In this document: piece after piece, positions 1-64,000 of the stretch
Position numbering within the stretch: the first letter of the stretch is position 1
How the letters are laid out: each line of letters opens with the position of its first letter
From: Escherichia coli
GTDB taxonomy: Bacteria > Pseudomonadota > Gammaproteobacteria > Enterobacterales > Enterobacteriaceae
DNA length: 64,000 bases
Assembly: GCF_036507355.1 (NCBI RefSeq)
Contig: NZ_AP027877.1
Direction: 5' to 3' (one strand)
Translations under genes and position numbers: made by a program
The notes under the pieces: generated by a model
What the model saw: the letters and a program-made list of their open reading frames with translations, nothing else
The model's database searches: none
What the model was told of the DNA's origin: nothing

Positions 1-10264: not shown

Positions 10265-10357
10265 ATGAATGTTTCCAGTAGAACTGTAGTACTGATAAAT
10301 GTCTTTGCTGCTGGTTTGTTTACTCTTATCTCTATGAGATTTGGCTGGTTTATTTGA
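10265..10357 (+). CDS. yncL: small membrane protein (30 aa)
   Basis: Hand-translated: ATG at 10265, MNVSSRTVVLINVFAAGLFTLISMRFGWFI, stop TGA at 10355-10357; AAGGTGG upstream; matches remembered YncL. Confidence 0.7.
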   Translation: MNVSSRTVVLINVFAAGLFTLISMRFGWFI

Positions 10358-10375
10358 TGTAGTGATTTTGCACGC

Positions 10376-10414
10376 AGCACGTACTGTCAGAGAAATCAAC
10401 TCTCTGACAGTACG
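10376..10414. terminator. 13-bp perfect inverted repeat cgtactgtcagag / ctctgacagtacg immediately 3' of yncL
   Basis: Read directly; no strong U-tract, so function uncertain. Confidence 0.35.
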
Positions 10415-10758
10415 CAAGATCTTCTCATACTCTCCAGGTTTACAACATTATCCTTAATATTTACTTCTTTTTGCTGGCATCTACATTGAAATGAGTAGAA
10501 AACATCCCCCTACTGTCGTCTATACAAACAGCTTACTGATTCAAAGGGAATCTTGTTTTCACATTTTTCTATCATGAATACTTTATACGCGCGGGAGTCT
10601 ATAAATGCTTTATACTTTCAAGGAATAACGTAAATATAAAAAGATGGCGTGAAGTATATGCATGGCAGGATGTTTGCAACCTCCTTGATGACGCTGCCCC
10701 ATTGAAATTGCAAACCCCGCCCTGGTTATCTTGCCCATTTATCATGCAAAACAGATAA

Positions 10759-11568
10759 TTATAGGCCTCTGAATACCTCAGAAAGATTGAATTTTTTATA
10801 GTCCCTCTCTTGAATATTTCCATTTGATATCAATCGATTCATCTCTTCAACAAAATAATTTATATCATCACACTTGTTATTATCCGGAAGATCTGAGTAG
10901 TTATAATTCCACCATTTTATTCTCAACAGTTCATCAATAACATTTGAATCAAACCTAAATCTGATTATTTTTGCAGGAACTCCTGCAACTATGGCATATG
11001 GGGGCACATCTTTGGTAACAACGGAATTGGCAGCAATAACAGCACCATCACCTATTGCGATGCCACCTTTCAATACAACATCATTTCCTATCCAGACATC
11101 ATTTCCTATAATCGGATTTTCAGGTTTGGTAATGAATGGTTTCAATGTCCAGCTACGTTCAAACTCACTCATAGCAAACTTATCAAATTCACCGTTATAA
11201 GTCATCATGTGAGTAGTAAAACGATTCAAAGGATGATTTCCACCCATTATTTTTACATTTGATGCAATACTACAAAATCGACCTATACGTATATTCCCTG
11301 AAAAATGACAGGTCGGAAATGAAAAAGCGCCGACACTGGAGAAATTTTTTACAGGCATTGTTGAATATTCTTCAGCAATAACATTATCTTCAATTGTTAT
11401 CTTGTCACCTTTTGAGAAAAGAAATAAATTCCTTTCTTTATACGACTTCTTCCCCTTATGATTTAAAAAGATTTTATTATCCATACAAAACTCAAAGTGT
11501 TTTTTCGTCCATCTGAAGGTAAGGGTTTTATTTTTATCTTCCGTGAATTTGTACAATTGAACTTTCAT
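10759..11568 (-). CDS. hexapeptide-repeat acyltransferase, XAT-like (Vat/CatB-type xenobiotic acetyltransferase family)
   Basis: 269-aa ORF with ATG at 11566-11568; left-handed beta-helix hexapeptide repeats (IGNDVWIGNDVVLKGGIAIGDGAVIAANSVVTKDVPPYAIVAGVPAKIIRFRF) then WW-containing C-terminus (LRIKWWNYNY); strongly AT-rich compared with flanks. Confidence 0.75.
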   Translation of the reverse strand: MKVQLYKFTEDKNKTLTFRWTKKHFEFCMDNKIFLNHKGKKSYKERNLFLFSKGDKITIEDNVIAEEYSTMPVKNFSSVGAFSFPTCHFSGNIRIGRFCSIASNVKIMGGNHPLNRFTTHMMTYNGEFDKFAMSEFERSWTLKPFITKPENPIIGNDVWIGNDVVLKGGIAIGDGAVIAANSVVTKDVPPYAIVAGVPAKIIRFRFDSNVIDELLRIKWWNYNYSDLPDNNKCDDINYFVEEMNRLISNGNIQERDYKKFNLSEVFRGL

Positions 11569-11777
11569 TGTTAATACTTCTACTTATAAATTATTAATTT
11601 AATAACGATACTCTAAAGCCTTATGCTAATCAACTGTGACAGGATGAAAAATCGCCATCAAACATTTAGCCTAATTTTTACGCTAGTTATTAATGTAATC
11701 ATTCTAATACTTAACCGCCATTAAACTCAGAACCTAAAACGATAGTGGCCGTCCTATAACAGCCACTAACATCTAAC

Positions 11778-13202
11778 TTAATGTTTAACCATGACGTGGC
11801 GGACGACGGTGTAATCCTCCAGCCCATAAAGTGACATATCCTTGCCGTAACCAGAAAGTTTCTGCCCACCGTGCGGCATTTCACTTACCAGCATGAAATG
11901 GGTATTGACCCAGGTACAACCATATTGCAGCCGTGCACTGACGCGATGCGCCCTGCCCACATCTTTCGTCCATACCGAAGATGCAAGTCCGTACTGGCTG
12001 TCATTCGCCCAGTTTACCACCTGTTCTTCGTTGTCGAAGAGCGTAACACTCACTACTGGACCAAATACCTCTTTTTGCACGATGGCATCGTCCTGTAATG
12101 CGCCAGCCAGCAGCGTCGGCGCATAGTAATAGCCATTACCCTTGCGCTTTTCACCGCCAGTGATCACTTTGATGTGCCCTGTCGCTTTCGCCTCTTCTAC
12201 TGCCTTGCTGACGCGTTCGAGATGCGCCAGCGAGCTTAAAGGCCCAAGCTCCGTAGACTCGTCATCCGGCGCACCCGATTTTAACGTTGCCACCGCAGCA
12301 CCGAGTTTTTCCACCAGCGTATCGTAAATGCCTTTTTGCGCGTAGATCCGACAGGCCGCAGTACAATCCTGTCCGGCATTGTAATAGCCAAATGTACGTA
12401 CACCTTCGACCACTGCTTCAATATCCGCATCATCAAAAACAATCACTGGCGCTTTGCCACCAAGTTCCATATGAGTATGCTTAATGGAGGGCGCGGTATG
12501 GCTGATGATGTGCTCGCCGGTGGCGATAGAGCCCGTCAGCGACACCATCCGCACTTTGGGATGACCGGTCAGCGGATCGCCCACCGTTTTGCCTCTGCCA
12601 AACAGTACGTTAATCACGCCTGCCGGGAAGATATCTTTCGCCAGCTCTGCCAACTTCAACGCGGTCAGCGGGGTAATTTCTGATGGTTTAAGCACTACGC
12701 AGTTCCCTGCCGCCAGCGCCGGAGCAAGTTTCCACGCTGCCATCATCAGCGGATAATTCCACGGTGCGATAGAAGCCACGACCCCCAACGGATCGCGACG
12801 GATCATCGAAGTATGACCTTCAAGATATTCACCTGCCGCCAGACCATTCAGACAGCGCGCCGCACCCGCGAAAAAGCGAAAAACATCGACAATCGCCGGG
12901 ATTTCATCATTGAACGCACTATGCAGCGGTTTGCCACAATTACGGGACTCCAGTTCGGCAAAAACCTGACCATTTTCTTCGATTACATCAGCCAGTTTCA
13001 GCAGACATTCCGCACGCACTTTCGGCGTGGTTTGCCCCCATTCGGCAAATGCTGCATCTGCCGCGCGCACAGCAGCATCGACCTGCTCTGCGGATGCCTC
13101 GGCAATCTCCAGTAAAACGTCCCCCGTTGCCGGATTATAGACAGGCTGTTTTTCCCCTTCGCCGCTAACCAGTTCTCCGTTAATCAGTAACTTATGTTGC
13201 AT
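11778..13202 (-). CDS. patD: gamma-aminobutyraldehyde dehydrogenase
   Basis: 474-aa [30 protein letters not shown]...; aldehyde dehydrogenase catalytic motifs. Confidence 0.9.
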
Positions 13203-13223
13203 AGCATATTCCTGTATCAGTGG

Positions 13224-14018
13224 TTATTGACCATTGTCGCCTTCGCGGGTTAGCCACCAGGCCCCCAGGATCGGCAAGGTTGTTACCAACATAACCAGCA
13301 GTGCCACCACGTTAGTTACCGGTACATCACGCGGTCGCCCAAGCTGATTGAGCAACCACAACGGTAACGTTCGTTCATGACCTGCCGTAAAGGTCGTAAC
13401 GATGATTTCATCGAACGACAAGGCAAACGCCAGCATTCCTCCTGCCAGTAACGCCGAACTGAGATTCGGCAACACTACGTAGCGGAAGGTTTGCCAGCCA
13501 TTGGCCCCAAGATCCATTGACGCCTCAACCAGACTCCACGAGGTGCGGCGAAAACGGGCGATGACATTGTTAAACACCACAACTACACAAAAAGTCGCAT
13601 GACCGACCACGATGGTGAAAAATCCCGGCTCCAGATTGATGGTTTTAAAAGCGGTTAATAGCGCCAGACCAGTGACAATGCCCGGCAGCGCAATGGGCAG
13701 CAGCAGTAACAGCGAAATGGCGTTTTTGCCGAAAAAGTCTCGTCGCCACAGCGCGGCAGCTGCAAGCGTCCCTAACACCAGCGCGATTAATGTCGCCAGC
13801 GCCGCCACTTTAAGTGACAGTGTCACGGCATCAAGAATATCACTACGCTGTGCTGCCACGCTAAACCAGCGCAGCGTCAGGCCTTGCGGTGGAAAACTAA
13901 ACGCCGCATCTTCAGTGTTAAACGCATAGGCGGCGATAATCAGGATAGGAAAATGTAGGAAAACTACGCCGCCCCAGGCCGCCAGTTTGAGGAAAAACGG
14001 TGCGCGTTCAGAGTGCAT
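13224..14018 (-). CDS. ydcV: ABC transporter permease
   Basis: 264-aa hydrophobic ORF; part of ydcSTUV cluster. Confidence 0.85.
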
Positions 14019-14949
14019 CGAACGCTCCCAGACGTTTCACGAACGCCAGGTACAGTGCGATGAGAACAATCGGCACAAGGGTGAATGCCGCCGCCATCGG
14101 CATATTGCCAATCGCCCCCTGCTGGGAATAAACCATATTGCCGATAAAATATCCTGGAGGGCCAACCAGTTGCGGGACGATAAAATCACCCAGTGTGAGT
14201 GAGAAGGTAAAGATAGAGCCAGCGGCAATACCCGGGATCGCCAGCGGCAGCACCACATAGCGAAAGGTTTGTCGTGGACGCGCACCGAGATCAGCCGACG
14301 CCTGCAACAATGACGGCGGCAAACGCTCAAGCGCCGCCTGCACGGGCAGGATCATGAACGGCAACCAGATATAGAGAAACACCAGAAAGCGCCCCAGCCC
14401 GGAAGTTGACAGCGTATTGCCGCCCACCGCAGGTAATGTAAGGAACGCAGTCAGCAGTGGTTCCAGCCCAAGATGTTGTAAAAACCACTGCGCCACGCCA
14501 TCTTTTGCCAGCAATAACGTCCAGGCATAGGCTTTAACAATGTAGCTCGCCCACATCGGCAACATTACCGCAATATAAAAAAACGCTTTCATTTTCCCGC
14601 TGGTATAGCGCGCCATATACCACGCCATTGGAAAAGCCAGAATGGCGCTGGCGATAGTGACTGCCACAGCCATAGTCAGCGTGCGGAGAATGATGTCGTA
14701 ATTCGCCGGATTAAACAGCGCACGGATATTCGCCAGCGTCAGTTCCGGCGTTACCGACATGGTGAAATCGTCAAAAGTATAAAATCCCTGCCATAACAGT
14801 GTCAGCAGCGAGCCGAAATAGACAATGCCAAACCACATTAGCGGGCCAAGCAGCAGTAAAAACAGCCCCAGCCCCGGATTACGCCAGAAGAAACCGGACA
14901 CCTTACCCAGACCTGGACGTGAAGGTGATTGCAATACGTTCATCGCCAT
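14008..14949 (-). CDS. ydcU: ABC transporter permease
   Basis: 313-aa hydrophobic ORF; overlaps ydcV start. Confidence 0.85.
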
Positions 14950-15963
14950 TCACCTCTCCTCAACCAGCGGCACCATCACATCACGCGACCAGGAAACCAT
15001 CACCTGTTGTCCGGGCGTGAGCGTGGCAGGCAGTTCTTCGCCTGTCATATTGGCCTGACTCACCAGCAGTTTTTCACCGCCGTTCAGTCTCAGTTCAAAA
15101 CGGGTCGCCGCGCCCTGATATTGCACCGCCTGGATCGTGCCATTAGCCTGCACTTCGCCGGGGGTGTTGAAGCGGATATGTTCCGGTCGCAGGGCGAAGC
15201 TTCCCGTCATGCCGCAAAGATTCTCGGCCATTAGCGGATCAAAAACGTTGGATGTCCCGACGAATCCGGCAACAAACGGCGTGCGCGGGCGCATATAGAG
15301 ATCGCGCGGGGAATCGACCTGCTCAATGCGTCCATTATTGAAAACCGCCACACGATCGGACATCGATAACGCTTCGCCCTGATCGTGGGTAACGAAGATA
15401 AAAGTGATACCGAGAGACTGTTGCAGTTTTTTCAGTTCCAGCTGCATCTGCTCACGCAATTTGAGATCCAGTGCGCCGAGCGGTTCATCCAACAGCAATA
15501 CGCGCGGTTCATTCACCAATGCTCTGGCGATAGCAACCCGCTGGCGCTGACCACCAGAAAGTTGTGACGGTTTACGTTGCTGTACAAACCCCAACGCCAC
15601 TTTCTCCAGCGCCTCTTGCGCCATTGCGTGCCGCTGCTTTTTATTCACGCCTTTGACCATCAGCCCATAGGCGACATTGTCAAGAATCGACATATGCGGA
15701 AATAGCGCGTAGTCCTGAAAGACAGTATTCACGTCCCGCTCCCACGGTGGCAGATTGCTGGCGGGTTTACCAAAGATAGAGATAGCCCCGCCGGAAAGCT
15801 GTTCGAAGCCAGCAATCAGGCGCAGGCAGGTGGTTTTGCCGGAGCCGGACGGCCCCAGCATAGAGAAGAACTCACCATCTTTTATCGCAATACTGACGCC
15901 ATCTACTGCGCGCACGTCACCGTACAACCGCGAGACGTTGTCAAACTCCACTGCGTACGTCAT
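14950..15963 (-). CDS. ydcT: ABC transporter ATP-binding protein
   Basis: 337 aa; Walker A GPSGSGKTT, signature LSGGQRQR, Walker B LLLDEP. Confidence 0.9.
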   Translation of the reverse strand: MTYAVEFDNVSRLYGDVRAVDGVSIAIKDGEFFSMLGPSGSGKTTCLRLIAGFEQLSGGAISIFGKPASNLPPWERDVNTVFQDYALFPHMSILDNVAYGLMVKGVNKKQRHAMAQEALEKVALGFVQQRKPSQLSGGQRQRVAIARALVNEPRVLLLDEPLGALDLKLREQMQLELKKLQQSLGITFIFVTHDQGEALSMSDRVAVFNNGRIEQVDSPRDLYMRPRTPFVAGFVGTSNVFDPLMAENLCGMTGSFALRPEHIRFNTPGEVQANGTIQAVQYQGAATRFELRLNGGEKLLVSQANMTGEELPATLTPGQQVMVSWSRDVMVPLVEER

Positions 15964-15980
15964 AAAGCACCCCAGCGAAG

Positions 15981-17126
15981 TTAGCGACCGCCCATAATGG
16001 CAATGTAATCCTGCGTCCAGCGACTGTAGGGAATAAACTTGCCCCCTTCTGCTATAGGCGTTTTCCAGAAGGCGATTTTGTCGAAATAGTTAAAACCGTT
16101 GGTTTCACAACCTTTTTCGCCTAATAACGGACTGGCTTTACACCCTTGCGGCACTACCGGTAACGAGCCAAACCAGGCCGCCACATCGCCCTGCACTTTT
16201 GGCGTTAATGACCAGTTCATCCATTTGTAGGCGCAAACCGGATGTTTCGCTTCGCTATGCAGCATGGTGGTATCAGCCCAACCGGTAACACCCTCCTTCG
16301 GGAAAACGGTAGCAACAGGCTGGCCTTCGGCTTTCAGGGCGTTGGCCTGATAGGGCCAGGCACTGGAAGCAACCACACCCTCGTTTTTGAAATCGCTCAT
16401 TTGCACGGTAGTGTCATGCCAGTAGCGATGGATCAAACTGTGTTGAGCGCGCAGCACTTTCAGCACCGCCTGGTACTGTTCTTCGGTGAGTTGATACGGA
16501 TCGCTGATGCCCAACTGCGGCTGAGTGGCTTTAACGAACAACGCAGCGTCCGCAATATAGATAGGGCCATCATAAGCCTGAACGCGGCCTTTATTGCTCT
16601 TGCCGTCCGGCAGATTTTGCTCAACAAAAACCACTTGCCAGCTATCCGGCGGCGTCGGGAAGGTTTTAGTGTTGTACATCAGCAGGTTCGGCCCCCATTG
16701 GTAAGGTGTGCCGTAAACTTTGCCGCCAACGTTAAACCAGTCGCCTTTAACCACGCGCGGATCGAGCGTTTTCCAGTTGGGAATCAAGGCGGTATTAATC
16801 GGCTGCACGCGTTTACCCATAATCAAACGCAGCGAGGCATCGCCGGACGCCGTGACCAGATCGTAACCTCCTTTGGTCATCAGGCTGACCATTTCATCGG
16901 AAGTCGCGGCAGTTTTAACATTCACCGCGCAGCCTGTCTCTTTTTCGAACTGCGTTACCCAGTCGTATTGTTTATCAGTTTGTCCGCGTTCGATGTATCC
17001 CGGCCAGGCGATAATATCCAGTCGCCCTTCCGGTTTATCTAAATTGGTAGGCGGTTCGGCGGCGTGAGCGGTCATTATTGTCATGCTGAGCGCACACAGG
17101 CTGCTGCGGGCAAATGTCTTGCTCAT
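15981..17126 (-). CDS. ydcS: periplasmic substrate-binding protein (polyamine-type)
   Basis: 381-aa ORF with signal peptide; first gene of ydcSTUV-patD cluster. Confidence 0.85.
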   Translation of the reverse strand: MSKTFARSSLCALSMTIMTAHAAEPPTNLDKPEGRLDIIAWPGYIERGQTDKQYDWVTQFEKETGCAVNVKTAATSDEMVSLMTKGGYDLVTASGDASLRLIMGKRVQPINTALIPNWKTLDPRVVKGDWFNVGGKVYGTPYQWGPNLLMYNTKTFPTPPDSWQVVFVEQNLPDGKSNKGRVQAYDGPIYIADAALFVKATQPQLGISDPYQLTEEQYQAVLKVLRAQHSLIHRYWHDTTVQMSDFKNEGVVASSAWPYQANALKAEGQPVATVFPKEGVTGWADTTMLHSEAKHPVCAYKWMNWSLTPKVQGDVAAWFGSLPVVPQGCKASPLLGEKGCETNGFNYFDKIAFWKTPIAEGGKFIPYSRWTQDYIAIMGGR

Positions 17127-17370
17127 AAGGTCTTACTCCTGTCGTAATTAATTGTTCAGCCGCCGTGCCGTAAAAATATCTCCTTGTTTAACCATAGACG
17201 GCGGCTTGCAGGCACACCTTCGCCCCTGAGAAAATTTAATCAGGTTGTGAGCTACCGCGCATTATGCCGTCTGTAAGGTTATCTTCTGGAGTATAGACAA
17301 GGAGTTAGGAAATATGACTGCTATTCGAAATTCATATTACCCAACCTAAGAGGAATTAAATTAAACGCTA

Positions 17371-18777
17371 TTACAGCCGTTCTTGAATAAGTTTGCCTAA
17401 TTGTTTTACCGCCTGTTCTTCACGTTCTCCCCACTGCCACGCGGTATTAAAACGAAAAAAACGTGACCAGTTTTCACCGGTAGAAAACATTTTACCCGGC
17501 GCAATACTGATATGATGCGTCAGTGCCGCCAGGCTTAATTCGCCGGCATCTAACGGCTCGGGGAGCTCCAGCCAGAGAAAATAACCGCTGTCATTATGAT
17601 GAATTTTCACTTCCGCAGGCAGATAACGCAGCAGTGCCTGCCAGGCACGTTGTTTACGTTCCGCAAGCTGGCGACGCAGGCGACGAAGATGGGCGTCGTA
17701 TCGGCGCGTGGAAAGGTAATCCACCAGCGCAAGCTGCATCGGTGAGCTGGTGGAAAGCGTACTCATCAACTGCAATCGTTGAATTTTACGTGCATGTTTT
17801 CCGGCGGCGACCCAACCAATACGAAAACCAGGCACCAGACATTTCGAAAACGAAGAGCAATGCAAAACGCCATCGTGGCGATCCCACGCTTTCGCAGGCA
17901 GCGGTTTTTCCCGTCCAAAATAAAGTTCGCTGTAAACGTCATCTTCAATCAGCGTTACGTTGTACTGATTGAGCAACGCCACCAGTTGTGCTTTTTTTTG
18001 CGGCGTTAAGGTAAATCCGAGTGGATTCTGGCTATTAGTCATCAGCCAGCACGCTTTCACCGGATACTCCTGCAACGCCAGTTCCAACGCCTGAAGATCG
18101 ATCCCTTCTTTAACATCCGTCGCCACCGATAACGCCTTCAGCCGTAGCCGCTCCAGCGCCTGCAACGCACCGTAGAAACAAGGATTCTCTACTATCACCC
18201 AATCGCCCGGTTCAGTTACCGCTTGCAAACTGAGGTTTAATGCCTCTAACGCCCCGGCAGTAATGACAATTTCATCAGGAGAAATGGTGATCCCCTGTAA
18301 GGCATAGCGACGAGCAATAGCCTGACGCAGTTCTGCGTTTCCTGGCGGTAAGTTTTCAATCACGCTCATCGCTGTGGCGGTTTTGCTTACCTGCGCCAGC
18401 GAGCGGTTTAGTTGTTGGAGGGGGAAAAGTCGCGGGTCGGGAAAGGCCGAGGCAAACGGAACGACCGACGGATCGCGACTGGCCTGCAACATATCAAAAA
18501 TATAAGTGTTGATATCGACTGCTTCATCTCGAGTGACTGGAATGACTGGCGCTTTCGGCATTTTTATTGCCTGTGGCGCAACGTAATAACCCGACTGCGG
18601 TCGTGCGATAATATATCCCTGACTTTCGAGCAACTGATAGGCATGGCTGACAGTCATAAAGCTCATGCCAGAAAGCGCCACCTGGTCACGCAACGAAGGC
18701 AAACGATCGCCGGGTTGCCAGATACCCGACGCAATCTGCTCGCGTAATTGTTCTGCAAGCTGCTGGTATTTTTTCAT
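17371..18777 (-). CDS. ydcR: MocR-type regulator (GntR HTH fused to PLP aminotransferase-like domain)
   Basis: 468-aa ORF MKKYQQLAEQLREQIASGIWQPGDRLPSLRDQ... Confidence 0.85.
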   Translation of the reverse strand: MKKYQQLAEQLREQIASGIWQPGDRLPSLRDQVALSGMSFMTVSHAYQLLESQGYIIARPQSGYYVAPQAIKMPKAPVIPVTRDEAVDINTYIFDMLQASRDPSVVPFASAFPDPRLFPLQQLNRSLAQVSKTATAMSVIENLPPGNAELRQAIARRYALQGITISPDEIVITAGALEALNLSLQAVTEPGDWVIVENPCFYGALQALERLRLKALSVATDVKEGIDLQALELALQEYPVKACWLMTNSQNPLGFTLTPQKKAQLVALLNQYNVTLIEDDVYSELYFGREKPLPAKAWDRHDGVLHCSSFSKCLVPGFRIGWVAAGKHARKIQRLQLMSTLSTSSPMQLALVDYLSTRRYDAHLRRLRRQLAERKQRAWQALLRYLPAEVKIHHNDSGYFLWLELPEPLDAGELSLAALTHHISIAPGKMFSTGENWSRFFRFNTAWQWGEREEQAVKQLGKLIQERL

Positions 18778-18855
18778 TATCGAATCGTAATTATGTGCAG
18801 ATGATTCGGCAGTCTATATCAGTTGTTAAAAATGACAACTTTTCGTTAACTGTAA

Positions 18856-19293
<438 letters not shown>

Positions 19294-19317
19294 GTCATTA
19301 ACCTTTTTAATTGGCGA

Positions 19318-19494
19318 TTAACTCAAACCGAGTTGTTTCAGGATTGCTTTACGCAATGGTTCTTTAATCTCATCGCAGGGGTGACGCGGCATGACACTGC
19401 GCCTCCCATGAAACCTGAGTTTCAAATGGTTGCTGCCATTCGCTACATCGACGCCCTGAGATTCGAGCCAACGTCTGAACTCGCTTTGTTTCAC
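19318..19494 (-). CDS. hicA: HicA mRNA-interferase toxin
   Basis: Hand-translated 58 aa from GTG: MKQSEFRRWLESQGVDVANGSNHLKLRFHGRRSVMPRHPCDEIKEPLRKAILKQLGLS; directly upstream of hicB. Confidence 0.75.
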   Translation of the reverse strand: MKQSEFRRWLESQGVDVANGSNHLKLRFHGRRSVMPRHPCDEIKEPLRKAILKQLGLS

Positions 19495-19715
19495 ATCGCC
19501 TCCCTGCCGCTGAGTATATCAACAAAGTAAACATTAGTGTTTACCTCCGTGTGTAATTTGCTCGAAAATAGCACTAAATCGCCGCAACGGCAGAATGCAA
19601 TGCAAAATCAGGAAGGAAGATTCCAGAATTTCTTTGCGCTAATTTGCAAAACTGAATAATAACCTCAAGAAACGATCGGCATCATAGCGGCAAAAGGTAA
19701 GAAAAAGGTGGCAGG

Positions 19716-19946
19716 ATGTTTACGAAGGCGTTATCGGTTGTCTTATTAACGTGTGCGCTGTTCTCAGGACAACTCATGGCAGGGCACAAAGGACATGAAT
19801 TTGTGTGGGTAAAGAATGTGGATCATCAGCTGCGTCATGAAGCGGACAGCGATGAATTGCGTGCTGTGGCGGAAGAGTCGGCGGAAGGTTTGCGCGAGCA
19901 TTTTTACTGGCAAAAATCGCGCAAACCAGAAGCGGGACAACGTTGA
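19716..19946 (+). CDS. yncJ: small secreted protein (DUF2554)
   Basis: 76-aa ORF with signal peptide MFTKALSVVLLTCALFSGQLMA. Confidence 0.75.
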   Translation: MFTKALSVVLLTCALFSGQLMAGHKGHEFVWVKNVDHQLRHEADSDELRAVAEESAEGLREHFYWQKSRKPEAGQR

Positions 19947-19956
19947 GTCGTTTGAT

Positions 19957-19987
19957 GCCGGATGCGGCGTGACGCCTTACCCGGCAG
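19957..19987. repeat. REP (repetitive extragenic palindrome) element
   Basis: gccggatgcggcgtgacgccttacccggcagg matches the E. coli REP consensus; between yncJ and rlhA. Confidence 0.7.
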
Positions 19988-20037
19988 GCAATATCATGCA
20001 GATTCAATGAGTGGTGAGTAACCAGAAAACTGGCGTT

Positions 20038-21999
20038 TTACCCTTTTCGCTTCGGCAATGTTTTCAGCAGCTCATCCGGACTTACGGATGCCACTACGCT
20101 TCCCGGTAAAGGCATTTTCAGTATGTGATTTTTGATTTTGCCAATGACGTGCATCTCGCATGGGCGGCAATCAAACTTTAGCGTTAATACTTCATCGCCG
20201 TTAACCAGTTGCATTGGCGTAGCCTTCCAGCTTTTGATATTGCCTTTCGCCTGTTTCGGGCACAAATTAAAGGCAAAGCGCAGACAATGCTTGGTGATCA
20301 TCACCGGGACTTCGCCTTTCTCTTCATGTGCCTCATACGCCGCGTCAATCAGCTGCACACCATAGCGATGATAAAATTCACGCGCTTTCTGGTTGTAAAC
20401 GTTCGCGAGGAAACTCAGATGCGTTTGCGGATAAACCGGCGCAGGATCAGCAACCGGTTTACGGCTGCCGCGCTGGTAACTGGCAAGACGTGCAGCATCC
20501 AGCATGTCGGCGGCTTCGCGGCGGAACTGGTTTAACAGACTGTTTGGTACAAACAGCGCACCCGGCAAATTAATTTGCACATCGCGGGCGTAATAGATGG
20601 TTTGACCCAGTTTTGCCAGACCATCCTTTAGATTGTTCATTGCTTTTTCGGCGTTATTGGCTTCGTCGAACTGCCCGTCCAGCGTATGCGTGATGCTGAC
20701 ACCCTCTTCACTGGTGAGGGTCAGAATCAGTTGTTCCTGCCAGCCGCCCAGTTCAATGTCTACCGCCACCCGACGTTCGCTGGAGGTTTTTGTCAGTGCC
20801 TGCTGCCAGTTATGATCAAGATTACGGTTTAGTGGGTGATGCGGGCGAATTTTGTGCAAATCTGCTGGCATTTCATTGGGCCAGACGCGGTACTGATTTT
20901 CTCCGGTTTTCTCGACCGTATTGGCACGAAAACCGACGACTTCACGTTTAATCAACACGTTCAGGCCATCGCCATTTGCCAGTGGATCGGTAACGGCAAC
21001 ATCGAGATGATCTTTCGCCACTTTCAATACTTCGCCTACCGGCAGGCCGATAAATTTCGGCGAATCGAACGCGCCAATATCGCCTTTACGGGCATTCACA
21101 AAATAATCTGTGCTACCACGGTGGAAAGTCTTTTCCGTCGATGGAACAAAGAAATGTTCAGTACGACCTGATGAAGCGCGCGCCAGATCGCCACGTTCTT
21201 CAATAATGGCATCCAGCATCTGGCGATAATGGGCGGTGATATTCTTCACGTAGCTCATATCTTTGTAACGCCCTTCAATCTTGAAGGAGCGTACGCCAGC
21301 ATCAATCAGCGCGCCGAGGTTGGCAGTCTGATCGTTATCTTTCATCGACAGCAGATGTTTTTCATAGGAAACCACCCGCCCCTGATCGTCTTTCAATGTG
21401 TATGGCAAACGGCACGCCTGCGAGCAATCGCCACGGTTGGCGCTACGCCCTGTTTGCGCATGAGAAATGTAGCACTGACCCGAATAGGCCACGCACAGTG
21501 CCCCATGAATAAAGAATTCAATGGTCGCGTCCGTGGCCTGGTGAATCGCGCGGATCTGCTCAAGATTCAGCTCTCGCGCCAGCACAATCTGCGTGAAGCC
21601 AACATCAGAGAGGAACTTCGCTTTTTCTACTGTACGAATGTCGCACTGCGTACTGGCGTGCAGTTCAATCGGCGGAATATCAAGTTCCAGAATCCCCATA
21701 TCCTGAACAATCAGCGCATCGACACCGGTCTGGTAGAGGTCAGTAATCAGCCGTTGCGCGGGTTCCAGCTCATCATCATGCAAAATGGTGTTAAGCGTGA
21801 CGAAAATTTTTGCACCATAACGATGGGCAAACGGTACCAGCTCGGCAATATCTTTCAGGCTATTACTGGCATTATGACGGGCACCAAAACCAGGGCCGCC
21901 GATATAAACAGCATCGGCACCGTGCAAAATAGCTTCGCGGGCAATGGCGGCATCGCGTGCCGGGCTTAACAGTTCAAGTCGATGAGAAGATACGGTCAC
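20038..21999 (-). CDS. rlhA: peptidase U32-family protein (23S rRNA 5-hydroxycytidine synthase RlhA / YdcP)
   Basis: ORF 20038-22041 has no in-frame ATG at the N-terminus; GTG at 21999 gives 653 aa VTVSSHRLELLSPARDAAIAREAILHGADAVYIGG...; the 22041 GTG is an alternative start. Confidence 0.8.
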   Translation of the reverse strand: MTVSSHRLELLSPARDAAIAREAILHGADAVYIGGPGFGARHNASNSLKDIAELVPFAHRYGAKIFVTLNTILHDDELEPAQRLITDLYQTGVDALIVQDMGILELDIPPIELHASTQCDIRTVEKAKFLSDVGFTQIVLARELNLEQIRAIHQATDATIEFFIHGALCVAYSGQCYISHAQTGRSANRGDCSQACRLPYTLKDDQGRVVSYEKHLLSMKDNDQTANLGALIDAGVRSFKIEGRYKDMSYVKNITAHYRQMLDAIIEERGDLARASSGRTEHFFVPSTEKTFHRGSTDYFVNARKGDIGAFDSPKFIGLPVGEVLKVAKDHLDVAVTDPLANGDGLNVLIKREVVGFRANTVEKTGENQYRVWPNEMPADLHKIRPHHPLNRNLDHNWQQALTKTSSERRVAVDIELGGWQEQLILTLTSEEGVSITHTLDGQFDEANNAEKAMNNLKDGLAKLGQTIYYARDVQINLPGALFVPNSLLNQFRREAADMLDAARLASYQRGSRKPVADPAPVYPQTHLSFLANVYNQKAREFYHRYGVQLIDAAYEAHEEKGEVPVMITKHCLRFAFNLCPKQAKGNIKSWKATPMQLVNGDEVLTLKFDCRPCEMHVIGKIKNHILKMPLPGSVVASVSPDELLKTLPKRKG

Positions 22000-22071
22000 A
22001 TTCTTATCCAGTAGCTGAAAAATGGCGGCTATTTTAGCCACAAGCGCGACGTTGCGAAATAGTTTTCCCGC

Positions 22072-22608
22072 TTAACTGCGCGGGTAATGGATGAGGGAAT
22101 GAAAATGTACGGTTTGCTCCCCACCATTACGATAGACATGCGTGACGTCTGCAGCAAATCGAGCGCCTTCCCCACAATTAAGGCTCTTCCATTCACCATC
22201 AACGCACAGATCAAGTTGTCCATCAATGACGACGACATGTTCGATTACCCCCTTCTCATGGGGCGTCGATTCGCTTATTGCACCGGGTGCCATCTGAATC
22301 GAGAAGTGTTCAAAGCAGAGTTGTGGATCATAAGGAAACAGCGAAGTGATCACCATCGCCTGCTGTTGTGGATCATAAACTGAAGGCGTAGCGGACTGTG
22401 GCGGAGAAATAAATGTCGAAAATGGCACGTTCAACCCGGTAGCAATTTTCCATAATGTCGCGACCGTCGGGCTGGACTCATTACGCTCAATCTGTCCTAA
22501 CATTGCTTTAGAAACGCCCGTCGCTTCTGCCAGTCGCGAAAGACTCCAGCCGCGCTGCTGACGTAGTTGTTTAAGTGTGGTGGATAAAAAGCGAGCGAGA
22601 TTTTCCAT
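22072..22608 (-). CDS. sutR: XRE-family HTH regulator with cupin domain
   Basis: 178-aa ORF MENLARFLSTTLKQLRQQRGWSLSRLAEATGVSKAMLGQIERNESSP... Confidence 0.8.
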   Translation of the reverse strand: MENLARFLSTTLKQLRQQRGWSLSRLAEATGVSKAMLGQIERNESSPTVATLWKIATGLNVPFSTFISPPQSATPSVYDPQQQAMVITSLFPYDPQLCFEHFSIQMAPGAISESTPHEKGVIEHVVVIDGQLDLCVDGEWKSLNCGEGARFAADVTHVYRNGGEQTVHFHSLIHYPRS

Positions 22609-22699
22609 GCGACTCCTCCGGCAAAACGGAAGTTTATCACTTGTGCGTTATAACGGACAAATGCTACGGTGCCTGTACGCTATAACGCACGAGGTGACT

Positions 22700-23872
22700 A
22701 TGCGTCTGTTTTCTATTCCTCCACCCACGCTACTGGCGGGGTTTCTGGCGGTATTAATTGGCTACGCCAGTTCAGCGGCAATAATCTGGCAAGCAGCGAT
22801 TGTCGCCGGAGCCACCACTGCACAAATCTCTGGCTGGATGACGGCGCTGGGGCTGGCAATGGGCGTCAGTACGCTGACTCTGACATTATGGTATCGCGTA
22901 CCTGTTCTCACCGCATGGTCAACGCCTGGCGCGGCTTTGTTGGTCACCGGATTGCAGGGACTAACACTTAACGAAGCCATCGGCGTTTTTATTGTCACCA
23001 ACGCGTTAATAGTCCTCTGCGGCATAACGGGACTCTTTGCTCGTCTGATGCGCATTATTCCGCACTCGCTTGCGGCGGCAATGCTTGCCGGGATTTTATT
23101 ACGCTTTGGTTTACAGGCGTTTGCCAGTCTGGACGGTCAATTTACGTTGTGTGGAAGTATGTTGCTGGTATGGCTGGCAACCAAGGCCGTTGCGCCGCGC
23201 TATGCGGTAATTGCCGCGATGATTATTGGGATCGTGATCGTTATCGCGCAAGGTGACGTTGTCACAACTGATGTTGTCTTTAAACCCGTTCTCCCCTCTT
23301 ATATTACCCCTGATTTTTCGTTTGCTCACAGCCTGAGCGTTGCACTCCCCCTTTTTCTGGTGACGATGGCATCGCAAAACGCACCGGGTATCGCAGCAAT
23401 GAAAGCAGCCGGATATTCAGCTCCTGTTTCACCATTAATTGTATTTACTGGATTGCTGGCACTGGTTTTTTCCCCTTTCGGCGTTTATTCCGTCGGTATT
23501 GCGGCAATCACCGCGGCTATTTGCCAAAGCCCGGAAGCGCATCCGGATAAAGATCAACGTTGGCTGGCAGCTGCCGTTGCAGGCATTTTCTATTTGCTCG
23601 CAGGTCTGTTTGGTAGTGCCATTACCGGGATGATGGCTGCCCTGCCCGTAAGTTGGATCCAGATGCTGGCAGGTCTGGCGCTGTTAAGTACCATTGGCGG
23701 CAGTTTGTATCAGGCGCTGCATAATGAGCGTGAGCGCGACGCGGCGGTGGTGGCATTTCTGGTAACGGCAAGTGGATTGACGCTGGTCGGGATTGGTTCT
23801 GCGTTTTGGGGATTAATTGCCGGAGGTGTTTGTTACGTGGTGTTGAATTTAATCGCTGACAGAAACCGATAA
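22700..23872 (+). CDS. ydcO: BenE-family membrane transporter
   Basis: ORF 22577-23872; ATG at 22700 (MRLFSIPPPTLLAGF...) with GAGGTGA upstream; polytopic membrane protein. Confidence 0.8.
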   Translation: MRLFSIPPPTLLAGFLAVLIGYASSAAIIWQAAIVAGATTAQISGWMTALGLAMGVSTLTLTLWYRVPVLTAWSTPGAALLVTGLQGLTLNEAIGVFIVTNALIVLCGITGLFARLMRIIPHSLAAAMLAGILLRFGLQAFASLDGQFTLCGSMLLVWLATKAVAPRYAVIAAMIIGIVIVIAQGDVVTTDVVFKPVLPSYITPDFSFAHSLSVALPLFLVTMASQNAPGIAAMKAAGYSAPVSPLIVFTGLLALVFSPFGVYSVGIAAITAAICQSPEAHPDKDQRWLAAAVAGIFYLLAGLFGSAITGMMAALPVSWIQMLAGLALLSTIGGSLYQALHNERERDAAVVAFLVTASGLTLVGIGSAFWGLIAGGVCYVVLNLIADRNR

Positions 23873-23875
23873 TAA

Positions 23876-23905
23876 AAAGCGCCATCTAACGATGGCGCGT
23901 CTGGA
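23876..23905. terminator. stem-loop gcgccatc/gatggcgc between convergent ydcO and ydcL, T-tract after
   Basis: Inverted repeat read directly. Confidence 0.55.
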
Positions 23906-23906
23906 A

Positions 23907-24575
23907 CTACTTTTTGTTAACGTCAAACATGGTGGCATCGGTCGCCATGTCATCAATAACTTGTTTAATATTTTCGAAAGCCATTGGCGTACTTTCGTTA
24001 TTCAGGTCTTTACCTTCGCCCTGACGAACGACTTTGATAACCGGTTTATTAGTCGCTGCATCAATCAGCTCACCTTCAAAATACAAGCGAGTATCCATGG
24101 TACGGTGGCCTGTAGCCATTTGCGTCCCCGCAACCACTAATGCAACAGGAACCACTTCATAGAATTGCAGCCCTTCTTTGCTGGTATCTACACCGGTAAT
24201 GGCCCCACGGAAAATCAGACTACGCGGCCCCGCGGTGGTAACCAGTGGTTTACGCTGCGCTATCGCTTCTTTCATTTCGGTGTTGGTATAGTTCAAAATT
24301 TTATCCAGAACTTTCTGCCCTACCTGGGTCGAAGGTTTCGGTACCGGATAATAAGTGATTGGGTTCCAGACGATGCTGTCATATTTGCTTTGATCAAAAC
24401 TCGGGTCTACCCAACGTAAAACCGGTTTACCTGTAGCCGAGGTTGTTTCTTTTAAATCAGAGTAATTGTTTAAAAAACCAGAATATTTATCTGGCTGGGT
24501 GATTTTAGAGGCACAACCAGACAGAGCCAACAAGCCGCATAAAGCTGCAACTTTCGCAAATGATGTGGTACGCAT
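23907..24575 (-). CDS. ydcL: lipoprotein (DUF3313)
   Basis: 222-aa ORF with lipobox LLALSGC. Confidence 0.8.
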   Translation of the reverse strand: MRTTSFAKVAALCGLLALSGCASKITQPDKYSGFLNNYSDLKETTSATGKPVLRWVDPSFDQSKYDSIVWNPITYYPVPKPSTQVGQKVLDKILNYTNTEMKEAIAQRKPLVTTAGPRSLIFRGAITGVDTSKEGLQFYEVVPVALVVAGTQMATGHRTMDTRLYFEGELIDAATNKPVIKVVRQGEGKDLNNESTPMAFENIKQVIDDMATDATMFDVNKK

Positions 24576-24878
24576 GAATAGTTTCCTGAGATGATTATAT
24601 TACTTTTTAAGTTATAGCAAAAAGCGCCGCTTCGTGTTGTGGCAAAAAAAGTGTTGGTGAAAATAAATTTTTTTAGCCCCTTTTCAGACGACATAGTCAA
24701 TGCCGAAAAAGGGGCTAAGTCAATCATCAGTAGTTAAATTTCAGTAAGTTAAGCTGCTAAAAAACTTCGACTACCGTGATTAATTTCACATCCCTTCGAT
24801 AAAAAATATGCTTACCGAAAAGAAGGACAGTAAACCATCTCAGCGTGGGGAATTTTCACGCGCTTTGTTCTTACCGGG

Positions 24879-25472
24879 TCATTTTTTACGTGCCAGCATC
24901 GTGGCGAAACGCAGTTTAATACGATTACCGTTGGCGTCGGTGCGGTGCAGCTCGCCGACGTCTTCATTGTATTTCACCATCTCCCAGCCTTCGTAATATC
25001 GACGTAATTCTCTCTCTTTGAAGGCAAACGGGAAGCCGACGGTACATGGATAATCAGCGGTATCCATCGCCGCCACAATCAGGTTGTAACCGCCAGGTTT
25101 CGTGCAACGTTGCATATTGGCAATCAGCCCTGGGATGGTTTTAGCCTCAAGGAACATCAGCACCACAGTCGAAAGAATAAAATCGTACTGTCCAGCAAAT
25201 GTGAGGTTATTCAGATCAACGACCCGAGTGTGTAAATTATCCAGATTTTCAATAGATTTAATGCGCTCGACGTTGGCGATACTCATGGCATTTTTATCCC
25301 ATGCGTCAACATCATAACCATTGGCTGCCAGGTAAAGACTGTTACGACCATTGCCACAGCCCAGATCCAGCGTTTTACCCGGTTTAACCACTTTCACCGC
25401 TTCCAGTACTTCAGAGTGTGTGCGGGTTAATTCATATTTATCAGTAAAATAGTTTTCGTCACGAATGATCAT
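24879..25472 (-). CDS. tehB: SAM-dependent methyltransferase (tellurite resistance TehB)
   Basis: 197 aa; SAM-binding motif [10 protein letters not shown]. Confidence 0.9.
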
Positions 25473-26461
25473 TCTTTGTCCTCTGCTTTCATTAAAACGG
25501 CGCGCTCGGTTCTGACTAACAATTTTCCCTGCATCAGAAGTGCAAAAGTACGGATGAGCAGTATTGCAATAATAAAATTGGTAAAGATAAACAGCGGCAC
25601 CGCCAGCGTATGGAAAAATCCATTATCGCTGCCACTCCCCAGATGCAAACCGGTGGTTGCCAGTGCAGATACGCCGAACGAGAAACTCCAGAATGAAGCA
25701 TTAAATGGCTGGGAGAGATACCATGGCATCAGACGTAGCATAAACAGCAGTTGCAGCAGTCCATAACCGAAAAGCATTTTCGCCAGCGTGTCACCCTCGC
25801 CGCCGTTGACGCTCAGCCAGGCACTACAGGCCACCAGCGCAGGAGCGAGCTGAATGCCGAGTGATGTCCGCAGTGCCGTGGGTAATTCTCCCGAACTGCG
25901 CAGACGCTGCAAGATCACCGGTTCAAGGCTTAGCCATGAGAAAACGCCTGCGCCTAAAAACACCAGACCGGCGTCGGTGTAGCCCAACGCACCACAGGCC
26001 ATTGCGCTGATAAAGTTGTTGGCAACTGTCGGCAGATACAGTCCAGGCGTGGTAGCTTCTTCAGGGTGAGATCCGCGCCATAATCCCGCAGTTTGCCAGG
26101 CGGCATAAGCCAACTGAACCACGACACCAAAACTGAACAGGCACACCGCCAGTGGGCGAAACCACGGAACAAAACCAATCGCCACCAGCATCGTCGTTGC
26201 CGGAAACAAACTCACAAAACTGCTCAGCACTGGATGGCGAACTTCCGCCAGCACGCTATGCGGAAAGCGTATGAGTCGGGCAATAAATGCGCTAGTCAAT
26301 AATCCCCAGATGATCATCGCCAGAATCACCAGCCCATCCCCTAACCAGTGGCTGACCTGCCAAACCTGGCTGGCATAGCGCCAGGCAAATCCCATCCCTA
26401 TCGTCCCCAACACAATACCAAAGTAGCCTGCCGGCAAATTGAGCACTTTATCGCTCTGCAT
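25469..26461 (-). CDS. tehA: TDT-family membrane transporter (tellurite resistance TehA)
   Basis: ORF 25469-26569; ATG at 26461 ([15 protein letters not shown]...) gives 330 aa; 4-nt overlap with tehB. Confidence 0.85.
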
Positions 26462-26584
26462 CTTCTTACTCATTTTGTTTAATTTATAAAGTATATTTGA
26501 AATGCATTTTATGGAATTTTCTCGAGCATAGCCAGAGCCGCAGAATTTGCTACGGTTATAGTAAGTCACCTGTGGGAAAACGCT

Positions 26585-27565
26585 ATGCGCAAATATCGTC
26601 TAAGTGAAGAACAGCGAGCCTTTAGTTATCAGGAAGATGGCACTAAAAAAAATGTGTTATTACGGCAGATTATCGCCATTAGCGATTTTAACGATGTGAT
26701 AGCAGGAACCGCTGGCGGCTGGATCGATCGCGAAACGGTGTTAGCACAGGAAGGAAATTGCTGGATTTACGACCAGAATGCTATTGCGTTCGGCGGAGCG
26801 GTGATTTCCGGTAATACGCGCATCACCGGCACCAGCGTGCTGTGGGGAGAGGTTTACGCAACGGATAATGTCTGGATCGATAATAGTGAAATCAGCCAGG
26901 GTGCATATATAAGTGACAGCGTCACCATTCATGAATCACTGGTTTGCGGGCAATGTAGAATATTTGGTCACGCCTTAATTAATCAACATTCTATGATCGT
27001 CGCCGCACAAGGCTTAACGCCCGACCATCAACTCCTGCTACAAATTTATGATCGCGCAAGGGTTAGCGCCTCGCGTATTGTTCACCAGGCACAAATTTAT
27101 GGCGATGCCGTCGTCCGGTATGCTTTTATTGAACATCGCGCCGAAGTTTTTGATTTTGCCAGTGTTGAAGGTAATGAAGAGAACAACGTCTGGCTATGCG
27201 ATTGCGCTAAAGTTTACGGTCACGCGCAGGTTAAAGCTGGCATAGAAGAAGATGCCATTCCGACGATTCATTACAGTTCACAGGTGGCGGAATATGCCAT
27301 TGTGGAAGGTAATTGTGTGTTAAAACATCATGTTTTGATTGGCGGAAATGCCGTGGTACGTGGCGGACCGATTCTGCTCGACGAGCACGTTGTAATACAA
27401 GGTGAGAGCCGTATTACAGGTGCGGTGATAATTGAAAACCATGTGGAGTTAACCGACCACGCCGTCGTTGAAGCCTTTGATGGCGACACGGTTCATGTCC
27501 GTGGTCCAAAAGTCATTAACGGCGAGGAGCGCATTACGCGAACGCCGCTGGCAGGGTTATTGTGA
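26585..27565 (+). CDS. ydcK: hexapeptide-repeat (left-handed beta-helix) protein
   Basis: 326-aa ORF with repeated imperfect hexapeptide units. Confidence 0.8.
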
Positions 27566-28096
27566 ATCGATAATACGCGCGTATAAGTTCACATCATCAT
27601 AGGCATCATTCAGGAACTCAGCCTGTTTCAGGCAACCTTCAAGGATAAAACCATTGCGCAAAGCGACCTGGTTGCTTTGCGGATTGTCCACCCGACATTT
27701 GATCACGAAGCGTCTAAGTTCACCAGACTGGGCGTAATGATGAATCAGTGCCTGCAGCGCCTGAGAAATGATCCCCTGCCCCTGATGAGATTCGTCCAGC
27801 CAGTAGCCGATTTCAGCGGTTTTATTCAGTGGTTCAATACGATTAAACGAGATAACGCCGATAAGTTCATCTTCTTTGAAAATCATGAACATTTTGGCAT
27901 AGCCGCGTTGATGCAACATCACATTACCCTGCACCGTTTTTCGCGTGTCCTCTTCAATCTGAACGAACTGCGGCCAGTTTAGCGACTGCTGTAACCAGGT
28001 TTTATTTTTACAGATTAACTGATAAAGAGGAGTGACGTGATTTTCTGCAACAGCATGTAATTCAAGTGATTCGCTTACTTTTATCGTTTCAGTCAT
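27557..28096 (-). CDS. rimL: GNAT acetyltransferase (ribosomal protein L7/L12 serine acetyltransferase)
   Basis: ORF 27557-28111; ATG at 28096 ([16 protein letters not shown]...) gives 179 aa. Confidence 0.85.
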
Positions 28097-28125
28097 CTTA
28101 TCTCCAGTCAATCCATGCAGTTGTT

Positions 28126-28150
28126 AAAAAAGCCGCCTGGCTGGCGGCTT
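28126..28150 (-). terminator. stem-loop agccgcc/ggcggct followed by U-tract on the minus strand (ydcH terminator)
   Basis: Read directly; A-run 28126-28130 on + strand equals U-run after hairpin in the minus transcript. Confidence 0.6.
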
Positions 28151-28158
28151 AGGAAAGT

Positions 28159-28383
28159 TTACACCTCTTTGACGCTCTCATGCTGCAGGATTTTGAGCAT
28201 CTCATCTTTTAACTGTAGCTTTTGTTTTTTCATGCGGACCACTTCCGCATTGTACCCTCGACCGTCGGAACCTTCCTTTCTGGCAATTTCATGATCAAGT
28301 TTATTGTGTTTATCGAACAAGGACATAAAGCGAGGATTTTCGTTTTTCAGACGGGATATTAAATCTCGGTATTCTGGAAACAT
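28159..28383 (-). CDS. ydcH: small protein (DUF465)
   Basis: ATG at 28383 (MFPEYRDLISRLKNENPRF...), 74 aa. Confidence 0.75.
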   Translation of the reverse strand: MFPEYRDLISRLKNENPRFMSLFDKHNKLDHEIARKEGSDGRGYNAEVVRMKKQKLQLKDEMLKILQHESVKEV

Positions 28384-28522
28384 ACGCACTCCCTGTTAGT
28401 GGCTGACAAGGTGTATCTGAAATACACACCATCAGATTACTCATTTAACTTAGGGAAAAATGCGAGCGGGATCGTGTTTAACCAGACGGCACCTCCCGAA
28501 GAAGGTGCCGAAGAAAAAACGA

Positions 28523-30178
28523 TTAACTCATCACGCGGTCGTCAACATACTGACGTTTATCCGGCGCTGGCGGGAAATACTGATACAGCCATGTTTCACT
28601 GATAGCGTCACCCTGACAACGCAGATACATCCGCATATCGACCGGATCAGTGGAGTCCGAAGTCGGATACCAGTCAAACTGAATACGATAACCATCAATG
28701 GGTTCAATATAGAGAATTTCGATTTGCTTCGCTTCCCCACTGGAAAGCGTAATCACCGGCTCAATGCCTTTTGGTGCGGCAGCTTTCAGATCACCACCAA
28801 CGAAATCGACGGCAAAACGACGCGCCCATTTTTCGGGATAGTGTTCACCTGGTGCCCAACCTTCCGGGAAACCGCCCATGCCGGTACGCGTCGCCATAAC
28901 GCGCGCTAATGGGCAATGAACAGGCGGTTGCGCACTCCAGTACAGACGATACTGGAATGCAAACTCATCACCCGCCTTTACAGCTTTTTCTGGCTGCCAG
29001 AAGCAGACAATGTTATCCAGCGTTTCGCCCGTTGTTGGGATTTCCATCAGGCCGATAGTGCCCTTACCCCACTTGTTACGCGGTTCCACCCACAGACTTG
29101 GGCGTTTGTTATACCAGCCCATAATGTCCTGATAATGGGAGAAATCACGATCCAGCTGCAATAAACCAAACCCTTTCGGGTTGTTGTCGGTGTAAGCATT
29201 GAACTGCAATTTTTGCGGATTATTCAGCGGACGGCAAATCCACTCGCCGTTGCCCCGCCACATGGACAGACGATCAGAGTCATGAATTTGCGGATGAATG
29301 GTGTCGCACATCCGACGTTCATTAGTACCGCAGCTGAACATACTGGTCATCGGCGCAATGCCCAGCTGTTTAATGTCTTTGCGCGCATACAGGTGATTTT
29401 CCACATCCATAATCACCTGACTTTTCTCACAATGGATAGTGAACTTATAGGCACCAGTAATGCTGGCGCTATCGAGCAACGCATAAACGGTAAAGGTAGT
29501 TGCCCCCGGTTTTACCGTATCAAACCAGAAGGCGGTAAAGTCGGGGAACTCTTCTTTACTGTCGGTGTAAGTGTCAATCGCCAGGCCGCGGGCCGACAAA
29601 CCGTATTGATATGTGTCATCAACGGCGCGGAAATAACTCGCTCCGAGGAATGATACTACATCACGGCGCGCCAGTTCGGGGGCTTTAAACACGCGAAAAC
29701 CGGCAAAGCCGAGATCGCTTTGCCCTTCTAATTGTTTGGTATCAACACCTGCATCGTTGTATTTGAACAACTCCGGGCGAAAGTGAATTTCACGCGCCAG
29801 ATGTGTTGCTGGATCTACAGAAAACATACGAACGCGGCGACGGAATCCCATTCCCATATGGAAGAACTGAGCGTCCAGTTGACGGTTCTCAACGTTATGC
29901 CAGAGCGATTTTTCGGCGTCGTATTGAATACTGTTATAAGCCTGCGGCGTCATTGTCGCCAGAGTGTCAGGTAACGGACGAGGCGCACCACGCCACGCTG
30001 TTTGCGCTAAGTCATGCGCCATTGACTGTAGAATGGAGAAGTCAAAACGCTGGGTTTGCCCGTCGGCAATATCAGAATCTGCCGCGAATGCCGCCTGAGA
30101 AAAAAGAGAAGCAATGCCGCTGGTACCGCACACGGCGGCCATAGCCATTGAACCTTTAATAAATCGTCTACGATCCAT
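28523..30178 (-). CDS. opgD: periplasmic glucan biosynthesis protein OpgD (MdoD), Tat-secreted
   Basis: 551 aa; twin-arginine signal [16 protein letters not shown]...AFA. Confidence 0.9.
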
Positions 30179-30402
30179 ACCTGAAAGTGAGTCCTTCTGG
30201 TGTTGTGAATGGTCCCGCGCTGGTCGTTTTCAGCGGCAAGAAAGTGCTTATTTATGACCGCTCACTCTAGACAATATTTATTAATAATCCAATTGTTGAA
30301 CTGAGAGAATATGCATAAATCGGCATTTTTTTTATGTCGATGGGATGAGCCTGATTCGTTTGTAAAATCAGGCAAATTTTTGCAAAGGCGGATGGTCAGA
30401 AT

Positions 30403-31746
30403 TTAAAGCAAACCACAGCGACGTTTACTGCGTTCTTCCGCTTCCTGATAAAGCTGGAACTCATCCAAAACCGGACAACCCAACGCCTGCTCAAATGCTT
30501 CGCGACTGGCATTACCGTGGCTGCGTGCCTGCGTTTCATTACCCAGATTTGACTGGAAGATCCCCGCCGCGCTAACGGGCAAGAAATCTTCATAGGTAAT
30601 GGGTTGCGCCGCGACCCAACCACGTTCAATTAAGGGCTGTGGATCGTCTCCGGGATGAATCGCCTGACGATGCGCCTCACCTGAAGGCGTCAGACGGTAC
30701 CGGAACCATGCCAGTCCTTGCTGACGCATTAAAAACTCACTGTCAGGAAAAGTGCGGAAGGTTTCCTGTAAATGCATTTGGTGAGTGAGATTATCCTGCC
30801 CGGTTCCAGCGTTACGCAGAAGATCATCATACAGTTGTCGACCTTTCGGCGTTAATGCCACGCCACGCTGCTCAATTTCACCAAAGCGCGCAGTATGCGT
30901 GCCCTGTTTCTGCCCCGCAAACAACACCGTCTCTTCCAGTGCTTTAAAGCTGGTCTGGCGTAGTAAAATCGGTACCTCGCGGCGCGGCGGCCCTTCGATC
31001 AGAATTTTTGGTTCAATCCCGCATTCAGGCATCATCGACTGCACCCGGTCAATATCCAGCGTACGTGGCGTCAGGTGGTTGATATGGCATCCAGGGAAAC
31101 AGACCACATCAGCAATCAACCGATGTTCGTTGTGCAAGGCGCGATAGGTTTCTTCATCTACCGTTGCTGACTGGTGCCAACGGAACGTTTCCAGGGCCTC
31201 CTGCACAAACTCCTGTGCCTGTGTTTCGTTAAAACCGCCCCGCTGGTCATACTCCTCTAACAGTTGTCGACAACGTGGGGTGAAGATATCGCGCTGACGC
31301 AGAATCTCCGCCGCTTTCTGGCGCAAAATTTCGTTCTCGATAAGCTCAAGGCGGAGTAATGAAGTAAAAACGCGGAAGGGATTACGCGCCAGAGAAGCAT
31401 CATCAATGGGCCGAAATGCTGTGGAATGTACCGGCACCCCTGCCTGCGAGAGATCGTAATAGCTCACCGGGTACATCCCCATAATGGCAAACATCCGCCG
31501 AAGAGTAGCAAGCTCTTGTGCAGTCCCAACGCGAATCGCCCCATGACGTTCAACATTCAGTCGCGCCAGCTCGTCTGCATTTACCATTTTTTCGTGCAGT
31601 TGAGGATTGTTTTCCAGCACAGCCAGATTCACATCAGCTACCAGTTCCAGCAGCGTGCCGTACTGCGGAACTTCTTGCTGGTACATGGCTGACATTGCCT
31701 GCGAAAACTGTTCCCGAATCTCATCCGCCGTGATGCTGTTCGCCAT
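30403..31746 (-). CDS. ydcJ: DUF1338-family metalloenzyme-like protein
   Basis: 447-aa ORF MANSITADEIREQFSQAMSAMYQQEVPQYG... Confidence 0.8.
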   Translation of the reverse strand: MANSITADEIREQFSQAMSAMYQQEVPQYGTLLELVADVNLAVLENNPQLHEKMVNADELARLNVERHGAIRVGTAQELATLRRMFAIMGMYPVSYYDLSQAGVPVHSTAFRPIDDASLARNPFRVFTSLLRLELIENEILRQKAAEILRQRDIFTPRCRQLLEEYDQRGGFNETQAQEFVQEALETFRWHQSATVDEETYRALHNEHRLIADVVCFPGCHINHLTPRTLDIDRVQSMMPECGIEPKILIEGPPRREVPILLRQTSFKALEETVLFAGQKQGTHTARFGEIEQRGVALTPKGRQLYDDLLRNAGTGQDNLTHQMHLQETFRTFPDSEFLMRQQGLAWFRYRLTPSGEAHRQAIHPGDDPQPLIERGWVAAQPITYEDFLPVSAAGIFQSNLGNETQARSHGNASREAFEQALGCPVLDEFQLYQEAEERSKRRCGLL

Positions 31747-31962
31747 AGTGTCTGCCTCCAGTGGTCAGTAATCTGGAGTGTAGGTAACCGCATTCACTCT
31801 GGCGGGAAGAATTTACAAACTGTGATCTCGCCGCGAAAACATCAATATTATCCATTTTGCTGTAACATAATTGCTTTAATTGTTAATAATATTTTGCAAT
31901 CAAGTTATCATAATCAAACAACTTCACTTGTCAGCGACACCGCTTCGTTTTTAACATCGCTT

Positions 31963-32886
31963 ATGGAAAAAAATAGTCTGTTTAGTCAGCGCATCCGTTT
32001 GCGCCACCTTCATACATTCGTAGCTGTCGCACAACAAGGAACTTTGGGGCGCGCGGCTGAAACCCTTAATTTGAGTCAACCTGCGCTCTCTAAGACATTG
32101 AATGAACTGGAGCAACTGACGGGCGCTCGCTTGTTTGAGCGTGGTCGTCAGGGGGCGCAACTTACCTTACCCGGCGAACAATTTTTAACGCATGCAGTCA
32201 GAGTTCTTGACGCCATCAACACTGCTGGACAGTCGCTTAATCGTAAAGAAGGTCCTAATAATGATGTCGTCAGGGTTGGTGCACTACCTACTGCGGCACT
32301 GGGGATATTACCTTCGGTTATAGGTCAGTTTCATCAGCAACAAAAAGAGACGACCTTGCAAGTTGCGACAATGAGTAACCCTATGATTCTGGCGGGTTTG
32401 AAAACCGGGGAAATCGATATCGGCATTGGTCGGATGTCAGATCCTGAACTGATGACCGGGCTTAATTACGAACTGCTGTTTCTTGAATCGCTGAAGCTGG
32501 TTGTCCGCCCTAATCACCCGCTACTTCAGGAGAACGTAACGCTAAGCCGGGTGCTGGAATGGCCGGTCGTTGTATCACCAGAAGGCACTGCGCCACGCCA
32601 GCATTCAGATGCATTAGTACAGAGCCAGGGATGTAAAATTCCTTCGGGTTGTATCGAAACGCTGTCTGCTTCGCTATCTCGTCAACTTACGGTTGAATAC
32701 GACTACGTGTGGTTTGTCCCTTCTGGCGCGGTAAAAGACGACCTGCGTCATGCCACGCTGGTGGCCCTGCCTGTTCCGGGACATGGTGCAGGCGAACCGA
32801 TTGGAATACTGACCCGCGTAGATGCGACGTTCTCTTCTGGTTGCCAGTTGATGATTAACGCTATTCGAAAATCAATGCCGTTCTGA
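31963..32886 (+). CDS. ydcI: LysR-family transcriptional regulator
   Basis: ORF 31822-32886; ATG at 31963 (MEKNSLFSQRIRLRHLHTFVAVAQQGTLGRAAETLNLSQPALS...) gives 307 aa; N-terminal HTH. Confidence 0.85.
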   Translation: MEKNSLFSQRIRLRHLHTFVAVAQQGTLGRAAETLNLSQPALSKTLNELEQLTGARLFERGRQGAQLTLPGEQFLTHAVRVLDAINTAGQSLNRKEGPNNDVVRVGALPTAALGILPSVIGQFHQQQKETTLQVATMSNPMILAGLKTGEIDIGIGRMSDPELMTGLNYELLFLESLKLVVRPNHPLLQENVTLSRVLEWPVVVSPEGTAPRQHSDALVQSQGCKIPSGCIETLSASLSRQLTVEYDYVWFVPSGAVKDDLRHATLVALPVPGHGAGEPIGILTRVDATFSSGCQLMINAIRKSMPF

Positions 32887-32923
32887 AAGGTGAAGGGATC
32901 TGTCGATCCCTCCTTGAACATTT

Positions 32924-34564
32924 TCACACCGTAGCGAAACTAACTTGTTCACCCGCTCCGCGAGGTTCTGCCGACACAGAATGTTTGTTCAGACGGAATA
33001 CGTCCACCGCCTCAGTTAATCGTGCAGCCTGTTCTTCAAGGGACACCGCCGCTGCTGAGGCCTCTTCTACCAGAGAAGCATTCTGTTGCGTCACCTTATC
33101 CATTTCAGAAATCGCCTGGCTAACCTGAGTTATGCCTCTACTTTGCTCATCCGAGGCGGCGGCGATTTCCTGCATGATATGTGTGACACTCGCGACGGCA
33201 TCAACAATAGTGCTCATGGTTTTCCCGGCCGTTGCCACCTCATCCGATCCCAGGTCAATTAACCTGACTGATTCACTGATCAAGCCTTCAATCTCTTTCG
33301 CCGCCTGGGCGCTGCGGCTTGCGAGTGTCCGTACTTCGCTGGCGACAACGGCAAATCCACGCCCTTGCTCACCCGCTCGCGCAGCTTCAACGGCAGCATT
33401 CAGTGCCAGAATATTCGTCTGGAAAGCAATACTGTTGATGACGGCGGTGATCTCAGAAATTTTCTTCGAACTCATAGAGATAGCACCCATCGTTTTTACT
33501 ACCCCGGAAACCGTCTGCCCGCCATCGCTGGCTTTAATAGAAGCCTCTTGCGCCAGTTTGCTGGCATGATGCGCGTTATCCGCATTCTGTTTCACCGTCG
33601 CAGTGAGTTGCTCCATGCTGGCGGCAGTTTGTTCGATAGCCGCCGCTTGTTCTTCGGTGCGAGATGAAAGGTCCGCATTGCCAGCGGAAATTTCGCTGGT
33701 GCCACGATAAATCTCTTCCGCGCCCTGTCGAACAGTCCCTACTGTCATCCCCAGTGAATGCTGCATTTGCTGTAAATGACGACTTAAGCGACCGATTTCA
33801 TTACGACCCGCCGGTTCATCATTCATCGTCAGATCGCCACTGGCGATTTTTTCAATCCGTTGTGCGGCATGTTGCAGTGGACGAATGACGATCTGCCGTA
33901 GCACCATAAATGTTATCAGCGTCATGACCAGGGCAAGCACAAACGCGCCAATCATGAACATCCCACCCACGCGGGTGCGCTGATGGGCCAGTTCCGCCAG
34001 TTGGTTGGCTCTGGTGCTACGTATCTTAACGGCTTTGTTCAAAATATCGGTATAAGCATTATCCAGCGTTCGGATCTGCTCACTTTCATGATTGATAATT
34101 GCTTCAAACATACCATTTTTGGCATATTTCAACATAGGTTGCATACCCGTGATATAAGCCTGAAAGCGTTGATTTAATTCAGTGTCGAGGGCTTCATCAG
34201 CAGGTGTTTTCACCGGCCGATTCTGATAAGCACGATAACCTTGCTGCGACTGTTTAATCTCCGATTCGGCTTGCGCAATATTTCGCTTCATTGCTTCCAT
34301 TTCCGCAATACGACTCGCAGCCCCGGCCTGAATCATATTGATCCGGGCTGAACGCAAAAAATCTGAACTGTTCGCTAACCCGGTCCGAATCTCAATCTCC
34401 GCAGTAACATCACGCTGATCGCGATCGGCCTGCCAGAGGAAATAGCCAGCCAGGGCTGAACTTAATGCGAATAGAACTAAGATACCGCCTAGAATGCAGG
34501 CAAATAACGGAACCAACCTGATGTGATGCAAAAAACCTAATCGCTGTGAGGGAGTTGTATTCAT
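32924..34564 (-). CDS. trg: methyl-accepting chemotaxis protein III (ribose/galactose transducer)
   Basis: 546 aa; two TM segments, HAMP region and conserved MCP signalling domain with methylation sites. Confidence 0.9.
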
Positions 34565-34603
34565 TACCGTTGTCTCTCGTCTAGGTTTACTCCTGATAGA
34601 AAG

Positions 34604-34630
34604 TCATCGGCATTTGACGGTAATTACTTA
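34604..34630 (-). promoter_or_regulatory. candidate sigma28 (FliA) promoter for trg
   Basis: Minus-strand TAAGTAAT-N11-GCCGATGA resembles the sigma28 consensus TAAAGTTT-N11-GCCGATAA; chemoreceptor genes are class III flagellar genes. Confidence 0.45.
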
Positions 34631-34859
34631 CGACTAAAAGCCTCTTTGCGTCACATTTTTACAACAATTATTGCAGAGAAGATTAATGCCATTGGAATGA
34701 AGAGAGTAACGAATGGTTAAACTGGCTAACCCGAATGACGAAAAATTCTGGAAAACAGCACGCAATTTCGTCAGGTGATTATTTTCGTCCCTAAGGAAAC
34801 CACATAGGATGCTCACGGGTGCCTGAGACTTTCTGTTTTCAGGCTAACCGGGAATCAGA

Positions 34860-34904
34860 AAGACGAAGGCCCCGACCGATATTTCTATCAACCGAGGCCA
34901 ACGA

Positions 34905-34915
<11 letters not shown>
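34860..34915 (-). ncRNA. sokB: antisense RNA SokB of the hokB/mokB toxin locus
   Basis: Placed by remembered architecture of hok/sok loci (antisense RNA overlapping the mok start region); boundaries not readable from sequence alone. Confidence 0.4.
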
Positions 34916-35112
<197 letters not shown>

Positions 35113-35183
35113 GGGCAAGCGCGGGGATTTTCCCCGCGCATCTGACTAGCAGATTCATTTTCTCATGGCACCCCTTTTATACT

Positions 35184-35357
35184 TCAGTTAGTGCATGTTT
35201 TTTTCGATGCACTAATAGAACCATCATTACAGACAAATTTGCCGCCTGCCGTACAGTGTGAGATCCCCCCTTTCGAACCAGAACAGGGTTTGCGCCCGGC
35301 ATCGGCATAAAAGGAAACAAGCGTTCCCATAAACAAAATAAGTGCCAGTTTTTTCAT
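35184..35357 (-). CDS. ydcA: small secreted Cys-containing protein
   Basis: Hand-translated 57 aa from ATG 35357 with GGAGG upstream: MKKLALILFMGTLVSFYADAGRKPCSGSKGGISHCTAGGKFVCNDGSISASKKTCTN. Confidence 0.7.
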   Translation of the reverse strand: MKKLALILFMGTLVSFYADAGRKPCSGSKGGISHCTAGGKFVCNDGSISASKKTCTN

Positions 35358-35601
35358 ATAACCTCCATGGTTTATCGAATCTTATGTTCGATTTGAACGT
35401 TATACGCTGGTTTATTTTGATACCGTTGATGAGATCAAAGATCGGGTGAATTGATTAAAAATAAGCCAGATGGACGTATGGGCAAGGATTATGGTTTTAT
35501 TTGTCATACAAATAAATATAATAGGCGCTTCCGATGTAGACCCGTATTCTTCGCCTGTACCACGGGTCGGTTTTAGTACAGGCGTTTTCTTTAAATATCC
35601 T

Positions 35602-36132
35602 TCAGGAACGTTTACGCGGCATCATGCGTAGAAGTGTGTTGTCCTTCCAGAAATAGTGGTGTGCCAGTGCAGCCGCAGCGTGCAACCCGATGACAAAATA
35701 TCCCAGATTCGCCAGCGTTTCATGCCACGACTTTAAGCTATCTACCCGTTCGAAATTGGCCTCTGAAGCGTAAGGCATCGTCAAACCAAACGCAAACCAC
35801 GGGTTGCCCCGGTTATACATCATCACCAAACCAATCACTGGCAGCGCAATAAACAGGAGATAAATCACCAAATGTCCCAAATGCGCCAGTCCCGTCATCA
35901 TCGGTTTCGGCTTAGGTATAATCGGCGGGGGTGGGTATTTCAGTCTTAACAAAAGACGAACCACCATCAGCACGAGAATTGAGATGCCACAGGAAACATG
36001 AATCATGTTGATGAGCGGCCGATCGCTACGTGGGAAGAAACCACGAAACTCCATTGCGCAATACGCTGCGATAACCAGCAAAAAGACCAGCCAGTGAATG
36101 CCGATTTGTAACCTTGAGTATTTATTTTCCAT
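35602..36132 (-). CDS. cybB: cytochrome b561
   Basis: ORF 35602-36168; ATG at 36132 (MENKYSRLQIGIHWLVFLLV...) gives 176 aa; conserved His in TM helices. Confidence 0.85.
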   Translation of the reverse strand: MENKYSRLQIGIHWLVFLLVIAAYCAMEFRGFFPRSDRPLINMIHVSCGISILVLMVVRLLLRLKYPPPPIIPKPKPMMTGLAHLGHLVIYLLFIALPVIGLVMMYNRGNPWFAFGLTMPYASEANFERVDSLKSWHETLANLGYFVIGLHAAAALAHHYFWKDNTLLRMMPRKRS

Positions 36133-36320
36133 AACATTTCCTGCTTTAACATAATTTTCCGTTAACATAACGGGCTTTTCTCAAAATTTCATTAAATATT
36201 GTTCGCCCGTTTTCAGTACGTTACGTTTCACTGTAAGAATGGAGATTGCCCATCCCACAATCCTGGTCTAAGCCTGGAAAGGATCAATTTTCATCCGAAC
36301 GTTCCTGACAGGAGAAAACC

Positions 36321-37322
36321 ATGAGTAAAGTTGGTATTAACGGTTTTGGTCGTATCGGTCGACTGGTGTTGCGTCGTTTACTTGAAGTCAAAAGCAACAT
36401 AGACGTTGTCGCTATTAATGATCTTACTTCCCCAAAAATTCTCGCCTATCTGCTGAAACATGATTCAAACTATGGTCCGTTCCCCTGGAGCGTTGATTTT
36501 ACGGAAGATTCACTTATCGTTGATGGGAAAAGTATCGCGATTTACGCCGAAAAAGAGGCTAAAAATATTCCGTGGAAAGCGAAAGGGGCAGAAATCATTG
36601 TCGAATGTACTGGCTTTTATACCTCCGCCGATAAATCGCAGGCGCATCTTGATGCTGGTGCGAAGAAGGTGTTGATTTCCGCTCCTGCCGGTGAAATGAA
36701 AACCATCGTTTATAACGTTAATGACGACACTCTGGATGGCAACGACACCATTGTTTCCGTGGCGTCATGCACCACTAACTGCCTTGCGCCGATGGCCAAA
36801 GCCTTGCATGACAGTTTCGGGATAGAAGTCGGCACGATGACGACCATTCATGCCTATACTGGCACCCAGTCACTGGTGAATGGCCCGCGTGGTAAAGATT
36901 TACGTGCTTCACGCGCAGCGGCAGAAAATATCATTCCCCACACTACGGGGGCGGCAAAAGCCATTGGTCTGGTGATCCCGGAACTGAGCGGCAAACTGAA
37001 AGGTCATGCGCAACGCGTGCCGGTGAAAACAGGTTCGGTCACTGAGCTGGTGTCCATTCTCGGAAAAAAAGTGACTGCCGAAGAGGTGAATAACGCACTT
37101 AAACAAGCAACCACCAATAACGAGTCATTTGGTTATACCGATGAAGAAATAGTCTCTTCCGATATCATTGGCAGCCATTTCGGTTCAGTGTTTGATGCCA
37201 CGCAAACGGAAATTACCGCCGTGGGCGATTTACAACTGGTGAAAACGGTCGCCTGGTACGATAACGAATATGGCTTCGTCACGCAGCTTATTCGCACCCT
37301 CGAAAAATTCGCTAAACTCTGA
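36321..37322 (+). CDS. gapC: glyceraldehyde-3-phosphate dehydrogenase C, uninterrupted reading frame
   Basis: 333-aa [23 protein letters not shown]...; NAD-binding GxGxxG; catalytic SCTTNC motif. Confidence 0.88.
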
Positions 37323-37330
37323 CGCGCACA

Positions 37331-37360
37331 GGCGGAGGGAAAAAACCTCCGCCTCTTTCA
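37331..37360. terminator. stem-loop ggcggagg/cctccgcc between convergent gapC and aldA
   Basis: Read directly; flanked by A-run and T-rich tract, so likely bidirectional. Confidence 0.6.
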
Positions 37361-37364
37361 CTCA

Positions 37365-38804
37365 TTAAGACTGTAAATAAACCACCTGGGTCTGCAGATA
37401 TTCATGCAGGCCATGTTTACCATCTGCGCCGCCAATACCGGATTTACGCCATCCGGCGTGGAAGCCTTGCATAGCTTCGAAGTTTTCACGATTGATGTAA
37501 GTTTCACCAAACTTCAGCCCTTTAATGGCTTTCATCGCGACGTTCAGATTTTGGGTATAGATTGATGAGGTCAGGCCGTAATCACTGTCATTAGCCATTG
37601 AGATAGCATCTTCCAGCGTGTCAAATGCGACTACCGGCAGAACCGGGCCAAAGGTTTCCTCATGCATAATCGACATTTCCTGGCGAACATCCAGCAGCAA
37701 TGTCGGCGGATAATAATATCCTTTCCCCTCTACCGCTTTGCCACCCAACGCCACTCTCGCCCCTTCTTCTACTGCGCGCGCCACTTTTTGCTCGACCCTT
37801 TCCAGCGCCGCGGCGTTAATCAACGGCCCCATCGCAATGTCGTTGCGTTCAGCGGGGTTACCAAATTGAACCGCCTGCATCGCTTCACCCAGCCGATTGA
37901 CGAACTGATCATAAATGCCTTTCTGTACATAAACACGTTCTGCACAGTTACACACTTGCCCACTATTAATGACGCGTGAATCAACGATGGCTTTGACTGC
38001 CAGTTCAAGATCGGCATCGTCCATTACGATAGCTGGTGCTTTACCCCCCAGTTCCAGGCACACTTTGGTGATGTTTTTCGCCGCAGTCGCCATGATCTTC
38101 TCACCTGCAGAGACGCTGCCTGTCATACTGACCATTGCGACCTTTGGGTTACCCGCCAGTTCTTGCCCAACGGTTTCACCACACCCCAGAACAAGGTTAA
38201 ACACGCCGCGCGGAAGGCCTATTTCATCGACGATTTTGGCGAATGCAATCGCATTGTTTGGCGTAAATTCACTGGGTTTAATGACAATGGTATTACCAGT
38301 CAAAAGAGCGGGAGCCATTTTGCGGGCAATGAGGAAGAACGGGAAGTTCCACGGCAGAATGCCGGTAGTCACACCAAGCGCACGTTTAAACAGAAGAATA
38401 TTTTCTCCTGGACGATCGCTTTGAATAATCTCGCCCTCGTAACGCCGTGCCCACTCCGCCATGTAATCGATATAGTCGGCAGTAAAAGCCACTTCGACTT
38501 CAGCCAGCTGCTGGATCTTGCCCCCTTCTTCAACAATCAGCGCACTGATTTCACTGGCGCGTTCGCGGATCCCGGCGGAGATTTTGCGCAACCAACTGGC
38601 GCGTTCAATAGCAGGCAACGCTTCCCATTCTGGTTGTGCACGTTCTGCTGCATCGATTGCCTTACGGGCATCCTCGGCCTGACCATCGGGTATGCGGGAA
38701 ATGACAGCCTCTGTAGCAGGGTTTACCACATCAATCCATGCGTCTCCACGCCAGGTAACAAACTGTCCATCGATATACATAGGATGTTGAACGGGTACTG
38801 ACAT
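37365..38804 (-). CDS. aldA: lactaldehyde dehydrogenase
   Basis: 479-aa ORF MSVPVQHPMYIDGQFVTWRGDAWIDVVNPATE... Confidence 0.9.
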   Translation of the reverse strand: MSVPVQHPMYIDGQFVTWRGDAWIDVVNPATEAVISRIPDGQAEDARKAIDAAERAQPEWEALPAIERASWLRKISAGIRERASEISALIVEEGGKIQQLAEVEVAFTADYIDYMAEWARRYEGEIIQSDRPGENILLFKRALGVTTGILPWNFPFFLIARKMAPALLTGNTIVIKPSEFTPNNAIAFAKIVDEIGLPRGVFNLVLGCGETVGQELAGNPKVAMVSMTGSVSAGEKIMATAAKNITKVCLELGGKAPAIVMDDADLELAVKAIVDSRVINSGQVCNCAERVYVQKGIYDQFVNRLGEAMQAVQFGNPAERNDIAMGPLINAAALERVEQKVARAVEEGARVALGGKAVEGKGYYYPPTLLLDVRQEMSIMHEETFGPVLPVVAFDTLEDAISMANDSDYGLTSSIYTQNLNVAMKAIKGLKFGETYINRENFEAMQGFHAGWRKSGIGGADGKHGLHEYLQTQVVYLQS

Positions 38805-39000
38805 GGGCGACTCCTGTGATTTATATGTTTGTTTTCGGTGAATACATTGTTAATTAACATCAATCATCATAGAGACGGCATCGTGAAAGGACAATTCTGT
38901 GAAGGGCTTCATAAAAACAAGTGTAAAAGGAATAAAAGGCAGAAATAAAAGTCAGGAGTCATGCCCGTTTGCAAACAAGTGGTTCACAAACGGGCAATTT

Positions 39001-39801
39001 TTAACGTAACGAGCGACTTTCCATCGCCTCGATGAGCACCGCATCGTGTTTAAGCGTTTGCCATGCCTGAATGACTTCTGCCGGAAAATCAACGTGAACG
39101 ATAAAATCTCGCCCGCGGGGACCGTAGCCATCGCTATCATCGCGTAAACGCGGCAGCTCGCCAGTGAGTAGTGAGAGATAACGCTCAACCGGCCATAATC
39201 CTTGTAACTGATTAATAAAGATTACACTGTCTGCGTTATTTCCTAACTGAGGAACGAATCCGGGATAACTCAACCAGCGGGGTGCATCGGGATTGTCCCC
39301 GGTCATACGGCGGAACGTTGCCATCGTGCGCCGCTGCATGGTGGGGTCCTGTACAACGATAGCCGTATGAACTCGTTCTACGGCCTGATTCAATAGCGCG
39401 ATGCTAAAGCGTGCGTTTTCACCGCAGTTTGTTGACTGGTCTTCAACCCAGATTTTTTCATGCGGAATATGCCAGAACTGATGAGCGATATCCGCCAGGA
39501 TGGTCGCTTCTGCTCTGCCAGTGGTGCGGATAGTGTTGTAGTGCGGATGCTGTGCGATGGCGCTATACAAAAAAGTTGTCGAGTGACCGATACCACCACT
39601 AATCAGTAAAGGAATTTGCTGATCGCGAGCAATCTTACATGCCGCATCGATAGTCGGCATAACCGCATTTCCTGCAAGTATGACGCAATCAGCCTGATAC
39701 GGCACCTCACCGGAGAAATCATCCTGCGCCAGCCACTGTCCGATAACATTTATGGCATCTATAGTTGCCGTCGAAAGCGTCGGAAACGGGGTAATGTTCA
39801 T
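39001..39801 (-). CDS. ydcF: DUF218-domain protein
   Basis: 266-aa [32 protein letters not shown]... Confidence 0.8.
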
Positions 39802-40013
39802 GGTTCCTCCTTATCGTTCCCTTCAGAATACTGCGTGAGATAATAGTGAGAAGCGGAGCACTCTGAAAGGAGGAAGTCGTATGTCCTTAACCGCCACTCC
39901 GCAAGCCTGACATATCTTTTAAGGAAATGCTGTAGATAAACATTATTCATCTTGCAGCAGAGAATTGTATTTTTCAGAATTCCTGAATTTTTGCCCTTAC
40001 CGTTTTAGAATTA

Positions 40014-40050
40014 AAAAACCCGGCGCTAAATGCTTACCGGGTTTTAGATT
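40014..40050. terminator. stem-loop aacccgg/ccgggtt with A-run before and T-run after, 3' of hrpA
   Basis: Read directly. Confidence 0.55.
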
Positions 40051-40069
40051 TATCAGGCAAATAGCAGGG

Positions 40070-43000
40070 TTAACCGCTAATCTGCTCCATCGCCTGCAAA
40101 ATACGCTTATCTGAAATAGGATAAGGCGTACCAAGTTGTTGAGCGAAGTAACTAACGCGCAGCTCTTCTATCATCCAACGGATCTCTTTCACGTCTTCAT
40201 CCTCACGACGTGCAGGCGGCAGTTTGTTGATCCATTGCTGCCACGCCTGCTGGACGTTTTCGACTTTCAGCATCTGAGCACGGTCGCGATGCGGATCAAC
40301 CGCCAGTTTTTCCAGCCGTTTTTCAATCGCCTGCAAATAACGCAGCGTGTCGCCCAGCCGTTTGAAGCCGTTACCAGTCACAAAACCGCGATACACCAGC
40401 CCGCCCATCTGCGCTTTAATGTCAGAAAGCCCCAGCGCCATCGTCATATCCACCCGCCCTTTCAGGCGTTTGTTGATATTGAACACCGCAGTGAGGATTT
40501 GCTCGACCTGCTTCGCAATATCCACCACCGTGTCATTCAGTTCGGCGCGCACTTTTTCATGCAGCGCAGCAAAGCCTTCTTCCGTCCAGACCGGGCCACC
40601 ATTGGCGTCGATCAGTTGATCCACGCCGCAGGAGATACAATCGTCGATCAGATCCAACACTTTGCCATACGGGTTAAAGTACAGCCCTAACTTGGCTTTA
40701 TTTGGCAACTTCTCATGCAAATATTTGATTGGCGAAGGAATATTCAGCAACAGTAAACGGCGAAGGCCGTTCCACATTGCCTGTTTTTGCTCCAGCGGAT
40801 TATCAAACAGTTTGATCGCCACACTGTCGCGTTCATCAACCAGCGCAGGCCACGCCTTCACTTTGTAGTTGCCACGCTTCTGCTCGTAGCTTTCCGGCAG
40901 TTGTCCAAAGCTCCAGATATGCAGTCCGCTCTGCTCGATACCGTCATCCGCCACCGCAGACAACGTTTCCTGTACTTTGCCTTTTAGCGCCTCTTTCAGT
41001 GCCTGCAAAGAACGTCCTTCCTGAAGCTTCTTGTTTTTGTCATCCACCACGCGGAAGGTGATTTTCAGGTGATCGGGCACTTGATCCCAGTGCCAGTCTT
41101 CGCGGTCAACGGTAACGCCGGTCATCCGCCGTAACTCGCGCTCAAGGCTGTCGAGCAACGGTAACTCCAATGGTGTTGCGCGGCCTAAAAACGCTTCGGC
41201 GTAGTTTGGCGCAGGTACAAAATTACGGCGTACCGGTTTCGGCAGCGATTTAATCAGAGCAATCACCAGTTCGCGGCGCAGACCGGGGATCTGCCACTCA
41301 AACCCGCTCTCCTCAACCTGGTTAAGCAGCGGCAGCGGAATATGTACGGTCACGCCGTCAGCATCTGCCCCCGGCTCAAACTGATAGCTCAAACGCAGCT
41401 TGAGATTGCCCTGATGCCAGAAGTTCGGGTAATCCAGTTTGCTGATTTTTTCTGCGCCCTCTTTGATCAACATGCTTTTTTCAAAGTTGAGCAAATCAGG
41501 GGTTTCGCGGCTGACTTTTTTCCACCAGCTGTCGAAGTGACGAGCGGAGATTACATCGTGGCTGATGCGCTGGTCGTAGAACTCAAACAGCGTTTCGTCA
41601 TCCACCAGAATATCGCGGCGACGTGATTTGTGTTCCAGCTCTTCCACTTCCGCCCGCAGTTTCAGGTTTTCACGGAAGAATGCGTGACGCGTCTGCCAGT
41701 CACCTTCCACCAGCGCGTGGCGAATAAAGAGTTCACGACATAACGCCGGATCGATCTGGCTGTAGTTGACCTTGCGCGCAGCAACAATCGGCAAACCATA
41801 AACAGTGACTTTTTCCGTTGCCATCACCGCGCCCTGCGCCCGTTCCCAGTGCGGTTCGCTGTAGGTGCGTTTAATCAAATGCTGAGCGACAGGCTCCACC
41901 CATTCCGGGTCGATACGCGCAGCAATGCGGCCCCACAGGCGGCTGGTTTCTACCAGTTCCGCCACCATTACCCATTTCGGCGGTTTTTTGAATAAACCAG
42001 AACCGGGGAAGATGGAGAAACGCGCGTTACGTGCGCCGGTATATTCTTGTTTATCGGCATCTTTCATGCCGATATGCGAAAGCAAACCGGTCAGTAAGGC
42101 GATGTGAATTTCGCGATACTCCGCCGGTTCGCTGTTAACCGGAATGCCAAGCTCTTTCACCACCTGGCGCAACTGAGTGTAGATATCCTGCCATTCGCGC
42201 ACGCGCAGATAGTTGAGATAATCGGTACGACACAGGCGACGGAAGGCGTTAGAAGAAAGCGCCTTTTGCTGCTCGCCAAGATAATTCCACAGATTTACAA
42301 ACGCGAGGAAGTCGGATTCTTTGTCGTGGAAGCGACGATGTTTTTCGTCCGATGCCTGCTGTTTGTCCATCGGACGTTCGCGCGGATCCTGAATGGAGAG
42401 CGCGGACGTGATAATCATCGCCTCACGCACGCAGCCATGTTTTTGCGCTTCCAGCACCATACGCGCCAGACGTGGGTCGACAGGCAACTGCGAGAGCTGG
42501 CGACCGAGCGGCGTCAGTTTATAGGCGCTGGCCTGTTCATCAGTGGTGATCGCGCCCAGCTCTTCGAGCAGACGCACGCCATCCTGGATATTGCGTTTAT
42601 CCGGTGCTTCGACAAACGGGAACGCAGCGATATCGCCCAGCCCCAGCGCGGTCATCTGCAAAATAACCGAGGCCAGGTTGGTACGCAGAATCTCCGGATC
42701 GGTAAACTCCGGGCGCGAGAGGAAATCGTCTTCGGAATAGAGACGAATACAGATCCCTTCGGACACACGACCACAGCGGCCTTTACGCTGATTGGCAGAC
42801 GCCTGGGAAATCGGCTCAATCGGCAAACGCTGCACTTTGGTGCGATAGCTGTAGCGGCTGATACGTGCTGTACCGGGGTCGATAACGTATTTAATCCCCG
42901 GTACGGTCAGCGAGGTTTCCGCGACGTTGGTCGCCAGCACAATACGCCGTCCACTGTGCGACTGGAACACGCGGTTCTGTTCGCTGTTCGAAAGCCGCGC

Positions 43001-43972
43001 ATAAAGCGGCAAGATTTCGGTATGACGCAGATTTAGCTTGTTCAGCGCATCGGCGGTATCGCGAATTTCCCGCTCGCCGCTCATAAAGATCAGAATGTCG
43101 CCGGGGCTTTCCTGGCTCAGTTCGTCTACGGCGTCAAAAATCGCCTGCAATTGATCGCGCTCGGTGTCATCGGCTTCTTCAACAATCGGGCGATAGCGCA
43201 CTTCCACCGGATAGGTCCGACCGGAGACTTCAATAATCGGCGCATTATTAAAGTGGCGCGAAAAGCGTTCCGGGTCGATAGTCGCGGAAGTGATAATGAT
43301 TTTTAGGTCAGGACGCCGCGGCAGCAACTCTTTCAAATAGCCGAGCAAAAAATCGATATTCAGGCTGCGTTCGTGCGCTTCGTCAATAATGATAGTGTCG
43401 TACTGCATCAGCAGGCGGTCTTGCTGGATCTCCGCCAGCAGGATACCGTCGGTCATCAGCTTGACCATCGTGTTATCACTTACGTGATCGCTGAAACGCA
43501 CTTTGTAACCGATGCAACCGCCCGGCTCCGTTTTCAGCTCTTCCGCAATACGGTTCGCCACTGTTCTTGCCGCCAGACGACGCGGCTGGGTATGGCCGAT
43601 CAGCCCTTTAATCCCGCGCCCCAGCTCCATACAGATTTTCGGTAGCTGAGTCGTTTTACCGGAACCGGTTTCCCCGGCGACGATCACCACCTGGTGATCA
43701 CGAATCGCTTCGAGAATGTCCTGCTTTTTCTGACTAACCGGTAAATTGTCAGGGTAAGTAATTTCCGGTCGTGCCGCTTCACGCAGCAGGACTTTCCCTG
43801 CCGCCTGGTCAATCTCTTTCGCCATCTCCTGGAAAATGGCCTGTTGTGCATCAGGATTTTTAACCTTCTTCACACCATGCAGACGGCGAGAAAAACGCAG
43901 TCTGTCACGCAGCATCAGCGAATCCAGCCGCTGCTGCAAAGCAGTAAAGGTCAATTTTTGTTGTTCTGTCAT
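40070..43972 (-). CDS. hrpA: ATP-dependent RNA helicase HrpA (DEAH-box)
   Basis: 1300 aa; Walker A GETGSGKTTQ and DEAH box IIIDEAHERS. Confidence 0.92.
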   Translation of the reverse strand: MTEQQKLTFTALQQRLDSLMLRDRLRFSRRLHGVKKVKNPDAQQAIFQEMAKEIDQAAGKVLLREAARPEITYPDNLPVSQKKQDILEAIRDHQVVIVAGETGSGKTTQLPKICMELGRGIKGLIGHTQPRRLAARTVANRIAEELKTEPGGCIGYKVRFSDHVSDNTMVKLMTDGILLAEIQQDRLLMQYDTIIIDEAHERSLNIDFLLGYLKELLPRRPDLKIIITSATIDPERFSRHFNNAPIIEVSGRTYPVEVRYRPIVEEADDTERDQLQAIFDAVDELSQESPGDILIFMSGEREIRDTADALNKLNLRHTEILPLYARLSNSEQNRVFQSHSGRRIVLATNVAETSLTVPGIKYVIDPGTARISRYSYRTKVQRLPIEPISQASANQRKGRCGRVSEGICIRLYSEDDFLSRPEFTDPEILRTNLASVILQMTALGLGDIAAFPFVEAPDKRNIQDGVRLLEELGAITTDEQASAYKLTPLGRQLSQLPVDPRLARMVLEAQKHGCVREAMIITSALSIQDPRERPMDKQQASDEKHRRFHDKESDFLAFVNLWNYLGEQQKALSSNAFRRLCRTDYLNYLRVREWQDIYTQLRQVVKELGIPVNSEPAEYREIHIALLTGLLSHIGMKDADKQEYTGARNARFSIFPGSGLFKKPPKWVMVAELVETSRLWGRIAARIDPEWVEPVAQHLIKRTYSEPHWERAQGAVMATEKVTVYGLPIVAARKVNYSQIDPALCRELFIRHALVEGDWQTRHAFFRENLKLRAEVEELEHKSRRRDILVDDETLFEFYDQRISHDVISARHFDSWWKKVSRETPDLLNFEKSMLIKEGAEKISKLDYPNFWHQGNLKLRLSYQFEPGADADGVTVHIPLPLLNQVEESGFEWQIPGLRRELVIALIKSLPKPVRRNFVPAPNYAEAFLGRATPLELPLLDSLERELRRMTGVTVDREDWHWDQVPDHLKITFRVVDDKNKKLQEGRSLQALKEALKGKVQETLSAVADDGIEQSGLHIWSFGQLPESYEQKRGNYKVKAWPALVDERDSVAIKLFDNPLEQKQAMWNGLRRLLLLNIPSPIKYLHEKLPNKAKLGLYFNPYGKVLDLIDDCISCGVDQLIDANGGPVWTEEGFAALHEKVRAELNDTVVDIAKQVEQILTAVFNINKRLKGRVDMTMALGLSDIKAQMGGLVYRGFVTGNGFKRLGDTLRYLQAIEKRLEKLAVDPHRDRAQMLKVENVQQAWQQWINKLPPARREDEDVKEIRWMIEELRVSYFAQQLGTPYPISDKRILQAMEQISG

Positions 43973-44163
43973 AACGTTAGAGGGCAGTAGTCTGCCTGAT
44001 TAATTTTCTTTTAAATGATAGATATAGAGTACCACATCGCGGCTTTCTATGCGTTGTTCAATAAATTCGAACATAGGCTTCGATTTATTGCGCTATCTCT
44101 GTGGCAGGATTGTGAATAAAGTGTCAACAAGCAACGGGGCATCGCCCATTCAAACATCTATAA

Positions 44164-44778
<615 letters not shown>

Positions 44779-44792
44779 CCGGACACGGTCTT

Positions 44793-44822
44793 GATGTGGA
44801 CTGTAGATATTCAGTCCACATC
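44793..44822. other. intergenic stem-loop gatgtggactg / cagtccacatc between azoR and ynbD
   Basis: Inverted repeat read directly; no clear U-tract. Confidence 0.4.
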
Positions 44823-44831
44823 TCAATCCAC

Positions 44832-47895
<3,064 letters not shown>

Positions 47896-47910
47896 TTTCT
47901 CTATTTTCCT

Positions 47911-48807
47911 TCAGTAACAGCAGTAGCGAATAAAATAAAAAAATACCGGATCGGTGAAAATTAATGAGTCAATCCTGTCAAGGAGTCCGCCATGTCCTGG
48001 TAATAGTTTTCCGCTATCTTTAACACCAATATCTCGTTTGATGGCTGACATCACTACATCGCCGCAAAAACCACTAATACCAATTAACAAACCCGCTAAT
48101 AATGCCTGTAATGTATTTAGCGGTGTCAGCAACGGTCCAATAATCAGTGACGCAATCATGGTGGTGATGACGCCCCCCACCAGACCTTCCAGCGTTTTTC
48201 CCGGGCTGACTTTGGGGACCACTTTTCTTCTGCCGCAGGATTTCCCCCATAAATACTGTGCAATATCGTTTGACTCTGTTAACGCCAAAAGAAATAACAC
48301 CAGTAACGCCCCGCCCTGGGTATTTATGGTTGGCAACATTAATAGCCAGGCGGTATGACTCAAGGCGAAAACGGTCATTATCCAGCCCCAAAAAATGGCG
48401 CTCACGATATGCAGAAAACCGGAGGGATCACCCACAAAAACTCGCCAGGTGGCTAATATCAGAAACCCAGTCAAAGGTATAAATAACAGAAACAGCTCAA
48501 AGCAATTAAAACCGATAAGCAAATAGTTAAGAGGAATAACCCAATATAACCAACGCGGAAAATGTACGGATATAAGCGTACAATATTCTTTCAATGCCAG
48601 AAAACTTATCAGCGCAAAAAACGTCAACGTCATCCAGCGTGGACCTGAAATCACCAGTGAAAAACAAATGACGATACCCCACCAGGTACGAATACGTAAT
48701 GTAACTTCATCCCCTTTTCTCTCCGGTAACCGCCATACCCGAAAACGGTTTATCAGCGTTGCTAAAATTAACAACGCGAAAAGTGTTGCCAGAGATTTTT
48801 CCAGCAT
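47911..48807 (-). CDS. ynbB: CDP-diglyceride synthase (CdsA)-like membrane protein
   Basis: 298-aa polytopic ORF; 1-nt start/stop overlap with ynbA. Confidence 0.8.
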   Translation of the reverse strand: MLEKSLATLFALLILATLINRFRVWRLPERKGDEVTLRIRTWWGIVICFSLVISGPRWMTLTFFALISFLALKEYCTLISVHFPRWLYWVIPLNYLLIGFNCFELFLLFIPLTGFLILATWRVFVGDPSGFLHIVSAIFWGWIMTVFALSHTAWLLMLPTINTQGGALLVLFLLALTESNDIAQYLWGKSCGRRKVVPKVSPGKTLEGLVGGVITTMIASLIIGPLLTPLNTLQALLAGLLIGISGFCGDVVMSAIKRDIGVKDSGKLLPGHGGLLDRIDSLIFTDPVFFYFIRYCCY

Positions 48808-49412
48808 TATCTTTCAGCACTCATCAGGAGCACACTCCGACAACGATTAATCGCAGTCCAGATAAGCAGAATTGAAGCAATGCCCCATAAAAGATTATTC
48901 CATTGCATCCACTGTGGATAAATGGCAACGGCCAGCCCCCACAACCCAAATATTAACGCACGATCGCTTTTGCCGAATGGACCGGCATAACTGCGAATAC
49001 CGTTAATCGTCTGCGCGAGTAAACCGCAAAACTCAGTCAATATGGTGCAAAATAACATGAGTATTACGAGTGATGCGTTACTTTCCGGTAAAAATAAAAA
49101 CGGTAAATAGAGCGCAATATCGGAAATAACATCGCCAGTTTCATTCAAAATCGCCCCCAGACGTGTTTGCTGATTGCACTCACGCGCCAACATGCCATCC
49201 AGCGCATTGAGTGCCATACGGATAAAAAGCACGATGGGCAATAGCAAAAAGAGGATGGGTTGTGCGACCAACATCAACAGCAATCCGTTAATAAGAGAAA
49301 GCGCCAGTGCAGCAAGAGTGATGTGATTCGCTGTAACATGGTGCTTATAAAGCCAAAACATCGTCGGCCTTAACAGCGACTGAAAGAGCGGTTTTATCTG
49401 GTAGAGCGTCAT
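48807..49412 (-). CDS. ynbA: CDP-alcohol phosphatidyltransferase family protein
   Basis: ORF 48807-49418; ATG third codon gives 201 aa; motif DGMLAR...G...LNETGDVISD fits the CDP-alcohol phosphatidyltransferase signature. Confidence 0.8.
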   Translation of the reverse strand: MTLYQIKPLFQSLLRPTMFWLYKHHVTANHITLAALALSLINGLLLMLVAQPILFLLLPIVLFIRMALNALDGMLARECNQQTRLGAILNETGDVISDIALYLPFLFLPESNASLVILMLFCTILTEFCGLLAQTINGIRSYAGPFGKSDRALIFGLWGLAVAIYPQWMQWNNLLWGIASILLIWTAINRCRSVLLMSAER

Positions 49413-49581
49413 TATCAATCCTTGATAATTCGGTTTGCGCTATGGTGCATCAATTCCCCTGACGGAGATATCGCAACACGACGCTTCATTAAAAATTCAG
49501 AATATATCAAGGTATTGGGGACTCACTGTCAGGAATGATTATCCCAATAAATCAAGTGGTTAAAAATTATTACGCTGTTAT

Positions 49582-50478
49582 TCAATACAACTCATCAAGT
49601 TTTCTCATCGCTTGTTCCCGTATTGCGCGCGTCTTACCGTTAAGCGCCAGCTGGCGAACTAAATCCAGTTCAGGGTTAACAAGCTCTAACGCCAGCAAAG
49701 GATCACGTTTCAGCCTCGCCTTTAATACATCAACTGGAAAACGGGGATTATTCATCGCCACAATCCACCACTCGGGATCAATTTCTGCCGCCAGTACTGC
49801 AGGCGGTGTGTGGCGGTTGTTAAGTGCGCCGAACTTGAAAAATGTGAGATTGCTTTTCGCCAGTGTACTCCACCATATACGATCCGGTTGTTTTGCCAGT
49901 ACATCCAGTTGTGCTAACGCATCGGGGTCTAGTGCATAATAAACACGTAACGCTTCGTTAACCTGCGCACGGGAACTGTTTTCCTGCCTCAGAAAAAACT
50001 TCGCCCAAATATCATTGCGTGGCGTGTTTTGCTGTAATTCCTTGAGAACAACAGCGGGTAAATTATCCCAACTAATTAATGCACTCTCTAAAAAGTCCCA
50101 GTCGTCCGAACGTATCAGAGAGGTGGCATTTAATAGCATCTGGTCATCAACTTCACCGTAGCTGATAAGCTCAGACAAAATCATATCAGCGCTGGTTTCA
50201 TATGCATCTGAATCTGCTTTGGGATTATTTTTCCGATGCGATAAAGCACGTTGCCAAATTTTTTGTTTCATCGACGTGCTCAGATACTGATTTTTCGCCA
50301 GATTACTCCACCCCTCAGGATCGTTGAAACGTGTCAATAACCGTTGTAAAGCAGCGTCAGAGTGAATTATCTGCATATCCCGACAGCAAAAGTAGGCAGG
50401 GGATTTTTTCTCCATCCTTTTAACAAAATTAAACTGTAAGTTATCTGGCAACGCTAAAAATAACGCATCTATTAGATC
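49582..50478 (-). pseudogene. ydbD: 3' portion of ydbD-like gene, 5' end replaced by IS1
   Basis: 289-codon ORF whose frame stays open up to and into the IS1 terminal repeat (first stop lies inside IS1 at 50494-50496); the intact gene is remembered as about 768 codons. Confidence 0.55.
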
Positions 50479-50493
50479 GGTAATGACTCCAAC

Positions 50494-50997
50494 TTATTGA
50501 TAGTGTTTTATGTTCAGATAATGCCCGATGACTTTGTCATGCAGCTCCACCGATTTTGAGAACGACAGCGACTTCCGTCCCAGCCGTGCCAGGTGCTGCC
50601 TCAGATTCAGGTTATGCCGCTCAATTCGCTGCGTATATCGCTTGCTGATTACGTGCAGCTTTCCCTTCAGGCGGGATTCATACAGCGGCCAGCCATCCGT
50701 CATCCATATCACCACGTCAAAGGGTGACAGCAGGCTCATAAGATGCCCCAGCGTCGCCATCGTGCGTTCACCGAATACGTGCGCAACAACCGTCTTCCGG
50801 AGCCTGTCATACGCGTAAAACAGCCAGCGCTGGCGCGATTTAGCCCCGACATAGCCCCACTGTTCGTCCATTTCCGCGCAGACGATGACGTCACTGCCCG
50901 GCTGTATGCGCGAGGTTACCGACTGCGGCCTGAGTTTTTTAAGTGACGTAAAATCGTGTTGAGGCCAACGCCCATAATGCGGGCTGTTGCCCGGCAT
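50494..50997 (-). CDS. insB: IS1 InsB (made as InsAB' transposase by -1 frameshift)
   Basis: 167-aa ORF; differs from the second copy at one residue (…[10 protein letters not shown]… versus …[10 protein letters not shown]…). Confidence 0.9.
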
Positions 50998-51191
50998 CCA
51001 ACGCCATTCATGGCCATATCAATGATTTTCTGGTGCGTACCGGGTTGAGAAGCGGTGTAAGTGAACTGCAGTTGCCATGTTTTACGGCAGTGAGAGCAGA
51101 GATAGCGCTGATGTCCGGCGGTGCTTTTGCCGTTACGCACCACCCCGTCAGTAGCTGAACAGGAGGGACAGCTGATAGAAACAGAAGCCAC
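50916..51191 (-). CDS. insA: IS1 InsA (transposition repressor / N-terminal part of transposase)
   Basis: 91-aa [43 protein letters not shown]... Confidence 0.9.
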
Positions 51192-51246
51192 TGGAGCACC
51201 TCAAAAACACCATCATACACTAAATCAGTAAGTTGGCAGCATCACC

Positions 51247-53479
51247 CACGTCGGTATCAGCCGTTTTGTTTGTGTTGCTAAATGCAATCGAACGGCTACT
51301 GTCAAGGTTGTGAACGTCATAACGCAATGCGTTATTCCAGTTCATGCCGTTGTCGAAGGACATCTGATGTTTCAGGCCAAAGAACTGGCTATAACCACCT
51401 GTGACGCCATTATCACCCGCTTTCTGCGCACCATCACCATCGAGACGAGCGATACCGTATTCCAGGCTCATGCTCTGGCTTTCGCTCAGGTCAACGGTTT
51501 TACGCAGTGCCAGCATGTCATACTCGGTGTTATTTCCGAGTTCCTCACGCGGGTCACCTTTCGCCACCACGTTAAAGGCCAGGCCATTGCCCACCTTCGG
51601 CGCGGCATCCGCCAGCATGCTGAAGCGGTTGCTTAACATACGCGCTTCACGGAATACCGTGGTCGCCTGGCTACCGCTCACCTGCTTCAGGGCGCTATTC
51701 AGTTCAGCAGTGGTGCCCACGTTCAGGCTGGTATACAGCTCGTTATTGGTGTAACCCGCATCCAGTGCCTTCGCCACATCGTTCACCGAAGCATCGGTCG
51801 CCACATCGGTGTAGGCGTTTTTGCTCATGATGACGTCAACGTTGCCGCTGGCATCGGTGCTGCCTTTGGCGGTCCATACCACGGACGTTGAGGTGATGGC
51901 ATCGGCGTCGGTCAGGTTGATGCCTTCCACCACGTTGTCGAAACTGACCGTGGTGTCTGCCGTACCGGCGGCGAAACCGGTGTTGATCCCGACACCATTC
52001 ATGCTGGCGTTGTTGACCTTCAGTTTACCGGCGCTGCCGTCAACGTTGGTACCGACGATATAGCCGTTGAGGTTGTTACTGCTGCCATCGCTACTACCGC
52101 TATCAGTCGTTTCACTGAAAGGTGAAGTGGTGTAAGTGTTTGGCATGTCCGGCAACGTGTAGTCGGTGTAATGCACTTCGGTATTGTTACCGCTGTTGCC
52201 GTTCACCCCTTCCACATTCACGCTGTCGCCCTGCTTAATCAACCCCGAACCAGTCACGCCGTCGGCAATCACCACCGTACCGTTGTTAACGATATGACCT
52301 TCTGTGCCCAGTACGCTGAACGCAAACGAGTCGTTAGCAAAAATATTGATCGTGCCGTTGTTCTCAATTACCGCATCGGCGGTGGCATTGGCATCCAGTT
52401 GCATACCAGTCAATCCGGTATCGGTGGTGCCTTCGGTACCGAGATTGATAACACCGTTGTTAACCAGCTGTGCGTTTTTATCGCCTTCCATCGCCACGGC
52501 GTTGTTGCCGCTGATGTTCATTACACCATCGTTGAGAGCAACATAGTTGTTGTGGGTGAATTTAACCGCGCTGGCGTTGTCTTTATCGAAGTTAATTACC
52601 CCGCCATCCTGGTTCCACAAGAAGGCATCGCTTTCTGTCGCACCGGCAGTACTTACCGCCACGGTGACTTTCGCATCCACCACGCCCTTGTTAATAAACT
52701 GGCTGGCGCCATCGTCATAGTGAATAGCGCCCGCACCTAATGCGGCATCCAGCGTCATTTCACCGGTGTTATATAACGTGGCGTTAGCATTGCTGCCCTG
52801 GAAGCGAATGGCGTTTTTGCTGTTATCAAGGATGAGTTTGCCGCTGTTGTTGAACGTTGACTTATCGTCAATATCCAGCGTCCCGGCATTGTTGTTTTCA
52901 TCCTGATAACCCATTTTCCAGGTACCCGCGTTATTCACTACCGCAGAGTTATAGAGAATCGCGCCTTTACGCGCCTCGCCGCCTGCAAGGTTATTGAATA
53001 CCGCATCGCCCTGAGCGTTAACGCGCGCCGACGCAATACCGCTGTTATTCACCGTACCATCGTGAAGTTGTAAAGTTGACAGGGAACCGGTGTTATTAAT
53101 TACCGCGTTGCTGTTTTTCTCAATTTTTACGACGTCATTAAGCGTTCCGTTGTTATTGAAGGTCCCTCCTTCCAAAGTCACCGTGTTCAATACACCTTCA
53201 TTGGTTAACGCACCGCCTGCATTCACGACGATGGCTGAGCTAATGGTTCCGCTCGACTCGTTAACCAGCGCACCATTTTCGAGTATCCTGATCGTTCCAT
53301 TTTTAACAGCACCCGCACTGGTGACATCCCCGTTGATAATCGCACCAGACGATAATAATACGGTCTCACCCGCAGAACTTAATACATCGCCATCATCATA
53401 CAAATCGGCGATATAATTATCCGTCGGATTATATTCATCGGCCCCCTGGCAAACCCCAAAGGTACAAATGGTGCCATAG
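51247..53479 (-). pseudogene. ydbA: internal fragment of an autotransporter adhesin gene (ydbA-like), both ends cut by IS1
   Basis: 757-codon ORF with no native start or stop (frame runs into both IS1 ends); N/G/T/S-rich beta-helix repeats of a passenger domain, then the start of a beta-barrel translocator domain. Confidence 0.7.
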
Positions 53480-53534
53480 GGTGATGCTGCCAACTTACTG
53501 ATTTAGTGTATGATGGTGTTTTTGAGGTGCTCCA

Positions 53535-53810
53535 GTGGCTTCTGTTTCTATCAGCTGTCCCTCCTGTTCAGCTACTGACGGGGTGGTGCGTAACGGCAAA
53601 AGCACCGCCGGACATCAGCGCTATCTCTGCTCTCACTGCCGTAAAACATGGCAACTGCAGTTCACTTACACCGCTTCTCAACCCGGTACGCACCAGAAAA
53701 TCATTGATATGGCCATGAATGGCGTTGGATGCCGGGCAACAGCCCGCATTATGGGCGTTGGCCTCAACACGATTTTACGTCACTTAAAAAACTCAGGCCG
53801 CAGTCGGTAA
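53535..53810 (+). CDS. insA: IS1 InsA
   Basis: 91-aa ORF identical in protein sequence to the other IS1 copy. Confidence 0.9.
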
Positions 53811-54232
53811 CCTCGCGCATACAGCCGGGCAGTGACGTCATCGTCTGCGCGGAAATGGACGAACAGTGGGGCTATGTCGGGGCTAAATCGCGCCAGCGCT
53901 GGCTGTTTTACGCGTATGACAGGCTCCGGAAGACGGTTGTTGCGCACGTATTCGGTGAACGCACGATGGCGACGCTGGGGCGTCTTATGAGCCTGCTGTC
54001 ACCCTTTGACGTGGTGATATGGATGACGGATGGCTGGCCGCTGTATGAATCCCGCCTGAAGGGAAAGCTGCACGTAATCAGCAAGCGATATACGCAGCGA
54101 ATTGAGCGGCATAACCTGAATCTGAGGCAGCACCTGGCACGGCTGGGACGGAAGTCGCTGTCGTTCTCAAAATCGGTGGAGCTGCATGACAAAGTCATCG
54201 GGCATTATCTGAACATAAAACACTATCAATAA
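53729..54232 (+). CDS. insB: IS1 InsB
   Basis: 167-aa ORF. Confidence 0.9.
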
Positions 54233-54764
54233 GTTGGAGTCATTACCCTGGACTTACGTGTTTTTTCGGTTGAGTCGGGTATTGAAGTATCCGCAGCCCA
54301 TGTCTGGCTACTTAACGCCATGGCAACACAAACAGACAATAATTTTTTCCTTTGCATATAAAATTCCTTAGATCTAGACCGTGCGTAACAAGCCATGCAG
54401 AATTTGAAGATAAATCGTAGTAAATATTCATAGTGAAATAAGCAATAAAGAAATGCTTATATAATTCACAAAATCAATATTAAAATCAGGCAAGTAAAAG
54501 CATACAAAAAAACAGTTGATGGAATTATATTCCACAAAAAACTCACTTCAATCTAAAAATTAACGACAAAAAACAAAAACACACTAATAATTCATTGACG
54601 CTGCATATATATTTTGTGATTACATATATATTGGTAATGATTTGTTATTTAAGGGAAGGATATATAAGGTTTTTGTAGAAATATCCACGGTAATTAAGCA
54701 TGCTAACGTCAGTTTAAATACTGTAAAAGATCATTAATAGATACATTTTGTAGCCAACTATAAT

Positions 54765-55091
54765 TTATTTGCGCAACCATTTACCATTAATTCCCTGAAC
54801 ATATTGCCCCGACTTCGCGCGAGCAACAAGCTTTTGTCCAGCCAGTTTGGCTATCTCTTTAGTGGATACATTATTTTGCTTTGCCAGTTGTTGGTAACTA
54901 TGGTTACGAGCTTCATTAATATCTTTTACTAATGCCTGTGTTTCGGCATCCGTTTGTAGCGCCACCAGGTAACCGTTAAGCGTTTCACCTACCCGCCCCT
55001 GACTTCTGGCTTCGTTCAGGGTTAAAGCCATTGCACTGTCGCTCATCAGGCCAATGGCCCATACAGCTATGAGTAATGTTCTTTTCATCAT
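54765..55091 (-). CDS. ydbL: periplasmic protein (DUF1318)
   Basis: ORF 54765-55169; ATG at 55091 (MMKRTLLIAVWAIGLMSDSAMA...) gives about 108 aa with signal peptide. Confidence 0.75.
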   Translation of the reverse strand: MMKRTLLIAVWAIGLMSDSAMALTLNEARSQGRVGETLNGYLVALQTDAETQALVKDINEARNHSYQQLAKQNNVSTKEIAKLAGQKLVARAKSGQYVQGINGKWLRK

Positions 55092-55095
55092 CACC

Positions 55096-55281
55096 TCAAA
55101 ATAGATCGCTACGGGTTTTGAGCAGGTCTTCAACGTCCTTATCCGCTTTAATGATGATTTCATGCTCAATTTTAACGTTCATATTAATGGTGATTGGCTC
55201 TTTCGGCGCAGCCACTTCAATGCGAGGCGTGCAACCAACCAACATAAAAGAGGACGCAAACGCGGCTATCACTATTTTCAT
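55096..55281 (-). CDS. ynbE: small lipoprotein
   Basis: 61-aa ORF with lipobox MLVGC. Confidence 0.75.
   Translation of the reverse strand: MKIVIAAFASSFMLVGCTPRIEVAAPKEPITINMNVKIEHEIIIKADKDVEDLLKTRSDLF

Positions 55282-64000: not shown

What the first reader, a model, noticed from the sequence alone, without database searches (positions are those of the whole stretch)
10416..11777. AT-rich islet with an XAT-like hexapeptide acetyltransferase inserted between yncL and patD
About 1.3 kb of markedly AT-rich DNA interrupts otherwise typical E. coli core sequence and carries one 269-aa gene. Its C-terminal half has the hexapeptide beta-helix and a WW-containing tail typical of xenobiotic acetyltransferases (streptogramin Vat / chloramphenicol CatB type); capsule or O-antigen acetyltransferases are an alternative. 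I do not remember any gene at this position in K-12. The compositional contrast suggests horizontal acquisition; substrate is unknown.
Basis: partly seen in the sequence, partly recalled or inferred. Interest (0 to 1): 0.7.

Follow-up and report, generated by a model that had tools for sequence, protein, structure and literature searches.

The report
Orphan XAT-fold acetyltransferase islet
A 1.3-kb AT-rich islet between yncL and patD, carried by about a fifth of E. coli genomes, encodes an uncharacterised acetyltransferase of the Vat/CatB fold whose closer relatives are phage cargo genes and LPS-modifying enzymes, so it is an ordinary accessory gene and probably not an antibiotic-resistance gene.

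Summary
A 1,324-bp segment (about 10459-11782, 34% GC) is the most AT-rich 1.3 kb of the window. It carries one 269-aa gene (10759-11568, minus strand). The locus is in about 1,155 of 5,426 complete E. coli genomes and is absent from K-12, O157:H7 and strain C.

RefSeq already names the product "CatB-related O-acetyltransferase". It has the XAT-class left-handed beta-helix fold, the catalytic His (H112) and the WW tail. It scores far below the curated Vat, CatB and ApmA cut-offs, and the VatD streptogramin-contact residues are not conserved.

The closest experimentally characterised relative I found is the Campylobacter jejuni sialate O-acetyltransferase Orf11 (40% identity). Other relatives sit in Vibrio LPS-core clusters. 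Relatives at 47-55% identity are AT-rich prophage cargo next to tail-fibre genes.

The gene is under purifying selection (dN/dS about 0.1). It has diverged between lineages no more than its flanks, so this is an old presence/absence polymorphism and not a recent insertion.

My best guess, at moderate confidence, is a stranded phage-type conversion gene that O-acetylates an envelope glycan. A cryptic xenobiotic acetyltransferase remains a serious rival. No substrate was tested here, and interest is low to moderate.

The parts
10459..11782 (.). AT-rich islet: the 1,324-bp segment present here and absent from K-12, O157:H7 and strain C (position ambiguous by 6 bp)
   Evidence: Alignment with the K-12 empty site. 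GC 0.34, z = -4.2 within the window. The full locus is in 1,154 of 5,426 complete genomes; the islet alone matches in 1,158.
10759..11568 (-). 269-aa XAT-class hexapeptide (left-handed beta-helix) acetyltransferase. RefSeq names it 'CatB-related O-acetyltransferase' (WP_000867989.1 in the closest genome, which has an identical CDS). The catalytic His112 codon is at 11233-11235.
   Evidence: ORF. Pfam Hexapep. NCBIfam hits all below cut-off. VatD 1e-30 with His82 aligned to H112. AF2 pLDDT 91. Foldseek top hits VatA/VatD/CatB. dN/dS 0.12 and 0.075.
11569..11649 (-). 5' region that travels with the gene. About 80 bp upstream of the ATG is still alignable with the Citrobacter copy at a different chromosomal site. 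It contains a sigma-70-like site, TTTAGA-16-AATAAT, at 11617-11590.
   Evidence: blastn homology extends to query position 252, which is window 11649. Promoter-like match 9/12; the number of such sites is not above chance for the region.
10459..10758 (.). 300-bp 3' non-coding part of the islet, with no recognisable content. No terminator-like site was found between the stop codon and the yncL hairpin at 10380-10414.
   Evidence: No Rfam match. No terminator-like site there. No DNA or translated similarity to any fetched locus or to plasmids.
11743..11768 (-). Terminator-like hairpin plus T-run immediately after the patD stop, lying inside the islet. In occupied strains patD therefore has a different 3' end structure from K-12.
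   Evidence: It is the only terminator-like site in the scan of 10200-11900; inverted repeat I22.
10453..10464 (.). Left copy of the boundary direct repeat, CTTAATATTTAC
11777..11788 (.). Right copy of the boundary direct repeat, CTTAATGTTTAA. It overlaps the patD stop codon (11778-11780) and last codons.
10438..10450 (.). 13-bp patch, CCAGGTTTACAAC, linked to the occupied state. All three empty alleles examined read TACGATCTGCAAT here (7 of 13 positions differ).
   Evidence: Junction comparison of 5 occupied and 3 empty alleles.
11078..11113 (-). Two tandem 18-bp units that encode the hexapeptide GNDVWI/GNDVVL. Strain STEC2018-553 has three units, an in-frame gain of 6 aa (275-aa product).
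   Evidence: Repeat family D6. Alignment with L093. Annotated 828-bp CDS, WP_053293987.1.

Best explanation
SHOWN.
- The islet is a single-gene accessory segment that encodes a soluble acetyltransferase of the XAT class of left-handed beta-helix enzymes. It has hexapeptide coils, an inserted loop carrying the catalytic His112, and a helical C-terminal tail with the WW motif.
- The gene is intact and under purifying selection.
- It is more AT-rich than its host in five of the six other hosts measured; the exception is the Providencia copy, which lies in equally AT-rich prophage DNA.
- In E. coli it is an old presence/absence polymorphism. Occupied genomes include O104:H4, O111, O91 and O121 strains, which I know as phylogroup B1, an ST69 group (phylogroup D, from my own knowledge), and Shigella flexneri. 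K-12, O157:H7 and strain C have the empty site.

INFERRED (my best guess).
- The gene is a stranded phage-type 'moron', meaning a lysogenic-conversion cargo gene with its own promoter.
- Like its closest characterised relative, the C. jejuni LOS sialate O-acetyltransferase Orf11, it would use acetyl-CoA and the His112 general base to O-acetylate a sugar hydroxyl.
- The target would be an envelope glycan assembled at the cytoplasmic face of the inner membrane. LPS core or an O-unit are the most plausible candidates.
- The effect would be a change in a phage receptor or surface antigen.
- It is not an antibiotic-resistance determinant of the Vat or CatB type.
For: Fold and chemistry:
- Pfam Hexapep.
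- H112 aligns with VatD His82, and W159 with VatD W121.
- H112, W219 and W220 are invariant in 24 homologues.
- AF2 pLDDT 91, with a helix inside the LbH insert and a helical tail.
- Foldseek top hits are all Vat/CatB.

Not Vat, CatB or ApmA:
- NCBIfam scores are 125 against a cut-off of 300, 106 against 350, and 83 against 550.
- The VatD streptogramin contacts Y37, Y54, N92, L93, L108 and P109 (bioRxiv 10.1101/2025.01.31.635826) map to T70, F84, M122, T123, F145 and I146 in the alignment.

Glycan link:
- P0127 lies directly after neuA in a cgtA/cst/neuB/neuC/neuA locus. Orf11 of class A/B LOS loci is the characterised SOAT (PMC2174954, PMC3513307, PMC8319020). I equate P0127 with Orf11 by its position in that locus.
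- P0127 shares 40% identity with the E. coli protein over residues 66-252, 143 bits. VatD gives 112 bits.
- Vibrio relatives at 38-40% identity sit between hldD/waaF and heptosyltransferase genes.
- A Ruminiclostridium relative sits next to a sugar nucleotidyltransferase.

Phage link:
- The Kluyvera copy (53%) follows the tail fibre and tail-fibre assembly genes of a P2-like prophage.
- The Providencia copy (55%) lies in a prophage after a tail-fibre-like gene and beside a GT52 glycosyltransferase.
- In IMG/VR locus L106 the copy lies between tail fibre and tail sheath, with GC 0.39 against 0.54 for the locus.
- In L108 the copy directly follows a 755-aa tail fibre gene.
- L107, L109 and L113 lie in the tail-fibre/lysis region.
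- In an NJ tree the E. coli clade is sister to the clade that holds the prophage copies; the SOAT and LPS-core copies come next, and VatD is distant.

Other:
- No relative closer than Vat was found on a plasmid.
- Selection and age.
Against: - In E. coli, Citrobacter, Cedecea, Rahnella and Apirhabdus the gene is solitary. It has no glycan-synthesis or phage genes beside it, so the context argument rests on relatives at 37-55% identity.
- 40% identity to the SOAT is far from orthology. The N-terminal 65 residues do not align with it.
- E. coli of these lineages does not generally make sialic acid (my own knowledge), so the acceptor would have to be a different sugar.
- No O-acetyl group on E. 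coli LPS core attributable to such a gene is known to me.
- Two of the phage copies (L106, L108) have stop codons in the N-terminal region.
- The solved structures closest in fold are all antibiotic-modifying enzymes. That is partly a sampling bias of what has been crystallised.
- The tree is a simple NJ tree without support values.
- No substrate was tested.
Confidence: 0.45

Rival explanations
1. Cryptic xenobiotic or antibiotic O-acetyltransferase. It would be a chromosomal 'proto-resistance' XAT that acetylates a hydroxyl-bearing small molecule, such as streptogramin A, chloramphenicol or another natural product, in the way Vat and CatB do.
For: - All the best solved-structure matches are Vat/CatB.
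- The catalytic His, W159 and the WW tail are conserved.
- The canonical XAT architecture, as described in PMC7885111, is present.
- The gene is solitary with its own promoter region, as chromosomal resistance-like genes often are.
- Sources name it 'antibiotic acetyltransferase' or 'CatB-related'.
Against: - Scores are less than half of the curated Vat and CatB cut-offs.
- The VatD acceptor-contact residues are not conserved.
- The loop after the catalytic His reads HPLNRFTT. P113 is invariant and R116 at least 90% conserved in 74 relatives, and the SOAT reads HPMDRIST. VatD reads HRMDGSTY.
- No close relative was found on plasmids, and no sampled context is a resistance element.
- The gene is not called as a resistance gene at NCBIfam/AMRFinder-type cut-offs.
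Confidence: 0.3
2. Housekeeping-type detoxifying acetyltransferase for a free sugar or metabolite. It would be analogous to maltose/galactoside acetyltransferases or to the phn-associated XAT-like protein, acetylating a non-metabolisable compound in the cytoplasm.
For: - The best NCBIfam hit is TIGR03308, the phosphonate-metabolism hexapeptide transferase, at 131 bits.
- It also matches MAT/GAT families.
- It is solitary among metabolic genes: patD and ydcSTUV in E. coli, a nucleoside phosphorylase-fold gene and an MFS transporter in Citrobacter.
Against: - The TIGR03308 score is below its cut-off of 202.
- The neighbours differ in every genus, so there is no conserved metabolic partner.
- The repeated location next to phage tail-fibre genes is hard to explain by metabolism.
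Confidence: 0.15
3. Silent relic. It would be an H-NS-silenced leftover of an old insertion with no present function, persisting by hitch-hiking.
For: - It is very AT-rich.
- It is dispensable in 79% of genomes.
- Occasional IS1 or IS5-family insertions and truncated products occur.
Against: - dN/dS is 0.12 between E. coli alleles and 0.075 against Citrobacter.
- Every full-length row listed is annotated as this CDS, and the four E. coli copies I translated are intact.
- The full-length family, including the N- and C-terminal extensions, is conserved across Enterobacterales.
Confidence: 0.08

Closest known systems
Campylobacter jejuni Orf11, sialate O-acetyltransferase (SOAT) of class A/B LOS loci
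   Same: Same XAT-type beta-helix. 40% identity over residues 66-252, including the tail beyond the WW motif. Both share the HP..R..T loop after the catalytic His. It is the closest experimentally characterised relative I found (PMC3513307, PMC8319020).
   Different: The N-terminal 65 residues are unrelated. The SOAT is embedded in a cst/neuBCA sialylation operon, whereas the E. coli gene is solitary. 40% identity does not imply the same acceptor.
Vat streptogramin A O-acetyltransferases (VatD 1KHR, VatA 4HUR)
   Same: Same fold and the best solved-structure match. The catalytic His, W121/W159 and the KWWN motif are conserved.
   Different: 125 bits against a curated cut-off of 300. The acceptor-contact residues are not conserved. 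The E. coli protein has about 40 extra N-terminal and about 35 extra C-terminal residues.
Type B chloramphenicol acetyltransferases (CatB / PaXAT 1XAT, CatB8 8J40)
   Same: XAT architecture; Foldseek target-normalised TM-score about 0.6.
   Different: 106 bits against a cut-off of 350. It is not on integrons or plasmids. It has extra terminal regions.
ApmA aminocyclitol acetyltransferase
   Same: An XAT with an added N-terminal region (PMC7885111).
   Different: The N-terminal regions are not alignable. The sequence match starts at residue 72, and Foldseek aligns only 161 columns. 83 bits against a cut-off of 550.
Phage 'morons' / lysogenic-conversion acetyltransferases (for example neuO of prophage CUS-3, from my own knowledge; NeuO structure 3JQY hit at 1.7e-10)
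   Same: Relatives at 47-55% identity are AT-rich single genes next to tail-fibre genes in prophages. The E. coli copy keeps the moron-like layout: its own 5' region and low GC.
   Different: The E. coli islet has no phage genes around it. NeuO belongs to a different LbH subfamily, and only the core hexapeptide stretch aligns.

Membership tests
XAT class of left-handed beta-helix acetyltransferases | Tandem hexapeptide repeats forming an LbH domain | tested here: met
   Pfam Hexapep 1.8e-9 and Hexapep_2. The AF2 model shows short strands with coil periodicity at pLDDT above 90.
XAT class of left-handed beta-helix acetyltransferases | An insert within the LbH that carries the catalytic general-base His (VatD His82 / VatA His87 / ApmA His135) | tested here: met
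   H112 aligns with VatD His82. It is invariant in 24 homologues and at least 90% conserved in 74. A helix at 127-136 lies inside the insert. The architecture is as described in PMC7885111.
XAT class of left-handed beta-helix acetyltransferases | C-terminal helical region with the conserved WW motif | tested here: met
   W219 and W220 are invariant. Helices at 208-217 and 236-248. KWWN aligns with VatD KWWN.
XAT class of left-handed beta-helix acetyltransferases | Overall fold similarity to solved XATs | tested here: met
   The first 35 Foldseek hits are Vat/CatB/XAT chains, E about 1e-10 to 1e-11, probability 1.00.
XAT class of left-handed beta-helix acetyltransferases | Trimer with acetyl-CoA-dependent acetyl transfer at subunit interfaces | not testable with these tools
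Vat family streptogramin A O-acetyltransferase (NF000311) | Score at or above the curated equivalog cut-off | tested here: not met
   125.3 bits against a cut-off of 300.
Vat family streptogramin A O-acetyltransferase (NF000311) | Conservation of streptogramin-contact residues (VatD Y37, Y54, N92, L93, L108, P109) | tested here: not met
   In the alignment they map to T70, F84, M122, T123, F145 and I146. The residue list is from bioRxiv 10.1101/2025.01.31.635826. The loop alignment at 34% identity is uncertain.
Type B chloramphenicol O-acetyltransferase (NF000490) | Score at or above the curated equivalog cut-off | tested here: not met
   106.3 bits against a cut-off of 350.
ApmA aminocyclitol acetyltransferase (NF000084) | Curated cut-off, and the ApmA-type N-terminal region | tested here: not met
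   83.1 bits against a cut-off of 550. The sequence match covers only residues 72-230. Foldseek aligns 161 columns with TM 0.41.
TIGR03308 phosphonate-metabolism hexapeptide transferase | Curated cut-off, and linkage to phn genes | tested here: not met
   130.9 bits against a cut-off of 201.65. No phn genes are beside the gene.
Orf11-type sialate O-acetyltransferase (C. jejuni SOAT) | Close sequence relationship to the characterised enzyme over its full length | tested here: inconclusive
   40% identity over 187 residues, E 5e-46, with the N-terminus unaligned. It is closer than Vat but not at orthologue level.
Orf11-type sialate O-acetyltransferase (C. jejuni SOAT) | Linkage to sialic-acid synthesis and sialyltransferase genes | tested here: not met
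   The C. jejuni and C. lari copies follow cst-neuB-neuC-neuA. The E. coli copy lies between yncL and patD.
Phage moron / lysogenic-conversion gene | AT-rich autonomous gene inserted among prophage genes, typically by the tail-fibre genes | tested here: inconclusive
   Met for relatives: Kluyvera, Providencia, L106, L108. The E. coli copy keeps the low GC and its own 5' region but has no phage genes nearby.

The most novel reading that the evidence does not exclude
E. coli lineages that I take to be phylogroup B1, an ST69-type group, and Shigella flexneri carry a long-fixed, formerly phage-borne conversion gene. Its product O-acetylates LPS core or another conserved envelope glycan. That would be an unrecognised lineage-specific surface modification that alters susceptibility to LPS-binding phages and possibly antigenicity. 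It would also define, together with the Campylobacter SOAT and the Vibrio LPS-core copies, a glycan-directed branch of the 'xenobiotic' acetyltransferase class that is currently mislabelled as antibiotic-related.
Probability: 0.3. Interest if true: 0.55.

Novelty: new member of a known kind. Interest (0 to 1): 0.3.

Why it matters
The practical value is modest.

First, the gene is labelled "CatB-related" or "antibiotic acetyltransferase" in thousands of E. coli and Shigella genomes. That label invites reading it as a resistance gene. The evidence here says it fails every curated Vat, CatB and ApmA test.

Second, if the glycan hypothesis is right, one of the largest E. coli lineage groups, which includes O104:H4, O111, O91 and O121 strains, would differ from K-12 and O157:H7 in a surface modification. 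That would be relevant to phage therapy, phage typing and serology.

Third, the locus is a clean example of an old single-gene presence/absence polymorphism. It has two linked junction haplotypes and could serve as a lineage marker.

Tried and rejected
- **Outgroup test for insertion versus deletion.** It returned no other Escherichia species, so whether the occupied or the empty state is ancestral stays open.
- **Mobile-element signatures.** I found no terminal inverted repeats, no transposase and no attC-like structure. Only the 10/12 direct repeat marks the boundaries. The non-coding parts of the islet match nothing in Rfam, in plasmids or in any fetched locus, including by translated search.
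- **ApmA-like N-terminal domain.** Rejected.
- **Defence-system membership.** No PADLOC hit. The best PHROG family, phrog_16087, has no annotated function.
- **Literature.** No paper mentions the WP accessions of this protein. None ties a streptogramin acetyltransferase to phylogroup B1. The three papers containing "CatB-related O-acetyltransferase" were not opened, and their titles and abstracts do not point to this locus.
- **Conserved neighbour.** An MCP gene lies upstream in both Cedecea and Rahnella. I treated this as coincidence, because the two MCPs have different sensor domains and neighbours differ in every other genus.
- **Recent-insertion reading.** Rejected because the divergence is no greater than in the flanks.
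Full report
**1. The observation**

An ORF on the minus strand, 10759..11568, encodes 269 aa. GC falls to 0.28-0.38 across about 10100-11800 and returns to 0.51-0.56 in patD and beyond. The islet is 34% GC and the gene 33.3% (GC3 28.9%); patD is 53.4%. In sliding 1,324-bp windows it is the lowest-GC stretch of the whole 64-kb window, z = -4.2.

The flanking genes are curA, mnaT, ydcZ, ydcY, ortT and yncL on one side, and patD and ydcV on the other.

Alignment with a K-12-type genome shows a 1,324-bp segment, 10459-11782, that K-12 lacks. It is bounded by a 10/12 direct repeat: CTTAATATTTAC at 10453-10464 and CTTAATGTTTAA at 11777-11788. The right copy includes the patD stop codon.

**2. Distribution and age**

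Megablast against 5,426 complete E. coli genomes finds the full locus in 1,154 and the islet alone in 1,158, always as a single chromosomal copy at this site. The few "plasmid" hits I looked at are multi-megabase records, such as H91. The remaining genomes, including K-12, O157:H7 and strain C, give a match of identical span (480 bp) in every listed row, which is the empty site.

There are two main alleles:
- One is at least 99% identical to the window, in 945 genomes. These include O104:H4 C227-11, O111, O91 and O121 strains. I know these as phylogroup B1.
- A second is about 95.5% identical. 181 genomes are at least 99% identical to it, including a strain labelled ST69. ST69 is phylogroup D from my own knowledge.

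The exact window protein is also recorded from Shigella flexneri.

Between the two alleles the gene differs by 2.2% (dS 0.08). That is less than patD next door (4.0%, dS 0.17) or mnaT-ydcZ (4.0%). The islet has therefore co-diverged with its flanks and is not a recent arrival.

The junctions tell the same story. All five occupied alleles examined read CCAGGTTTACAAC at 10438-10450, whereas all three empty alleles (K-12, O157:H7 and a urine isolate) read TACGATCTGCAAT. That is seven differences in 13 bp, perfectly linked to presence or absence. The site thus carries two old haplotypes.

I could not decide whether the empty or the occupied state is ancestral. The boundary direct repeat fits either a target duplication or a repeat-mediated deletion.

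**3. The gene is functional**

- dN/dS is 0.12 between the E. coli alleles and 0.075 against the Citrobacter homologue.
- Homologues of 255-275 aa are conserved over their whole length in Citrobacter (77%), Cedecea and an Enterobacter sp. (70-71%), Providencia, Kluyvera and Apirhabdus (53-55%), and Pectobacterium, Rahnella, Dickeya and a Pseudomonas (46-49%).
- Occasional strains carry IS1 or IS5-family insertions or truncations.
- The copies measured in Citrobacter, Cedecea, an Enterobacter sp., Rahnella and a Pseudomonas are all more AT-rich than their surroundings. The Providencia copy lies in equally AT-rich prophage DNA.
- Only about 80 bp upstream of the start codon is still alignable between the E. 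coli and Citrobacter copies, which sit at different chromosomal sites. The unit that moves is therefore the gene plus a short 5' region.

**4. What the protein is**

Pfam finds hexapeptide repeats. The best solved relatives by sequence are VatD (6.6e-30), VatA and CatB enzymes. An AlphaFold model built on 74 homologues is confident (pLDDT 91), and its Foldseek hits are led exclusively by Vat/CatB/PaXAT chains.

The features that define the XAT architecture (PMC7885111) are all present:
- an LbH core;
- an insert with a helix that carries the catalytic His. H112 aligns with VatD His82 and is invariant in 24 homologues;
- W159, equivalent to VatD W121;
- a helical C-terminal region with the invariant WW pair.

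The family adds a conserved N-terminal region (about residues 13-60, motif FRWTKKHxEF) and a longer C-terminal tail. The N-terminal region is unrelated to that of ApmA.

**5. What it is not**

Against NCBI's curated models it scores 125 bits for Vat (cut-off 300), 106 for CatB (350), 83 for ApmA (550) and 131 for the phn-associated TIGR03308 (202).

The VatD residues that contact streptogramin A are Y37, Y54, N92, L93, L108 and P109 (bioRxiv 10.1101/2025.01.31.635826). In the alignment they correspond to T70, F84, M122, T123, F145 and I146.

The loop after the catalytic His reads HPLNRFTT. P113 is invariant and R116 at least 90% conserved in 74 relatives. VatD reads HRMDGSTY.

No relative closer than Vat-level similarity lies on any of 72,556 plasmids.

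**6. Where the relatives live**

- In E. coli, Citrobacter, Cedecea, Rahnella, Apirhabdus and an unnamed JGI genome the gene is solitary, and its neighbours differ in each.
- Kluyvera: it directly follows the tail-fibre and tail-fibre-assembly genes of a P2-like prophage.
- Providencia: it lies in a prophage after a tail-fibre-like gene and beside a GT52 glycosyltransferase.
- IMG/VR locus L106: it sits between the tail fibre and tail sheath genes of a P2-like element. From my own knowledge this is the classical P2 moron slot. GC is 0.39 against 0.54 for the locus.
- L108: it follows a 755-aa tail-fibre gene.
- L107, L109 and L113: it lies in the tail-fibre/lysis region.
- The L106 and L108 copies have stop codons in the N-terminal region.

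Further out, at 38-40% identity but covering most of the length:
- Vibrio copies lie inside LPS-core clusters containing hldD, waaF and a heptosyltransferase.
- The Campylobacter lari and C. jejuni copies lie directly after cst-neuB-neuC-neuA in the LOS locus.

Orf11 of class A/B LOS loci has been shown biochemically to be a sialate O-acetyltransferase (PMC2174954, PMC3513307, PMC8319020). I equate the C. jejuni protein P0127 with Orf11 by its position in that locus. It shares 40% identity with the E. coli protein over residues 66-252 (143 bits), against 112 bits for VatD.

A simple NJ tree places the E. coli/Citrobacter/Cedecea group next to the clade that contains the prophage copies. The SOAT and LPS-core copies come next, and VatD is a distant outgroup. 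The tree has no support values.

**7. Mechanism**

Shown: an intact, selected, XAT-fold acetyltransferase with the catalytic machinery, carried on an old, foreign, single-gene islet.

Inferred: like the SOAT, it would use acetyl-CoA and the His112 base to O-acetylate a sugar hydroxyl of an envelope glycan. The target would be built at the cytoplasmic face of the inner membrane, with LPS core or an O-unit the most plausible candidates. The gene would be a stranded phage conversion gene that modifies a phage receptor or antigen. I give this about 0.45.

Rivals:
- A cryptic xenobiotic or antibiotic acetyltransferase is the main rival, at about 0.3. It is supported by fold and by solitary context, and weakened by the failed family tests and the absence of resistance-element contexts.
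- A metabolite-detoxifying acetyltransferase, about 0.15.
- A silent relic, under 0.1. This is contradicted by the purifying selection.

**8. Novelty**

The protein is already in RefSeq under a generic family name. I found no study of it. It is a new, uncharacterised member of a known enzyme class, in an ordinary kind of accessory islet.

The useful result is negative as much as positive. The Vat/CatB label should not be read as resistance. The closest characterised relative I found and several sampled homologue contexts (prophage tail-fibre regions, LPS and LOS clusters) point to glycan modification.

Noticed in passing
window 10266-10357 (yncL): The window's yncL lacks 3 bp (one Val codon; ...FAAGLF... 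instead of ...FAAVGLF...) relative to K-12, O157, 118UI, STEC2018-553 and even the otherwise near-identical strain GDSC2227PM. It looks like a private in-frame deletion in this small stress-response membrane protein.
   Followed up: partly
window 11078-11113; L093 (STEC2018-553): An 18-bp unit that encodes exactly one hexapeptide (GNDVWI) is present twice in the window and three times in STEC2018-553, which gives a 275-aa product. An extra third of a beta-helix coil might disturb the fold. I did not count how common this variant is.
   Followed up: partly
window 11743-11768 versus 10380-10414: In occupied strains patD is followed at once by an islet-borne terminator-like hairpin. In empty strains patD and yncL converge on the single perfect 14-bp-stem hairpin after yncL. 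The islet therefore changes the 3' end of the patD transcript.
   Followed up: no
L094 (strain PI12), between the acetyltransferase gene and patD; hits H72, H73, H90: IS elements have landed in or next to the islet in some strains. ISKpn26 (IS5-like) sits upstream of the gene in PI12. IS1 sits inside the gene in ET665 and PSS-13. In cM2a an IS1 is present and only about 26% of the islet remains. PI12 also carries K-12-type mnaT and yncL alleles beside an occupied site, which suggests the islet was imported by homologous recombination.
   Followed up: partly
L008/L009 (Providencia rettgeri prophage), about 4785-6804: The 55%-identical homologue is paired divergently with a GT52-family glycosyltransferase at the end of a prophage, next to DarT/NADAR or retron-like (reverse transcriptase plus ATPase) defence genes. 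GT52 contains LOS sialyltransferases (from my own knowledge). This looks like a possible two-gene glycan-conversion module.
   Followed up: no
L006/L007 (Cedecea) and L010/L011 (Rahnella): In both genera the homologue lies about 155-180 bp downstream of a methyl-accepting chemotaxis protein gene, although the two MCPs have different sensor domains. This is probably coincidence.
   Followed up: no
window about 54100-55700: This is the second-lowest GC patch of the window (minimum 0.388 in 1.3-kb windows). It lies upstream of, and overlaps the start of, an 879-aa minus-strand ORF (55278-57917). I did not examine it.
   Followed up: no

Follow-up and report, generated by a model that had tools for sequence, protein, structure and literature searches.

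The minus strand of the Escherichia coli window analysed here (64,000 nucleotides of contig NZ_AP027877.1) carries a MocR-type regulator gene, ydcR, beside an ABC importer, ydcSTUV, an aldehyde dehydrogenase gene, patD, and an acetyltransferase gene. Do these neighbors form one module under one regulator, and what does the importer carry? The locus is the long-annotated, already known ydcR / ydcSTUV-patD region of E. coli. We consider it probable that the whole region comprises three separate units, ydcSTUV-patD, ydcR and the acetyltransferase islet, which share one strand by chance. Gene identities, synteny, conserved sequence blocks and published EMSA and expression data bear on this reading directly, and putative promoters, a termination site and a substrate enter it by inference.

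Gene order and conservation

An earlier reading of the DNA made from the letters alone (the sequence-only reading) had listed these genes, and ORFs and annotation place every one of them where it put them, all on the minus strand. The product of ydcR (17371-18777) has an N-terminal GntR wHTH (Pfam, E=1e-14) and a C-terminal PLP domain of fold-type-I (Aminotran_1_2, E=1.5e-33). Gene ydcS (15981-17126) encodes a periplasmic substrate-binding protein of the PotD/PotF family (Pfam SBP_bac_1/8) that matched the NCBIfam YdcS equivalog NF041888 at 812 bits (cut-off 725) in a profile search. It is followed by ydcT (14950-15963), encoding an ABC ATPase (Pfam ABC_tran and TOBE_2) whose PotA-like match of 357 bits falls short of the equivalog cut-off (482), by the BPD_transp_1 permease genes ydcU (14008-14949; PotB/PotH-like) and ydcV (13224-14018; PotC/PotI-like), and by the operon's final gene, patD (ydcW/prr; 11778-13202), encoding an NAD-dependent gamma-aminobutyraldehyde dehydrogenase (TIGR03374, 1035 bits, cut-off 909). 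From the coordinates, ydcS and ydcT are 17 nt apart, ydcT and ydcU abut with 0 nt between them, ydcU and ydcV overlap by 11 nt, exactly as first noticed, and ydcV and patD are separated by 21 nt. The earlier description of overlapping or adjacent frames holds from ydcS through patD, but not between ydcR and ydcS (244 nt) or between patD and the acetyltransferase gene (209 nt). Family matches, spacing and the literature, in which ydcSTUV-patD is one operon of the RpoS, cAMP-CRP and Ntr/Nac regulons, bear out both the gene identities and the compact ydcSTUV-patD unit.

Of 5426 complete E. coli genomes, 5376 matched 80% or more of a 9-kb query over the block. Among 80 Enterobacteriaceae loci taken from species representatives, 77 keep the order and orientation ydcR-ydcS-ydcT-ydcU-ydcV-patD, and in the remaining three the block is cut off at contig ends; because of these counts the six-gene arrangement cannot be put down to chance. 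The cassette of transporter and PatD is also conserved outside the family, in Serratia, Rahnella, Lonsdalea and Pseudomonas. There it consists of a LysR regulator, a second PatD paralogue, YdcSTUV and PatD, so that outside the Enterobacteriaceae the LysR regulator replaces ydcR beside it. The loci of E. coli and other Enterobacteriaceae are without spermidine dehydrogenase (SpdH), the LysR regulator and the second paralogue, and the window holds the transporter-plus-PatD core only. In Salmonella, ydcR and patD are adjacent and ydcSTUV is missing; a functional link would account for the persistence of that adjacency too.

Units of transcription

Is ydcR a dedicated PLP- or effector-sensing regulator of a self-contained putrescine/polyamine module, with its operator in the ydcR-ydcS spacer? 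Speaking for this are the adjacency and co-orientation in those 77 of 80 loci, the ydcR-patD pair kept in Salmonella, the precedent in the literature of MocR members such as GabR that govern amine and GABA catabolism, and the main text of PMC9321722, which loosely places the YdcR-bound region 'upstream of a putrescine transporter'. Additionally, no terminator-like hairpin lies 3' of ydcR in the window (the hairpin found there by folding is weak, dG -3.1, z=+0.8) and, because no stable hairpin follows the gene, read-through from a YdcR-controlled ydcR promoter into ydcS could couple the two.

We nonetheless think a dedicated regulator improbable, as the sites point the other way. The sequence-only reading had proposed mapping the regulator's binding site in 17127-17370, but a box search put the conserved YdcR-type repeats (ATAACAGTT / CTGATATA, operator-like) upstream of ydcR instead. 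When the YdcR operator footprint, aligned over 23 genera or species, was matched in the window, it gave an operator-like inverted pair on the minus strand at 18816-18856, formed by ATTACAGTT (18848-18856), which overlaps the hicB stop, and CTGATAT (18816-24), 25 nt apart; a third, upstream box of other genera, cAGAAACAG, is lost in Escherichia. All 77 loci have YdcR-type boxes upstream of ydcR, where their density is 6.75 per kb; between ydcR and ydcS it is 0.34 per kb, and no conserved box was found in that spacer in the 77 loci or among the window matches. In published EMSAs YdcR shifted its own promoter fragment, PRydcR, and for the negative control the authors took the fragment between ydcR and ydcS (PMC9321722). 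By mapping the primers onto the window we placed the positive probe at 18690-18892, where it contains the operator-like pair, and identified the negative-control probe as the spacer, a role that reflects one in-vitro condition. A published comparative regulon reconstruction assigns ylaC and cydAB-like genes to YdcR and includes neither ydcSTUV nor patD, and the YdcR-type box is present twice upstream of K-12 ylaC, in agreement with that prediction. Elsewhere the partners of YdcR orthologues are cydAB-like genes (a divergent cyd-like operon stands beside ydcR in 62 of 78 loci), and the orthologous cassette has its LysR regulator in Serratia, Pseudomonas, Lonsdalea and Rahnella. Finally, PatA, which putrescine use requires, is unlinked, which argues against a self-contained module of this kind.

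It seems, then, that ydcR regulates itself and other genes, not ydcSTUV-patD. In an alignment with LysN, the PLP lysine of that protein matches the SFSK lysine motif of YdcR, and binding of PLP by YdcR has been demonstrated experimentally (PMC9321722). YdcR would be an autoregulated PLP-binding MocR regulator with a conserved operator 5' of its own gene. Most Enterobacteriaceae share this 5' region between ydcR and a divergent cytochrome-bd-like oxidase operon, in whose place Escherichia has hicAB and other genes, and the adjacency of ydcR to the transporter would stem from insertion of the cassette in an ancestor of the Enterobacteriaceae, not from regulator-target pairing.

The 244-bp spacer (17127-17370, minus strand) is the putative promoter and leader of ydcSTUV-patD. 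Its conserved blocks, all read on the minus strand, are a Nac-like ATA-N9 element, a sigma-S-type -10 (TGTCTATACT, 17290-17299), a CRP-like AATGCGC-N6-TCACA (17246-17263), block D (CCGTCTAT, 17194-17201), a block starting TACGGCA (17166-17172) and the Shine-Dalgarno sequence ACAGGAGTA (17134-17142). In an alignment of 77 spacers the blocks are kept in 66-75 of 77, and block D, of the CCGTCTAT type, in 49. A generic promoter scan of the window did not flag the spacer's promoter, CRP or Nac elements, and we infer these assignments from consensus resemblance and conservation. In published expression data, mutation of cya or rpoS lowers ydcS and ydcU about 7-12-fold. The operon would thus be transcribed from a promoter region of its own within the spacer, with global starvation control exerted through the sigma-S-type -10 and the CRP-like and Nac-like sites.

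Does the operon continue into the acetyltransferase gene? Alignment with K-12 delimits an AT-rich accessory islet of about 1324 bp (10453-11776, minus strand). It was inserted directly behind the stop codon of patD, and an imperfect 11-bp direct repeat borders it on both sides (TAAACATTAAG, 11777-11787; TAAATATTAAG, 10453-10463). Its GC content is 31-37% vs 52-55% in the operon. The islet with its acetyltransferase occurs in 1150 of 5426 complete E. coli genomes (21%) and is missing in K-12, so the word 'islet' had been well chosen. Its gene (10759-11568, minus strand; 269 aa) encodes a CatB-related XAT-type hexapeptide acetyltransferase (Hexapep Pfam, RefSeq annotation), and a promoter scan found a promoter-like site for it at 11590-11617 on the same strand. 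Between patD and this gene, 10 nt past the patD stop, a terminator scan found an islet-borne hairpin followed by UCGUUUU (11743-11768, minus strand; dG -20.3 kcal/mol, z=-5.5) that is likely the intrinsic terminator of ydcSTUV-patD in this strain. An ancestral hairpin with a 16-bp stem (10379-10415; dG -28 kcal/mol, z=-4.7) is kept in K-12, where it lies between patD and the convergent yncL; here it is displaced downstream of the islet. Transcription of ydcSTUV-patD would probably end at the hairpin just past patD, and the acetyltransferase, as a horizontally acquired single-gene islet, would use its own expression signals. Read-through as a continuation of the operon is accordingly disfavored by the independent acquisition of the islet and the strong hairpin before its gene. 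The sequence-only reading had named independent transcription units as what would count against it, and with the three-unit reading its regulator and acetyltransferase parts fail.

Cargo of the transporter

In the pathway that we propose periplasmic YdcS would capture a small amine for uptake by YdcT2-YdcU-YdcV, an ABC importer of the PotABCD type, and cytoplasmic PatD would oxidise the pathway's aminoaldehyde, 4-aminobutanal, to GABA. But is YdcS a small-molecule receptor at all? One alternative is that YdcS and YdcV carry double-stranded DNA across the inner membrane when cells on plates undergo natural transformation. According to a review (PMC6135910), transformation is 6.7-fold (ydcS) and 9.5-fold (ydcV) lower in mutants, and the operon is RpoS-dependent. 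We find this highly improbable: YdcS is a typical small-molecule binding protein of the PotD/F type with a solved closed-state structure (PDB 6NLP, YdcS from residue 23 onwards), the effect of the ATPase mutant was minor (PMC6135910), the cassette invariably comes with aminoaldehyde dehydrogenases, a coupling irrelevant to DNA uptake, and the phenotype could be indirect, e.g. via polyamine or envelope physiology. Scarcely more probable is that YdcS is primarily a periplasmic synthase of short-chain poly-3-hydroxybutyrate (cPHB) of the alpha/beta-hydrolase type. That name is carried by the K-12 annotation, and PMC3709699 cites Dai and Reusch for a polymerase activity and for a ydcS mutant whose outer membrane contained about 30% less cPHB. 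The Pfam matches of YdcS, however, are to solute-binding-protein families only, with no alpha/beta-hydrolase family among them, its nearest solved structures are PotF, SpuD, SpuE and PotD, and its gene sits in an operon of an ABC importer and an aldehyde dehydrogenase; cPHB polymerisation may be a moonlighting activity.

Support for the link to polyamine metabolism that had been presumed comes from PatD, in the literature a characterised gamma-aminobutyraldehyde dehydrogenase, and from the SpdH gene directly 3' of patD in Serratia and Pseudomonas nitroreducens, a position that links the cassette to the breakdown of polyamines and makes the aminoaldehyde product a possible cargo of its transporter. 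The products of SpdH are 1,3-diaminopropane and 4-aminobutanal / delta-1-pyrroline. 'Self-contained', in contrast, does not describe the module, as the first step for putrescine, PatA/YgjG, is encoded elsewhere and no lineage examined has an aminotransferase or oxidase within the cassette, which holds only one or two aminoaldehyde dehydrogenases.

Neither does a specific substrate stand. In a comparison resting on a 24%-identity alignment, the YdcS pocket retains the aromatic box of PotF (W37, Y40, W244, F276W) but only D278 of its four acidic ligand residues, with the changes S38P, D39G, E185Y, D247Q, S87D and F276W; the label 'putrescine importer' traces to a database prediction, and a search of the searchable literature found no direct YdcS transport or binding data. 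A di- or polyamine (putrescine, spermidine or 1,3-diaminopropane) has, in our estimate, a little under an even chance of being the YdcSTUV substrate, the aminoaldehyde / delta-1-pyrroline itself is a distinctly less likely cargo, and what likelihood is left goes to another small amine.

Under aminoaldehyde import, the polyamine itself would not be a substrate: YdcSTUV would take up 4-aminobutanal in equilibrium with delta-1-pyrroline, perhaps also 3-aminopropanal, made outside the cytoplasm by periplasmic spermidine dehydrogenase or, for E. coli, by host or microbial amine oxidases, and PatD would detoxify and assimilate it. We treat this reading as a minority possibility. The restriction of the cassettes to aminoaldehyde dehydrogenases in every lineage examined is in its favor. 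So are the twin-arginine signal of SpdH in Serratia and P. nitroreducens (MxITRRDFLNG), by which it is Tat-exported, and the Sec-signal tri-haem cytochrome c encoded after SpdH in Serratia, which together place aldehyde production in the periplasm, whereas the PatD-type enzymes have no signal peptide. The aromatic box with D278 alone would fit a ligand with a single amine, although the mapping rests on that distant alignment and the Asp gained at the position of PotF S87 could restore a second anionic site. Also to be weighed against it, SpdH yields 1,3-diaminopropane, an equally plausible cargo, delta-1-pyrroline may pass membranes unaided, and three of the five contexts outside the Enterobacteriaceae lack SpdH, as do all the loci within that family. 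We know of no ABC importer for aminoaldehydes.

Comparison with known systems

The islet's acetyltransferase shares with the XAT class (CatB, Vat) the hexapeptide-repeat left-handed beta-helix domain, but differs in an N-terminal extension of about 60 residues and in its scores. Its top NCBIfam match is TIGR03308 (hexapeptide-repeat transferase, phosphonate-linked) at 131 bits vs a cut-off of 202, followed by Vat (125 vs 300) and CatB (106 vs 350). The family comparison gave no evidence for an antibiotic as its substrate, and its nearest plasmid-borne relatives are at most 44% identical.

YdcR resembles the MocR family (GabR, PdxR, TauR) in its GntR wHTH and aminotransferase-like PLP domain, its lysine motif and PLP binding, in an operator of short direct and inverted repeats spaced two to three helical turns, and in an ancestral layout divergent from the target operon. 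It is neither a PdxR nor a GabR equivalog (269 bits vs 320 and 124 vs 600, respectively), it is predicted to act on a cytochrome-bd-like oxidase and on ylaC rather than on an amine catabolic operon, and in Escherichia, contrary to the MocR pattern, the divergent target is lost.

Like PotFGHI and PotABCD of E. coli, YdcSTUV comprises one PotD/F binding protein, a TOBE-domain ATPase and two BPD_transp_1 permeases, and the best family matches of all four proteins are Pot proteins. All four nevertheless score far below the Pot equivalog cut-offs, YdcS being 24% identical to PotF, and, unlike the Pot operons, this one opens with the binding-protein gene and includes an aldehyde dehydrogenase gene. 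With the PatA (YgjG)-PatD putrescine pathway the locus shares PatD, the equivalog of that pathway's characterised dehydrogenase, but PatA is missing from the E. coli locus and from every orthologous cassette examined, and the locus alone therefore cannot turn putrescine into GABA. The SpdH route of Serratia marcescens and Pseudomonas aeruginosa meets the locus at the same enzyme, as its product, 4-aminobutanal / delta-1-pyrroline, is the substrate of PatD.

Gene content and conservation of the ydc locus

The ydc locus lies on the minus strand at 10.7-19.3 kb of the window, where the ORF listing and the RefSeq annotation of the nearest complete genome (99.1% identical) give the gene order hicB, ydcR, ydcS, ydcT, ydcU, ydcV, patD and a CatB-related acetyltransferase gene. 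Together with family searches, these sources confirm the genes and the order claimed for the locus by the sequence-only reading, and the ORF coordinates show that the 11-nt ydcU/ydcV overlap it reported is exact. The product of ydcR (17371-18777) has the make-up of the MocR subfamily, an N-terminal GntR-type winged helix-turn-helix (PF00392, residues 3-66) fused to a C-terminal fold-type-I aminotransferase-like domain (PF00155, residues 141-445); in an alignment with LysN, its SFSK motif falls on the Schiff-base lysine motif, and intact-protein MS of the purified protein showed that YdcR binds PLP (Pfanzelt et al., 2022; PMC9321722). YdcS (15981-17126) scores 812 bits with the YdcS equivalog model (cut-off 725) and matches Pfam SBP_bac_1 and SBP_bac_8 (E about 1e-22), and its solved chain, 6NLP, begins at residue 23, past the AHA/AE site. 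The genes ydcT (14950-15963; ABC ATPase with ABC_tran and a C-terminal TOBE domain), ydcU (14008-14949) and ydcV (13224-14018; both BPD_transp_1 permeases) complete, in a single operon, the make-up of a Type I ABC importer of the PotABCD/PotFGHI family. PatD (11778-13202) is 99% identical to K-12 PatD and scores 1035 bits over residues 2-473 of 474 with the aminobutyraldehyde dehydrogenase equivalog TIGR03374 (cut-off 909.3), and the acetyltransferase gene (10759-11568) encodes a hexapeptide fold. Intergenic distances from ydcS to patD are 17, 0, -11 and 21 nt; that between ydcR and ydcS is 244 nt, and that between patD and the acetyltransferase gene 209 nt.

Relatives of YdcS were sought in one genome per species, giving 528 loci, and synteny was scored on the best 80 (86-98% identity), which include Escherichia, Citrobacter, Kluyvera, Enterobacter, the Klebsiella oxytoca group, Raoultella, Kosakonia and Leclercia. 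The six genes keep their order and orientation in 77 of these best 80 loci, and the remaining three are interrupted by contig ends. Because of this synteny, and because 5376 of the 5426 complete E. coli genomes contain the 9-kb block, we conclude that the locus is real and that the ydcR-ydcSTUV-patD arrangement is ancient within the Enterobacteriaceae. The locus is already known and is a textbook example of "y-genes": it shows high conservation and strong induction (stationary phase, nitrogen limitation, colonised gut), and the label it routinely receives, putrescine transporter, is unproven. Over window positions 11000-20000, the 5426 genomes mostly match at 95-99% identity and at best at 99.1%, and the lineage of the window is therefore not closely represented among them.

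The putative ydcS promoter region and the islet after patD

In published work ydcSTUV-patD is handled as a single operon of the RpoS and Ntr/Nac regulons, expression of ydcS and ydcU drops about 7-12-fold in cya and rpoS mutants, and the scheme of Pfanzelt et al. (2022; PMC9321722) gives ydcSTUV-patD a promoter of its own. All ydcR-ydcS spacers are long: they measure 157-446 bp in 76 loci, and two others carry insertions of 2.5 and 4.3 kb. Promoter footprints were read from an alignment of 77 such spacers. The element TGTCTATACT (17290-17299; 70 of the 77) fits a sigma-S type -10 with C at -13, and a CRP-like AATGCGC-N6-TCACA lies at 17246-17263 (73 of the 77); an ATA-N9 element resembling a Nac site, the block CCGTCTAT (17194-17201), itself -10-like, a TACGGCA... 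block and the Shine-Dalgarno sequence are also conserved. We infer the sigma-S -10, CRP and Nac labels from consensus together with the published genetics. A generic sigma-70 and terminator scan returned counts no higher than those of shuffled sequence, except for a hairpin after patD, and, because it missed the conserved spacer blocks, the promoter assignments rest on the footprinting. The conserved block ACGGCAcGGCTGCCGC, located some 30-45 nt ahead of the ydcS start (17150-17172; spacers of loci L003-L082 of the species scan), is a small palindrome that in most genera fits a sigma-54-like GG-N10-GC; Escherichia has ACGGCACGGCGGCTGA, which breaks both the palindrome and GG-N10-GC, and the block, considered as a sigma-54 -24/-12 element, was left unassigned, GG-N10-GC being absent there.

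In Salmonella enterica (L090, 8001-10985), patD stands directly after ydcR without ydcSTUV, as though the four transporter genes had been cleanly deleted, and the short ydcR-patD spacer retains the CRP-like and CCGTCTAT blocks of the ydcS promoter region. Such a deletion would thus have placed patD after a remnant of the ydcS promoter region, an arrangement that supports our reading of the spacer as a putative promoter region.

In the alignment with K-12, 1324 bp are inserted directly behind the patD stop codon, between the copies of an imperfect 11-bp direct repeat (TAAACATTAAG / TAAATATTAAG); their GC content is 31-37% versus 52-55% for the operon, and no integrase or transposase is present in this islet (10453-11787 with its repeats). 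The repeat takes in the last patD codons and the stop. The islet is present in 1150 of the 5426 complete E. coli genomes, and a plasmid protein search for its acetyltransferase returned no close mobile copy, the sole match above 60% identity being a chromosome-sized record. Within the islet, a hairpin with a U-run follows patD by 10 nt (dG -20.3 kcal/mol, z -5.5) and a promoter-like site precedes the acetyltransferase gene, and the ancestral patD/yncL hairpin now lies downstream of the islet (10379-10415). A single unit from ydcR through the acetyltransferase gene would be interrupted by the promoter-like spacer blocks and by the hairpin after patD, and the acetyltransferase, noted earlier as lying immediately downstream of the transport module on the same strand, is probably separate from it in view of its own promoter-like site and that strong hairpin. 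The enzyme reaches neither of the XAT antibiotic-enzyme cut-offs (Vat, 125 bits vs 300; CatB, 106 vs 350) and shares only the generic hexapeptide fold with CatB and Vat.

The putative operator and targets of YdcR

Which genes does YdcR regulate? The sequence-only reading took ydcR as the regulator of the transporter-patD module and proposed a search for its sites in the ydcR-ydcS spacer. In 23 species with a short spacer upstream of ydcR, ATAACAGTT is invariant there, with an inverted copy, CTG(A/T)TATA, 25 nt downstream and a direct copy, cAGAAACAG, about 21 nt upstream, repeats that match the typical architecture of MocR operators. The window keeps such a YdcR box, ATTACAGTT, at 18848-18856, where it overlaps the hicB stop, and an inverted box, CTGATAT, at 18816-18824. 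The 150 nt upstream of ydcR contain 6.75 exact box 7-mers per kb, the ydcR-ydcS spacers 0.34 per kb, and no conserved YdcR-type box was found in these spacers, either in the window (17127-17370) or in the aligned loci. A CTGTTAT match in the spacer of 8 of 76 loci was rejected as an operator, as it sits in a block with key positions that vary between genera. In the published gel shift (PMC9321722), YdcR shifted a ydcR-promoter fragment from 50 nM, and the unshifted negative control was the 244-bp ydcR-ydcS intergenic fragment; the primers map to 18690-18892 and 17126-17370, respectively, the latter being the very region in which binding-site mapping had been proposed.

Upstream of K-12 ylaC the YdcR box occurs twice (AACTGTTAT-N17-TCTGTTAC), in agreement with a published comparative regulon reconstruction that links YdcR to ylaC in E. 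coli and to cydAB-like genes in other gamma-proteobacteria, and never to ydcSTUV. Divergently from ydcR, 62 of 78 loci encode a cytochrome-bd-type oxidase pair (Pfam Cyt_bd_oxida_I and II), the classical regulator-target layout of MocR regulators, which has been lost in Escherichia. In most Enterobacteriaceae this cyd-like operon comprises a cydA-like gene of 466 aa and a cydB-like gene of 336 aa (loci L006 and L092); in Escherichia (window 18816-19500) the hicAB toxin-antitoxin pair replaces it and the third upstream YdcR box is lost. A palindromic near-match to the box, AGAACAGTTAT, lies at 63612-63622 within a 1174-aa ORF and was judged a chance match, the window holding 21 one-mismatch matches versus 13 +/- 3 expected.

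The orthologous cassette of Serratia, Pseudomonas, Lonsdalea and Rahnella, in which YdcS is 76-86% identical, has the order LysR - PatD paralogue - YdcS-T-U-V - PatD; its LysR regulator is conserved, and a MocR gene is absent. With boxes upstream of ydcR, a spacer probe that served as negative control and a LysR gene elsewhere, ydcR is probably not the regulator of ydcSTUV-patD, and binding to repeats at the adjacent target promoter, as expected of a MocR protein, came out negative for this operon. Instead, the footprints and the published gel shift both point to the ydcR promoter itself, together with unlinked or divergent genes, as the site of YdcR action. A fold check found no hairpin after ydcR in the window (several other genera do have one), and, given this, transcripts from the ydcR promoter may read through into ydcS. 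For annotation pipelines and readers alike, the lesson is that a MocR regulator should not be assumed to control the operon downstream of it.

Candidate cargoes of YdcSTUV

We found no experiment in the literature on putrescine or spermidine binding or transport by YdcS or YdcSTUV; papers say "putative" or cite a transporter database, and the "putrescine importer" label derives from database prediction. A search for the YdcS ligand or PDB 6NLP returned only modelling use of the structure. Other roles have been claimed, and a passage in PMC3709699 cites Dai and Reusch for YdcS as a periplasmic cPHB synthase, while one in a review (PMC6135910) gives it a part in double-stranded DNA uptake. Neither suits the fold, as YdcS matches solute-binding families only, and an alpha/beta-hydrolase claim is likewise unsupported by domain or structure matches.

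What the cassette handles is indicated by its neighbours. Directly after patD in Serratia marcescens (L086, 14525-17616) and Pseudomonas nitroreducens (L095, 14939-16801) there is a spermidine dehydrogenase (PDB 7D9F match, E=1e-245; the two proteins are 61% identical), publicly annotated only as "NAD(P)/FAD-dependent oxidoreductase" or "protoporphyrinogen oxidase". Both proteins carry the twin-arginine signal MxITRRDFLNG, and in Serratia a gene for a tri-haem cytochrome c with a Sec signal follows. This context ties the cassette to polyamine breakdown; the aldehyde-making chemistry appears to be periplasmic, and the sole cytoplasmic enzymes of the cassette are the PatD-type dehydrogenases. 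The proposal of a polyamine uptake-and-oxidation module thus stands as to the operon and the polyamine link and falls as to its being "self-contained", so that the earlier observation is confirmed and its interpretation partly supported. For a binding protein, YdcS shows unusual conservation, the E. coli protein being 74-81% identical to those of several Pseudomonas species (P0071-P0120), and the similar identity of the LysR-ALDH-YdcSTUV-PatD cassette across orders suggests horizontal spread. Distant YdcS relatives (41-59% identity, representative library) are located on short metagenomic contigs, one of which, of 10 kb, encodes ATPase-SBP-2 permeases without an aldehyde dehydrogenase.

Candidate cargoes are a polyamine, 1,3-diaminopropane or the aminoaldehyde itself, and the gene context in Serratia and Pseudomonas, where a LysR gene, a pair of PatD-type dehydrogenases and a spermidine dehydrogenase of the periplasm occur together, suggests a ligand shortlist of 4-aminobutanal / delta-1-pyrroline, 1,3-diaminopropane, spermidine and putrescine. 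Knowing the ligand would fill a gap that the polyamine and nitrogen-scavenging map of E. coli has had for 25 years. A tentative proposal, which we regard as rather unlikely, is that YdcSTUV is not a polyamine importer but the first ABC importer for an aminoaldehyde/cyclic imine (4-aminobutanal / delta-1-pyrroline, possibly 3-aminopropanal). Its cargo would be made outside the cytoplasm by the Tat-exported spermidine dehydrogenase, or by host or microbial amine oxidases of the gut, and PatD, encoded in the same operon, would oxidise the imported aldehyde at once. Aminoaldehyde import would explain why PatD-type dehydrogenases are always present and an aminotransferase never, and also why the spermidine dehydrogenase gene follows the cassette in Serratia and P. 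nitroreducens.

The nearest solved relatives of YdcS (crystal structure 6NLP, described as a closed state) are PotF, SpuD/E and PotD. The PotF-YdcS alignment has only 24% identity, but is anchored on the invariant W37, Y40, W244, PKEG and D278, and it maps the PotF ligand residues on YdcS as W37=W, S38P, D39G, Y40=Y, S87D, E185Y, W244=W, D247Q, F276W and D278=D, a pattern identical in five distant orthologues, including those of Pseudomonas, Serratia, Lonsdalea and Cronobacter. Of the four acids that mark di- or polyamine binding in PotF (D39, E185, D247 and D278), YdcS is predicted from this alignment to keep only D278. Compared with PotF, then, YdcS retains the aromatic box and one carboxylate and has lost the other three acidic clamps for a diamine, a loss that aminoaldehyde import would also explain.

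What the first reader, a model, noticed from the sequence alone, without database searches (positions are those of the whole stretch)
34604..34630. Candidate sigma28 promoter upstream of trg
On the minus strand TAAGTAAT-N11-GCCGATGA fits the FliA consensus spacing with 5/8 and 7/8 matches, about 40-65 nt upstream of the trg start codon. This is consistent with chemoreceptor genes being late flagellar genes.
Basis: partly seen in the sequence, partly recalled or inferred. Interest (0 to 1): 0.2.

Follow-up and report, generated by a model that had tools for sequence, protein, structure and literature searches.

The report
Known FliA (sigma-28) promoter of trg

Summary
On the minus strand, TAAGTAAT (34630-34623), 11 nt, then GCCGATGA (34611-34604), ends 40 nt before the trg ATG (34564). 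The -10 matches at 7/8.

The window is E. coli. K-12 MG1655 has the same two octamers. Published K-12 work settles the function:
- FliA ChIP-seq peak with exactly this 28-mer, and trg RNA falling 108 to 4 in a fliA deletion (PMC4183435).
- trg::lacZ dependent on sigma-28 and directly activated by CRP (PMC2859248).
- Transcript start mapped 33/32 nt before the ATG, which is window 34597/34596, 7-8 nt after the -10 (PMC2760140, citing Park 2001).

New tests here:
- A weight matrix built from other FliA sites ranks this site first of 127,946 window positions. That score alone is expected 0.3 times per 64 kb.
- 79 of 80 Trg-orthologue loci across Enterobacteriaceae carry the motif at the same place, including the non-consensus G of the -10.
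- A TGTGA CRP half-site and a T-tract sit just upstream. The CRP-to--35 spacing is identical to the aer promoter.

Verdict: confirmed, already known, low interest.

The parts
34623..34630 (-). -35 octamer TAAGTAAT of the sigma-28 promoter (4/8 to TAAAGTTT; the informative TAA at positions 1-3 is kept)
   Evidence: Sequence. Identical in K-12. It is the first 8 nt of the FliA ChIP-seq motif for trg (PMC4183435). TAA is present in 77 of 79 unique orthologous sequences.
34612..34622 (-). 11-nt spacer TACCGTCAAAT (K-12 has G where the window has A at 34613)
   Evidence: The length is conserved but the sequence is not: mean 0.41 bits per column across orthologues.
34604..34611 (-). -10 octamer GCCGATGA (7/8 to GCCGATAA; non-consensus G at position 7)
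   Evidence: GCCGAT is present in 78 of 79 and the G at position 7 in 73 of 79 unique orthologous sequences; mean 1.83 bits per column.
34596..34597 (-). Transcript start (A at 34597 = -33 from the ATG, Park 2001; T at 34596 = -32 by directed mapping, with ambiguity 'tc' matching the bases at 34596-34595)
   Evidence: PMC2760140 table, transferred to the window through the identical K-12 sequence. Not measured in this strain.
34637..34658 (-). CRP site AAATGTGACGCAAAGAGGCTTT (good left half TGTGA at 34655-34651, poor right half GAGGC). Its centre lies 17.5 bp upstream of the first base of the -35 octamer, as at aer.
   Evidence: Sequence. CRP binding and activation of trg100::lacZ are in PMC2859248. 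Same register as the aer TGCGA half-site. TGTGA is conserved upstream in 75 of 79 orthologous sequences and the TTTT tract in 70 of 79.
34565..34597 (-). 33-nt 5' untranslated leader with GAGAG Shine-Dalgarno-like stretch; carries this strain's private G-to-A change at 34582
   Evidence: Folding is unremarkable.
32924..34564 (-). trg coding sequence (546 aa methyl-accepting chemotaxis protein, ribose/galactose sensor)
   Evidence: ORF. MCP family hits. Annotated trg in RefSeq genomes.
34868..34899 (-). Context: terminator hairpin at the end of sokB, the nearest upstream transcription unit on the same strand
   Evidence: Terminator scan. K-12 sokB annotation placed on the window via alignment A1.

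Best explanation
This is the promoter of trg (trgp). RNA polymerase carrying the flagellar sigma factor FliA (sigma-28) recognises TAAGTAAT-n11-GCCGATGA. It starts transcription 7-8 nt downstream of the -10, at window 34597/34596, giving a 33-nt leader. trg is therefore switched on late in the flagellar cascade: FlhDC induces fliA, and FliA is released when the anti-sigma factor FlgM is exported. Both octamers are sub-optimal. cAMP-CRP bound to the site at 34658-34637 raises promoter activity, with the same geometry as at the aer promoter. There, CRP centred at -49.5 places the alpha C-terminal domains of RNA polymerase 18.5 bp on each side of it. Shown in K-12 on identical elements: FliA occupancy, fliA dependence, CRP binding and activation, and the transcript start. 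Shown here: the presence, rank and cross-genus conservation of the elements, and the aer-like spacing. Inferred: that this strain behaves like K-12, and that the alpha-CTD arrangement mapped at aer also holds at trg.
For: The sequence is at the stated coordinates. The octamers are identical in K-12 MG1655. FliA ChIP-seq gives a peak of FAT 23 with this motif, and trg RNA falls from 108 to 4 in a fliA deletion (PMC4183435). The trg100::lacZ fusion needs sigma-28 and is activated by CRP, and CRP shifts the trg fragment (PMC2859248). Microarrays show -2.0 in the fliA deletion and +2.2 on sigma-F induction (PMC1935009). The transcript start is at -33/-32 from the ATG (PMC2760140). The held-out weight matrix ranks the site 1 of 127,946. 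No sigma-70-like promoter was found in 34300-35700, against 2.2 expected. 79 of 80 orthologous loci from about 20 enterobacterial genera carry the motif at a fixed distance from the start codon. Information is concentrated in the -10 (1.83 bits), the T-tract (1.72), the -35 (1.32) and TGTGA (1.06), against 0.41-0.44 in the spacer and far upstream. The CRP half-site register is identical to aer.
Against: The -35 is a poor match (4/8). The total score (15.8 bits) is in the lower half of known FliA sites and would occur by chance about 0.3 times per 64 kb. An equal-scoring site in the same window is not bound in K-12. No experiment was done on this strain. Upstream of the transcript start it differs from K-12 at four positions in the CRP-site-to--10 stretch: one in the CRP right-half/flank region, two between the CRP site and the -35, and one in the spacer. 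With the mapped trg starts, the CRP centre is nominally -50.5/-51.5 rather than the -49.5 defined at aer.
Confidence: 0.97

Rival explanations
1. The motif is a chance resemblance and trg is transcribed from another promoter, either a sigma-70 promoter or read-through from the upstream sokB unit.
For: A match of this score is expected 0.31 times per random 64 kb. sokB lies upstream on the same strand.
Against: No sigma-70-like site was found in the intergenic region. sokB ends in a 14-bp terminator hairpin followed by a T-rich tail. trg RNA falls 27-fold without FliA, and a FliA ChIP peak sits on the motif. The transcript start maps 7-8 nt after the -10. The motif is conserved across genera while the flanks are not.
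Confidence: 0.01
2. The promoter is real, but the -35 is read in another register: GTAAGTAA with a 12-nt spacer, which aligns the AAGT core with consensus positions 3-6.
For: That register also gives 4/8 matches (sequence).
Against: In the orthologues the conserved bases are TAA at positions 1-3 of the 11-nt register (77 of 79). The G and T that the shifted register needs vary (TAAGCAAT, TAATCAAA, TAAGAAAA). MEME on the ChIP-seq peaks chose the 11-nt register. At aer, the T and A at positions 1 and 3 are the bases whose mutation kills activity.
Confidence: 0.02
3. The promoter is a plain class-3 FliA promoter and the upstream TGTGA is irrelevant in this strain. It has a C instead of the K-12 T at 34640 in the weak right half of the CRP site.
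For: The right half-site is already poor (GAGGC versus TCACA). The strain differs from K-12 there. One E. coli strain (GPEC1176) has lost the left half-site altogether yet keeps the core promoter.
Against: CRP binds and activates the K-12 trg promoter. The left half-site and its spacing are intact here, and TGTGA is conserved in 75 of 79 orthologous sequences. The right-half position that differs is not conserved across genera.
Confidence: 0.1

Closest known systems
E. coli K-12 trg promoter (trgp; Park et al. 2001; Hollands et al. 2010, PMC2859248; Fitzgerald et al. 2014, PMC4183435)
   Same: Same gene and same locus (cybB-hokB/sokB-trg-ydcI). The -35 and -10 octamers, the spacer length, the CRP left half-site and the distance to the ATG are all identical.
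   Different: Five single-base differences in the 101 nt from the CRP site to the ATG. They are C/T at 34640, A/G at 34635, G/A at 34631, A/G at 34613 in the spacer, and A/G at 34582 in the leader. None is in an octamer.
E. coli aer promoter (CRP-activated sigma-28 promoter, CRP centred at -49.5)
   Same: The architecture is the same: one CRP site whose centre is 17.5 bp upstream of the -35 octamer, an 11-nt spacer, and sub-consensus octamers. According to PMC2859248, it is the only other sigma-28 promoter directly activated by CRP.
   Different: The sequences differ: aer has -35 TAAAGATA, -10 GCCGACAT and half-site TGCGA. The aer start was mapped 6 nt after the octamer, the trg start 7-8 nt after it. 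The alpha-CTD positions were mapped only at aer.
Canonical class-3 flagellar promoters (tar, motA, fliC, flgM, tsr)
   Same: The same sigma factor and the same TAAAGTTT-n11-GCCGATAA framework, with control through FlhDC, FliA and FlgM.
   Different: Those promoters score 18-25 bits on the same matrix against 15.8 for trg. They showed no direct CRP effect, and FliA occupancy is higher (FAT 43-110 against 23).

Membership tests
Sigma-28 (FliA) dependent promoter | Bipartite motif TAAAGTTT-n11-GCCGATAA with an 11-nt spacer and an intact CGA core in the -10 | tested here: met
   TAAGTAAT-n11-GCCGATGA has 4/8 and 7/8 matches with the CGA core intact. It scores 15.8 bits on the held-out matrix, rank 1 of 127,946 in the window.
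Sigma-28 (FliA) dependent promoter | Transcript start a few nucleotides (about 6-8) downstream of the -10 octamer | not testable with these tools
   Published for the identical K-12 sequence: -33 (Park 2001) and -32 (directed mapping) from the ATG. That is 7-8 nt after the octamer (PMC2760140).
Sigma-28 (FliA) dependent promoter | FliA holoenzyme occupies the site in vivo | not testable with these tools
   Published for K-12: ChIP-seq peak FAT 23, with the motif centre 18 nt upstream of the peak centre, as is typical for FliA sites (PMC4183435).
Sigma-28 (FliA) dependent promoter | Expression lost without fliA | not testable with these tools
   Published for K-12: RNA-seq 108 to 4; lacZ fusion dependent on sigma-28; microarray -2.0 and +2.2.
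Sigma-28 (FliA) dependent promoter | Motif conserved upstream of orthologous genes while the flanking sequence drifts | tested here: met
   79 of 80 loci have a site of at least 9 bits within 350 nt upstream, against 0.09 expected per locus. Information per column is 1.83 bits in the -10 and 1.32 in the -35, against 0.41 in the spacer.
aer-type CRP-activated sigma-28 promoter | Single CRP site on the same helix face as at aer, with its centre 17.5 bp upstream of the -35 octamer (-49.5 in aer numbering) | tested here: met
   When the two promoters are anchored on the sigma-28 motif, TGTGA (trg) and TGCGA (aer) fall in the same columns.
aer-type CRP-activated sigma-28 promoter | CRP binds the fragment and raises sigma-28-dependent transcription at constant FliA level | not testable with these tools
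   Published for K-12 trg100: gel shift and lacZ assays in crp+/crp- and fliA+/fliA- backgrounds (PMC2859248). This strain has one base change in the weak right half.

The most novel reading that the evidence does not exclude
The weakness of this promoter may be selected rather than accidental. Across about 20 enterobacterial genera the -10 keeps the non-consensus G (GCCGATGA, 73 of 79). The -35 keeps only TAA plus an A-rich tail. A single good CRP half-site and a TTTT tract stay at a fixed distance. This suggests that CRP-dependence of trg is an ancient, conserved design. In Escherichia the CRP half-site sits 1 bp closer to the -35 than in the other genera (17.5 versus 18.5 bp). That would be a small natural test of how strict the '-49.5' rule is.
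Probability: 0.5. Interest if true: 0.15.

Novelty: already known. Interest (0 to 1): 0.05.

Why it matters
It matters little beyond correct annotation. The site explains why trg, which lies far from the flagellar gene clusters, is co-expressed with the motility regulon and is also tied to carbon-source status through CRP. All of this has been in the literature and in regulatory databases since 2001-2014. The only modest additions here are the cross-genus footprint, which shows that the sub-optimal octamers and the CRP half-site are conserved together, and a clear example that a motif score alone does not identify FliA promoters.

Tried and rejected
1. The machine-read supplement of PMC2859248 printed the K-12 trg fragment with extra A's (CATAAAGTAATT, CGCAAAAGAGG). 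That suggested an indel in the -35 relative to the window. Direct alignment with NC_000913.3 shows no indel, so I treated it as a text-extraction error.
2. A sigma-70 promoter scan of 34300-35700 found nothing.
3. I tried to obtain a dRNA-seq start-site table (Thomason 2015, PMC4288677), but the paper is not held. The start site came instead from PMC2760140.
4. The Salmonella FliA paper (bioRxiv 2020.09.09.289983) mentions trg only in a strain genotype. No Salmonella locus was among the 80 returned.
5. Folding the 5' leader of the window, of K-12 and of a Citrobacter-type leader gave energies no better than shuffles (z = 0.3 to 0.8). I make no claim of a leader structure.
6. I first computed the CRP centre as -49.5 from the mapped trg start. 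Recounting after reading the aer numbering gives -50.5/-51.5 from the mapped starts. The figure -49.5 applies only in aer-equivalent numbering.

Full report
**Observation.** Reading the minus strand of 34400-34900 gives ...GTAAAAATGTGACGCAAAGAGGCTTTTAGTCG TAAGTAAT TACCGTCAAAT GCCGATGA CTTTCTATCAGGAGTAAACCTAGACGAGAGACAACGGTA ATG. TAAGTAAT occupies 34630-34623, the spacer is 11 nt, and GCCGATGA occupies 34611-34604. The ATG at 34564 opens a 546-aa ORF. That ORF hits methyl-accepting chemotaxis protein models and is annotated trg in the best-matching E. coli genomes. The coordinates and distances in the finding are correct. Against the consensus TAAAGTTT-n11-GCCGATAA (PMC2859248), the -10 matches at 7/8.

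**Chance.** I built a log-odds matrix from the 24 FliA ChIP-seq sites with FAT above 4 in Table 2 of PMC4183435. I left trg out and zeroed the spacer columns.
- The site scores 15.8 bits and ranks first of 127,946 positions on both strands of the window.
- First-order Markov sequences of 64 kb reach this score 0.31 times on average.
- A match of about the same score at 27838-27865 (+) is identical in K-12, where it lies antisense within rimL. It is not one of the 52 ChIP-seq peaks.

So the motif alone would not be convincing. Position is what makes it so: only 3.6e-4 such matches are expected in a 150-nt, correctly oriented zone upstream of a gene.

**Identity with the known promoter.** The window is E. 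coli. A 501-nt query matches 5,104 of 5,426 complete genomes, the best at 99.8%. Alignment with K-12 MG1655 shows identical octamers and spacer length. The differences are one base in the spacer, three bases just upstream and one in the leader.

The published K-12 evidence is as follows.
- Fitzgerald et al. (PMC4183435) list a FliA ChIP-seq peak (FAT 23) whose motif is TAAGTAATTACCGTCAAGTGCCGATGAC, assigned to trg. Normalised trg expression is 108 in motile MG1655 and 4 in the fliA deletion, a significant change.
- Zhao et al. (PMC1935009) report -2.0 in the fliA deletion and +2.2 on sigma-F induction.
- Hollands et al. (PMC2859248) show that a trg100::lacZ fusion depends on sigma-28 and is activated by CRP, and that CRP shifts the trg fragment.
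- Mendoza-Vargas et al. (PMC2760140) list the trg p1 start at -33 (Park 2001) and at -32 by directed mapping, with a tailing ambiguity 'tc'.

In the window, -33 is the A at 34597. The bases at 34596-34595 are T and C, which matches the stated ambiguity and so confirms the counting convention. The start therefore lies 7-8 nt after the -10 octamer.

**Upstream activator site.** AAATGTGACGCAAAGAGGCTTT (34658-34637) has a perfect left CRP half-site and a poor right one. When the trg and aer promoters are anchored on the sigma-28 motif, TGTGA (trg) and TGCGA (aer) fall in the same columns. The CRP centre is therefore 17.5 bp upstream of the first base of the -35 octamer in both. At aer this geometry is -49.5, because the octamers are numbered -32..-25 and -13..-6. 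Moving the aer site by 5, 8 or 12 bp abolished sigma-28-dependent activation. FeBABE cleavage placed the alpha C-terminal domains 18.5 bp on either side of CRP. Counted from the mapped trg starts, the same site is nominally at -50.5 or -51.5. That is within the uncertainty of the two mapping methods.

**Conservation.** A scan of one genome per species with the N-terminal 280 residues of Trg returned 80 loci. They come from Escherichia, Citrobacter, Enterobacter, Lelliottia, Leclercia, Kluyvera, Kosakonia, Phytobacter, Pluralibacter, Trabulsiella, Mangrovibacter and others.
- 79 of the 80 have a sigma-28 site of at least 9 bits within 350 nt upstream. The window-wide frequency of such scores predicts 0.09 per locus.
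- Anchored on the motif, the consensus is aAa.tgtgacc....t.gcgcTTTT.gc.gTAA..aaa...c......tGCCGATGaC.
- Information per column is 1.83 bits in the -10, 1.72 in the TTTT tract, 1.32 in the -35 and 1.06 in TGTGA. It is 0.41 in the spacer and 0.44 further upstream.
- The non-consensus G of GCCGATGA is kept in 73 of 79 unique sequences, and TAA in 77 of 79.
- In the non-Escherichia genera TGTGA lies 1 bp further from the -35 (64 of 79).
- Within Escherichia, including cryptic-clade representatives, the -10 is invariant and the -35 is TAAG[T/A/C]AAT.

**Alternatives.**
- No sigma-70-like promoter was found in the intergenic region.
- The nearest upstream unit on the same strand, sokB, ends in a strong terminator hairpin at 34899-34868. 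The 27-fold fliA dependence leaves little room for read-through.
- A shifted -35 register with a 12-nt spacer is not supported, because the bases it needs are the variable ones in the orthologues.

**Conclusion.** The finding is a correct rediscovery of trgp, a CRP-assisted sigma-28 promoter. It is already known and of low interest. The only mildly new points are the cross-genus co-conservation of the sub-optimal octamers with the CRP half-site, and the 1-bp difference in CRP spacing between Escherichia and its relatives.

Noticed in passing
window 34582 (minus strand A; G in other genomes): This is the single base by which the window differs from the best-matching complete genome (O157:H7 PV15-279) over 34400-34900. 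No complete E. coli genome reaches 100% over that region. It lies in the trg leader at about +15/+16 and weakens a small 5' hairpin (CAGG...CCTG) from -7.5 to -4.7 kcal/mol. Neither fold is better than shuffles.
   Followed up: partly
window 27838-27865 (+): TACGATTAAACGAGATAACGCCGATAAG scores about as well as the trg site on the FliA matrix (14.9-15.9 bits). It is identical in K-12 (first base at NC_000913.3 1499196, antisense within rimL) but is not among the 52 published FliA ChIP-seq peaks.
   Followed up: partly
window 14121-14148 (+): This is an exact copy of the weak intragenic FliA ChIP-seq site reported inside ydcU in K-12 (GCTGGGAATAAACCATATTGCCGATAAA, FAT 3). It lies about 1.7 kb from where simple collinearity with K-12 would put it, so the two strains differ by an indel between trg and ydcU.
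   Followed up: no
window 34817-34968 (+) and 35528-35591 (+): Rfam matches to sok (104.9 bits) and RydC (92.5 bits). The hokB/mokB/sokB toxin-antitoxin locus sits between cybB and trg. The sok model matched the hok-mRNA strand, opposite to the sokB gene as annotated in K-12.
   Followed up: no
window 36321-37322 (+): An intact 333-aa type I glyceraldehyde-3-phosphate dehydrogenase gene (gapC position) lies next to cybB. It is annotated as a normal CDS in O157:H7. From memory, this gene is a pseudogene in K-12.
   Followed up: no
L086 (E. coli GPEC1176), aligned to window 34640-34680: In this strain the sequence upstream of CAAAGAGG is unrelated to the window. The left CRP half-site is lost while the sigma-28 core promoter is intact. 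It is a natural variant that should have lost CRP activation of trg.
   Followed up: no
L007-L078 (non-Escherichia Trg loci), 3-20 nt after the -10: Most non-Escherichia genera share a leader of about 45 nt that begins with a conserved hairpin-like GCGTG-TTTT-CACGC and ends in AAGAGAGTCGA. Escherichia has a shorter, different leader. The fold energy is not better than shuffles.
   Followed up: partly
E. coli population: About 940 of 5,426 complete E. coli genomes lack the 101-nt promoter region, and 322 lack the whole 501-nt query. This may relate to the truncation of trg to tls, with deletion of adjacent DNA, in phylogroup B2 (PMC12623472). I did not check which genomes lack it.
   Followed up: partly

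Follow-up and report, generated by a model that had tools for sequence, protein, structure and literature searches.

An intact gapC in an Escherichia coli of non-K-12 background, with a private Asp-to-Asn change at a near-invariant position

The GAPDH family of Escherichia coli counts, besides GapA and GapC, a third member, Epd/GapB, which is an erythrose-4-phosphate dehydrogenase. In 1998 Espinosa-Urgel and Kolter reportedly found gapC to be expressed and adaptive for E. coli in the aquatic environment.

The enzyme encoded by gapC has since been described under the name EcGAPDH1. It was crystallised and is an active enzyme, whose turnover is very high and whose Km for G3P is 0.73 mM (PMC8615399). 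Its activity is abolished by the C150A replacement and is lowered, relative to the wild type, about 38,000-fold by C150S and about 8,000-fold by H177A (PMC8615399). The NAD ligands are Arg11, Ile12, Asp34, Arg78, Ser120 and Asn315, the Ps site is made of Thr180, Thr182 and Arg232, and the "new Pi" site of Ser149, Thr151 and Thr209 (PMC8615399). In K-12, the gapC of MG1655 (b4493, formerly gapC_1 b1417 and gapC_2 b1416), 1001 nt long and part of the aldA-gapC-cybB locus, carries the annotation of a pseudogene. ChIP-seq of sigma-S gave a peak between gapC_1 and cybB in K-12 (PMC4447067), and gapC_1 is listed as one of the genes with a response in carbon-limited chemostats (PMC4512719).

The gapC reading frame and its surroundings

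In the window, that is, the whole 64-kb stretch of DNA analysed here, gapC forms a single open reading frame from an ATG start to a TGA stop. Neither the list of open reading frames nor the direct reading of the sequence shows an internal stop or a frameshift, in agreement with the initial annotation, which had described the 333-codon frame as uninterrupted. The gene and its surroundings contain the following features.

35602..36168, minus strand: cybB (cytochrome b561 / superoxide oxidase), divergent neighbour of gapC, from the open reading frame and the annotations of K-12 and other strains
36169..36320, no strand: intergenic region between the divergent cybB and gapC, presumed to hold the promoter; aligned in four strains
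36310..36314, plus strand: Shine-Dalgarno AGGAG, 6 nt 5' of the gapC ATG, read from the sequence
36321..37322, plus strand: gapC coding sequence, 333 codons and TGA, from the open reading frame list and direct reading
36339..36356, plus strand: GFGRIG NAD-binding Rossmann motif, codons 7-12, from the translation
36768..36770, plus strand: catalytic Cys150 (TGC) within SCTTNC, from the sequence
36849..36851, plus strand: catalytic His177 (CAT), from the sequence
37330..37354, no strand: GC-rich hairpin of 9 bp in the 42 nt that separate gapC from the convergent aldA
37365..38804, minus strand: aldA (aldehyde dehydrogenase A), convergent neighbour of gapC, from the open reading frame and the K-12 annotation

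The order cybB-gapC-aldA is the same in K-12 and in the 13 other E. coli genomes examined. Since cybB has 531 nt in the annotation of other strains, its true start is probably at 36132. The cybB-gapC intergenic region has a mean column identity of 94% in the alignment of four strains, and the 150 nt 5' of gapC hardly vary between the window, K-12, O157:H7 and PapRG-06-5, the Shine-Dalgarno sequence being strictly the same in all four. Within this region, the window has a private G at 36205, where K-12, O157:H7 and PapRG-06-5 have an A. A scan of 35900-37500 for consensus sigma-70 promoters returned 2 sites for 2.1 expected from shuffled sequences, and as this is no better than the shuffles, no gapC promoter was called. 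On the other side of the gene, the hairpin of the gapC/aldA spacer folds as RNA at -18.9 kcal/mol (z = -4.03 against shuffles) and is probably a terminator shared by the two genes; its T tail is weak, and the terminator scan missed it for this reason.

Both parts of the two-domain GAPDH architecture, an N-terminal NAD-binding domain and a C-terminal catalytic domain, were found in the protein, with Pfam Gp_dh_N (PF00044) on residues 3-102 (E 9.9e-36) and Gp_dh_C (PF02800) on residues 155-313 (E 1.4e-56), each far past the cut-off. The type I GAPDH equivalog of NCBIfam, TIGR01534, scored 442.2 bits for a cut-off of 367.2. The catalytic Cys and the NAD-binding motifs mentioned in the initial annotation are indeed present, as Cys150 within SCTTNC, the GFGRIG motif and Asp34, an acidic residue that favours NAD. 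Twelve catalytic and ligand residues were checked (Arg11, Ile12, Asp34, Ser149, Cys150, Thr151, His177, Thr180, Thr182, Thr209, Arg232 and Asn315) and all occur in the GapC of the window, including the complete Ps site (Thr180, Thr182, Arg232) and the complete new-Pi site (Ser149, Thr151, Thr209). They are essentially invariant in 134 close orthologs, with Arg at position 11 in 134/134, Ile at position 12 in 133/134 and Asp at position 34 in 134/134. In a wider set of 150 diverse representatives of the GAPDH family, Cys150 is kept in 147 and His177 in 148. Taken together, these data make it highly probable that gapC is here an intact and ordinary allele of the chromosomal, enterobacterial "bacterial-type" class I GAPDH, which is NAD-dependent and phosphorylating.

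K-12 lesions, frequency in the species and genomic background

The initial annotation had described gapC as a split pseudogene in K-12. This description is borne out both by the annotation of b4493 and by a global alignment of the window with the MG1655 gene, in which 21 substitutions and one deletion were counted (97.8% nucleotide identity) and in which a nonsense codon and a -1 frameshift were located at the following sites.

36435..36437, plus strand: first K-12 lesion site, codon 39, AAA (Lys) in the window and TAA in K-12
37064..37070, plus strand: second K-12 lesion site, codons 248-250, A7 in the window and A6 in K-12 (-1 frameshift)

The A6 tract shifts the frame in K-12, so that the C-terminal third of the gene runs on in frame +2. 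As the window has neither TAA39 nor A6, its gapC does not belong to the K-12-type pseudogene.

The distribution of both states was followed in the complete E. coli genomes of RefSeq. A gapC match was present in 5417 of the 5426 genomes, nearly all of them at 95-99.6% identity; nine genomes had no match, and five matches lay on records labelled as plasmids. The K-12 81-mer centred on TAA39 was found exactly in 1152 genomes out of 5426 and the K-12 81-mer with A6 in 1039 out of 5426, a gap of about 110 genomes which hints that the two lesions do not always go together. Among the non-exact matches listed for the A6 81-mer, all span 82 bases, and these genomes thus carry A7. The K-12 lesions are therefore a natural lineage marker, found in about a fifth of the sequenced genomes, and not a laboratory artefact. 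The haplotypes that carry them include isolates from animals, wild ones among these, and clinical isolates; one of them, the pig faecal isolate PEC422, has the TAA39 haplotype and a gapC labelled "frameshifted; internal stop" by PGAP.

We sampled 11 genomes without the K-12 haplotype, picked at even steps from the ranking, among them O104:H4 2009EL-2071 and an O157:H7 RIMD strain, together with PapRG-06-5, which has the closest allele. In all 12, the gapC coding sequence has 1002 nt and is free of stops, and its product has a WP accession. The pairwise dN/dS among the intact alleles, the one of the window being left out, is about 0-0.08, a sign of purifying selection on gapC in the species. 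Outside the species, E. albertii, Citrobacter, Klebsiella, Trabulsiella and Enterobacter have orthologs of 86-96% identity. The intact gene is thus the usual state in E. coli, a majority state and not a special retention, and an intact gapC is ordinary because most E. coli keep it.

Other forms of the gene were encountered in the species. In LF82, 19 residues immediately ahead of the catalytic Cys are deleted in frame; other variants lack 15-19 residues elsewhere in the protein, again by in-frame deletion, and GapC forms of 383 aa have a C-terminus that is frameshifted or read through. This assortment of lesions suggests that gapC has decayed repeatedly and independently.

The initial annotation had also proposed a non-K-12 background for this DNA. 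A BLAST comparison of the window with MG1655 1,432,000-1,530,000 gave four collinear blocks, interrupted as follows.

597-10463: collinear block, 98.2% identity to MG1655
10464-11776: 1.3-kb islet between the regions of patD and yncL, absent from K-12, seen as a BLAST gap
10759..11568, minus strand: open reading frame of a 269-aa hexapeptide-repeat transferase in the islet (Pfam Hexapep, E 4e-13)
11777-23871: collinear block, 98.8% identity to MG1655
23872-50478: collinear block, 97.9% identity to MG1655
50479-51247 and 53479-54247: IS1 pair, inverted, 99.9% identical to each other over 769 bp
54767-64000: collinear block, 97.2% identity to MG1655

Positions 1-596 and 54248-54766 of the window have no alignment to this MG1655 region. 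The islet at 10464-11776 corresponds to what had been called the acetyltransferase islet in the initial annotation. IS609, which occupies 1,503,161-1,504,908 in K-12, is absent from the window, and its flanks join cleanly at 23871/23872. About 30 kb of K-12 (1,446,202-1,476,553) are missing, the gap being bounded by the IS1 pair (window 50479-54766); the missing block contains feaR, feaB, tynA, paaZ-paaY, ynbG, ydbA with IS2/IS30, pdxI and the 5' part of ydbD. Between the two IS1 copies lies a ydbA/BigA-like fragment of 2.2 kb with about 85% identity to K-12 ydbA, and ydbD is cut off at the first IS1 (open reading frame 49582..50451). As the fea/tyn/paa block is absent, the strain should be without phenylacetate and phenylethylamine catabolism. 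The identity of 97.2-98.8% in the blocks, the lack of IS609, the hexapeptide-transferase islet, the two IS1 and the missing block of about 30 kb confirm the non-K-12 background independently of gapC. Since the K-12 lesions mark one natural lineage, the intact gapC itself is weak evidence for anything beyond "not that lineage".

Over the 24 kb of window 25000-49000, none of the 5426 complete RefSeq genomes of E. coli exceeded 98.6% identity, so that the lineage from which the window comes is not closely represented among them. This distance and the IS1 copies led us to consider a Shigella origin, which was set aside, the exact GapC protein being filed under E. coli in NCBI. Near-identical draft or GenBank assemblies exist, namely GCA_905398585.1, SRR17480487 and the record carrying BED22528.1.

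A private change at position 187

Two codons of the window's gapC differ from all or nearly all of the alleles and orthologs with which they were compared.

36540..36542, plus strand: codon 74, ATT (Ile), V74I, private, Val elsewhere
36879..36881, plus strand: codon 187, AAT (Asn), D187N, in the S-loop, GAT in K-12 and in every other E. coli allele examined

At position 74, 133/134 close orthologs have Val, as do all 12 E. coli alleles of the sample. Position 187 is Asp in 132/134 close orthologs, in the same 12 alleles and, among the 150 diverse GAPDH representatives (38-85% identity), 147 of which align at this site, in 146; it is as conserved in this set as Cys150 (147), His177 (148) and Arg232 (145). 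The GapC of the window has Asn where the family has this near-invariant Asp of the S-loop. As Asp187 is a conserved residue and not a formal criterion of the family, the membership in the GAPDH family stands and it is the function that becomes less certain. The 81-mer around codon 187 was found exactly in none of the 5426 complete genomes, 4788 of which have a match with one or more mismatches, and the exact GapC protein of the window is known from only 5-8 contigs, filed under E. coli in NCBI.

All 1002 nt of the gene are identical in GCA_905398585.1 and SRR17480487, two independent public assemblies whose flanks show only 2 differences from the window across 7.0 kb and 4.5 kb. D187N is consequently a real substitution and not an error. 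The closest allele, that of PapRG-06-5 (from a baboon), differs from the window at four nucleotides, two of which are responsible for V74I and D187N. The branch leading to the window thus holds 2 non-synonymous and 2 synonymous changes in gapC, too few to show relaxed selection.

We take position 187 of GapC to be Asp186 in the numbering of the B. stearothermophilus GAPDH. When this Asp186 was mutated there together with Glu276, the tetramer was reportedly split into inactive dimers. In the E. coli protein, residue 187 lies ten positions past the catalytic His177. The literature searched on the S-loop Asp contained no description of the role of the residue; the extent of the loops is citable, the S-loop being 186-192 and the R-interface loop 181-206 in the numbering of the group B Streptococcus GAPDH (PMC5119734). 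By analogy with that numbering, residue 187 is within both loops.

The first alternative to be weighed is a cryptic loss of function, in which D187N, perhaps together with V74I, cripples folding, the assembly of the tetramer or the cooperativity towards NAD in spite of the open frame. The near-invariance of Asp187 and its position in a subunit-interface loop which touches the NAD region of the neighbouring subunit (ranges in PMC5119734) point in this direction, as do the rarity of the allele, with no exact 81-mer in 5426 genomes, and the repeated disabling of gapC elsewhere, by the K-12-type lesions, the in-frame deletion of LF82 and the frameshifts of the 383-aa variants. The branch has 2 non-synonymous for 2 synonymous changes, where the dN/dS of the species is about 0-0.08; a relaxed constraint would fit this, but such counts are insufficient to establish it. 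Against the loss, the exchange of Asp for Asn is isosteric and keeps the hydrogen-bonding capacity, the catalytic and checked ligand residues of GapC are intact, and one natural GAPDH representative with Asn at the equivalent of position 187 keeps its Cys and its His. Because the exchange is isosteric and is found in this natural family member with its catalytic residues, we consider a serious impairment to be unlikely, although well within what must be reckoned with, and we regard a cryptic loss as having the same limited chance. To the same minor extent, gapC could be here a missense "pseudogene in waiting", as a part of the recurrent decay of gapC in E. coli.

Far less probable is a second alternative, according to which GapC would be a GAPDH-family enzyme with another job, either an erythrose-4-phosphate dehydrogenase of the Epd/GapB kind or an ArsJ-associated GAPDH that handles arsenate. 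Specialised members of this type exist and their models give partial scores on the GapC of the window. However, the Epd models reach 277.4 bits for a cut-off of 539 and 273 bits for a cut-off of 530.55, the ArsJ-associated model reaches 303 bits for a cut-off of 450, and among these GAPDH models the general type I equivalog alone passes. The open reading frame list of the window contains no arsJ adjacent to gapC, and the near-identical EcGAPDH1 oxidises G3P efficiently (PMC8615399).

An artefact of assembly or sequencing in the intact frame or in the N187 codon, for which the homopolymeric nature of the K-12 frameshift site (A7), a classic place for sequencing errors, could be invoked, is effectively refuted by the agreement of the two independent assemblies over the whole gene and by the A7 of every non-K-12-type genome listed.

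Predicted role and comparison with known GAPDHs

For an intact GAPDH, the preferred reading, the following course of catalysis can be proposed. By homology to EcGAPDH1, GapC would form a tetramer, in which Cys150 would attack glyceraldehyde-3-phosphate to give a thiohemiacetal, with Thr180, Thr182 and Arg232 of the Ps site keeping the substrate in place. His177 would assist the transfer of a hydride to NAD+, and a phosphate bound at the "new Pi" site (Ser149, Thr151, Thr209) would then cleave the thioacyl enzyme to give 1,3-bisphosphoglycerate. For the window, we infer the catalysis, the oligomeric state and the expression of GapC from the described system; NAD-dependent oxidation of G3P has been shown for EcGAPDH1, which is three residues apart. 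Such an enzyme plays a role auxiliary to that of GapA, and this role probably depends on stationary phase or on the aquatic environment.

The initial annotation had suggested that the strain may retain a functional third GAPDH. The functional part of this suggestion is favoured by the intact frame and by the near identity to the active EcGAPDH1, but gapC is to be counted as the second true GAPDH and not as the third. That the gene is functional in this strain is likely, although not assured given D187N; an open frame with catalytic motifs is no proof of function here, because of a rare change at a near-invariant residue.

The observation of an intact gapC is accurate and its interpretation sound, for a gene that was already known and has been characterised biochemically and structurally. 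The importance of this intact copy beyond annotation is small. For annotation, the status of pseudogene that gapC has in K-12 should not be carried over to other strains. The sole new point is the private D187N allele, which is a residual curiosity, and it is only the comparison across the family that reveals the change at the near-invariant position 187. Should D187N impair assembly, cooperativity or activity, which we think improbable rather than far-fetched, it would add a missense route to the ways in which gapC decays in E. coli, beside the nonsense/frameshift type of K-12 and the in-frame deletions of the LF82 kind, and it would offer a ready natural variant for probing the role of the invariant Asp.

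Among the known systems, the K-12 pseudogene occupies the orthologous locus between cybB and aldA and has in common with the window the conserved upstream region and Shine-Dalgarno sequence; it differs by TAA39 and A6, neither of which occurs in the window. The work of 1998 on the aquatic environment is reported to have already taken E. coli gapC as a working gene.

An assignment of GapC to the GapA type was tried and rejected, PRK15425 giving 295.5 bits for a cut-off of 662. GapA (b1779), the main glycolytic GAPDH, has the same fold, the same chemistry and the same SCTTNC motif as GapC, whereas the identity between the two proteins is only 45%, the gene lies at a separate locus, and the segment equivalent to position 187 reads TVDGP, with the Asp, in GapA and LVNGP in the GapC of the window.

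The closest system remains EcGAPDH1 (PDB 7C5F and sister entries; Zhang et al. 2021), which is the best match among solved structures (E 2.4e-218) and is the product of the same gene, with 333 residues. The two proteins are identical at 330 of the 333 positions and have in common the catalytic residues, the Ps and new-Pi sites and the checked NAD residues. They differ by Val74, Glu104 and Asp187 in EcGAPDH1 for Ile74, Asp104 and Asn187 in the window, position 104 being polymorphic among the orthologs. The allele of O104:H4, among others, is set apart from the GapC of the window by the same three differences (I74V, D104E and N187D).

Follow-up and report, generated by a model that had tools for sequence, protein, structure and literature searches.

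A probable recent IS1 deletion scar in the ynbA-ydbD-pdxI-bigA-ydbL locus of an Escherichia coli lineage that lacks the paa/tynA/feaB/feaR block there

Introduction

Classical IS1-promoted deletions were reportedly described by Reif and Saedler in 1975 in the gal region of Escherichia coli. Such adjacent deletions start exactly at an IS1 terminus, keep the element, lose its target duplication and vary in their endpoints, and the locus described here resembles them in these respects. It differs in carrying two inverted IS1 copies that enclose 2.2 kb of remaining bigA and are each accompanied by ~3 kb lost outward, and in coming from a natural isolate rather than a selected laboratory mutant. 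Stepwise growth of deletions from anchored IS150 copies was found in the long-term evolution experiment (PMC11708052). Here, too, target duplications are missing and related genomes show differing endpoints from what is apparently the same IS position. However, the element is IS1, and the order of events is read from three related natural assemblies rather than observed.

The locus itself also has precedents. In K-12, the same autotransporter gene (ydbA, here bigA) is a pseudogene inactivated by insertion sequences. There, simple IS2D and IS30C insertions left the gene fragments in place, whereas here IS1 is accompanied by loss of ~60% of the gene together with pdxI and part of ydbD; moreover, the two alleles are only ~85% identical. 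The adjoining feaR-feaB-tynA-paa block is polymorphic for presence and absence. For tynA, absence was found in 28 of 28 O157:H7 isolates tested, and O157:H7 and CFT073 are given as examples of tynA-negative E. coli (PMC4640556). The ydbL–ydbA interval studied here is of the same paa-less type as that of O157:H7 EDL933; IS1 does not delimit the polymorphism in this case, which offers nothing new.

Results

Two inverted IS1 copies interrupt ydbD and bigA

We analysed a 64-kb stretch of E. coli DNA (the window) in which two IS1 copies flank a fragment of bigA (Table 1). A first, sequence-only reading noted that the ydbD and autotransporter frames run directly into IS1 ends, and the open frames on both sides confirm this. 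The ydbD remnant stays open as far as the end of IS1A and lacks its first 1,410 nt. The retained bigA fragment corresponds to nt 3153–5385 of 5865, or about codons 1052–1795 of 1954; it forms one stop-free frame of 744 codons and matches the NCBIfam auto_BigA model (E=8e-150). The same reading held that only IS1, a fragment and IS1 remain in this interval. That structure stands, but the description leaves out 54248–54764, which preserves the start of bigA and a complete spacer towards ydbL.

Table 1 Features of the scar locus in window coordinates, from left to right.
Feature	Position	Strand	Remarks
ynbA, intact, first whole gene left of the scar	48807-49412	-	100% identical to L016 12477-13082
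ydbD 3' remnant, final 298 of 768 codons, with stop	49582-50478	-	100% identical to L016 11411-12307
IS1A	50479-51246	-	768 bp; IRR at 50479, IRL at 51246; insA/insB on - strand
bigA/ydbA internal fragment, 2,233 bp, native order and orientation	51247-53479	-	100% identical to L016 6157-8389
IS1B	53480-54247	+	768 bp; IRL at 53480, IRR at 54247
bigA/ydbA first 110 nt, start codon 54355-54357	54248-54357	-	maps to L016 3005-3114
bigA-ydbL spacer, 407 bp, paa-less type, whole, IS-free	54358-54764		collinear with L001, L002 and L016
ydbL, intact, first whole gene right of the scar	54765-55088	-	maps to L016 2274-2597

Both elements are IS1 copies by length, inverted repeats, frameshift motif and transposase family. 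They are mutually inverted, differ by a single mismatch at IS position 503, and carry imperfect terminal inverted repeats of ~23 bp (GGTGATGCTGCCAACTTACTGAT / GGTAATGACTCCAACTTATTGAT). Their insA and insB' ORFs encode 91 and 167 aa, with the A6C frameshift motif AAAAAAC at IS position 307, and InsA and InsB' match the IS1 family transposase model NCBIfam NF033558 (E=7.5e-26 and 3e-42). The copies are 99.7–99.9% identical to IS1 annotated as IS1A family in contigs L018 and L020, and ~99.0% identical to an IS1B-family copy in L019.

Neither copy is bordered by a target-site duplication

A target duplication of 8–9 bp is a property of a simple IS1 insertion event, not of the IS1 element itself. 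As the sequence-only reading had observed, the ends of the two copies lack matching 8–9 bp direct repeats, and no flank pairing is consistent with an inversion. Among all direct and reverse-complement pairings of the four 9-bp flanks (TATTAGATC, CACGTCGGT, GTGCCATAG and CTGGACTTA), the best agreement was 4/9. By comparison, three further E. coli strains have IS1 inserted at other sites of this locus, and there the element is bordered by duplications of 8, 8 and 9 bp. The missing duplication at both copies marks a later rearrangement.

An inversion between the inverted IS1 copies was rejected as the origin of the mismatched flanks, since the fragment is natively oriented and no flanks match as reverse complements. 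The unit does not behave as an IS1 composite transposon either: the outer flanks TATTAGATC and CTGGACTTA differ, and the would-be passenger keeps its native order and orientation next to the genes it belongs with.

The loss amounts to 6,063 bp relative to an IS1-free sister

The size of the loss was measured against an intact reference, the sister assembly GCA_016660925.1 (L010/L016), which differs from the window by 4 mismatches in ~25.8 kb of shared flanks. Identity is 100% at window 40000–50478 and 51247–53479, with one mismatch over 54248–57361 and three over 30070–40000. The sister has the intact order ydbL - bigA/ydbA (1954 aa) - pdxI - ydbD - ynbA and no IS1 in the locus. In the window, IS1A stands in place of 3,021 bp (L016 8390–11410) comprising the 3' end of bigA, the whole of pdxI and the beginning of ydbD, and IS1B stands in place of 3,042 bp (L016 3115–6156) lying entirely within bigA. 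The window lacks exactly these two blocks, 6,063 bp in total, and neither was found anywhere across its 64 kb. The genes affected are therefore part of ydbD (the first 470 codons), all of pdxI (ydbC) and ~60% of bigA/ydbA.

The breakpoints on L016 (3114|3115, 6156|6157, 8389|8390 and 11410|11411) show zero microhomology, which excludes slippage or microhomology-mediated deletion. Each lost block is contiguous in the relative and starts exactly at an IS1 terminus, as in adjacent deletion. The proposal that the IS1 copies mark deletions is thus upheld, with the flanking genes ending exactly at IS1 termini; the proposal that tens of kilobases were removed is not.

Assembly breaks are classically caused by IS1, and mis-joins over collapsed IS1 repeats could in principle mimic this structure while both 3-kb blocks were still present. 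However, each of the four junctions coincides exactly with an IS1 terminus, the bigA fragment keeps its native order and orientation, and independent sibling assemblies also have IS1 ends abutting the locus. A mis-join would itself presuppose IS1 at all four sites. We regard an artefact as very improbable.

Absence of the paa block is separate from the IS1 deletions

The much larger deletion had been postulated from K-12 gene order, which comparison with K-12 confirms. In K-12, a 19.2-kb feaR-feaB-tynA-paaZ-paaA..K-paaXY-ynbG block sits between ydbL and the ydbA start codon. With this order as the starting point, and with no paa, fea or tyn sequence in the 64-kb window, IS1-adjacent deletions would have stripped a K-12-like ancestor of tens of kilobases, with paa, tynA, feaB and feaR among the genes removed. 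However, the position of the K-12 block corresponds to window 54358–54764, which lies outside both IS1 copies as an uninterrupted spacer identical to that of the sister and common to paa-less genomes. Window 54370–54766 has no detectable similarity to K-12.

The relatives tell the same story. Those compared were six assemblies at ≥99.97% identity, others at 99.3–99.5%, and PS10-3 and O157:H7 EDL933 at 98.4–99.4%. Every close relative recovered, including the four-mismatch sister, has ydbL directly beside bigA with no paa between. Among 5426 complete E. coli genomes, 373, O157:H7 included, share the paa-less ydbL–bigA junction at 95–99.8% identity, and only 3154 have paaA–E. IS1 is thus not at the K-12 position of the aromatic-catabolism block, IS1-free relatives are also without the block at this locus, and the measured deletion is only 6,063 bp. 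Together, these observations leave an IS1-mediated loss of the block with almost no probability. Because the K-12 block site is here an intact paa-less spacer, the absence of paa/tynA/feaB/feaR is, judged from these alignments, a polymorphism of the locus in its own right, much older than the scar and unrelated to IS1. K-12 is the wrong reference for comparing this lineage.

Sibling assemblies point to a possible anchoring at the inner junctions

In two siblings (≥99.97% identical; GCA_905398585.1 and GCA_905398635.1), an IS1 IRR end oriented as in the window lies farther out from the bigA fragment's position. In one, represented by contig L033, the IRR end abuts window 49233, inside ynbA and 1,245 bp past the left junction. 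In the other, contig L036, it abuts window 54489, in the spacer and 241 bp past the right junction. L033 and L036 are short-read contigs from different assemblies that end 74–75 nt into IS1, before the inner junctions and the bigA fragment come into view.

The L033 contig stops inside ynbA and lacks ydbD. Within the collection, exact matches to the intact YdbD protein come from no more than six contigs, each of 50–200 kb. Had IS1 simply inserted in ynbA, ydbD should be left on a contig of smaller size; no such contig is recorded, so ydbD appears to have been lost from the L033 samples. It is on the outward-shifted IRR ends of L033 and L036, in the same orientation as in the window, that the proposed anchoring at the inner junctions rests.

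Searches for intermediates and for the same structure in other genomes gave no match. No precursor with a simple IS1 insertion and target duplication at either inner junction was found among the relatives retrieved. Look-ups of the predicted products gave no record of the ydbD remnant (289 aa) or the bigA fragment (757, 653 and 564 aa); a 277-aa ydbD product is on record only in unrelated lineages with a split ydbD or beside a different IS1 insertion. A homologue search with the bigA fragment gave cluster representatives only, with no 100%-identical truncated form among them. The IS1-fragment-IS1 structure is present in none of the complete RefSeq E. coli genomes, and over 20 kb none of these exceeds 98.5% identity. 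An exact-pattern scan for the left junction in species-representative genomes gave no match.

Discussion

We conclude with good confidence that the ynbA-ydbD-pdxI-bigA(ydbA)-ydbL locus bears a recent scar of IS1 deletion at strain level, in a lineage without the paa/tynA/feaB/feaR block there, and that insertions at the inner junctions were probably followed by outward adjacent deletions. IS1 adjacent deletion is the most likely mechanism. In a first step, two IS1 copies would have entered bigA at what are now the inner (IRL) junctions (51246/51247 and 53479/53480). In a second, each copy would have undergone intramolecular replicative transposition and so deleted the DNA beside its own outer (IRR) end, an adjacent deletion that would take away one copy of the target duplication. 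Single-event models (a duplicative inversion, then deletion) are not preferred, as they take no fewer steps than two insertions and two adjacent deletions, with an extra flip besides.

Homologous recombination between direct IS1 pairs at the ends of each block would leave the same product, namely one IS1 with mismatched flanks and no microhomology. It is a recognised reason for absent target duplications (PMC11708052), and the locus has been repeatedly struck by IS1 in other strains. However, four IS1 insertions within 8.3 kb would be needed before the two recombinations, the sister has none in the locus, and the outer junctions of L033 and L036 would call for further independent insertions. 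We consider this route unlikely. That it yields a final sequence identical to that of adjacent deletion nevertheless counts against our preferred explanation, as do the fruitless search for a precursor, the siblings' short-read contigs from separate assemblies and the near-equal deletion sizes (3,021 and 3,042 bp), for which adjacent deletion does not account.

One-step capture of an IS during deletion formation has been proposed for IS5 and IS481 (PMC11708052). If IS1 were likewise captured at DNA breaks, without target cuts made by its transposase, neither a target duplication nor microhomology would be present, as is the case here. Such capture is not an established route for IS1, it would have to occur twice at neighbouring sites, and the classical two-step route covers everything seen. 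We think it highly improbable.

The window, GCA_905398585.1 and GCA_905398635.1 could represent successive outward deletions from an inverted IS1 pair anchored in bigA. We offer this reading tentatively. It would amount to a natural time series in which ydbD, ynbA and the bigA promoter region are erased step by step; the IS1-bigA'-IS1 unit could also be a newly formed composite transposon.

Read against the gene order of K-12, the deletion came out about four times too large, and a metabolic loss, that of phenylacetate and phenylethylamine catabolism, was attributed to the wrong event. No growth on phenylacetate or phenylethylamine is expected for either the strain or its IS1-free sister. The deletions cost the strain its pdxI gene (pyridoxal reductase), 470 residues at the N terminus of YdbD, and a working BigA-type autotransporter. 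The scar is an ordinary, already known kind of event and has little importance beyond strain annotation; it shows IS1 eroding a locus that insertion sequences have repeatedly struck in E. coli.

Two IS1 copies without target-site duplications

The window contains only two IS1 copies, IS1A on the left and IS1B on the right. They are mutually inverted, measure 768 bp each and differ by a single base at IS position 503. Both carry canonical terminal repeats and, at position 307, the A6C frameshift site; their InsA/InsB' products match the NCBIfam IS1 transposase model. We looked for a target duplication among the four 9-bp flanks of the two copies (TATTAGATC, CACGTCGGT, GTGCCATAG and CTGGACTTA). 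In all direct and reverse-complement pairings, the best agreement was 4/9, so neither copy resembles a simple insertion. As controls, IS1 elements in the same locus of three other E. coli strains (L018, L019 and L020) proved to be simple insertions with duplications of 8, 8 and 9 bp. An inversion between IS1A and IS1B was considered as the cause of the mismatched flanks and rejected, since the reverse-complement pairings did no better. The sequence-only reading had reported the missing duplications, the lack of an inversion-consistent pairing, and ydbD and autotransporter frames that run straight into IS1 ends; all three hold.

Features of the IS1 scar and related sibling contigs (window positions unless a contig is named; IRL/IRR, left/right terminal inverted repeats)
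Feature	Position	Orientation	Remarks
ydbD frame	49582-50478		open directly to IS1 end
IS1A	50479-51246	insA/insB on minus strand; IRR end left, IRL end right	junctions read base by base
BigA-type autotransporter frame	51247-53479		744 codons without a stop, reaching IS1 ends directly
IS1B	53480-54247	IRL end left, IRR end right	junctions read base by base
Sibling IS1 ends	L033 1-76 to window 49233; L036 1-75 to window 54489		lineage identity at least 99.97%

Insertion sequences recur in this region. One metagenomic contig, which belongs to another E. coli lineage (L029 1-181; 98% identical; near window 50478), has its own independent IS1 in ydbD; this copy has the same orientation and lies 43 bp from the left junction of the window. 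In other strains, IS1 is found within ynbB, within bigA and in the leader of bigA (L018-L020), and K-12 has IS2 and IS30 in ydbA, the same gene as bigA. Together, these cases show that the locus is repeatedly struck by insertion sequences.

Two deletions measured against a sister assembly

No complete RefSeq E. coli genome compared over 20 kb of the window was closer than 98.5%, and we therefore sought close relatives by looking up exact protein matches. With HrpA from the window, this approach reached contig DADCDS010000023.1 of GCA_016660925.1, which shows three mismatches over 30070-50478, none over 51247-53479 and one over 54248-57361. Its locus (L016) contains no IS1 and reads ydbH-ynbE-ydbL-bigA/ydbA (1954 aa)-pdxI-ydbD (768 aa)-ynbA. 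Mapping the window onto L016 gave four clean breakpoints: the left flank ends at 11411, the right flank starts at 3114, and the retained middle fragment corresponds to 6157-8389 in native orientation. Missing at IS1A are 3,021 bp (L016 8390-11410), comprising the last 480 nt of bigA, the complete pdxI gene and the first 1,410 nt of ydbD. Missing at IS1B are 3,042 bp (L016 3115-6156), wholly within bigA. The total loss relative to the sister is 6,063 bp, affecting ydbD, pdxI and bigA, and neither block is present elsewhere in the window. The two deletions, flanking a 2,233-bp retained fragment, are nearly equal in size; we found no mechanism that predicts this, and it may be a coincidence.

An IS1 lies exactly at each deletion, with no target duplication, no microhomology at either endpoint pair and a natively oriented retained fragment. 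We infer that each arose by the classical IS1 adjacent-deletion route. In this process, an IS1 already in place would attack a second site close by on its own molecule through replicative transposition; the intervening DNA would be lost as a circle, and a single IS1 would stay behind with an old sequence on one side and a new one on the other. Two directly oriented IS1 copies might instead have recombined to produce each deletion, with an identical product, but that route requires four insertions in 8.3 kb compared with two for adjacent deletion. The events are very recent, since a sister with 4 differences in ~25,800 bases is without them.

bigA itself is variable. Its alleles (window 51247-53479 versus L001-L008) are 85-98% identical between strains, compared with 97-99.5% for flanking genes, and several short-read contigs break within an internal bigA repeat (for example, L016 position 3556).

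Differing IS1 ends in sibling assemblies

Two sibling short-read contigs carry IS1 ends at other positions. L033 (GCA_905398585.1; 4 mismatches in 13 kb) stops 75 nt into an IS1 whose IRR end abuts the window sequence within ynbA, 1,245 bp beyond the left junction. L036 (GCA_905398635.1; 3 mismatches in 9.5 kb) likewise stops inside IS1, its IRR end lying in the bigA-ydbL spacer, 241 bp beyond the right junction. Both IRR ends face outward, as in IS1A and IS1B. Their positions, further out than in the window, suggest that one and the same IS1 pair gave rise to deletions of differing reach. The L033 contig ends within ynbA and lacks ydbD. In the collection, just six contigs, each of 50-200 kb, encode the exact intact YdbD protein; the shorter intact-ydbD contig expected from a simple ynbA insertion is not on record there, which speaks for loss of ydbD in the L033 samples. 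On the simplest reading of contigs that end inside IS1 and come from different assemblies, both copies would be fixed where their inner IRL ends meet the bigA fragment, and their outer ends would have deleted outward to differing extents among isolates. The long-term evolution experiment provides documented cases of such stepwise deletion for IS150 (PMC11708052).

Absence of the aromatic-catabolism block

The K-12 genome confirms the gene order assumed in the sequence-only reading: ydbL, feaR, feaB, tynA, paaZ, paaA-K, paaXY, ynbG, ydbA, pdxI, ydbD, ynbA, with a 19.2-kb fea/tyn/paa block between the ydbL end and the ydbA start codon. The window's counterpart of that position is 54358-54764, an IS-free 407-bp spacer right of IS1B, with the first 110 nt of bigA before it. 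This spacer is identical to the sister's and has no detectable similarity to K-12, homology returning only at ydbL; over 54248-54900, identity is 99.4% with E. coli PS10-3 and 98.5% with O157:H7 EDL933. No paa, fea or tyn sequence occurs within the 64-kb window. Because ydbL directly adjoins bigA in every relative recovered (98.4% to 100% identity), the block was absent from the locus in this lineage before the IS1 events and was not removed by IS1. The proposal of IS1-associated deletion thus stands, but not its size of tens of kilobases or its paa content: the measured loss is 6.06 kb, and the block's position is an IS-free spacer.

Among 5426 complete E. coli genomes, 373 have the same ydbL-bigA junction and only 3154 have paaA-E. 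By PCR screening, tynA is variable in E. coli and was absent in 28/28 O157:H7 isolates tested (PMC4640556). The last 133 nt of ydbL (54767-54900) differ from K-12 at 27 positions, compared with ~96-97% identity over the next 5 kb, and the adjoining spacer (54370-54766) has no K-12 counterpart; the presence/absence polymorphism of fea/tyn/paa has its edge at this divergent stretch. Another E. coli contig (L022 1-10000) shows a deletion variant of its own at this locus: pdxI comes directly after paaY, bigA is wholly absent and the paaG-paaK region is mostly missing, with a C-terminal paaK fragment of 76 aa next after paaF.

The window differs from K-12 elsewhere as well. Immediately downstream of patD, a 1.3-kb segment absent in K-12 (10464-11776) carries the gene for a hexapeptide-repeat acetyltransferase of 269 aa, whose similarity to Vat/CatB xenobiotic acetyltransferases is sub-threshold. 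gapC (36321-37322), a pseudogene in K-12, is an intact 333-codon frame in the window and siblings. The K-12 IS609 (insQ, yncK) between ydcL and ydcO is missing at 23871/23872, where the flanks join cleanly.

Relation to known systems

The IS1-bigA'-IS1 arrangement has the layout of a composite transposon. Unlike one that has moved, it has no duplication at its outer flanks and still lies in its native context; it has therefore not transposed as a unit. K-12 ydbA is likewise inactivated by insertion sequences, there IS2 and IS30. IS1 elements, IS1-promoted adjacent deletions, ydbA inactivation by insertion sequences and the fea/tyn/paa presence/absence polymorphism are all already established. 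The scar departs in nothing from these phenomena and is, at strain level, an ordinary event of a type already known.

What the first reader, a model, noticed from the sequence alone, without database searches (positions are those of the whole stretch)
54248..54764. 517-bp AT-rich, ORF-free spacer between IS1 and ydbL with alternating AT/TA palindromic tracts
This is the longest non-coding stretch in the window. It is very AT-rich and contains near-palindromic tracts such as catatatattttgtgattacatatatatt. It may be a curved, H-NS-bound regulatory region or the remnant of a deleted neighbour. It would receive any outward transcription from the adjacent IS1.
Basis: seen in the sequence. Interest (0 to 1): 0.3.

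Follow-up and report, generated by a model that had tools for sequence, protein, structure and literature searches.

The report
Ordinary ydbL–ydbA spacer beside IS1
The AT-rich stretch is the normal gap between ydbL and the surface-protein gene ydbA, plus the first 110 bases of ydbA, which an IS1 element has cut off; the same spacer occurs in hundreds of E. coli genomes with no IS1 there, so it is ordinary.

Summary
The coordinates, the AT-richness and the absence of long ORFs are real. IS1 ends at 54247 and the ydbL stop codon starts at 54765. The stretch is not one non-coding spacer.

- **54248-54357 (- strand):** the first 36 codons (signal peptide) of a BigA/YdbA-type autotransporter gene, cut off by IS1.
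- **54358-54764 (407 bp, 26.8% GC):** the native ydbL–ydbA intergenic region.

The same 517 bp, at 95-99.8% identity, lies next to ydbL in 374 of 5426 complete E. coli genomes, including O157:H7. In every one examined it runs straight into ydbA with no IS1 at that junction.

IS1 has no target-site duplication, and 3042 bp of ydbA are missing next to it. This is an IS1-associated deletion. A second, inverted IS1 (50479-51246) removes the 3' end of ydbA, pdxI and part of ydbD.

The AT/TA tracts are within chance for this composition. No Rfam family, stable RNA fold or plasmid/phage homology was found.

The spacer most likely carries the ydbA promoter, predicted at 54551-54524, and is now orphaned. 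H-NS binding is plausible from the AT content and predicted curvature but is untested. Interest is low.

The parts
53480..54247 (+). IS1 copy (768 bp), with insA and insB' on the + strand. It has no target-site duplication: the left flank is ...GTGCCATAG and the right flank is CTGGACTTA...
   Evidence: Sequence and ORFs. 98.8-99% identical to annotated IS1A/IS1B elements. Flank comparison.
54248..54357 (-). 5' stump of the ydbA (BigA/YdbA-family autotransporter) gene. ATG at 54357; 36 codons plus 2 nt encode the signal peptide MQRKKLLSVCVAMALSSQTWA/ADTS... It runs into IS1 as a 43-aa chimeric ORF.
   Evidence: The annotated CDS start in the IS1-free strains 14EC033 and 48 maps to window 54357. 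Translation. The intact homologues carry the Pfam families BigA_N, BigA_3rd, BigA_4th and BigA_beta.
54358..54764 (.). Native ydbL–ydbA intergenic region: 407 bp, 26.8% GC.
   Evidence: Present at 95-99.8% identity between ydbL and ydbA in 374 of 5426 complete E. coli genomes. Nearly invariant in 13 fetched loci. 99.3% identical in Escherichia sp. E1V33. GC content.
54365..54369 (-). Shine-Dalgarno-like AAGGA, 7 nt upstream of the ydbA ATG.
   Evidence: Read directly from the - strand sequence. The block GAGGAA/AAGGAA is kept in the other ydbA allele types.
54524..54551 (-). Predicted sigma-70 promoter of ydbA: -35 TTGAAG (54551-54546), 16-nt spacer, -10 TATAAT (54529-54524). It implies a start near 54517 and a leader of about 160 nt.
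   Evidence: Consensus scan, 10 of 12 matches. All four mutually unalignable ydbA upstream types have a sense-strand promoter-like site starting 176-194 nt before the ATG. Only 0.3% (relaxed criteria) to 1.7% (strict criteria) of shuffles match this. Predicted, not measured.
54604..54632 (.). The quoted AT/TA tract: CATATATATT twice, 19 nt apart.
   Evidence: families D4 and I9. Not beyond shuffle expectation.
54661..54780 (.). Predicted intrinsically curved segment. A second one lies at 54481-54600.
   Evidence: Wedge-model path, with parameters recalled from Bolshoy et al. 1991. These are the 0.1 and 1.5 percentiles of all 120-bp stretches of the window.
54765..55088 (-). ydbL (DUF1318), the last gene of the ydbH-ynbE-ydbL cluster. 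Its stop codon abuts the spacer.
   Evidence: ORF. Identical protein annotated as 'YdbL family protein' with Pfam PF07027.
51247..53479 (-). Internal fragment of ydbA, nt 3153-5385 of the 5865-nt gene of strain 14EC033. ydbA nt 111-3152 (3042 bp) are missing between this fragment and the 5' stump.
   Evidence: BLAST against L001: window 51247-53479 matches L001 3726-5958, and window 54248 onwards matches L001 9001 onwards.
50479..51246 (-). Second IS1, inverted relative to the first and 99.87% identical to it. It has no target-site duplication. Next to it the last 480 nt of ydbA, pdxI and the 5' 1.4 kb of ydbD are missing, about 3.03 kb relative to strain 48.

Best explanation
The 517 bp consist of two ordinary pieces.

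- **Coding stump (shown).** 54248-54357 is the 5' stump (signal-peptide codons 1-36) of ydbA, a BigA/YdbA-family autotransporter gene on the - strand. It ends at the edge of an IS1.
- **Native spacer (shown).** 54358-54764 is the native 407-bp AT-rich spacer between the stop codon of ydbL and the start codon of ydbA. This arrangement occurs in the minority of E. coli lineages that lack the feaRB-tynA-paa cluster between the two genes.
- **Promoter and leader (inferred).** The spacer carries the ydbA promoter, predicted as -35 TTGAAG 54551-54546 and -10 TATAAT 54529-54524, with a start near 54517 and a leader of about 160 nt.
- **H-NS (inferred).** The AT content and predicted curvature make the spacer a likely H-NS target, as for other AT-rich surface-protein genes.
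- **State in this genome (inferred).** The spacer is an orphan. ydbA has been destroyed by two IS1-associated deletions (nt 111-3152 at this IS1; the last 480 nt plus pdxI and part of ydbD at the second, inverted IS1). Any transcription from the promoter would run antisense into IS1.

IS1 did not make the spacer. It only defines its left edge.
For: - **Boundaries and frame:**
- **Same spacer in IS1-free genomes.** It sits next to ydbL and continues into ydbA in 14EC033, strain 48 and O157:H7 TW14359, where the CDS start maps to window 54357. It is present in 374 of 5426 complete genomes. It was also found in 10 further loci via the exact YdbL protein, with a 407-408-bp gap and then a 1901-1961-aa BigA-type protein where the gene is intact. 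It is nearly invariant among 14 sequences.
- **Deletion signature.** There is no target-site duplication, and 3042 bp are missing relative to L001. The literature attributes a missing duplication to adjacent deletion or IS-IS recombination (PMC11708052).
- **Other paa-less lineages.** They also have a 400-430-bp AT-rich gap between ydbL and ydbA.
- **Promoter.** The site scores 10 of 12. Promoter-like sites in all four upstream types coincide in position, with shuffle fractions of 0.003-0.017.
- **AT-richness and curvature:**
- **No competing element.** Rfam finds nothing. Fold z-scores are +0.58 and -0.03. There is no plasmid or phage homology.
- **Published context.** The region between ydbL and ynbC is already described as a region of genomic heterogeneity, with ydbA often a pseudogene (PMC4951805).
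Against: - The promoter is only a consensus match. The number of promoter-like sites in the region (4) is no higher than in shuffles (3.1 +/- 2.1), and the positional-coincidence test was devised after seeing the data.
- No transcription-start or H-NS occupancy data for this spacer type were found.
- No intrinsic terminator for ydbL was predicted on the - strand, so how the ydbH-ynbE-ydbL transcript ends is unknown. Read-through into ydbA cannot be excluded.
- The curvature parameters and the H-NS 10-mer were recalled from memory.
Confidence: 0.85

Rival explanations
1. The spacer is a scar: non-coding DNA left behind or assembled by IS1-mediated deletion of a neighbouring gene.
For: IS1 abuts it without a target-site duplication, and 3 kb of the neighbouring ydbA are missing. 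The left 110 bp really are a gene stump.
Against: The 407 bp between the ydbA ATG and ydbL are collinear and 95-99.8% identical in 374 complete genomes. In all those examined they run into ydbA without IS1.
Confidence: 0.05
2. The spacer is the 'empty site' of the feaRB-tynA-paa island. It would be the ancestral junction into which that 19-kb cluster inserted in K-12-like strains, or from which it was deleted.
For: In K-12 the cluster lies exactly between ydbL and ydbA. The K-12-type ydbL-feaR spacer occurs in 4690 of 5426 genomes and the window type in 374.
Against: Neither K-12 flank (ydbL-feaR, 171 bp; paaY-ydbA, 330 bp) shows any homology to the spacer beyond the coding ends. ydbL, ynbE and the 3' end of ydbH are themselves only 62-92% identical between the two types. 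The difference is therefore a whole divergent haplotype, not a clean insertion or deletion.
Confidence: 0.08
3. The spacer hides an independent functional element, such as a small RNA, a small protein like K-12 ynbG, or a structured leader.
For: K-12 has the 21-aa ynbG in the analogous paaY-ydbA spacer. The predicted leader of about 160 nt is long. Short ORFs of 26-39 aa exist in the spacer.
Against: - Rfam finds nothing at permissive thresholds.
- Folding energies equal those of shuffles.
- No ynbG-like peptide appears in any frame.
- No sequence block is shared among the four upstream types beyond chance.
- RefSeq annotates nothing there in the genomes inspected.
Confidence: 0.05
4. The spacer matters mainly as a recipient of IS1-driven outward transcription, through read-through or a hybrid promoter. 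That would give antisense RNA to ydbL.
For: The IS1 transposase genes read towards the spacer. IS1 is known to create fusion promoters at some insertion sites (Prentki et al. 1986, cited in PMC9330008).
Against: No + strand promoter-like site was found at or near the IS1 end. The TTGGAG hexamer near the IS1 end is followed, 16-18 nt on, by TACGTG, ACGTGT or CGTGTT, none of which resembles a -10 (read). That IS1 insertions are polar is recalled knowledge.
Confidence: 0.03

Closest known systems
ydbL–ydbA intergenic region of E. coli O157:H7 and other paa-less E. coli (for example TW14359 NC_013008.1 1897272-1897794; strain 14EC033 NZ_CP024147.1 2225002-2225518)
   Same: Same sequence at 98.3-99.8% identity, same neighbours and same orientation. 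The ydbA ATG lies at the equivalent of window 54357.
   Different: In those genomes the spacer runs into a full-length ydbA, or one split by a frameshift. Here ydbA is cut 110 nt after the ATG by IS1. O157:H7 also has a 5-nt TAATG insertion at 54737 and one extra T in the T-run at 54506-54513.
K-12 paaY–ydbA intergenic region (with ynbG) and the IS2/IS30-disrupted ydbA pseudogene
   Same: An AT-rich (about 31% GC) upstream region of about 330 bp before a ydbA allele. It has a promoter-like site 193 nt before the ATG, against 194 nt here. The ydbA gene is likewise inactivated by insertion sequences.
   Different: There is no alignable sequence apart from about 12 nt before the ATG and the signal-peptide codons, which are 72% identical. 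The upstream neighbour is paaY, not ydbL. No ynbG homologue is present. The elements are IS2 and IS30 rather than IS1.
IS-associated deletions (adjacent deletion or recombination between two IS copies)
   Same: IS1 is retained at the deletion boundary, there is no 8-9-bp target duplication, and a contiguous 3042-bp block is missing relative to IS-free relatives (PMC11708052).
   Different: The structure alone cannot say which of the two routes produced it. The exact junction was not found in any of 5426 complete E. coli genomes.
AT-rich, H-NS-silenced upstream regions of horizontally variable surface-protein genes
   Same: 73% AT over 407 bp, predicted curvature, location upstream of a large and frequently pseudogenised adhesin-type gene, and membership of a haplotype exchanged between Escherichia species.
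   Different: H-NS occupancy or derepression in an hns mutant has not been shown for this spacer. None could be found in the searchable literature.

Membership tests
Native ydbL–ydbA intergenic / ydbA upstream region | Lies between the ydbL stop codon and the start codon of a ydbA orthologue | tested here: met
   ydbL stop at 54765. The annotated ydbA start of IS1-free relatives maps to 54357.
Native ydbL–ydbA intergenic / ydbA upstream region | Same sequence in the same place in genomes without the adjacent IS1 | tested here: met
   374 of 5426 complete genomes at 95-99.8% identity. 13 fetched loci are nearly invariant. Escherichia sp. E1V33 is 99.3% identical.
Native ydbL–ydbA intergenic / ydbA upstream region | Contains an active promoter for ydbA | not testable with these tools
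   Only a consensus site at 54551-54524 and positional coincidence across allele types.
Simple IS1 insertion | 8-9-bp direct duplication of the target on both sides of the element | tested here: not met
   The flanks are GTGCCATAG and CTGGACTTA. The second IS1 has TATTAGATC and CACGTCGGT.
IS1-associated deletion | IS retained at the boundary and a contiguous block missing relative to IS-free relatives | tested here: met
   L001 5959-9000 (3042 bp, ydbA nt 111-3152) is absent at the IS1 position.
H-NS-bound curved AT-rich DNA | AT content far above the genome average over hundreds of bp | tested here: met
   26.8% GC against 49.4% for the window. It holds the lowest-GC 407-bp stretch of the window.
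H-NS-bound curved AT-rich DNA | Intrinsic curvature | tested here: inconclusive
   The wedge model places 54661-54780 and 54481-54600 at the 0.1 and 1.5 percentiles of the window. This is a prediction only, and the parameters were recalled from memory.
H-NS-bound curved AT-rich DNA | H-NS occupancy, or derepression in an hns mutant | not testable with these tools
   No data were found for this spacer type.
Known non-coding RNA or structured RNA element | Match to an Rfam family, or a fold more stable than shuffled sequence | tested here: not met
   The only Rfam match is a chance miRNA hit at E = 9.7, and nothing reaches a gathering score. Fold z-scores are +0.58 and -0.03.
Non-random palindromic or alternating AT/TA tracts | Tract length, number or local repeat beyond what the composition gives | tested here: not met
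   1000 dinucleotide shuffles give fractions at or above the observed value of 0.127, 0.055 and 0.109.
IS1 hybrid (fusion) outward promoter | A -35 in the IS1 end with a suitably spaced -10 in the flank | tested here: not met
   No + strand site near 54230-54270 in the scan. The hexamers at the right spacing are TACGTG, ACGTGT and CGTGTT.
Mobile-element remnant (plasmid or phage origin) | Homology to plasmid or phage records | tested here: not met
   No match in 72,556 plasmids or 50,697 phages at blastn sensitivity.

The most novel reading that the evidence does not exclude
The spacer may belong to a trans-species haplotype cassette: the 3' 420 nt of ydbH, ynbE, ydbL, the spacer and ydbA. This cassette moves between Escherichia species by homologous recombination. 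In the novel reading, the AT-rich spacer serves as a recurrent endpoint for independent IS1-associated deletions that always spare the ydbH-ynbE-ydbL lipid-transport cluster. It would also contain a positionally conserved ydbA promoter about 190 nt upstream of the ATG, although the sequence has turned over completely between allele types. That would make it a useful small model for promoter turnover and for selection shaping IS deletion boundaries.
Probability: 0.1. Interest if true: 0.3.

Novelty: already known. Interest (0 to 1): 0.08.

Why it matters
It matters little. The result corrects an annotation-level reading. The 'spacer' is a gene stump plus a standard intergenic region already present in hundreds of sequenced genomes, and ydbA is one more autotransporter pseudogene made by insertion sequences.

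The modest points of value are these:
- The ydbA gene of this strain is irreversibly inactivated by two IS1-associated deletions.
- The ydbL-proximal side of this variable region has been hit independently by IS1 in at least three other strains.
- The ynbE-ydbL-spacer-ydbA block is a deeply divergent haplotype shared almost identically with another Escherichia species. This may interest people working on YdbH/YnbE/YdbL lipid transport, because YnbE and YdbL vary together.

Tried and rejected
- **Exact IS1/ydbA junction in complete E. coli genomes.** Not found. The best hits cover 86% of the query and have a different spacing. The source genome is not in the collection; the best flank identity is 99.6%. 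The window's exact YdbH protein is recorded as E. coli. The contigs fetched with it were no closer, at 99.2-99.3%.
- **Exact look-up of the 43-aa chimeric ORF.** Not on record.
- **Homology of the spacer to the K-12 ydbL-feaR and paaY-ydbA spacers.** None beyond the coding ends.
- **Conserved blocks among the four ydbA upstream types.** A MAFFT alignment suggested a shared TTGTGAATTATA block. A best-shared-k-mer test against shuffles showed this is at chance level, with fractions of 0.37-0.76, so it was rejected.
- **ynbG-like small protein.** None.
- **RNA families and structure.** Nothing.
- **ydbL terminator.** No intrinsic terminator-like site on the - strand.
- **Inversion between the two inverted IS1 copies.** Rejected. 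The ydbA fragment between them is collinear with the reference, and the flanks do not pair as swapped duplications.
- **Plasmid or phage origin.** No match.
- **Literature on H-NS or transcription starts at ydbA.** The only ydbA/H-NS paper (PMC5811629) reports raised ydbA transcript in an rpoZ mutant of K-12 but no H-NS data for ydbA. The O157 locus tags I guessed returned only noise. A search for H-NS ChIP-seq in EDL933 found nothing relevant.

Full report
**1. The observation**

IS1 (768 bp, with insA and insB' on the + strand) occupies 53480-54247. The stop codon of ydbL, on the - strand, begins at 54765. The interval 54248-54764 is therefore correctly delimited.

- **Composition.** The interval is strongly AT-rich. 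Sliding GC falls to 0.24-0.30. GC is 30.4% for the 517 bp and 26.8% for 54358-54764, against 49.4% for the window. It contains the lowest-GC 407-bp stretch of the window.
- **ORFs.** No ORF of 60 aa or more overlaps it. By that mechanical criterion, 54233-54764 is the longest ORF-free gap inside the window. The edge gap 1-594 is longer. With an 80-aa threshold, 34565-35601 is longer, but that stretch holds sok and rydC.
- **The quoted tract.** It is present at 54604-54632, as CATATATATT twice, 19 nt apart. In 1000 dinucleotide-preserving shuffles of the 407 bp, a fraction of 0.127 reached the longest alternating run, 0.055 the number of (AT)4 tracts, and 0.109 the longest local repeat. The tracts are real but are what this composition gives.

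**2. What it is**

The same 517 bp occur at 95-99.8% identity in 374 of 5426 complete E. coli genomes, always on the chromosome. Three of these were inspected: strain 14EC033, strain 48 and O157:H7 TW14359. In each, the sequence lies between ydbL and a large gene annotated as an autotransporter, 'BigA/YdbA N-terminal beta-barrel domain-containing protein'. In O157:H7 that gene is split in two. In all three, the CDS start maps to window 54357.

Ten further loci were retrieved through the exact YdbL protein. Where the downstream gene is intact they show the same layout: a gap of 407-408 bp, then a protein of 1901-1961 aa with the Pfam families BigA_N, BigA_3rd, BigA_4th and BigA_beta.

The interval therefore has two parts:
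- **54248-54357 (- strand)** holds the first 36 codons plus 2 nt of ydbA. This is a typical signal peptide, MQRKKLLSVCVAMALSSQTWA/AD..., preceded by AAGGA. It runs on into IS1 as a 43-aa chimeric ORF.
- **54358-54764** is the native 407-bp ydbL–ydbA intergenic region.

**3. What IS1 did**

The element has no target-site duplication. Its flanks are GTGCCATAG and CTGGACTTA. Relative to 14EC033, the DNA to its left resumes at ydbA nt 3153, so ydbA nt 111-3152 (3042 bp) are missing.

A second IS1 lies at 50479-51246. It is inverted relative to the first, 99.87% identical to it, and also has no duplication. It abuts ydbA nt 5385 on one side and ydbD on the other. The last 480 nt of ydbA, pdxI and about 1.4 kb of ydbD are missing there.

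The ydbA fragment between the two elements is collinear with the reference, so no inversion has occurred. An IS that lacks its duplication and sits at the edge of a missing block is the recognised signature of adjacent deletion or of recombination between two IS copies (PMC11708052). The structure cannot distinguish the two routes. The exact junction is absent from the 5426 complete genomes.

**4. Wider context**

In K-12 the 19-kb feaRB-tynA-paa cluster lies between ydbL and ydbA, and ydbA is itself broken by IS2 and IS30. The frequencies of the arrangements in the 5426 complete genomes are:

| Spacer type | Genomes |
|---|---|
| K-12-type ydbL-feaR | 4690 |
| Window-type ydbL-ydbA | 374 |
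| SCU-313-type ydbL-ydbA | 142 |
| AR_0067-type ydbL-ydbA | 115 |

The last two types are also 400-430 bp long and AT-rich. The four ydbA upstream regions cannot be aligned, apart from the ribosome-binding site and the signal-peptide codons, which are 72-79% identical.

The region from ydbL to ynbC has been described in print as a region of genomic heterogeneity, with full-length ydbA in only about 42% of phylogroup A (PMC4951805).

**5. How it most likely works**

*Shown:* the spacer is the upstream region of ydbA.

*Inferred:* it carries the ydbA promoter.
- The best sense-strand consensus site is TTGAAG-16-TATAAT at 54551-54524, with 10 of 12 matches. It predicts a start near 54517 and a leader of about 160 nt.
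- On its own this is weak, because the region has 4 promoter-like sites against 3.1 +/- 2.1 in shuffles.
- However, all four unalignable upstream types have a sense-strand promoter-like site whose -35 starts 176-194 nt before the ATG. Only 0.3% of shuffles (all four within 18 nt, relaxed criteria) or 1.7% (three within 10 nt, strict criteria) match this. This test was devised after seeing the data.

*H-NS binding is plausible but untested.*
- The spacer is 73% AT.
- It has four matches with 2 mismatches or fewer to the H-NS 10-mer, against 0.62 expected for a uniform distribution. This largely restates the AT content.
- A wedge-model path places 54661-54780 and 54481-54600 at the 0.1 and 1.5 percentiles of curvature in the window. 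The parameters were recalled from memory.
- No H-NS or transcription-start data for this spacer type were found.

In this genome the promoter region is orphaned. Any transcript would run 270 nt and then enter IS1 antisense to insB'.

However, no + strand promoter-like site lies at the IS1 end, and the hexamers spaced 16-18 nt after the TTGGAG near the IS1 end are not -10-like. IS1 fusion promoters are known elsewhere.

**6. Alternatives examined**

- **Independent RNA or small-protein element.** Rfam finds nothing. Folds are no more stable than shuffles. There is no ynbG-like peptide. No sequence block is shared among the allele types beyond chance.
- **Mobile-element remnant.** There is no plasmid or phage homology.
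- **Empty site of the paa island.** This cannot be shown. The K-12 flanks share nothing with the spacer, and the neighbouring genes themselves belong to a divergent haplotype.

**7. Side observations**

- **A divergent, trans-species haplotype.** From about 55,700 (the last 420 nt of ydbH) through ynbE, ydbL and the spacer into ydbA, the window is only 62-92% identical to the K-12, SCU-313 and AR_0067 types. Over the same block it is 99-100% identical to Escherichia sp. E1V33, a separate GTDB species whose ydbH is otherwise 83-91% identical. The spacer is therefore part of a haplotype exchanged between species.
- **Repeated IS1 events near ydbL.** Three other strains carry independent IS1 events at or near the ydbL-proximal edge. 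All of them spare ydbL.
  - CUWW06: junction at window 54449, 92 nt upstream of the ATG, with a deletion reaching ydbD.
  - Locus L011: IS1 250 nt into ydbA, with a deletion reaching ynbD.
  - 14EC033: IS1 in ydbD.

**8. Verdict**

This is a real but ordinary feature: a gene stump plus a standard, already sequenced and annotated intergenic region, bounded by a routine IS1-associated deletion. Interest is low.

Noticed in passing
window 50479-51246: A second IS1 copy, inverted relative to the one at 53480-54247 and 99.87% identical to it. It also lacks a target-site duplication. It joins ydbA nt 5385 to the middle of ydbD, so the ydbA 3' end (480 nt), pdxI and about 1.4 kb of ydbD are missing. 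The two IS1 copies bracket a 2233-bp internal ydbA fragment (51247-53479).
   Followed up: partly
window ~54248-55700 (3' end of ydbH, ynbE, ydbL, spacer, ydbA 5' end); L025: This block is a deeply divergent haplotype, only 62-92% identical to the K-12, SCU-313 and AR_0067 types, while the rest of ydbH is 95-100% identical to the SCU-313 and AR_0067 types (K-12 was not compared there). The same block is 99-100% identical in Escherichia sp. E1V33, whose ydbH is otherwise only 83-91% identical. This indicates recent recombination across species with a breakpoint near 55,665-55,700. YnbE and YdbL, functional partners of YdbH, vary together.
   Followed up: partly
L007 (CUWW06) 5233-6000; L011 6982-7749; L001 (14EC033) 36-803: Independent IS1 events at the same locus in other E. 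coli. CUWW06 has IS1 joined to the spacer at window 54449, with ydbA, pdxI and part of ydbD deleted. L011 has IS1 250 nt into ydbA, with a deletion reaching ynbD. 14EC033 has IS1 inside ydbD. ydbL is spared in every case.
   Followed up: partly
window 54524-54551; L005 ~6286; L006 6294-6266; L004 20200-20227: All four mutually unalignable ydbA upstream regions carry a sense-strand sigma-70-like site whose -35 starts 176-194 nt before the ATG. Only 0.3-1.7% of shuffles match this. It hints at a positionally conserved promoter despite complete sequence turnover. The test was post hoc.
   Followed up: yes
window 54506-54513 and 54737: Length polymorphism of a T/A homopolymer run (6-8 nt) just downstream of the predicted -10, and a 5-nt TAATG insertion in O157:H7. 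These are the only indels among 14 copies of the spacer.
   Followed up: no
window 63729-63849 (-), 34817-34968 (+), 35528-35591 (+): Rfam matches above the gathering score: MicC, sok (of a hok/sok locus) and RydC. They account for other ORF-poor stretches of the window.
   Followed up: no
window 11340-11746 and 9661-10758: The second-lowest-GC stretch of the window (28.3% GC over 407 bp) and an adjacent stretch of about 1.1 kb without ORFs of 100 aa or more. Neither was examined.
   Followed up: no
window 51247-53479 versus L001, L002, L018-L023: The ydbA passenger-domain fragment is mosaic among strains that share the spacer. It is 98% identical to 14EC033, 96% to L022 and only 91-93% to the others, with indels. 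This suggests recombination or diversifying change inside ydbA.
   Followed up: no
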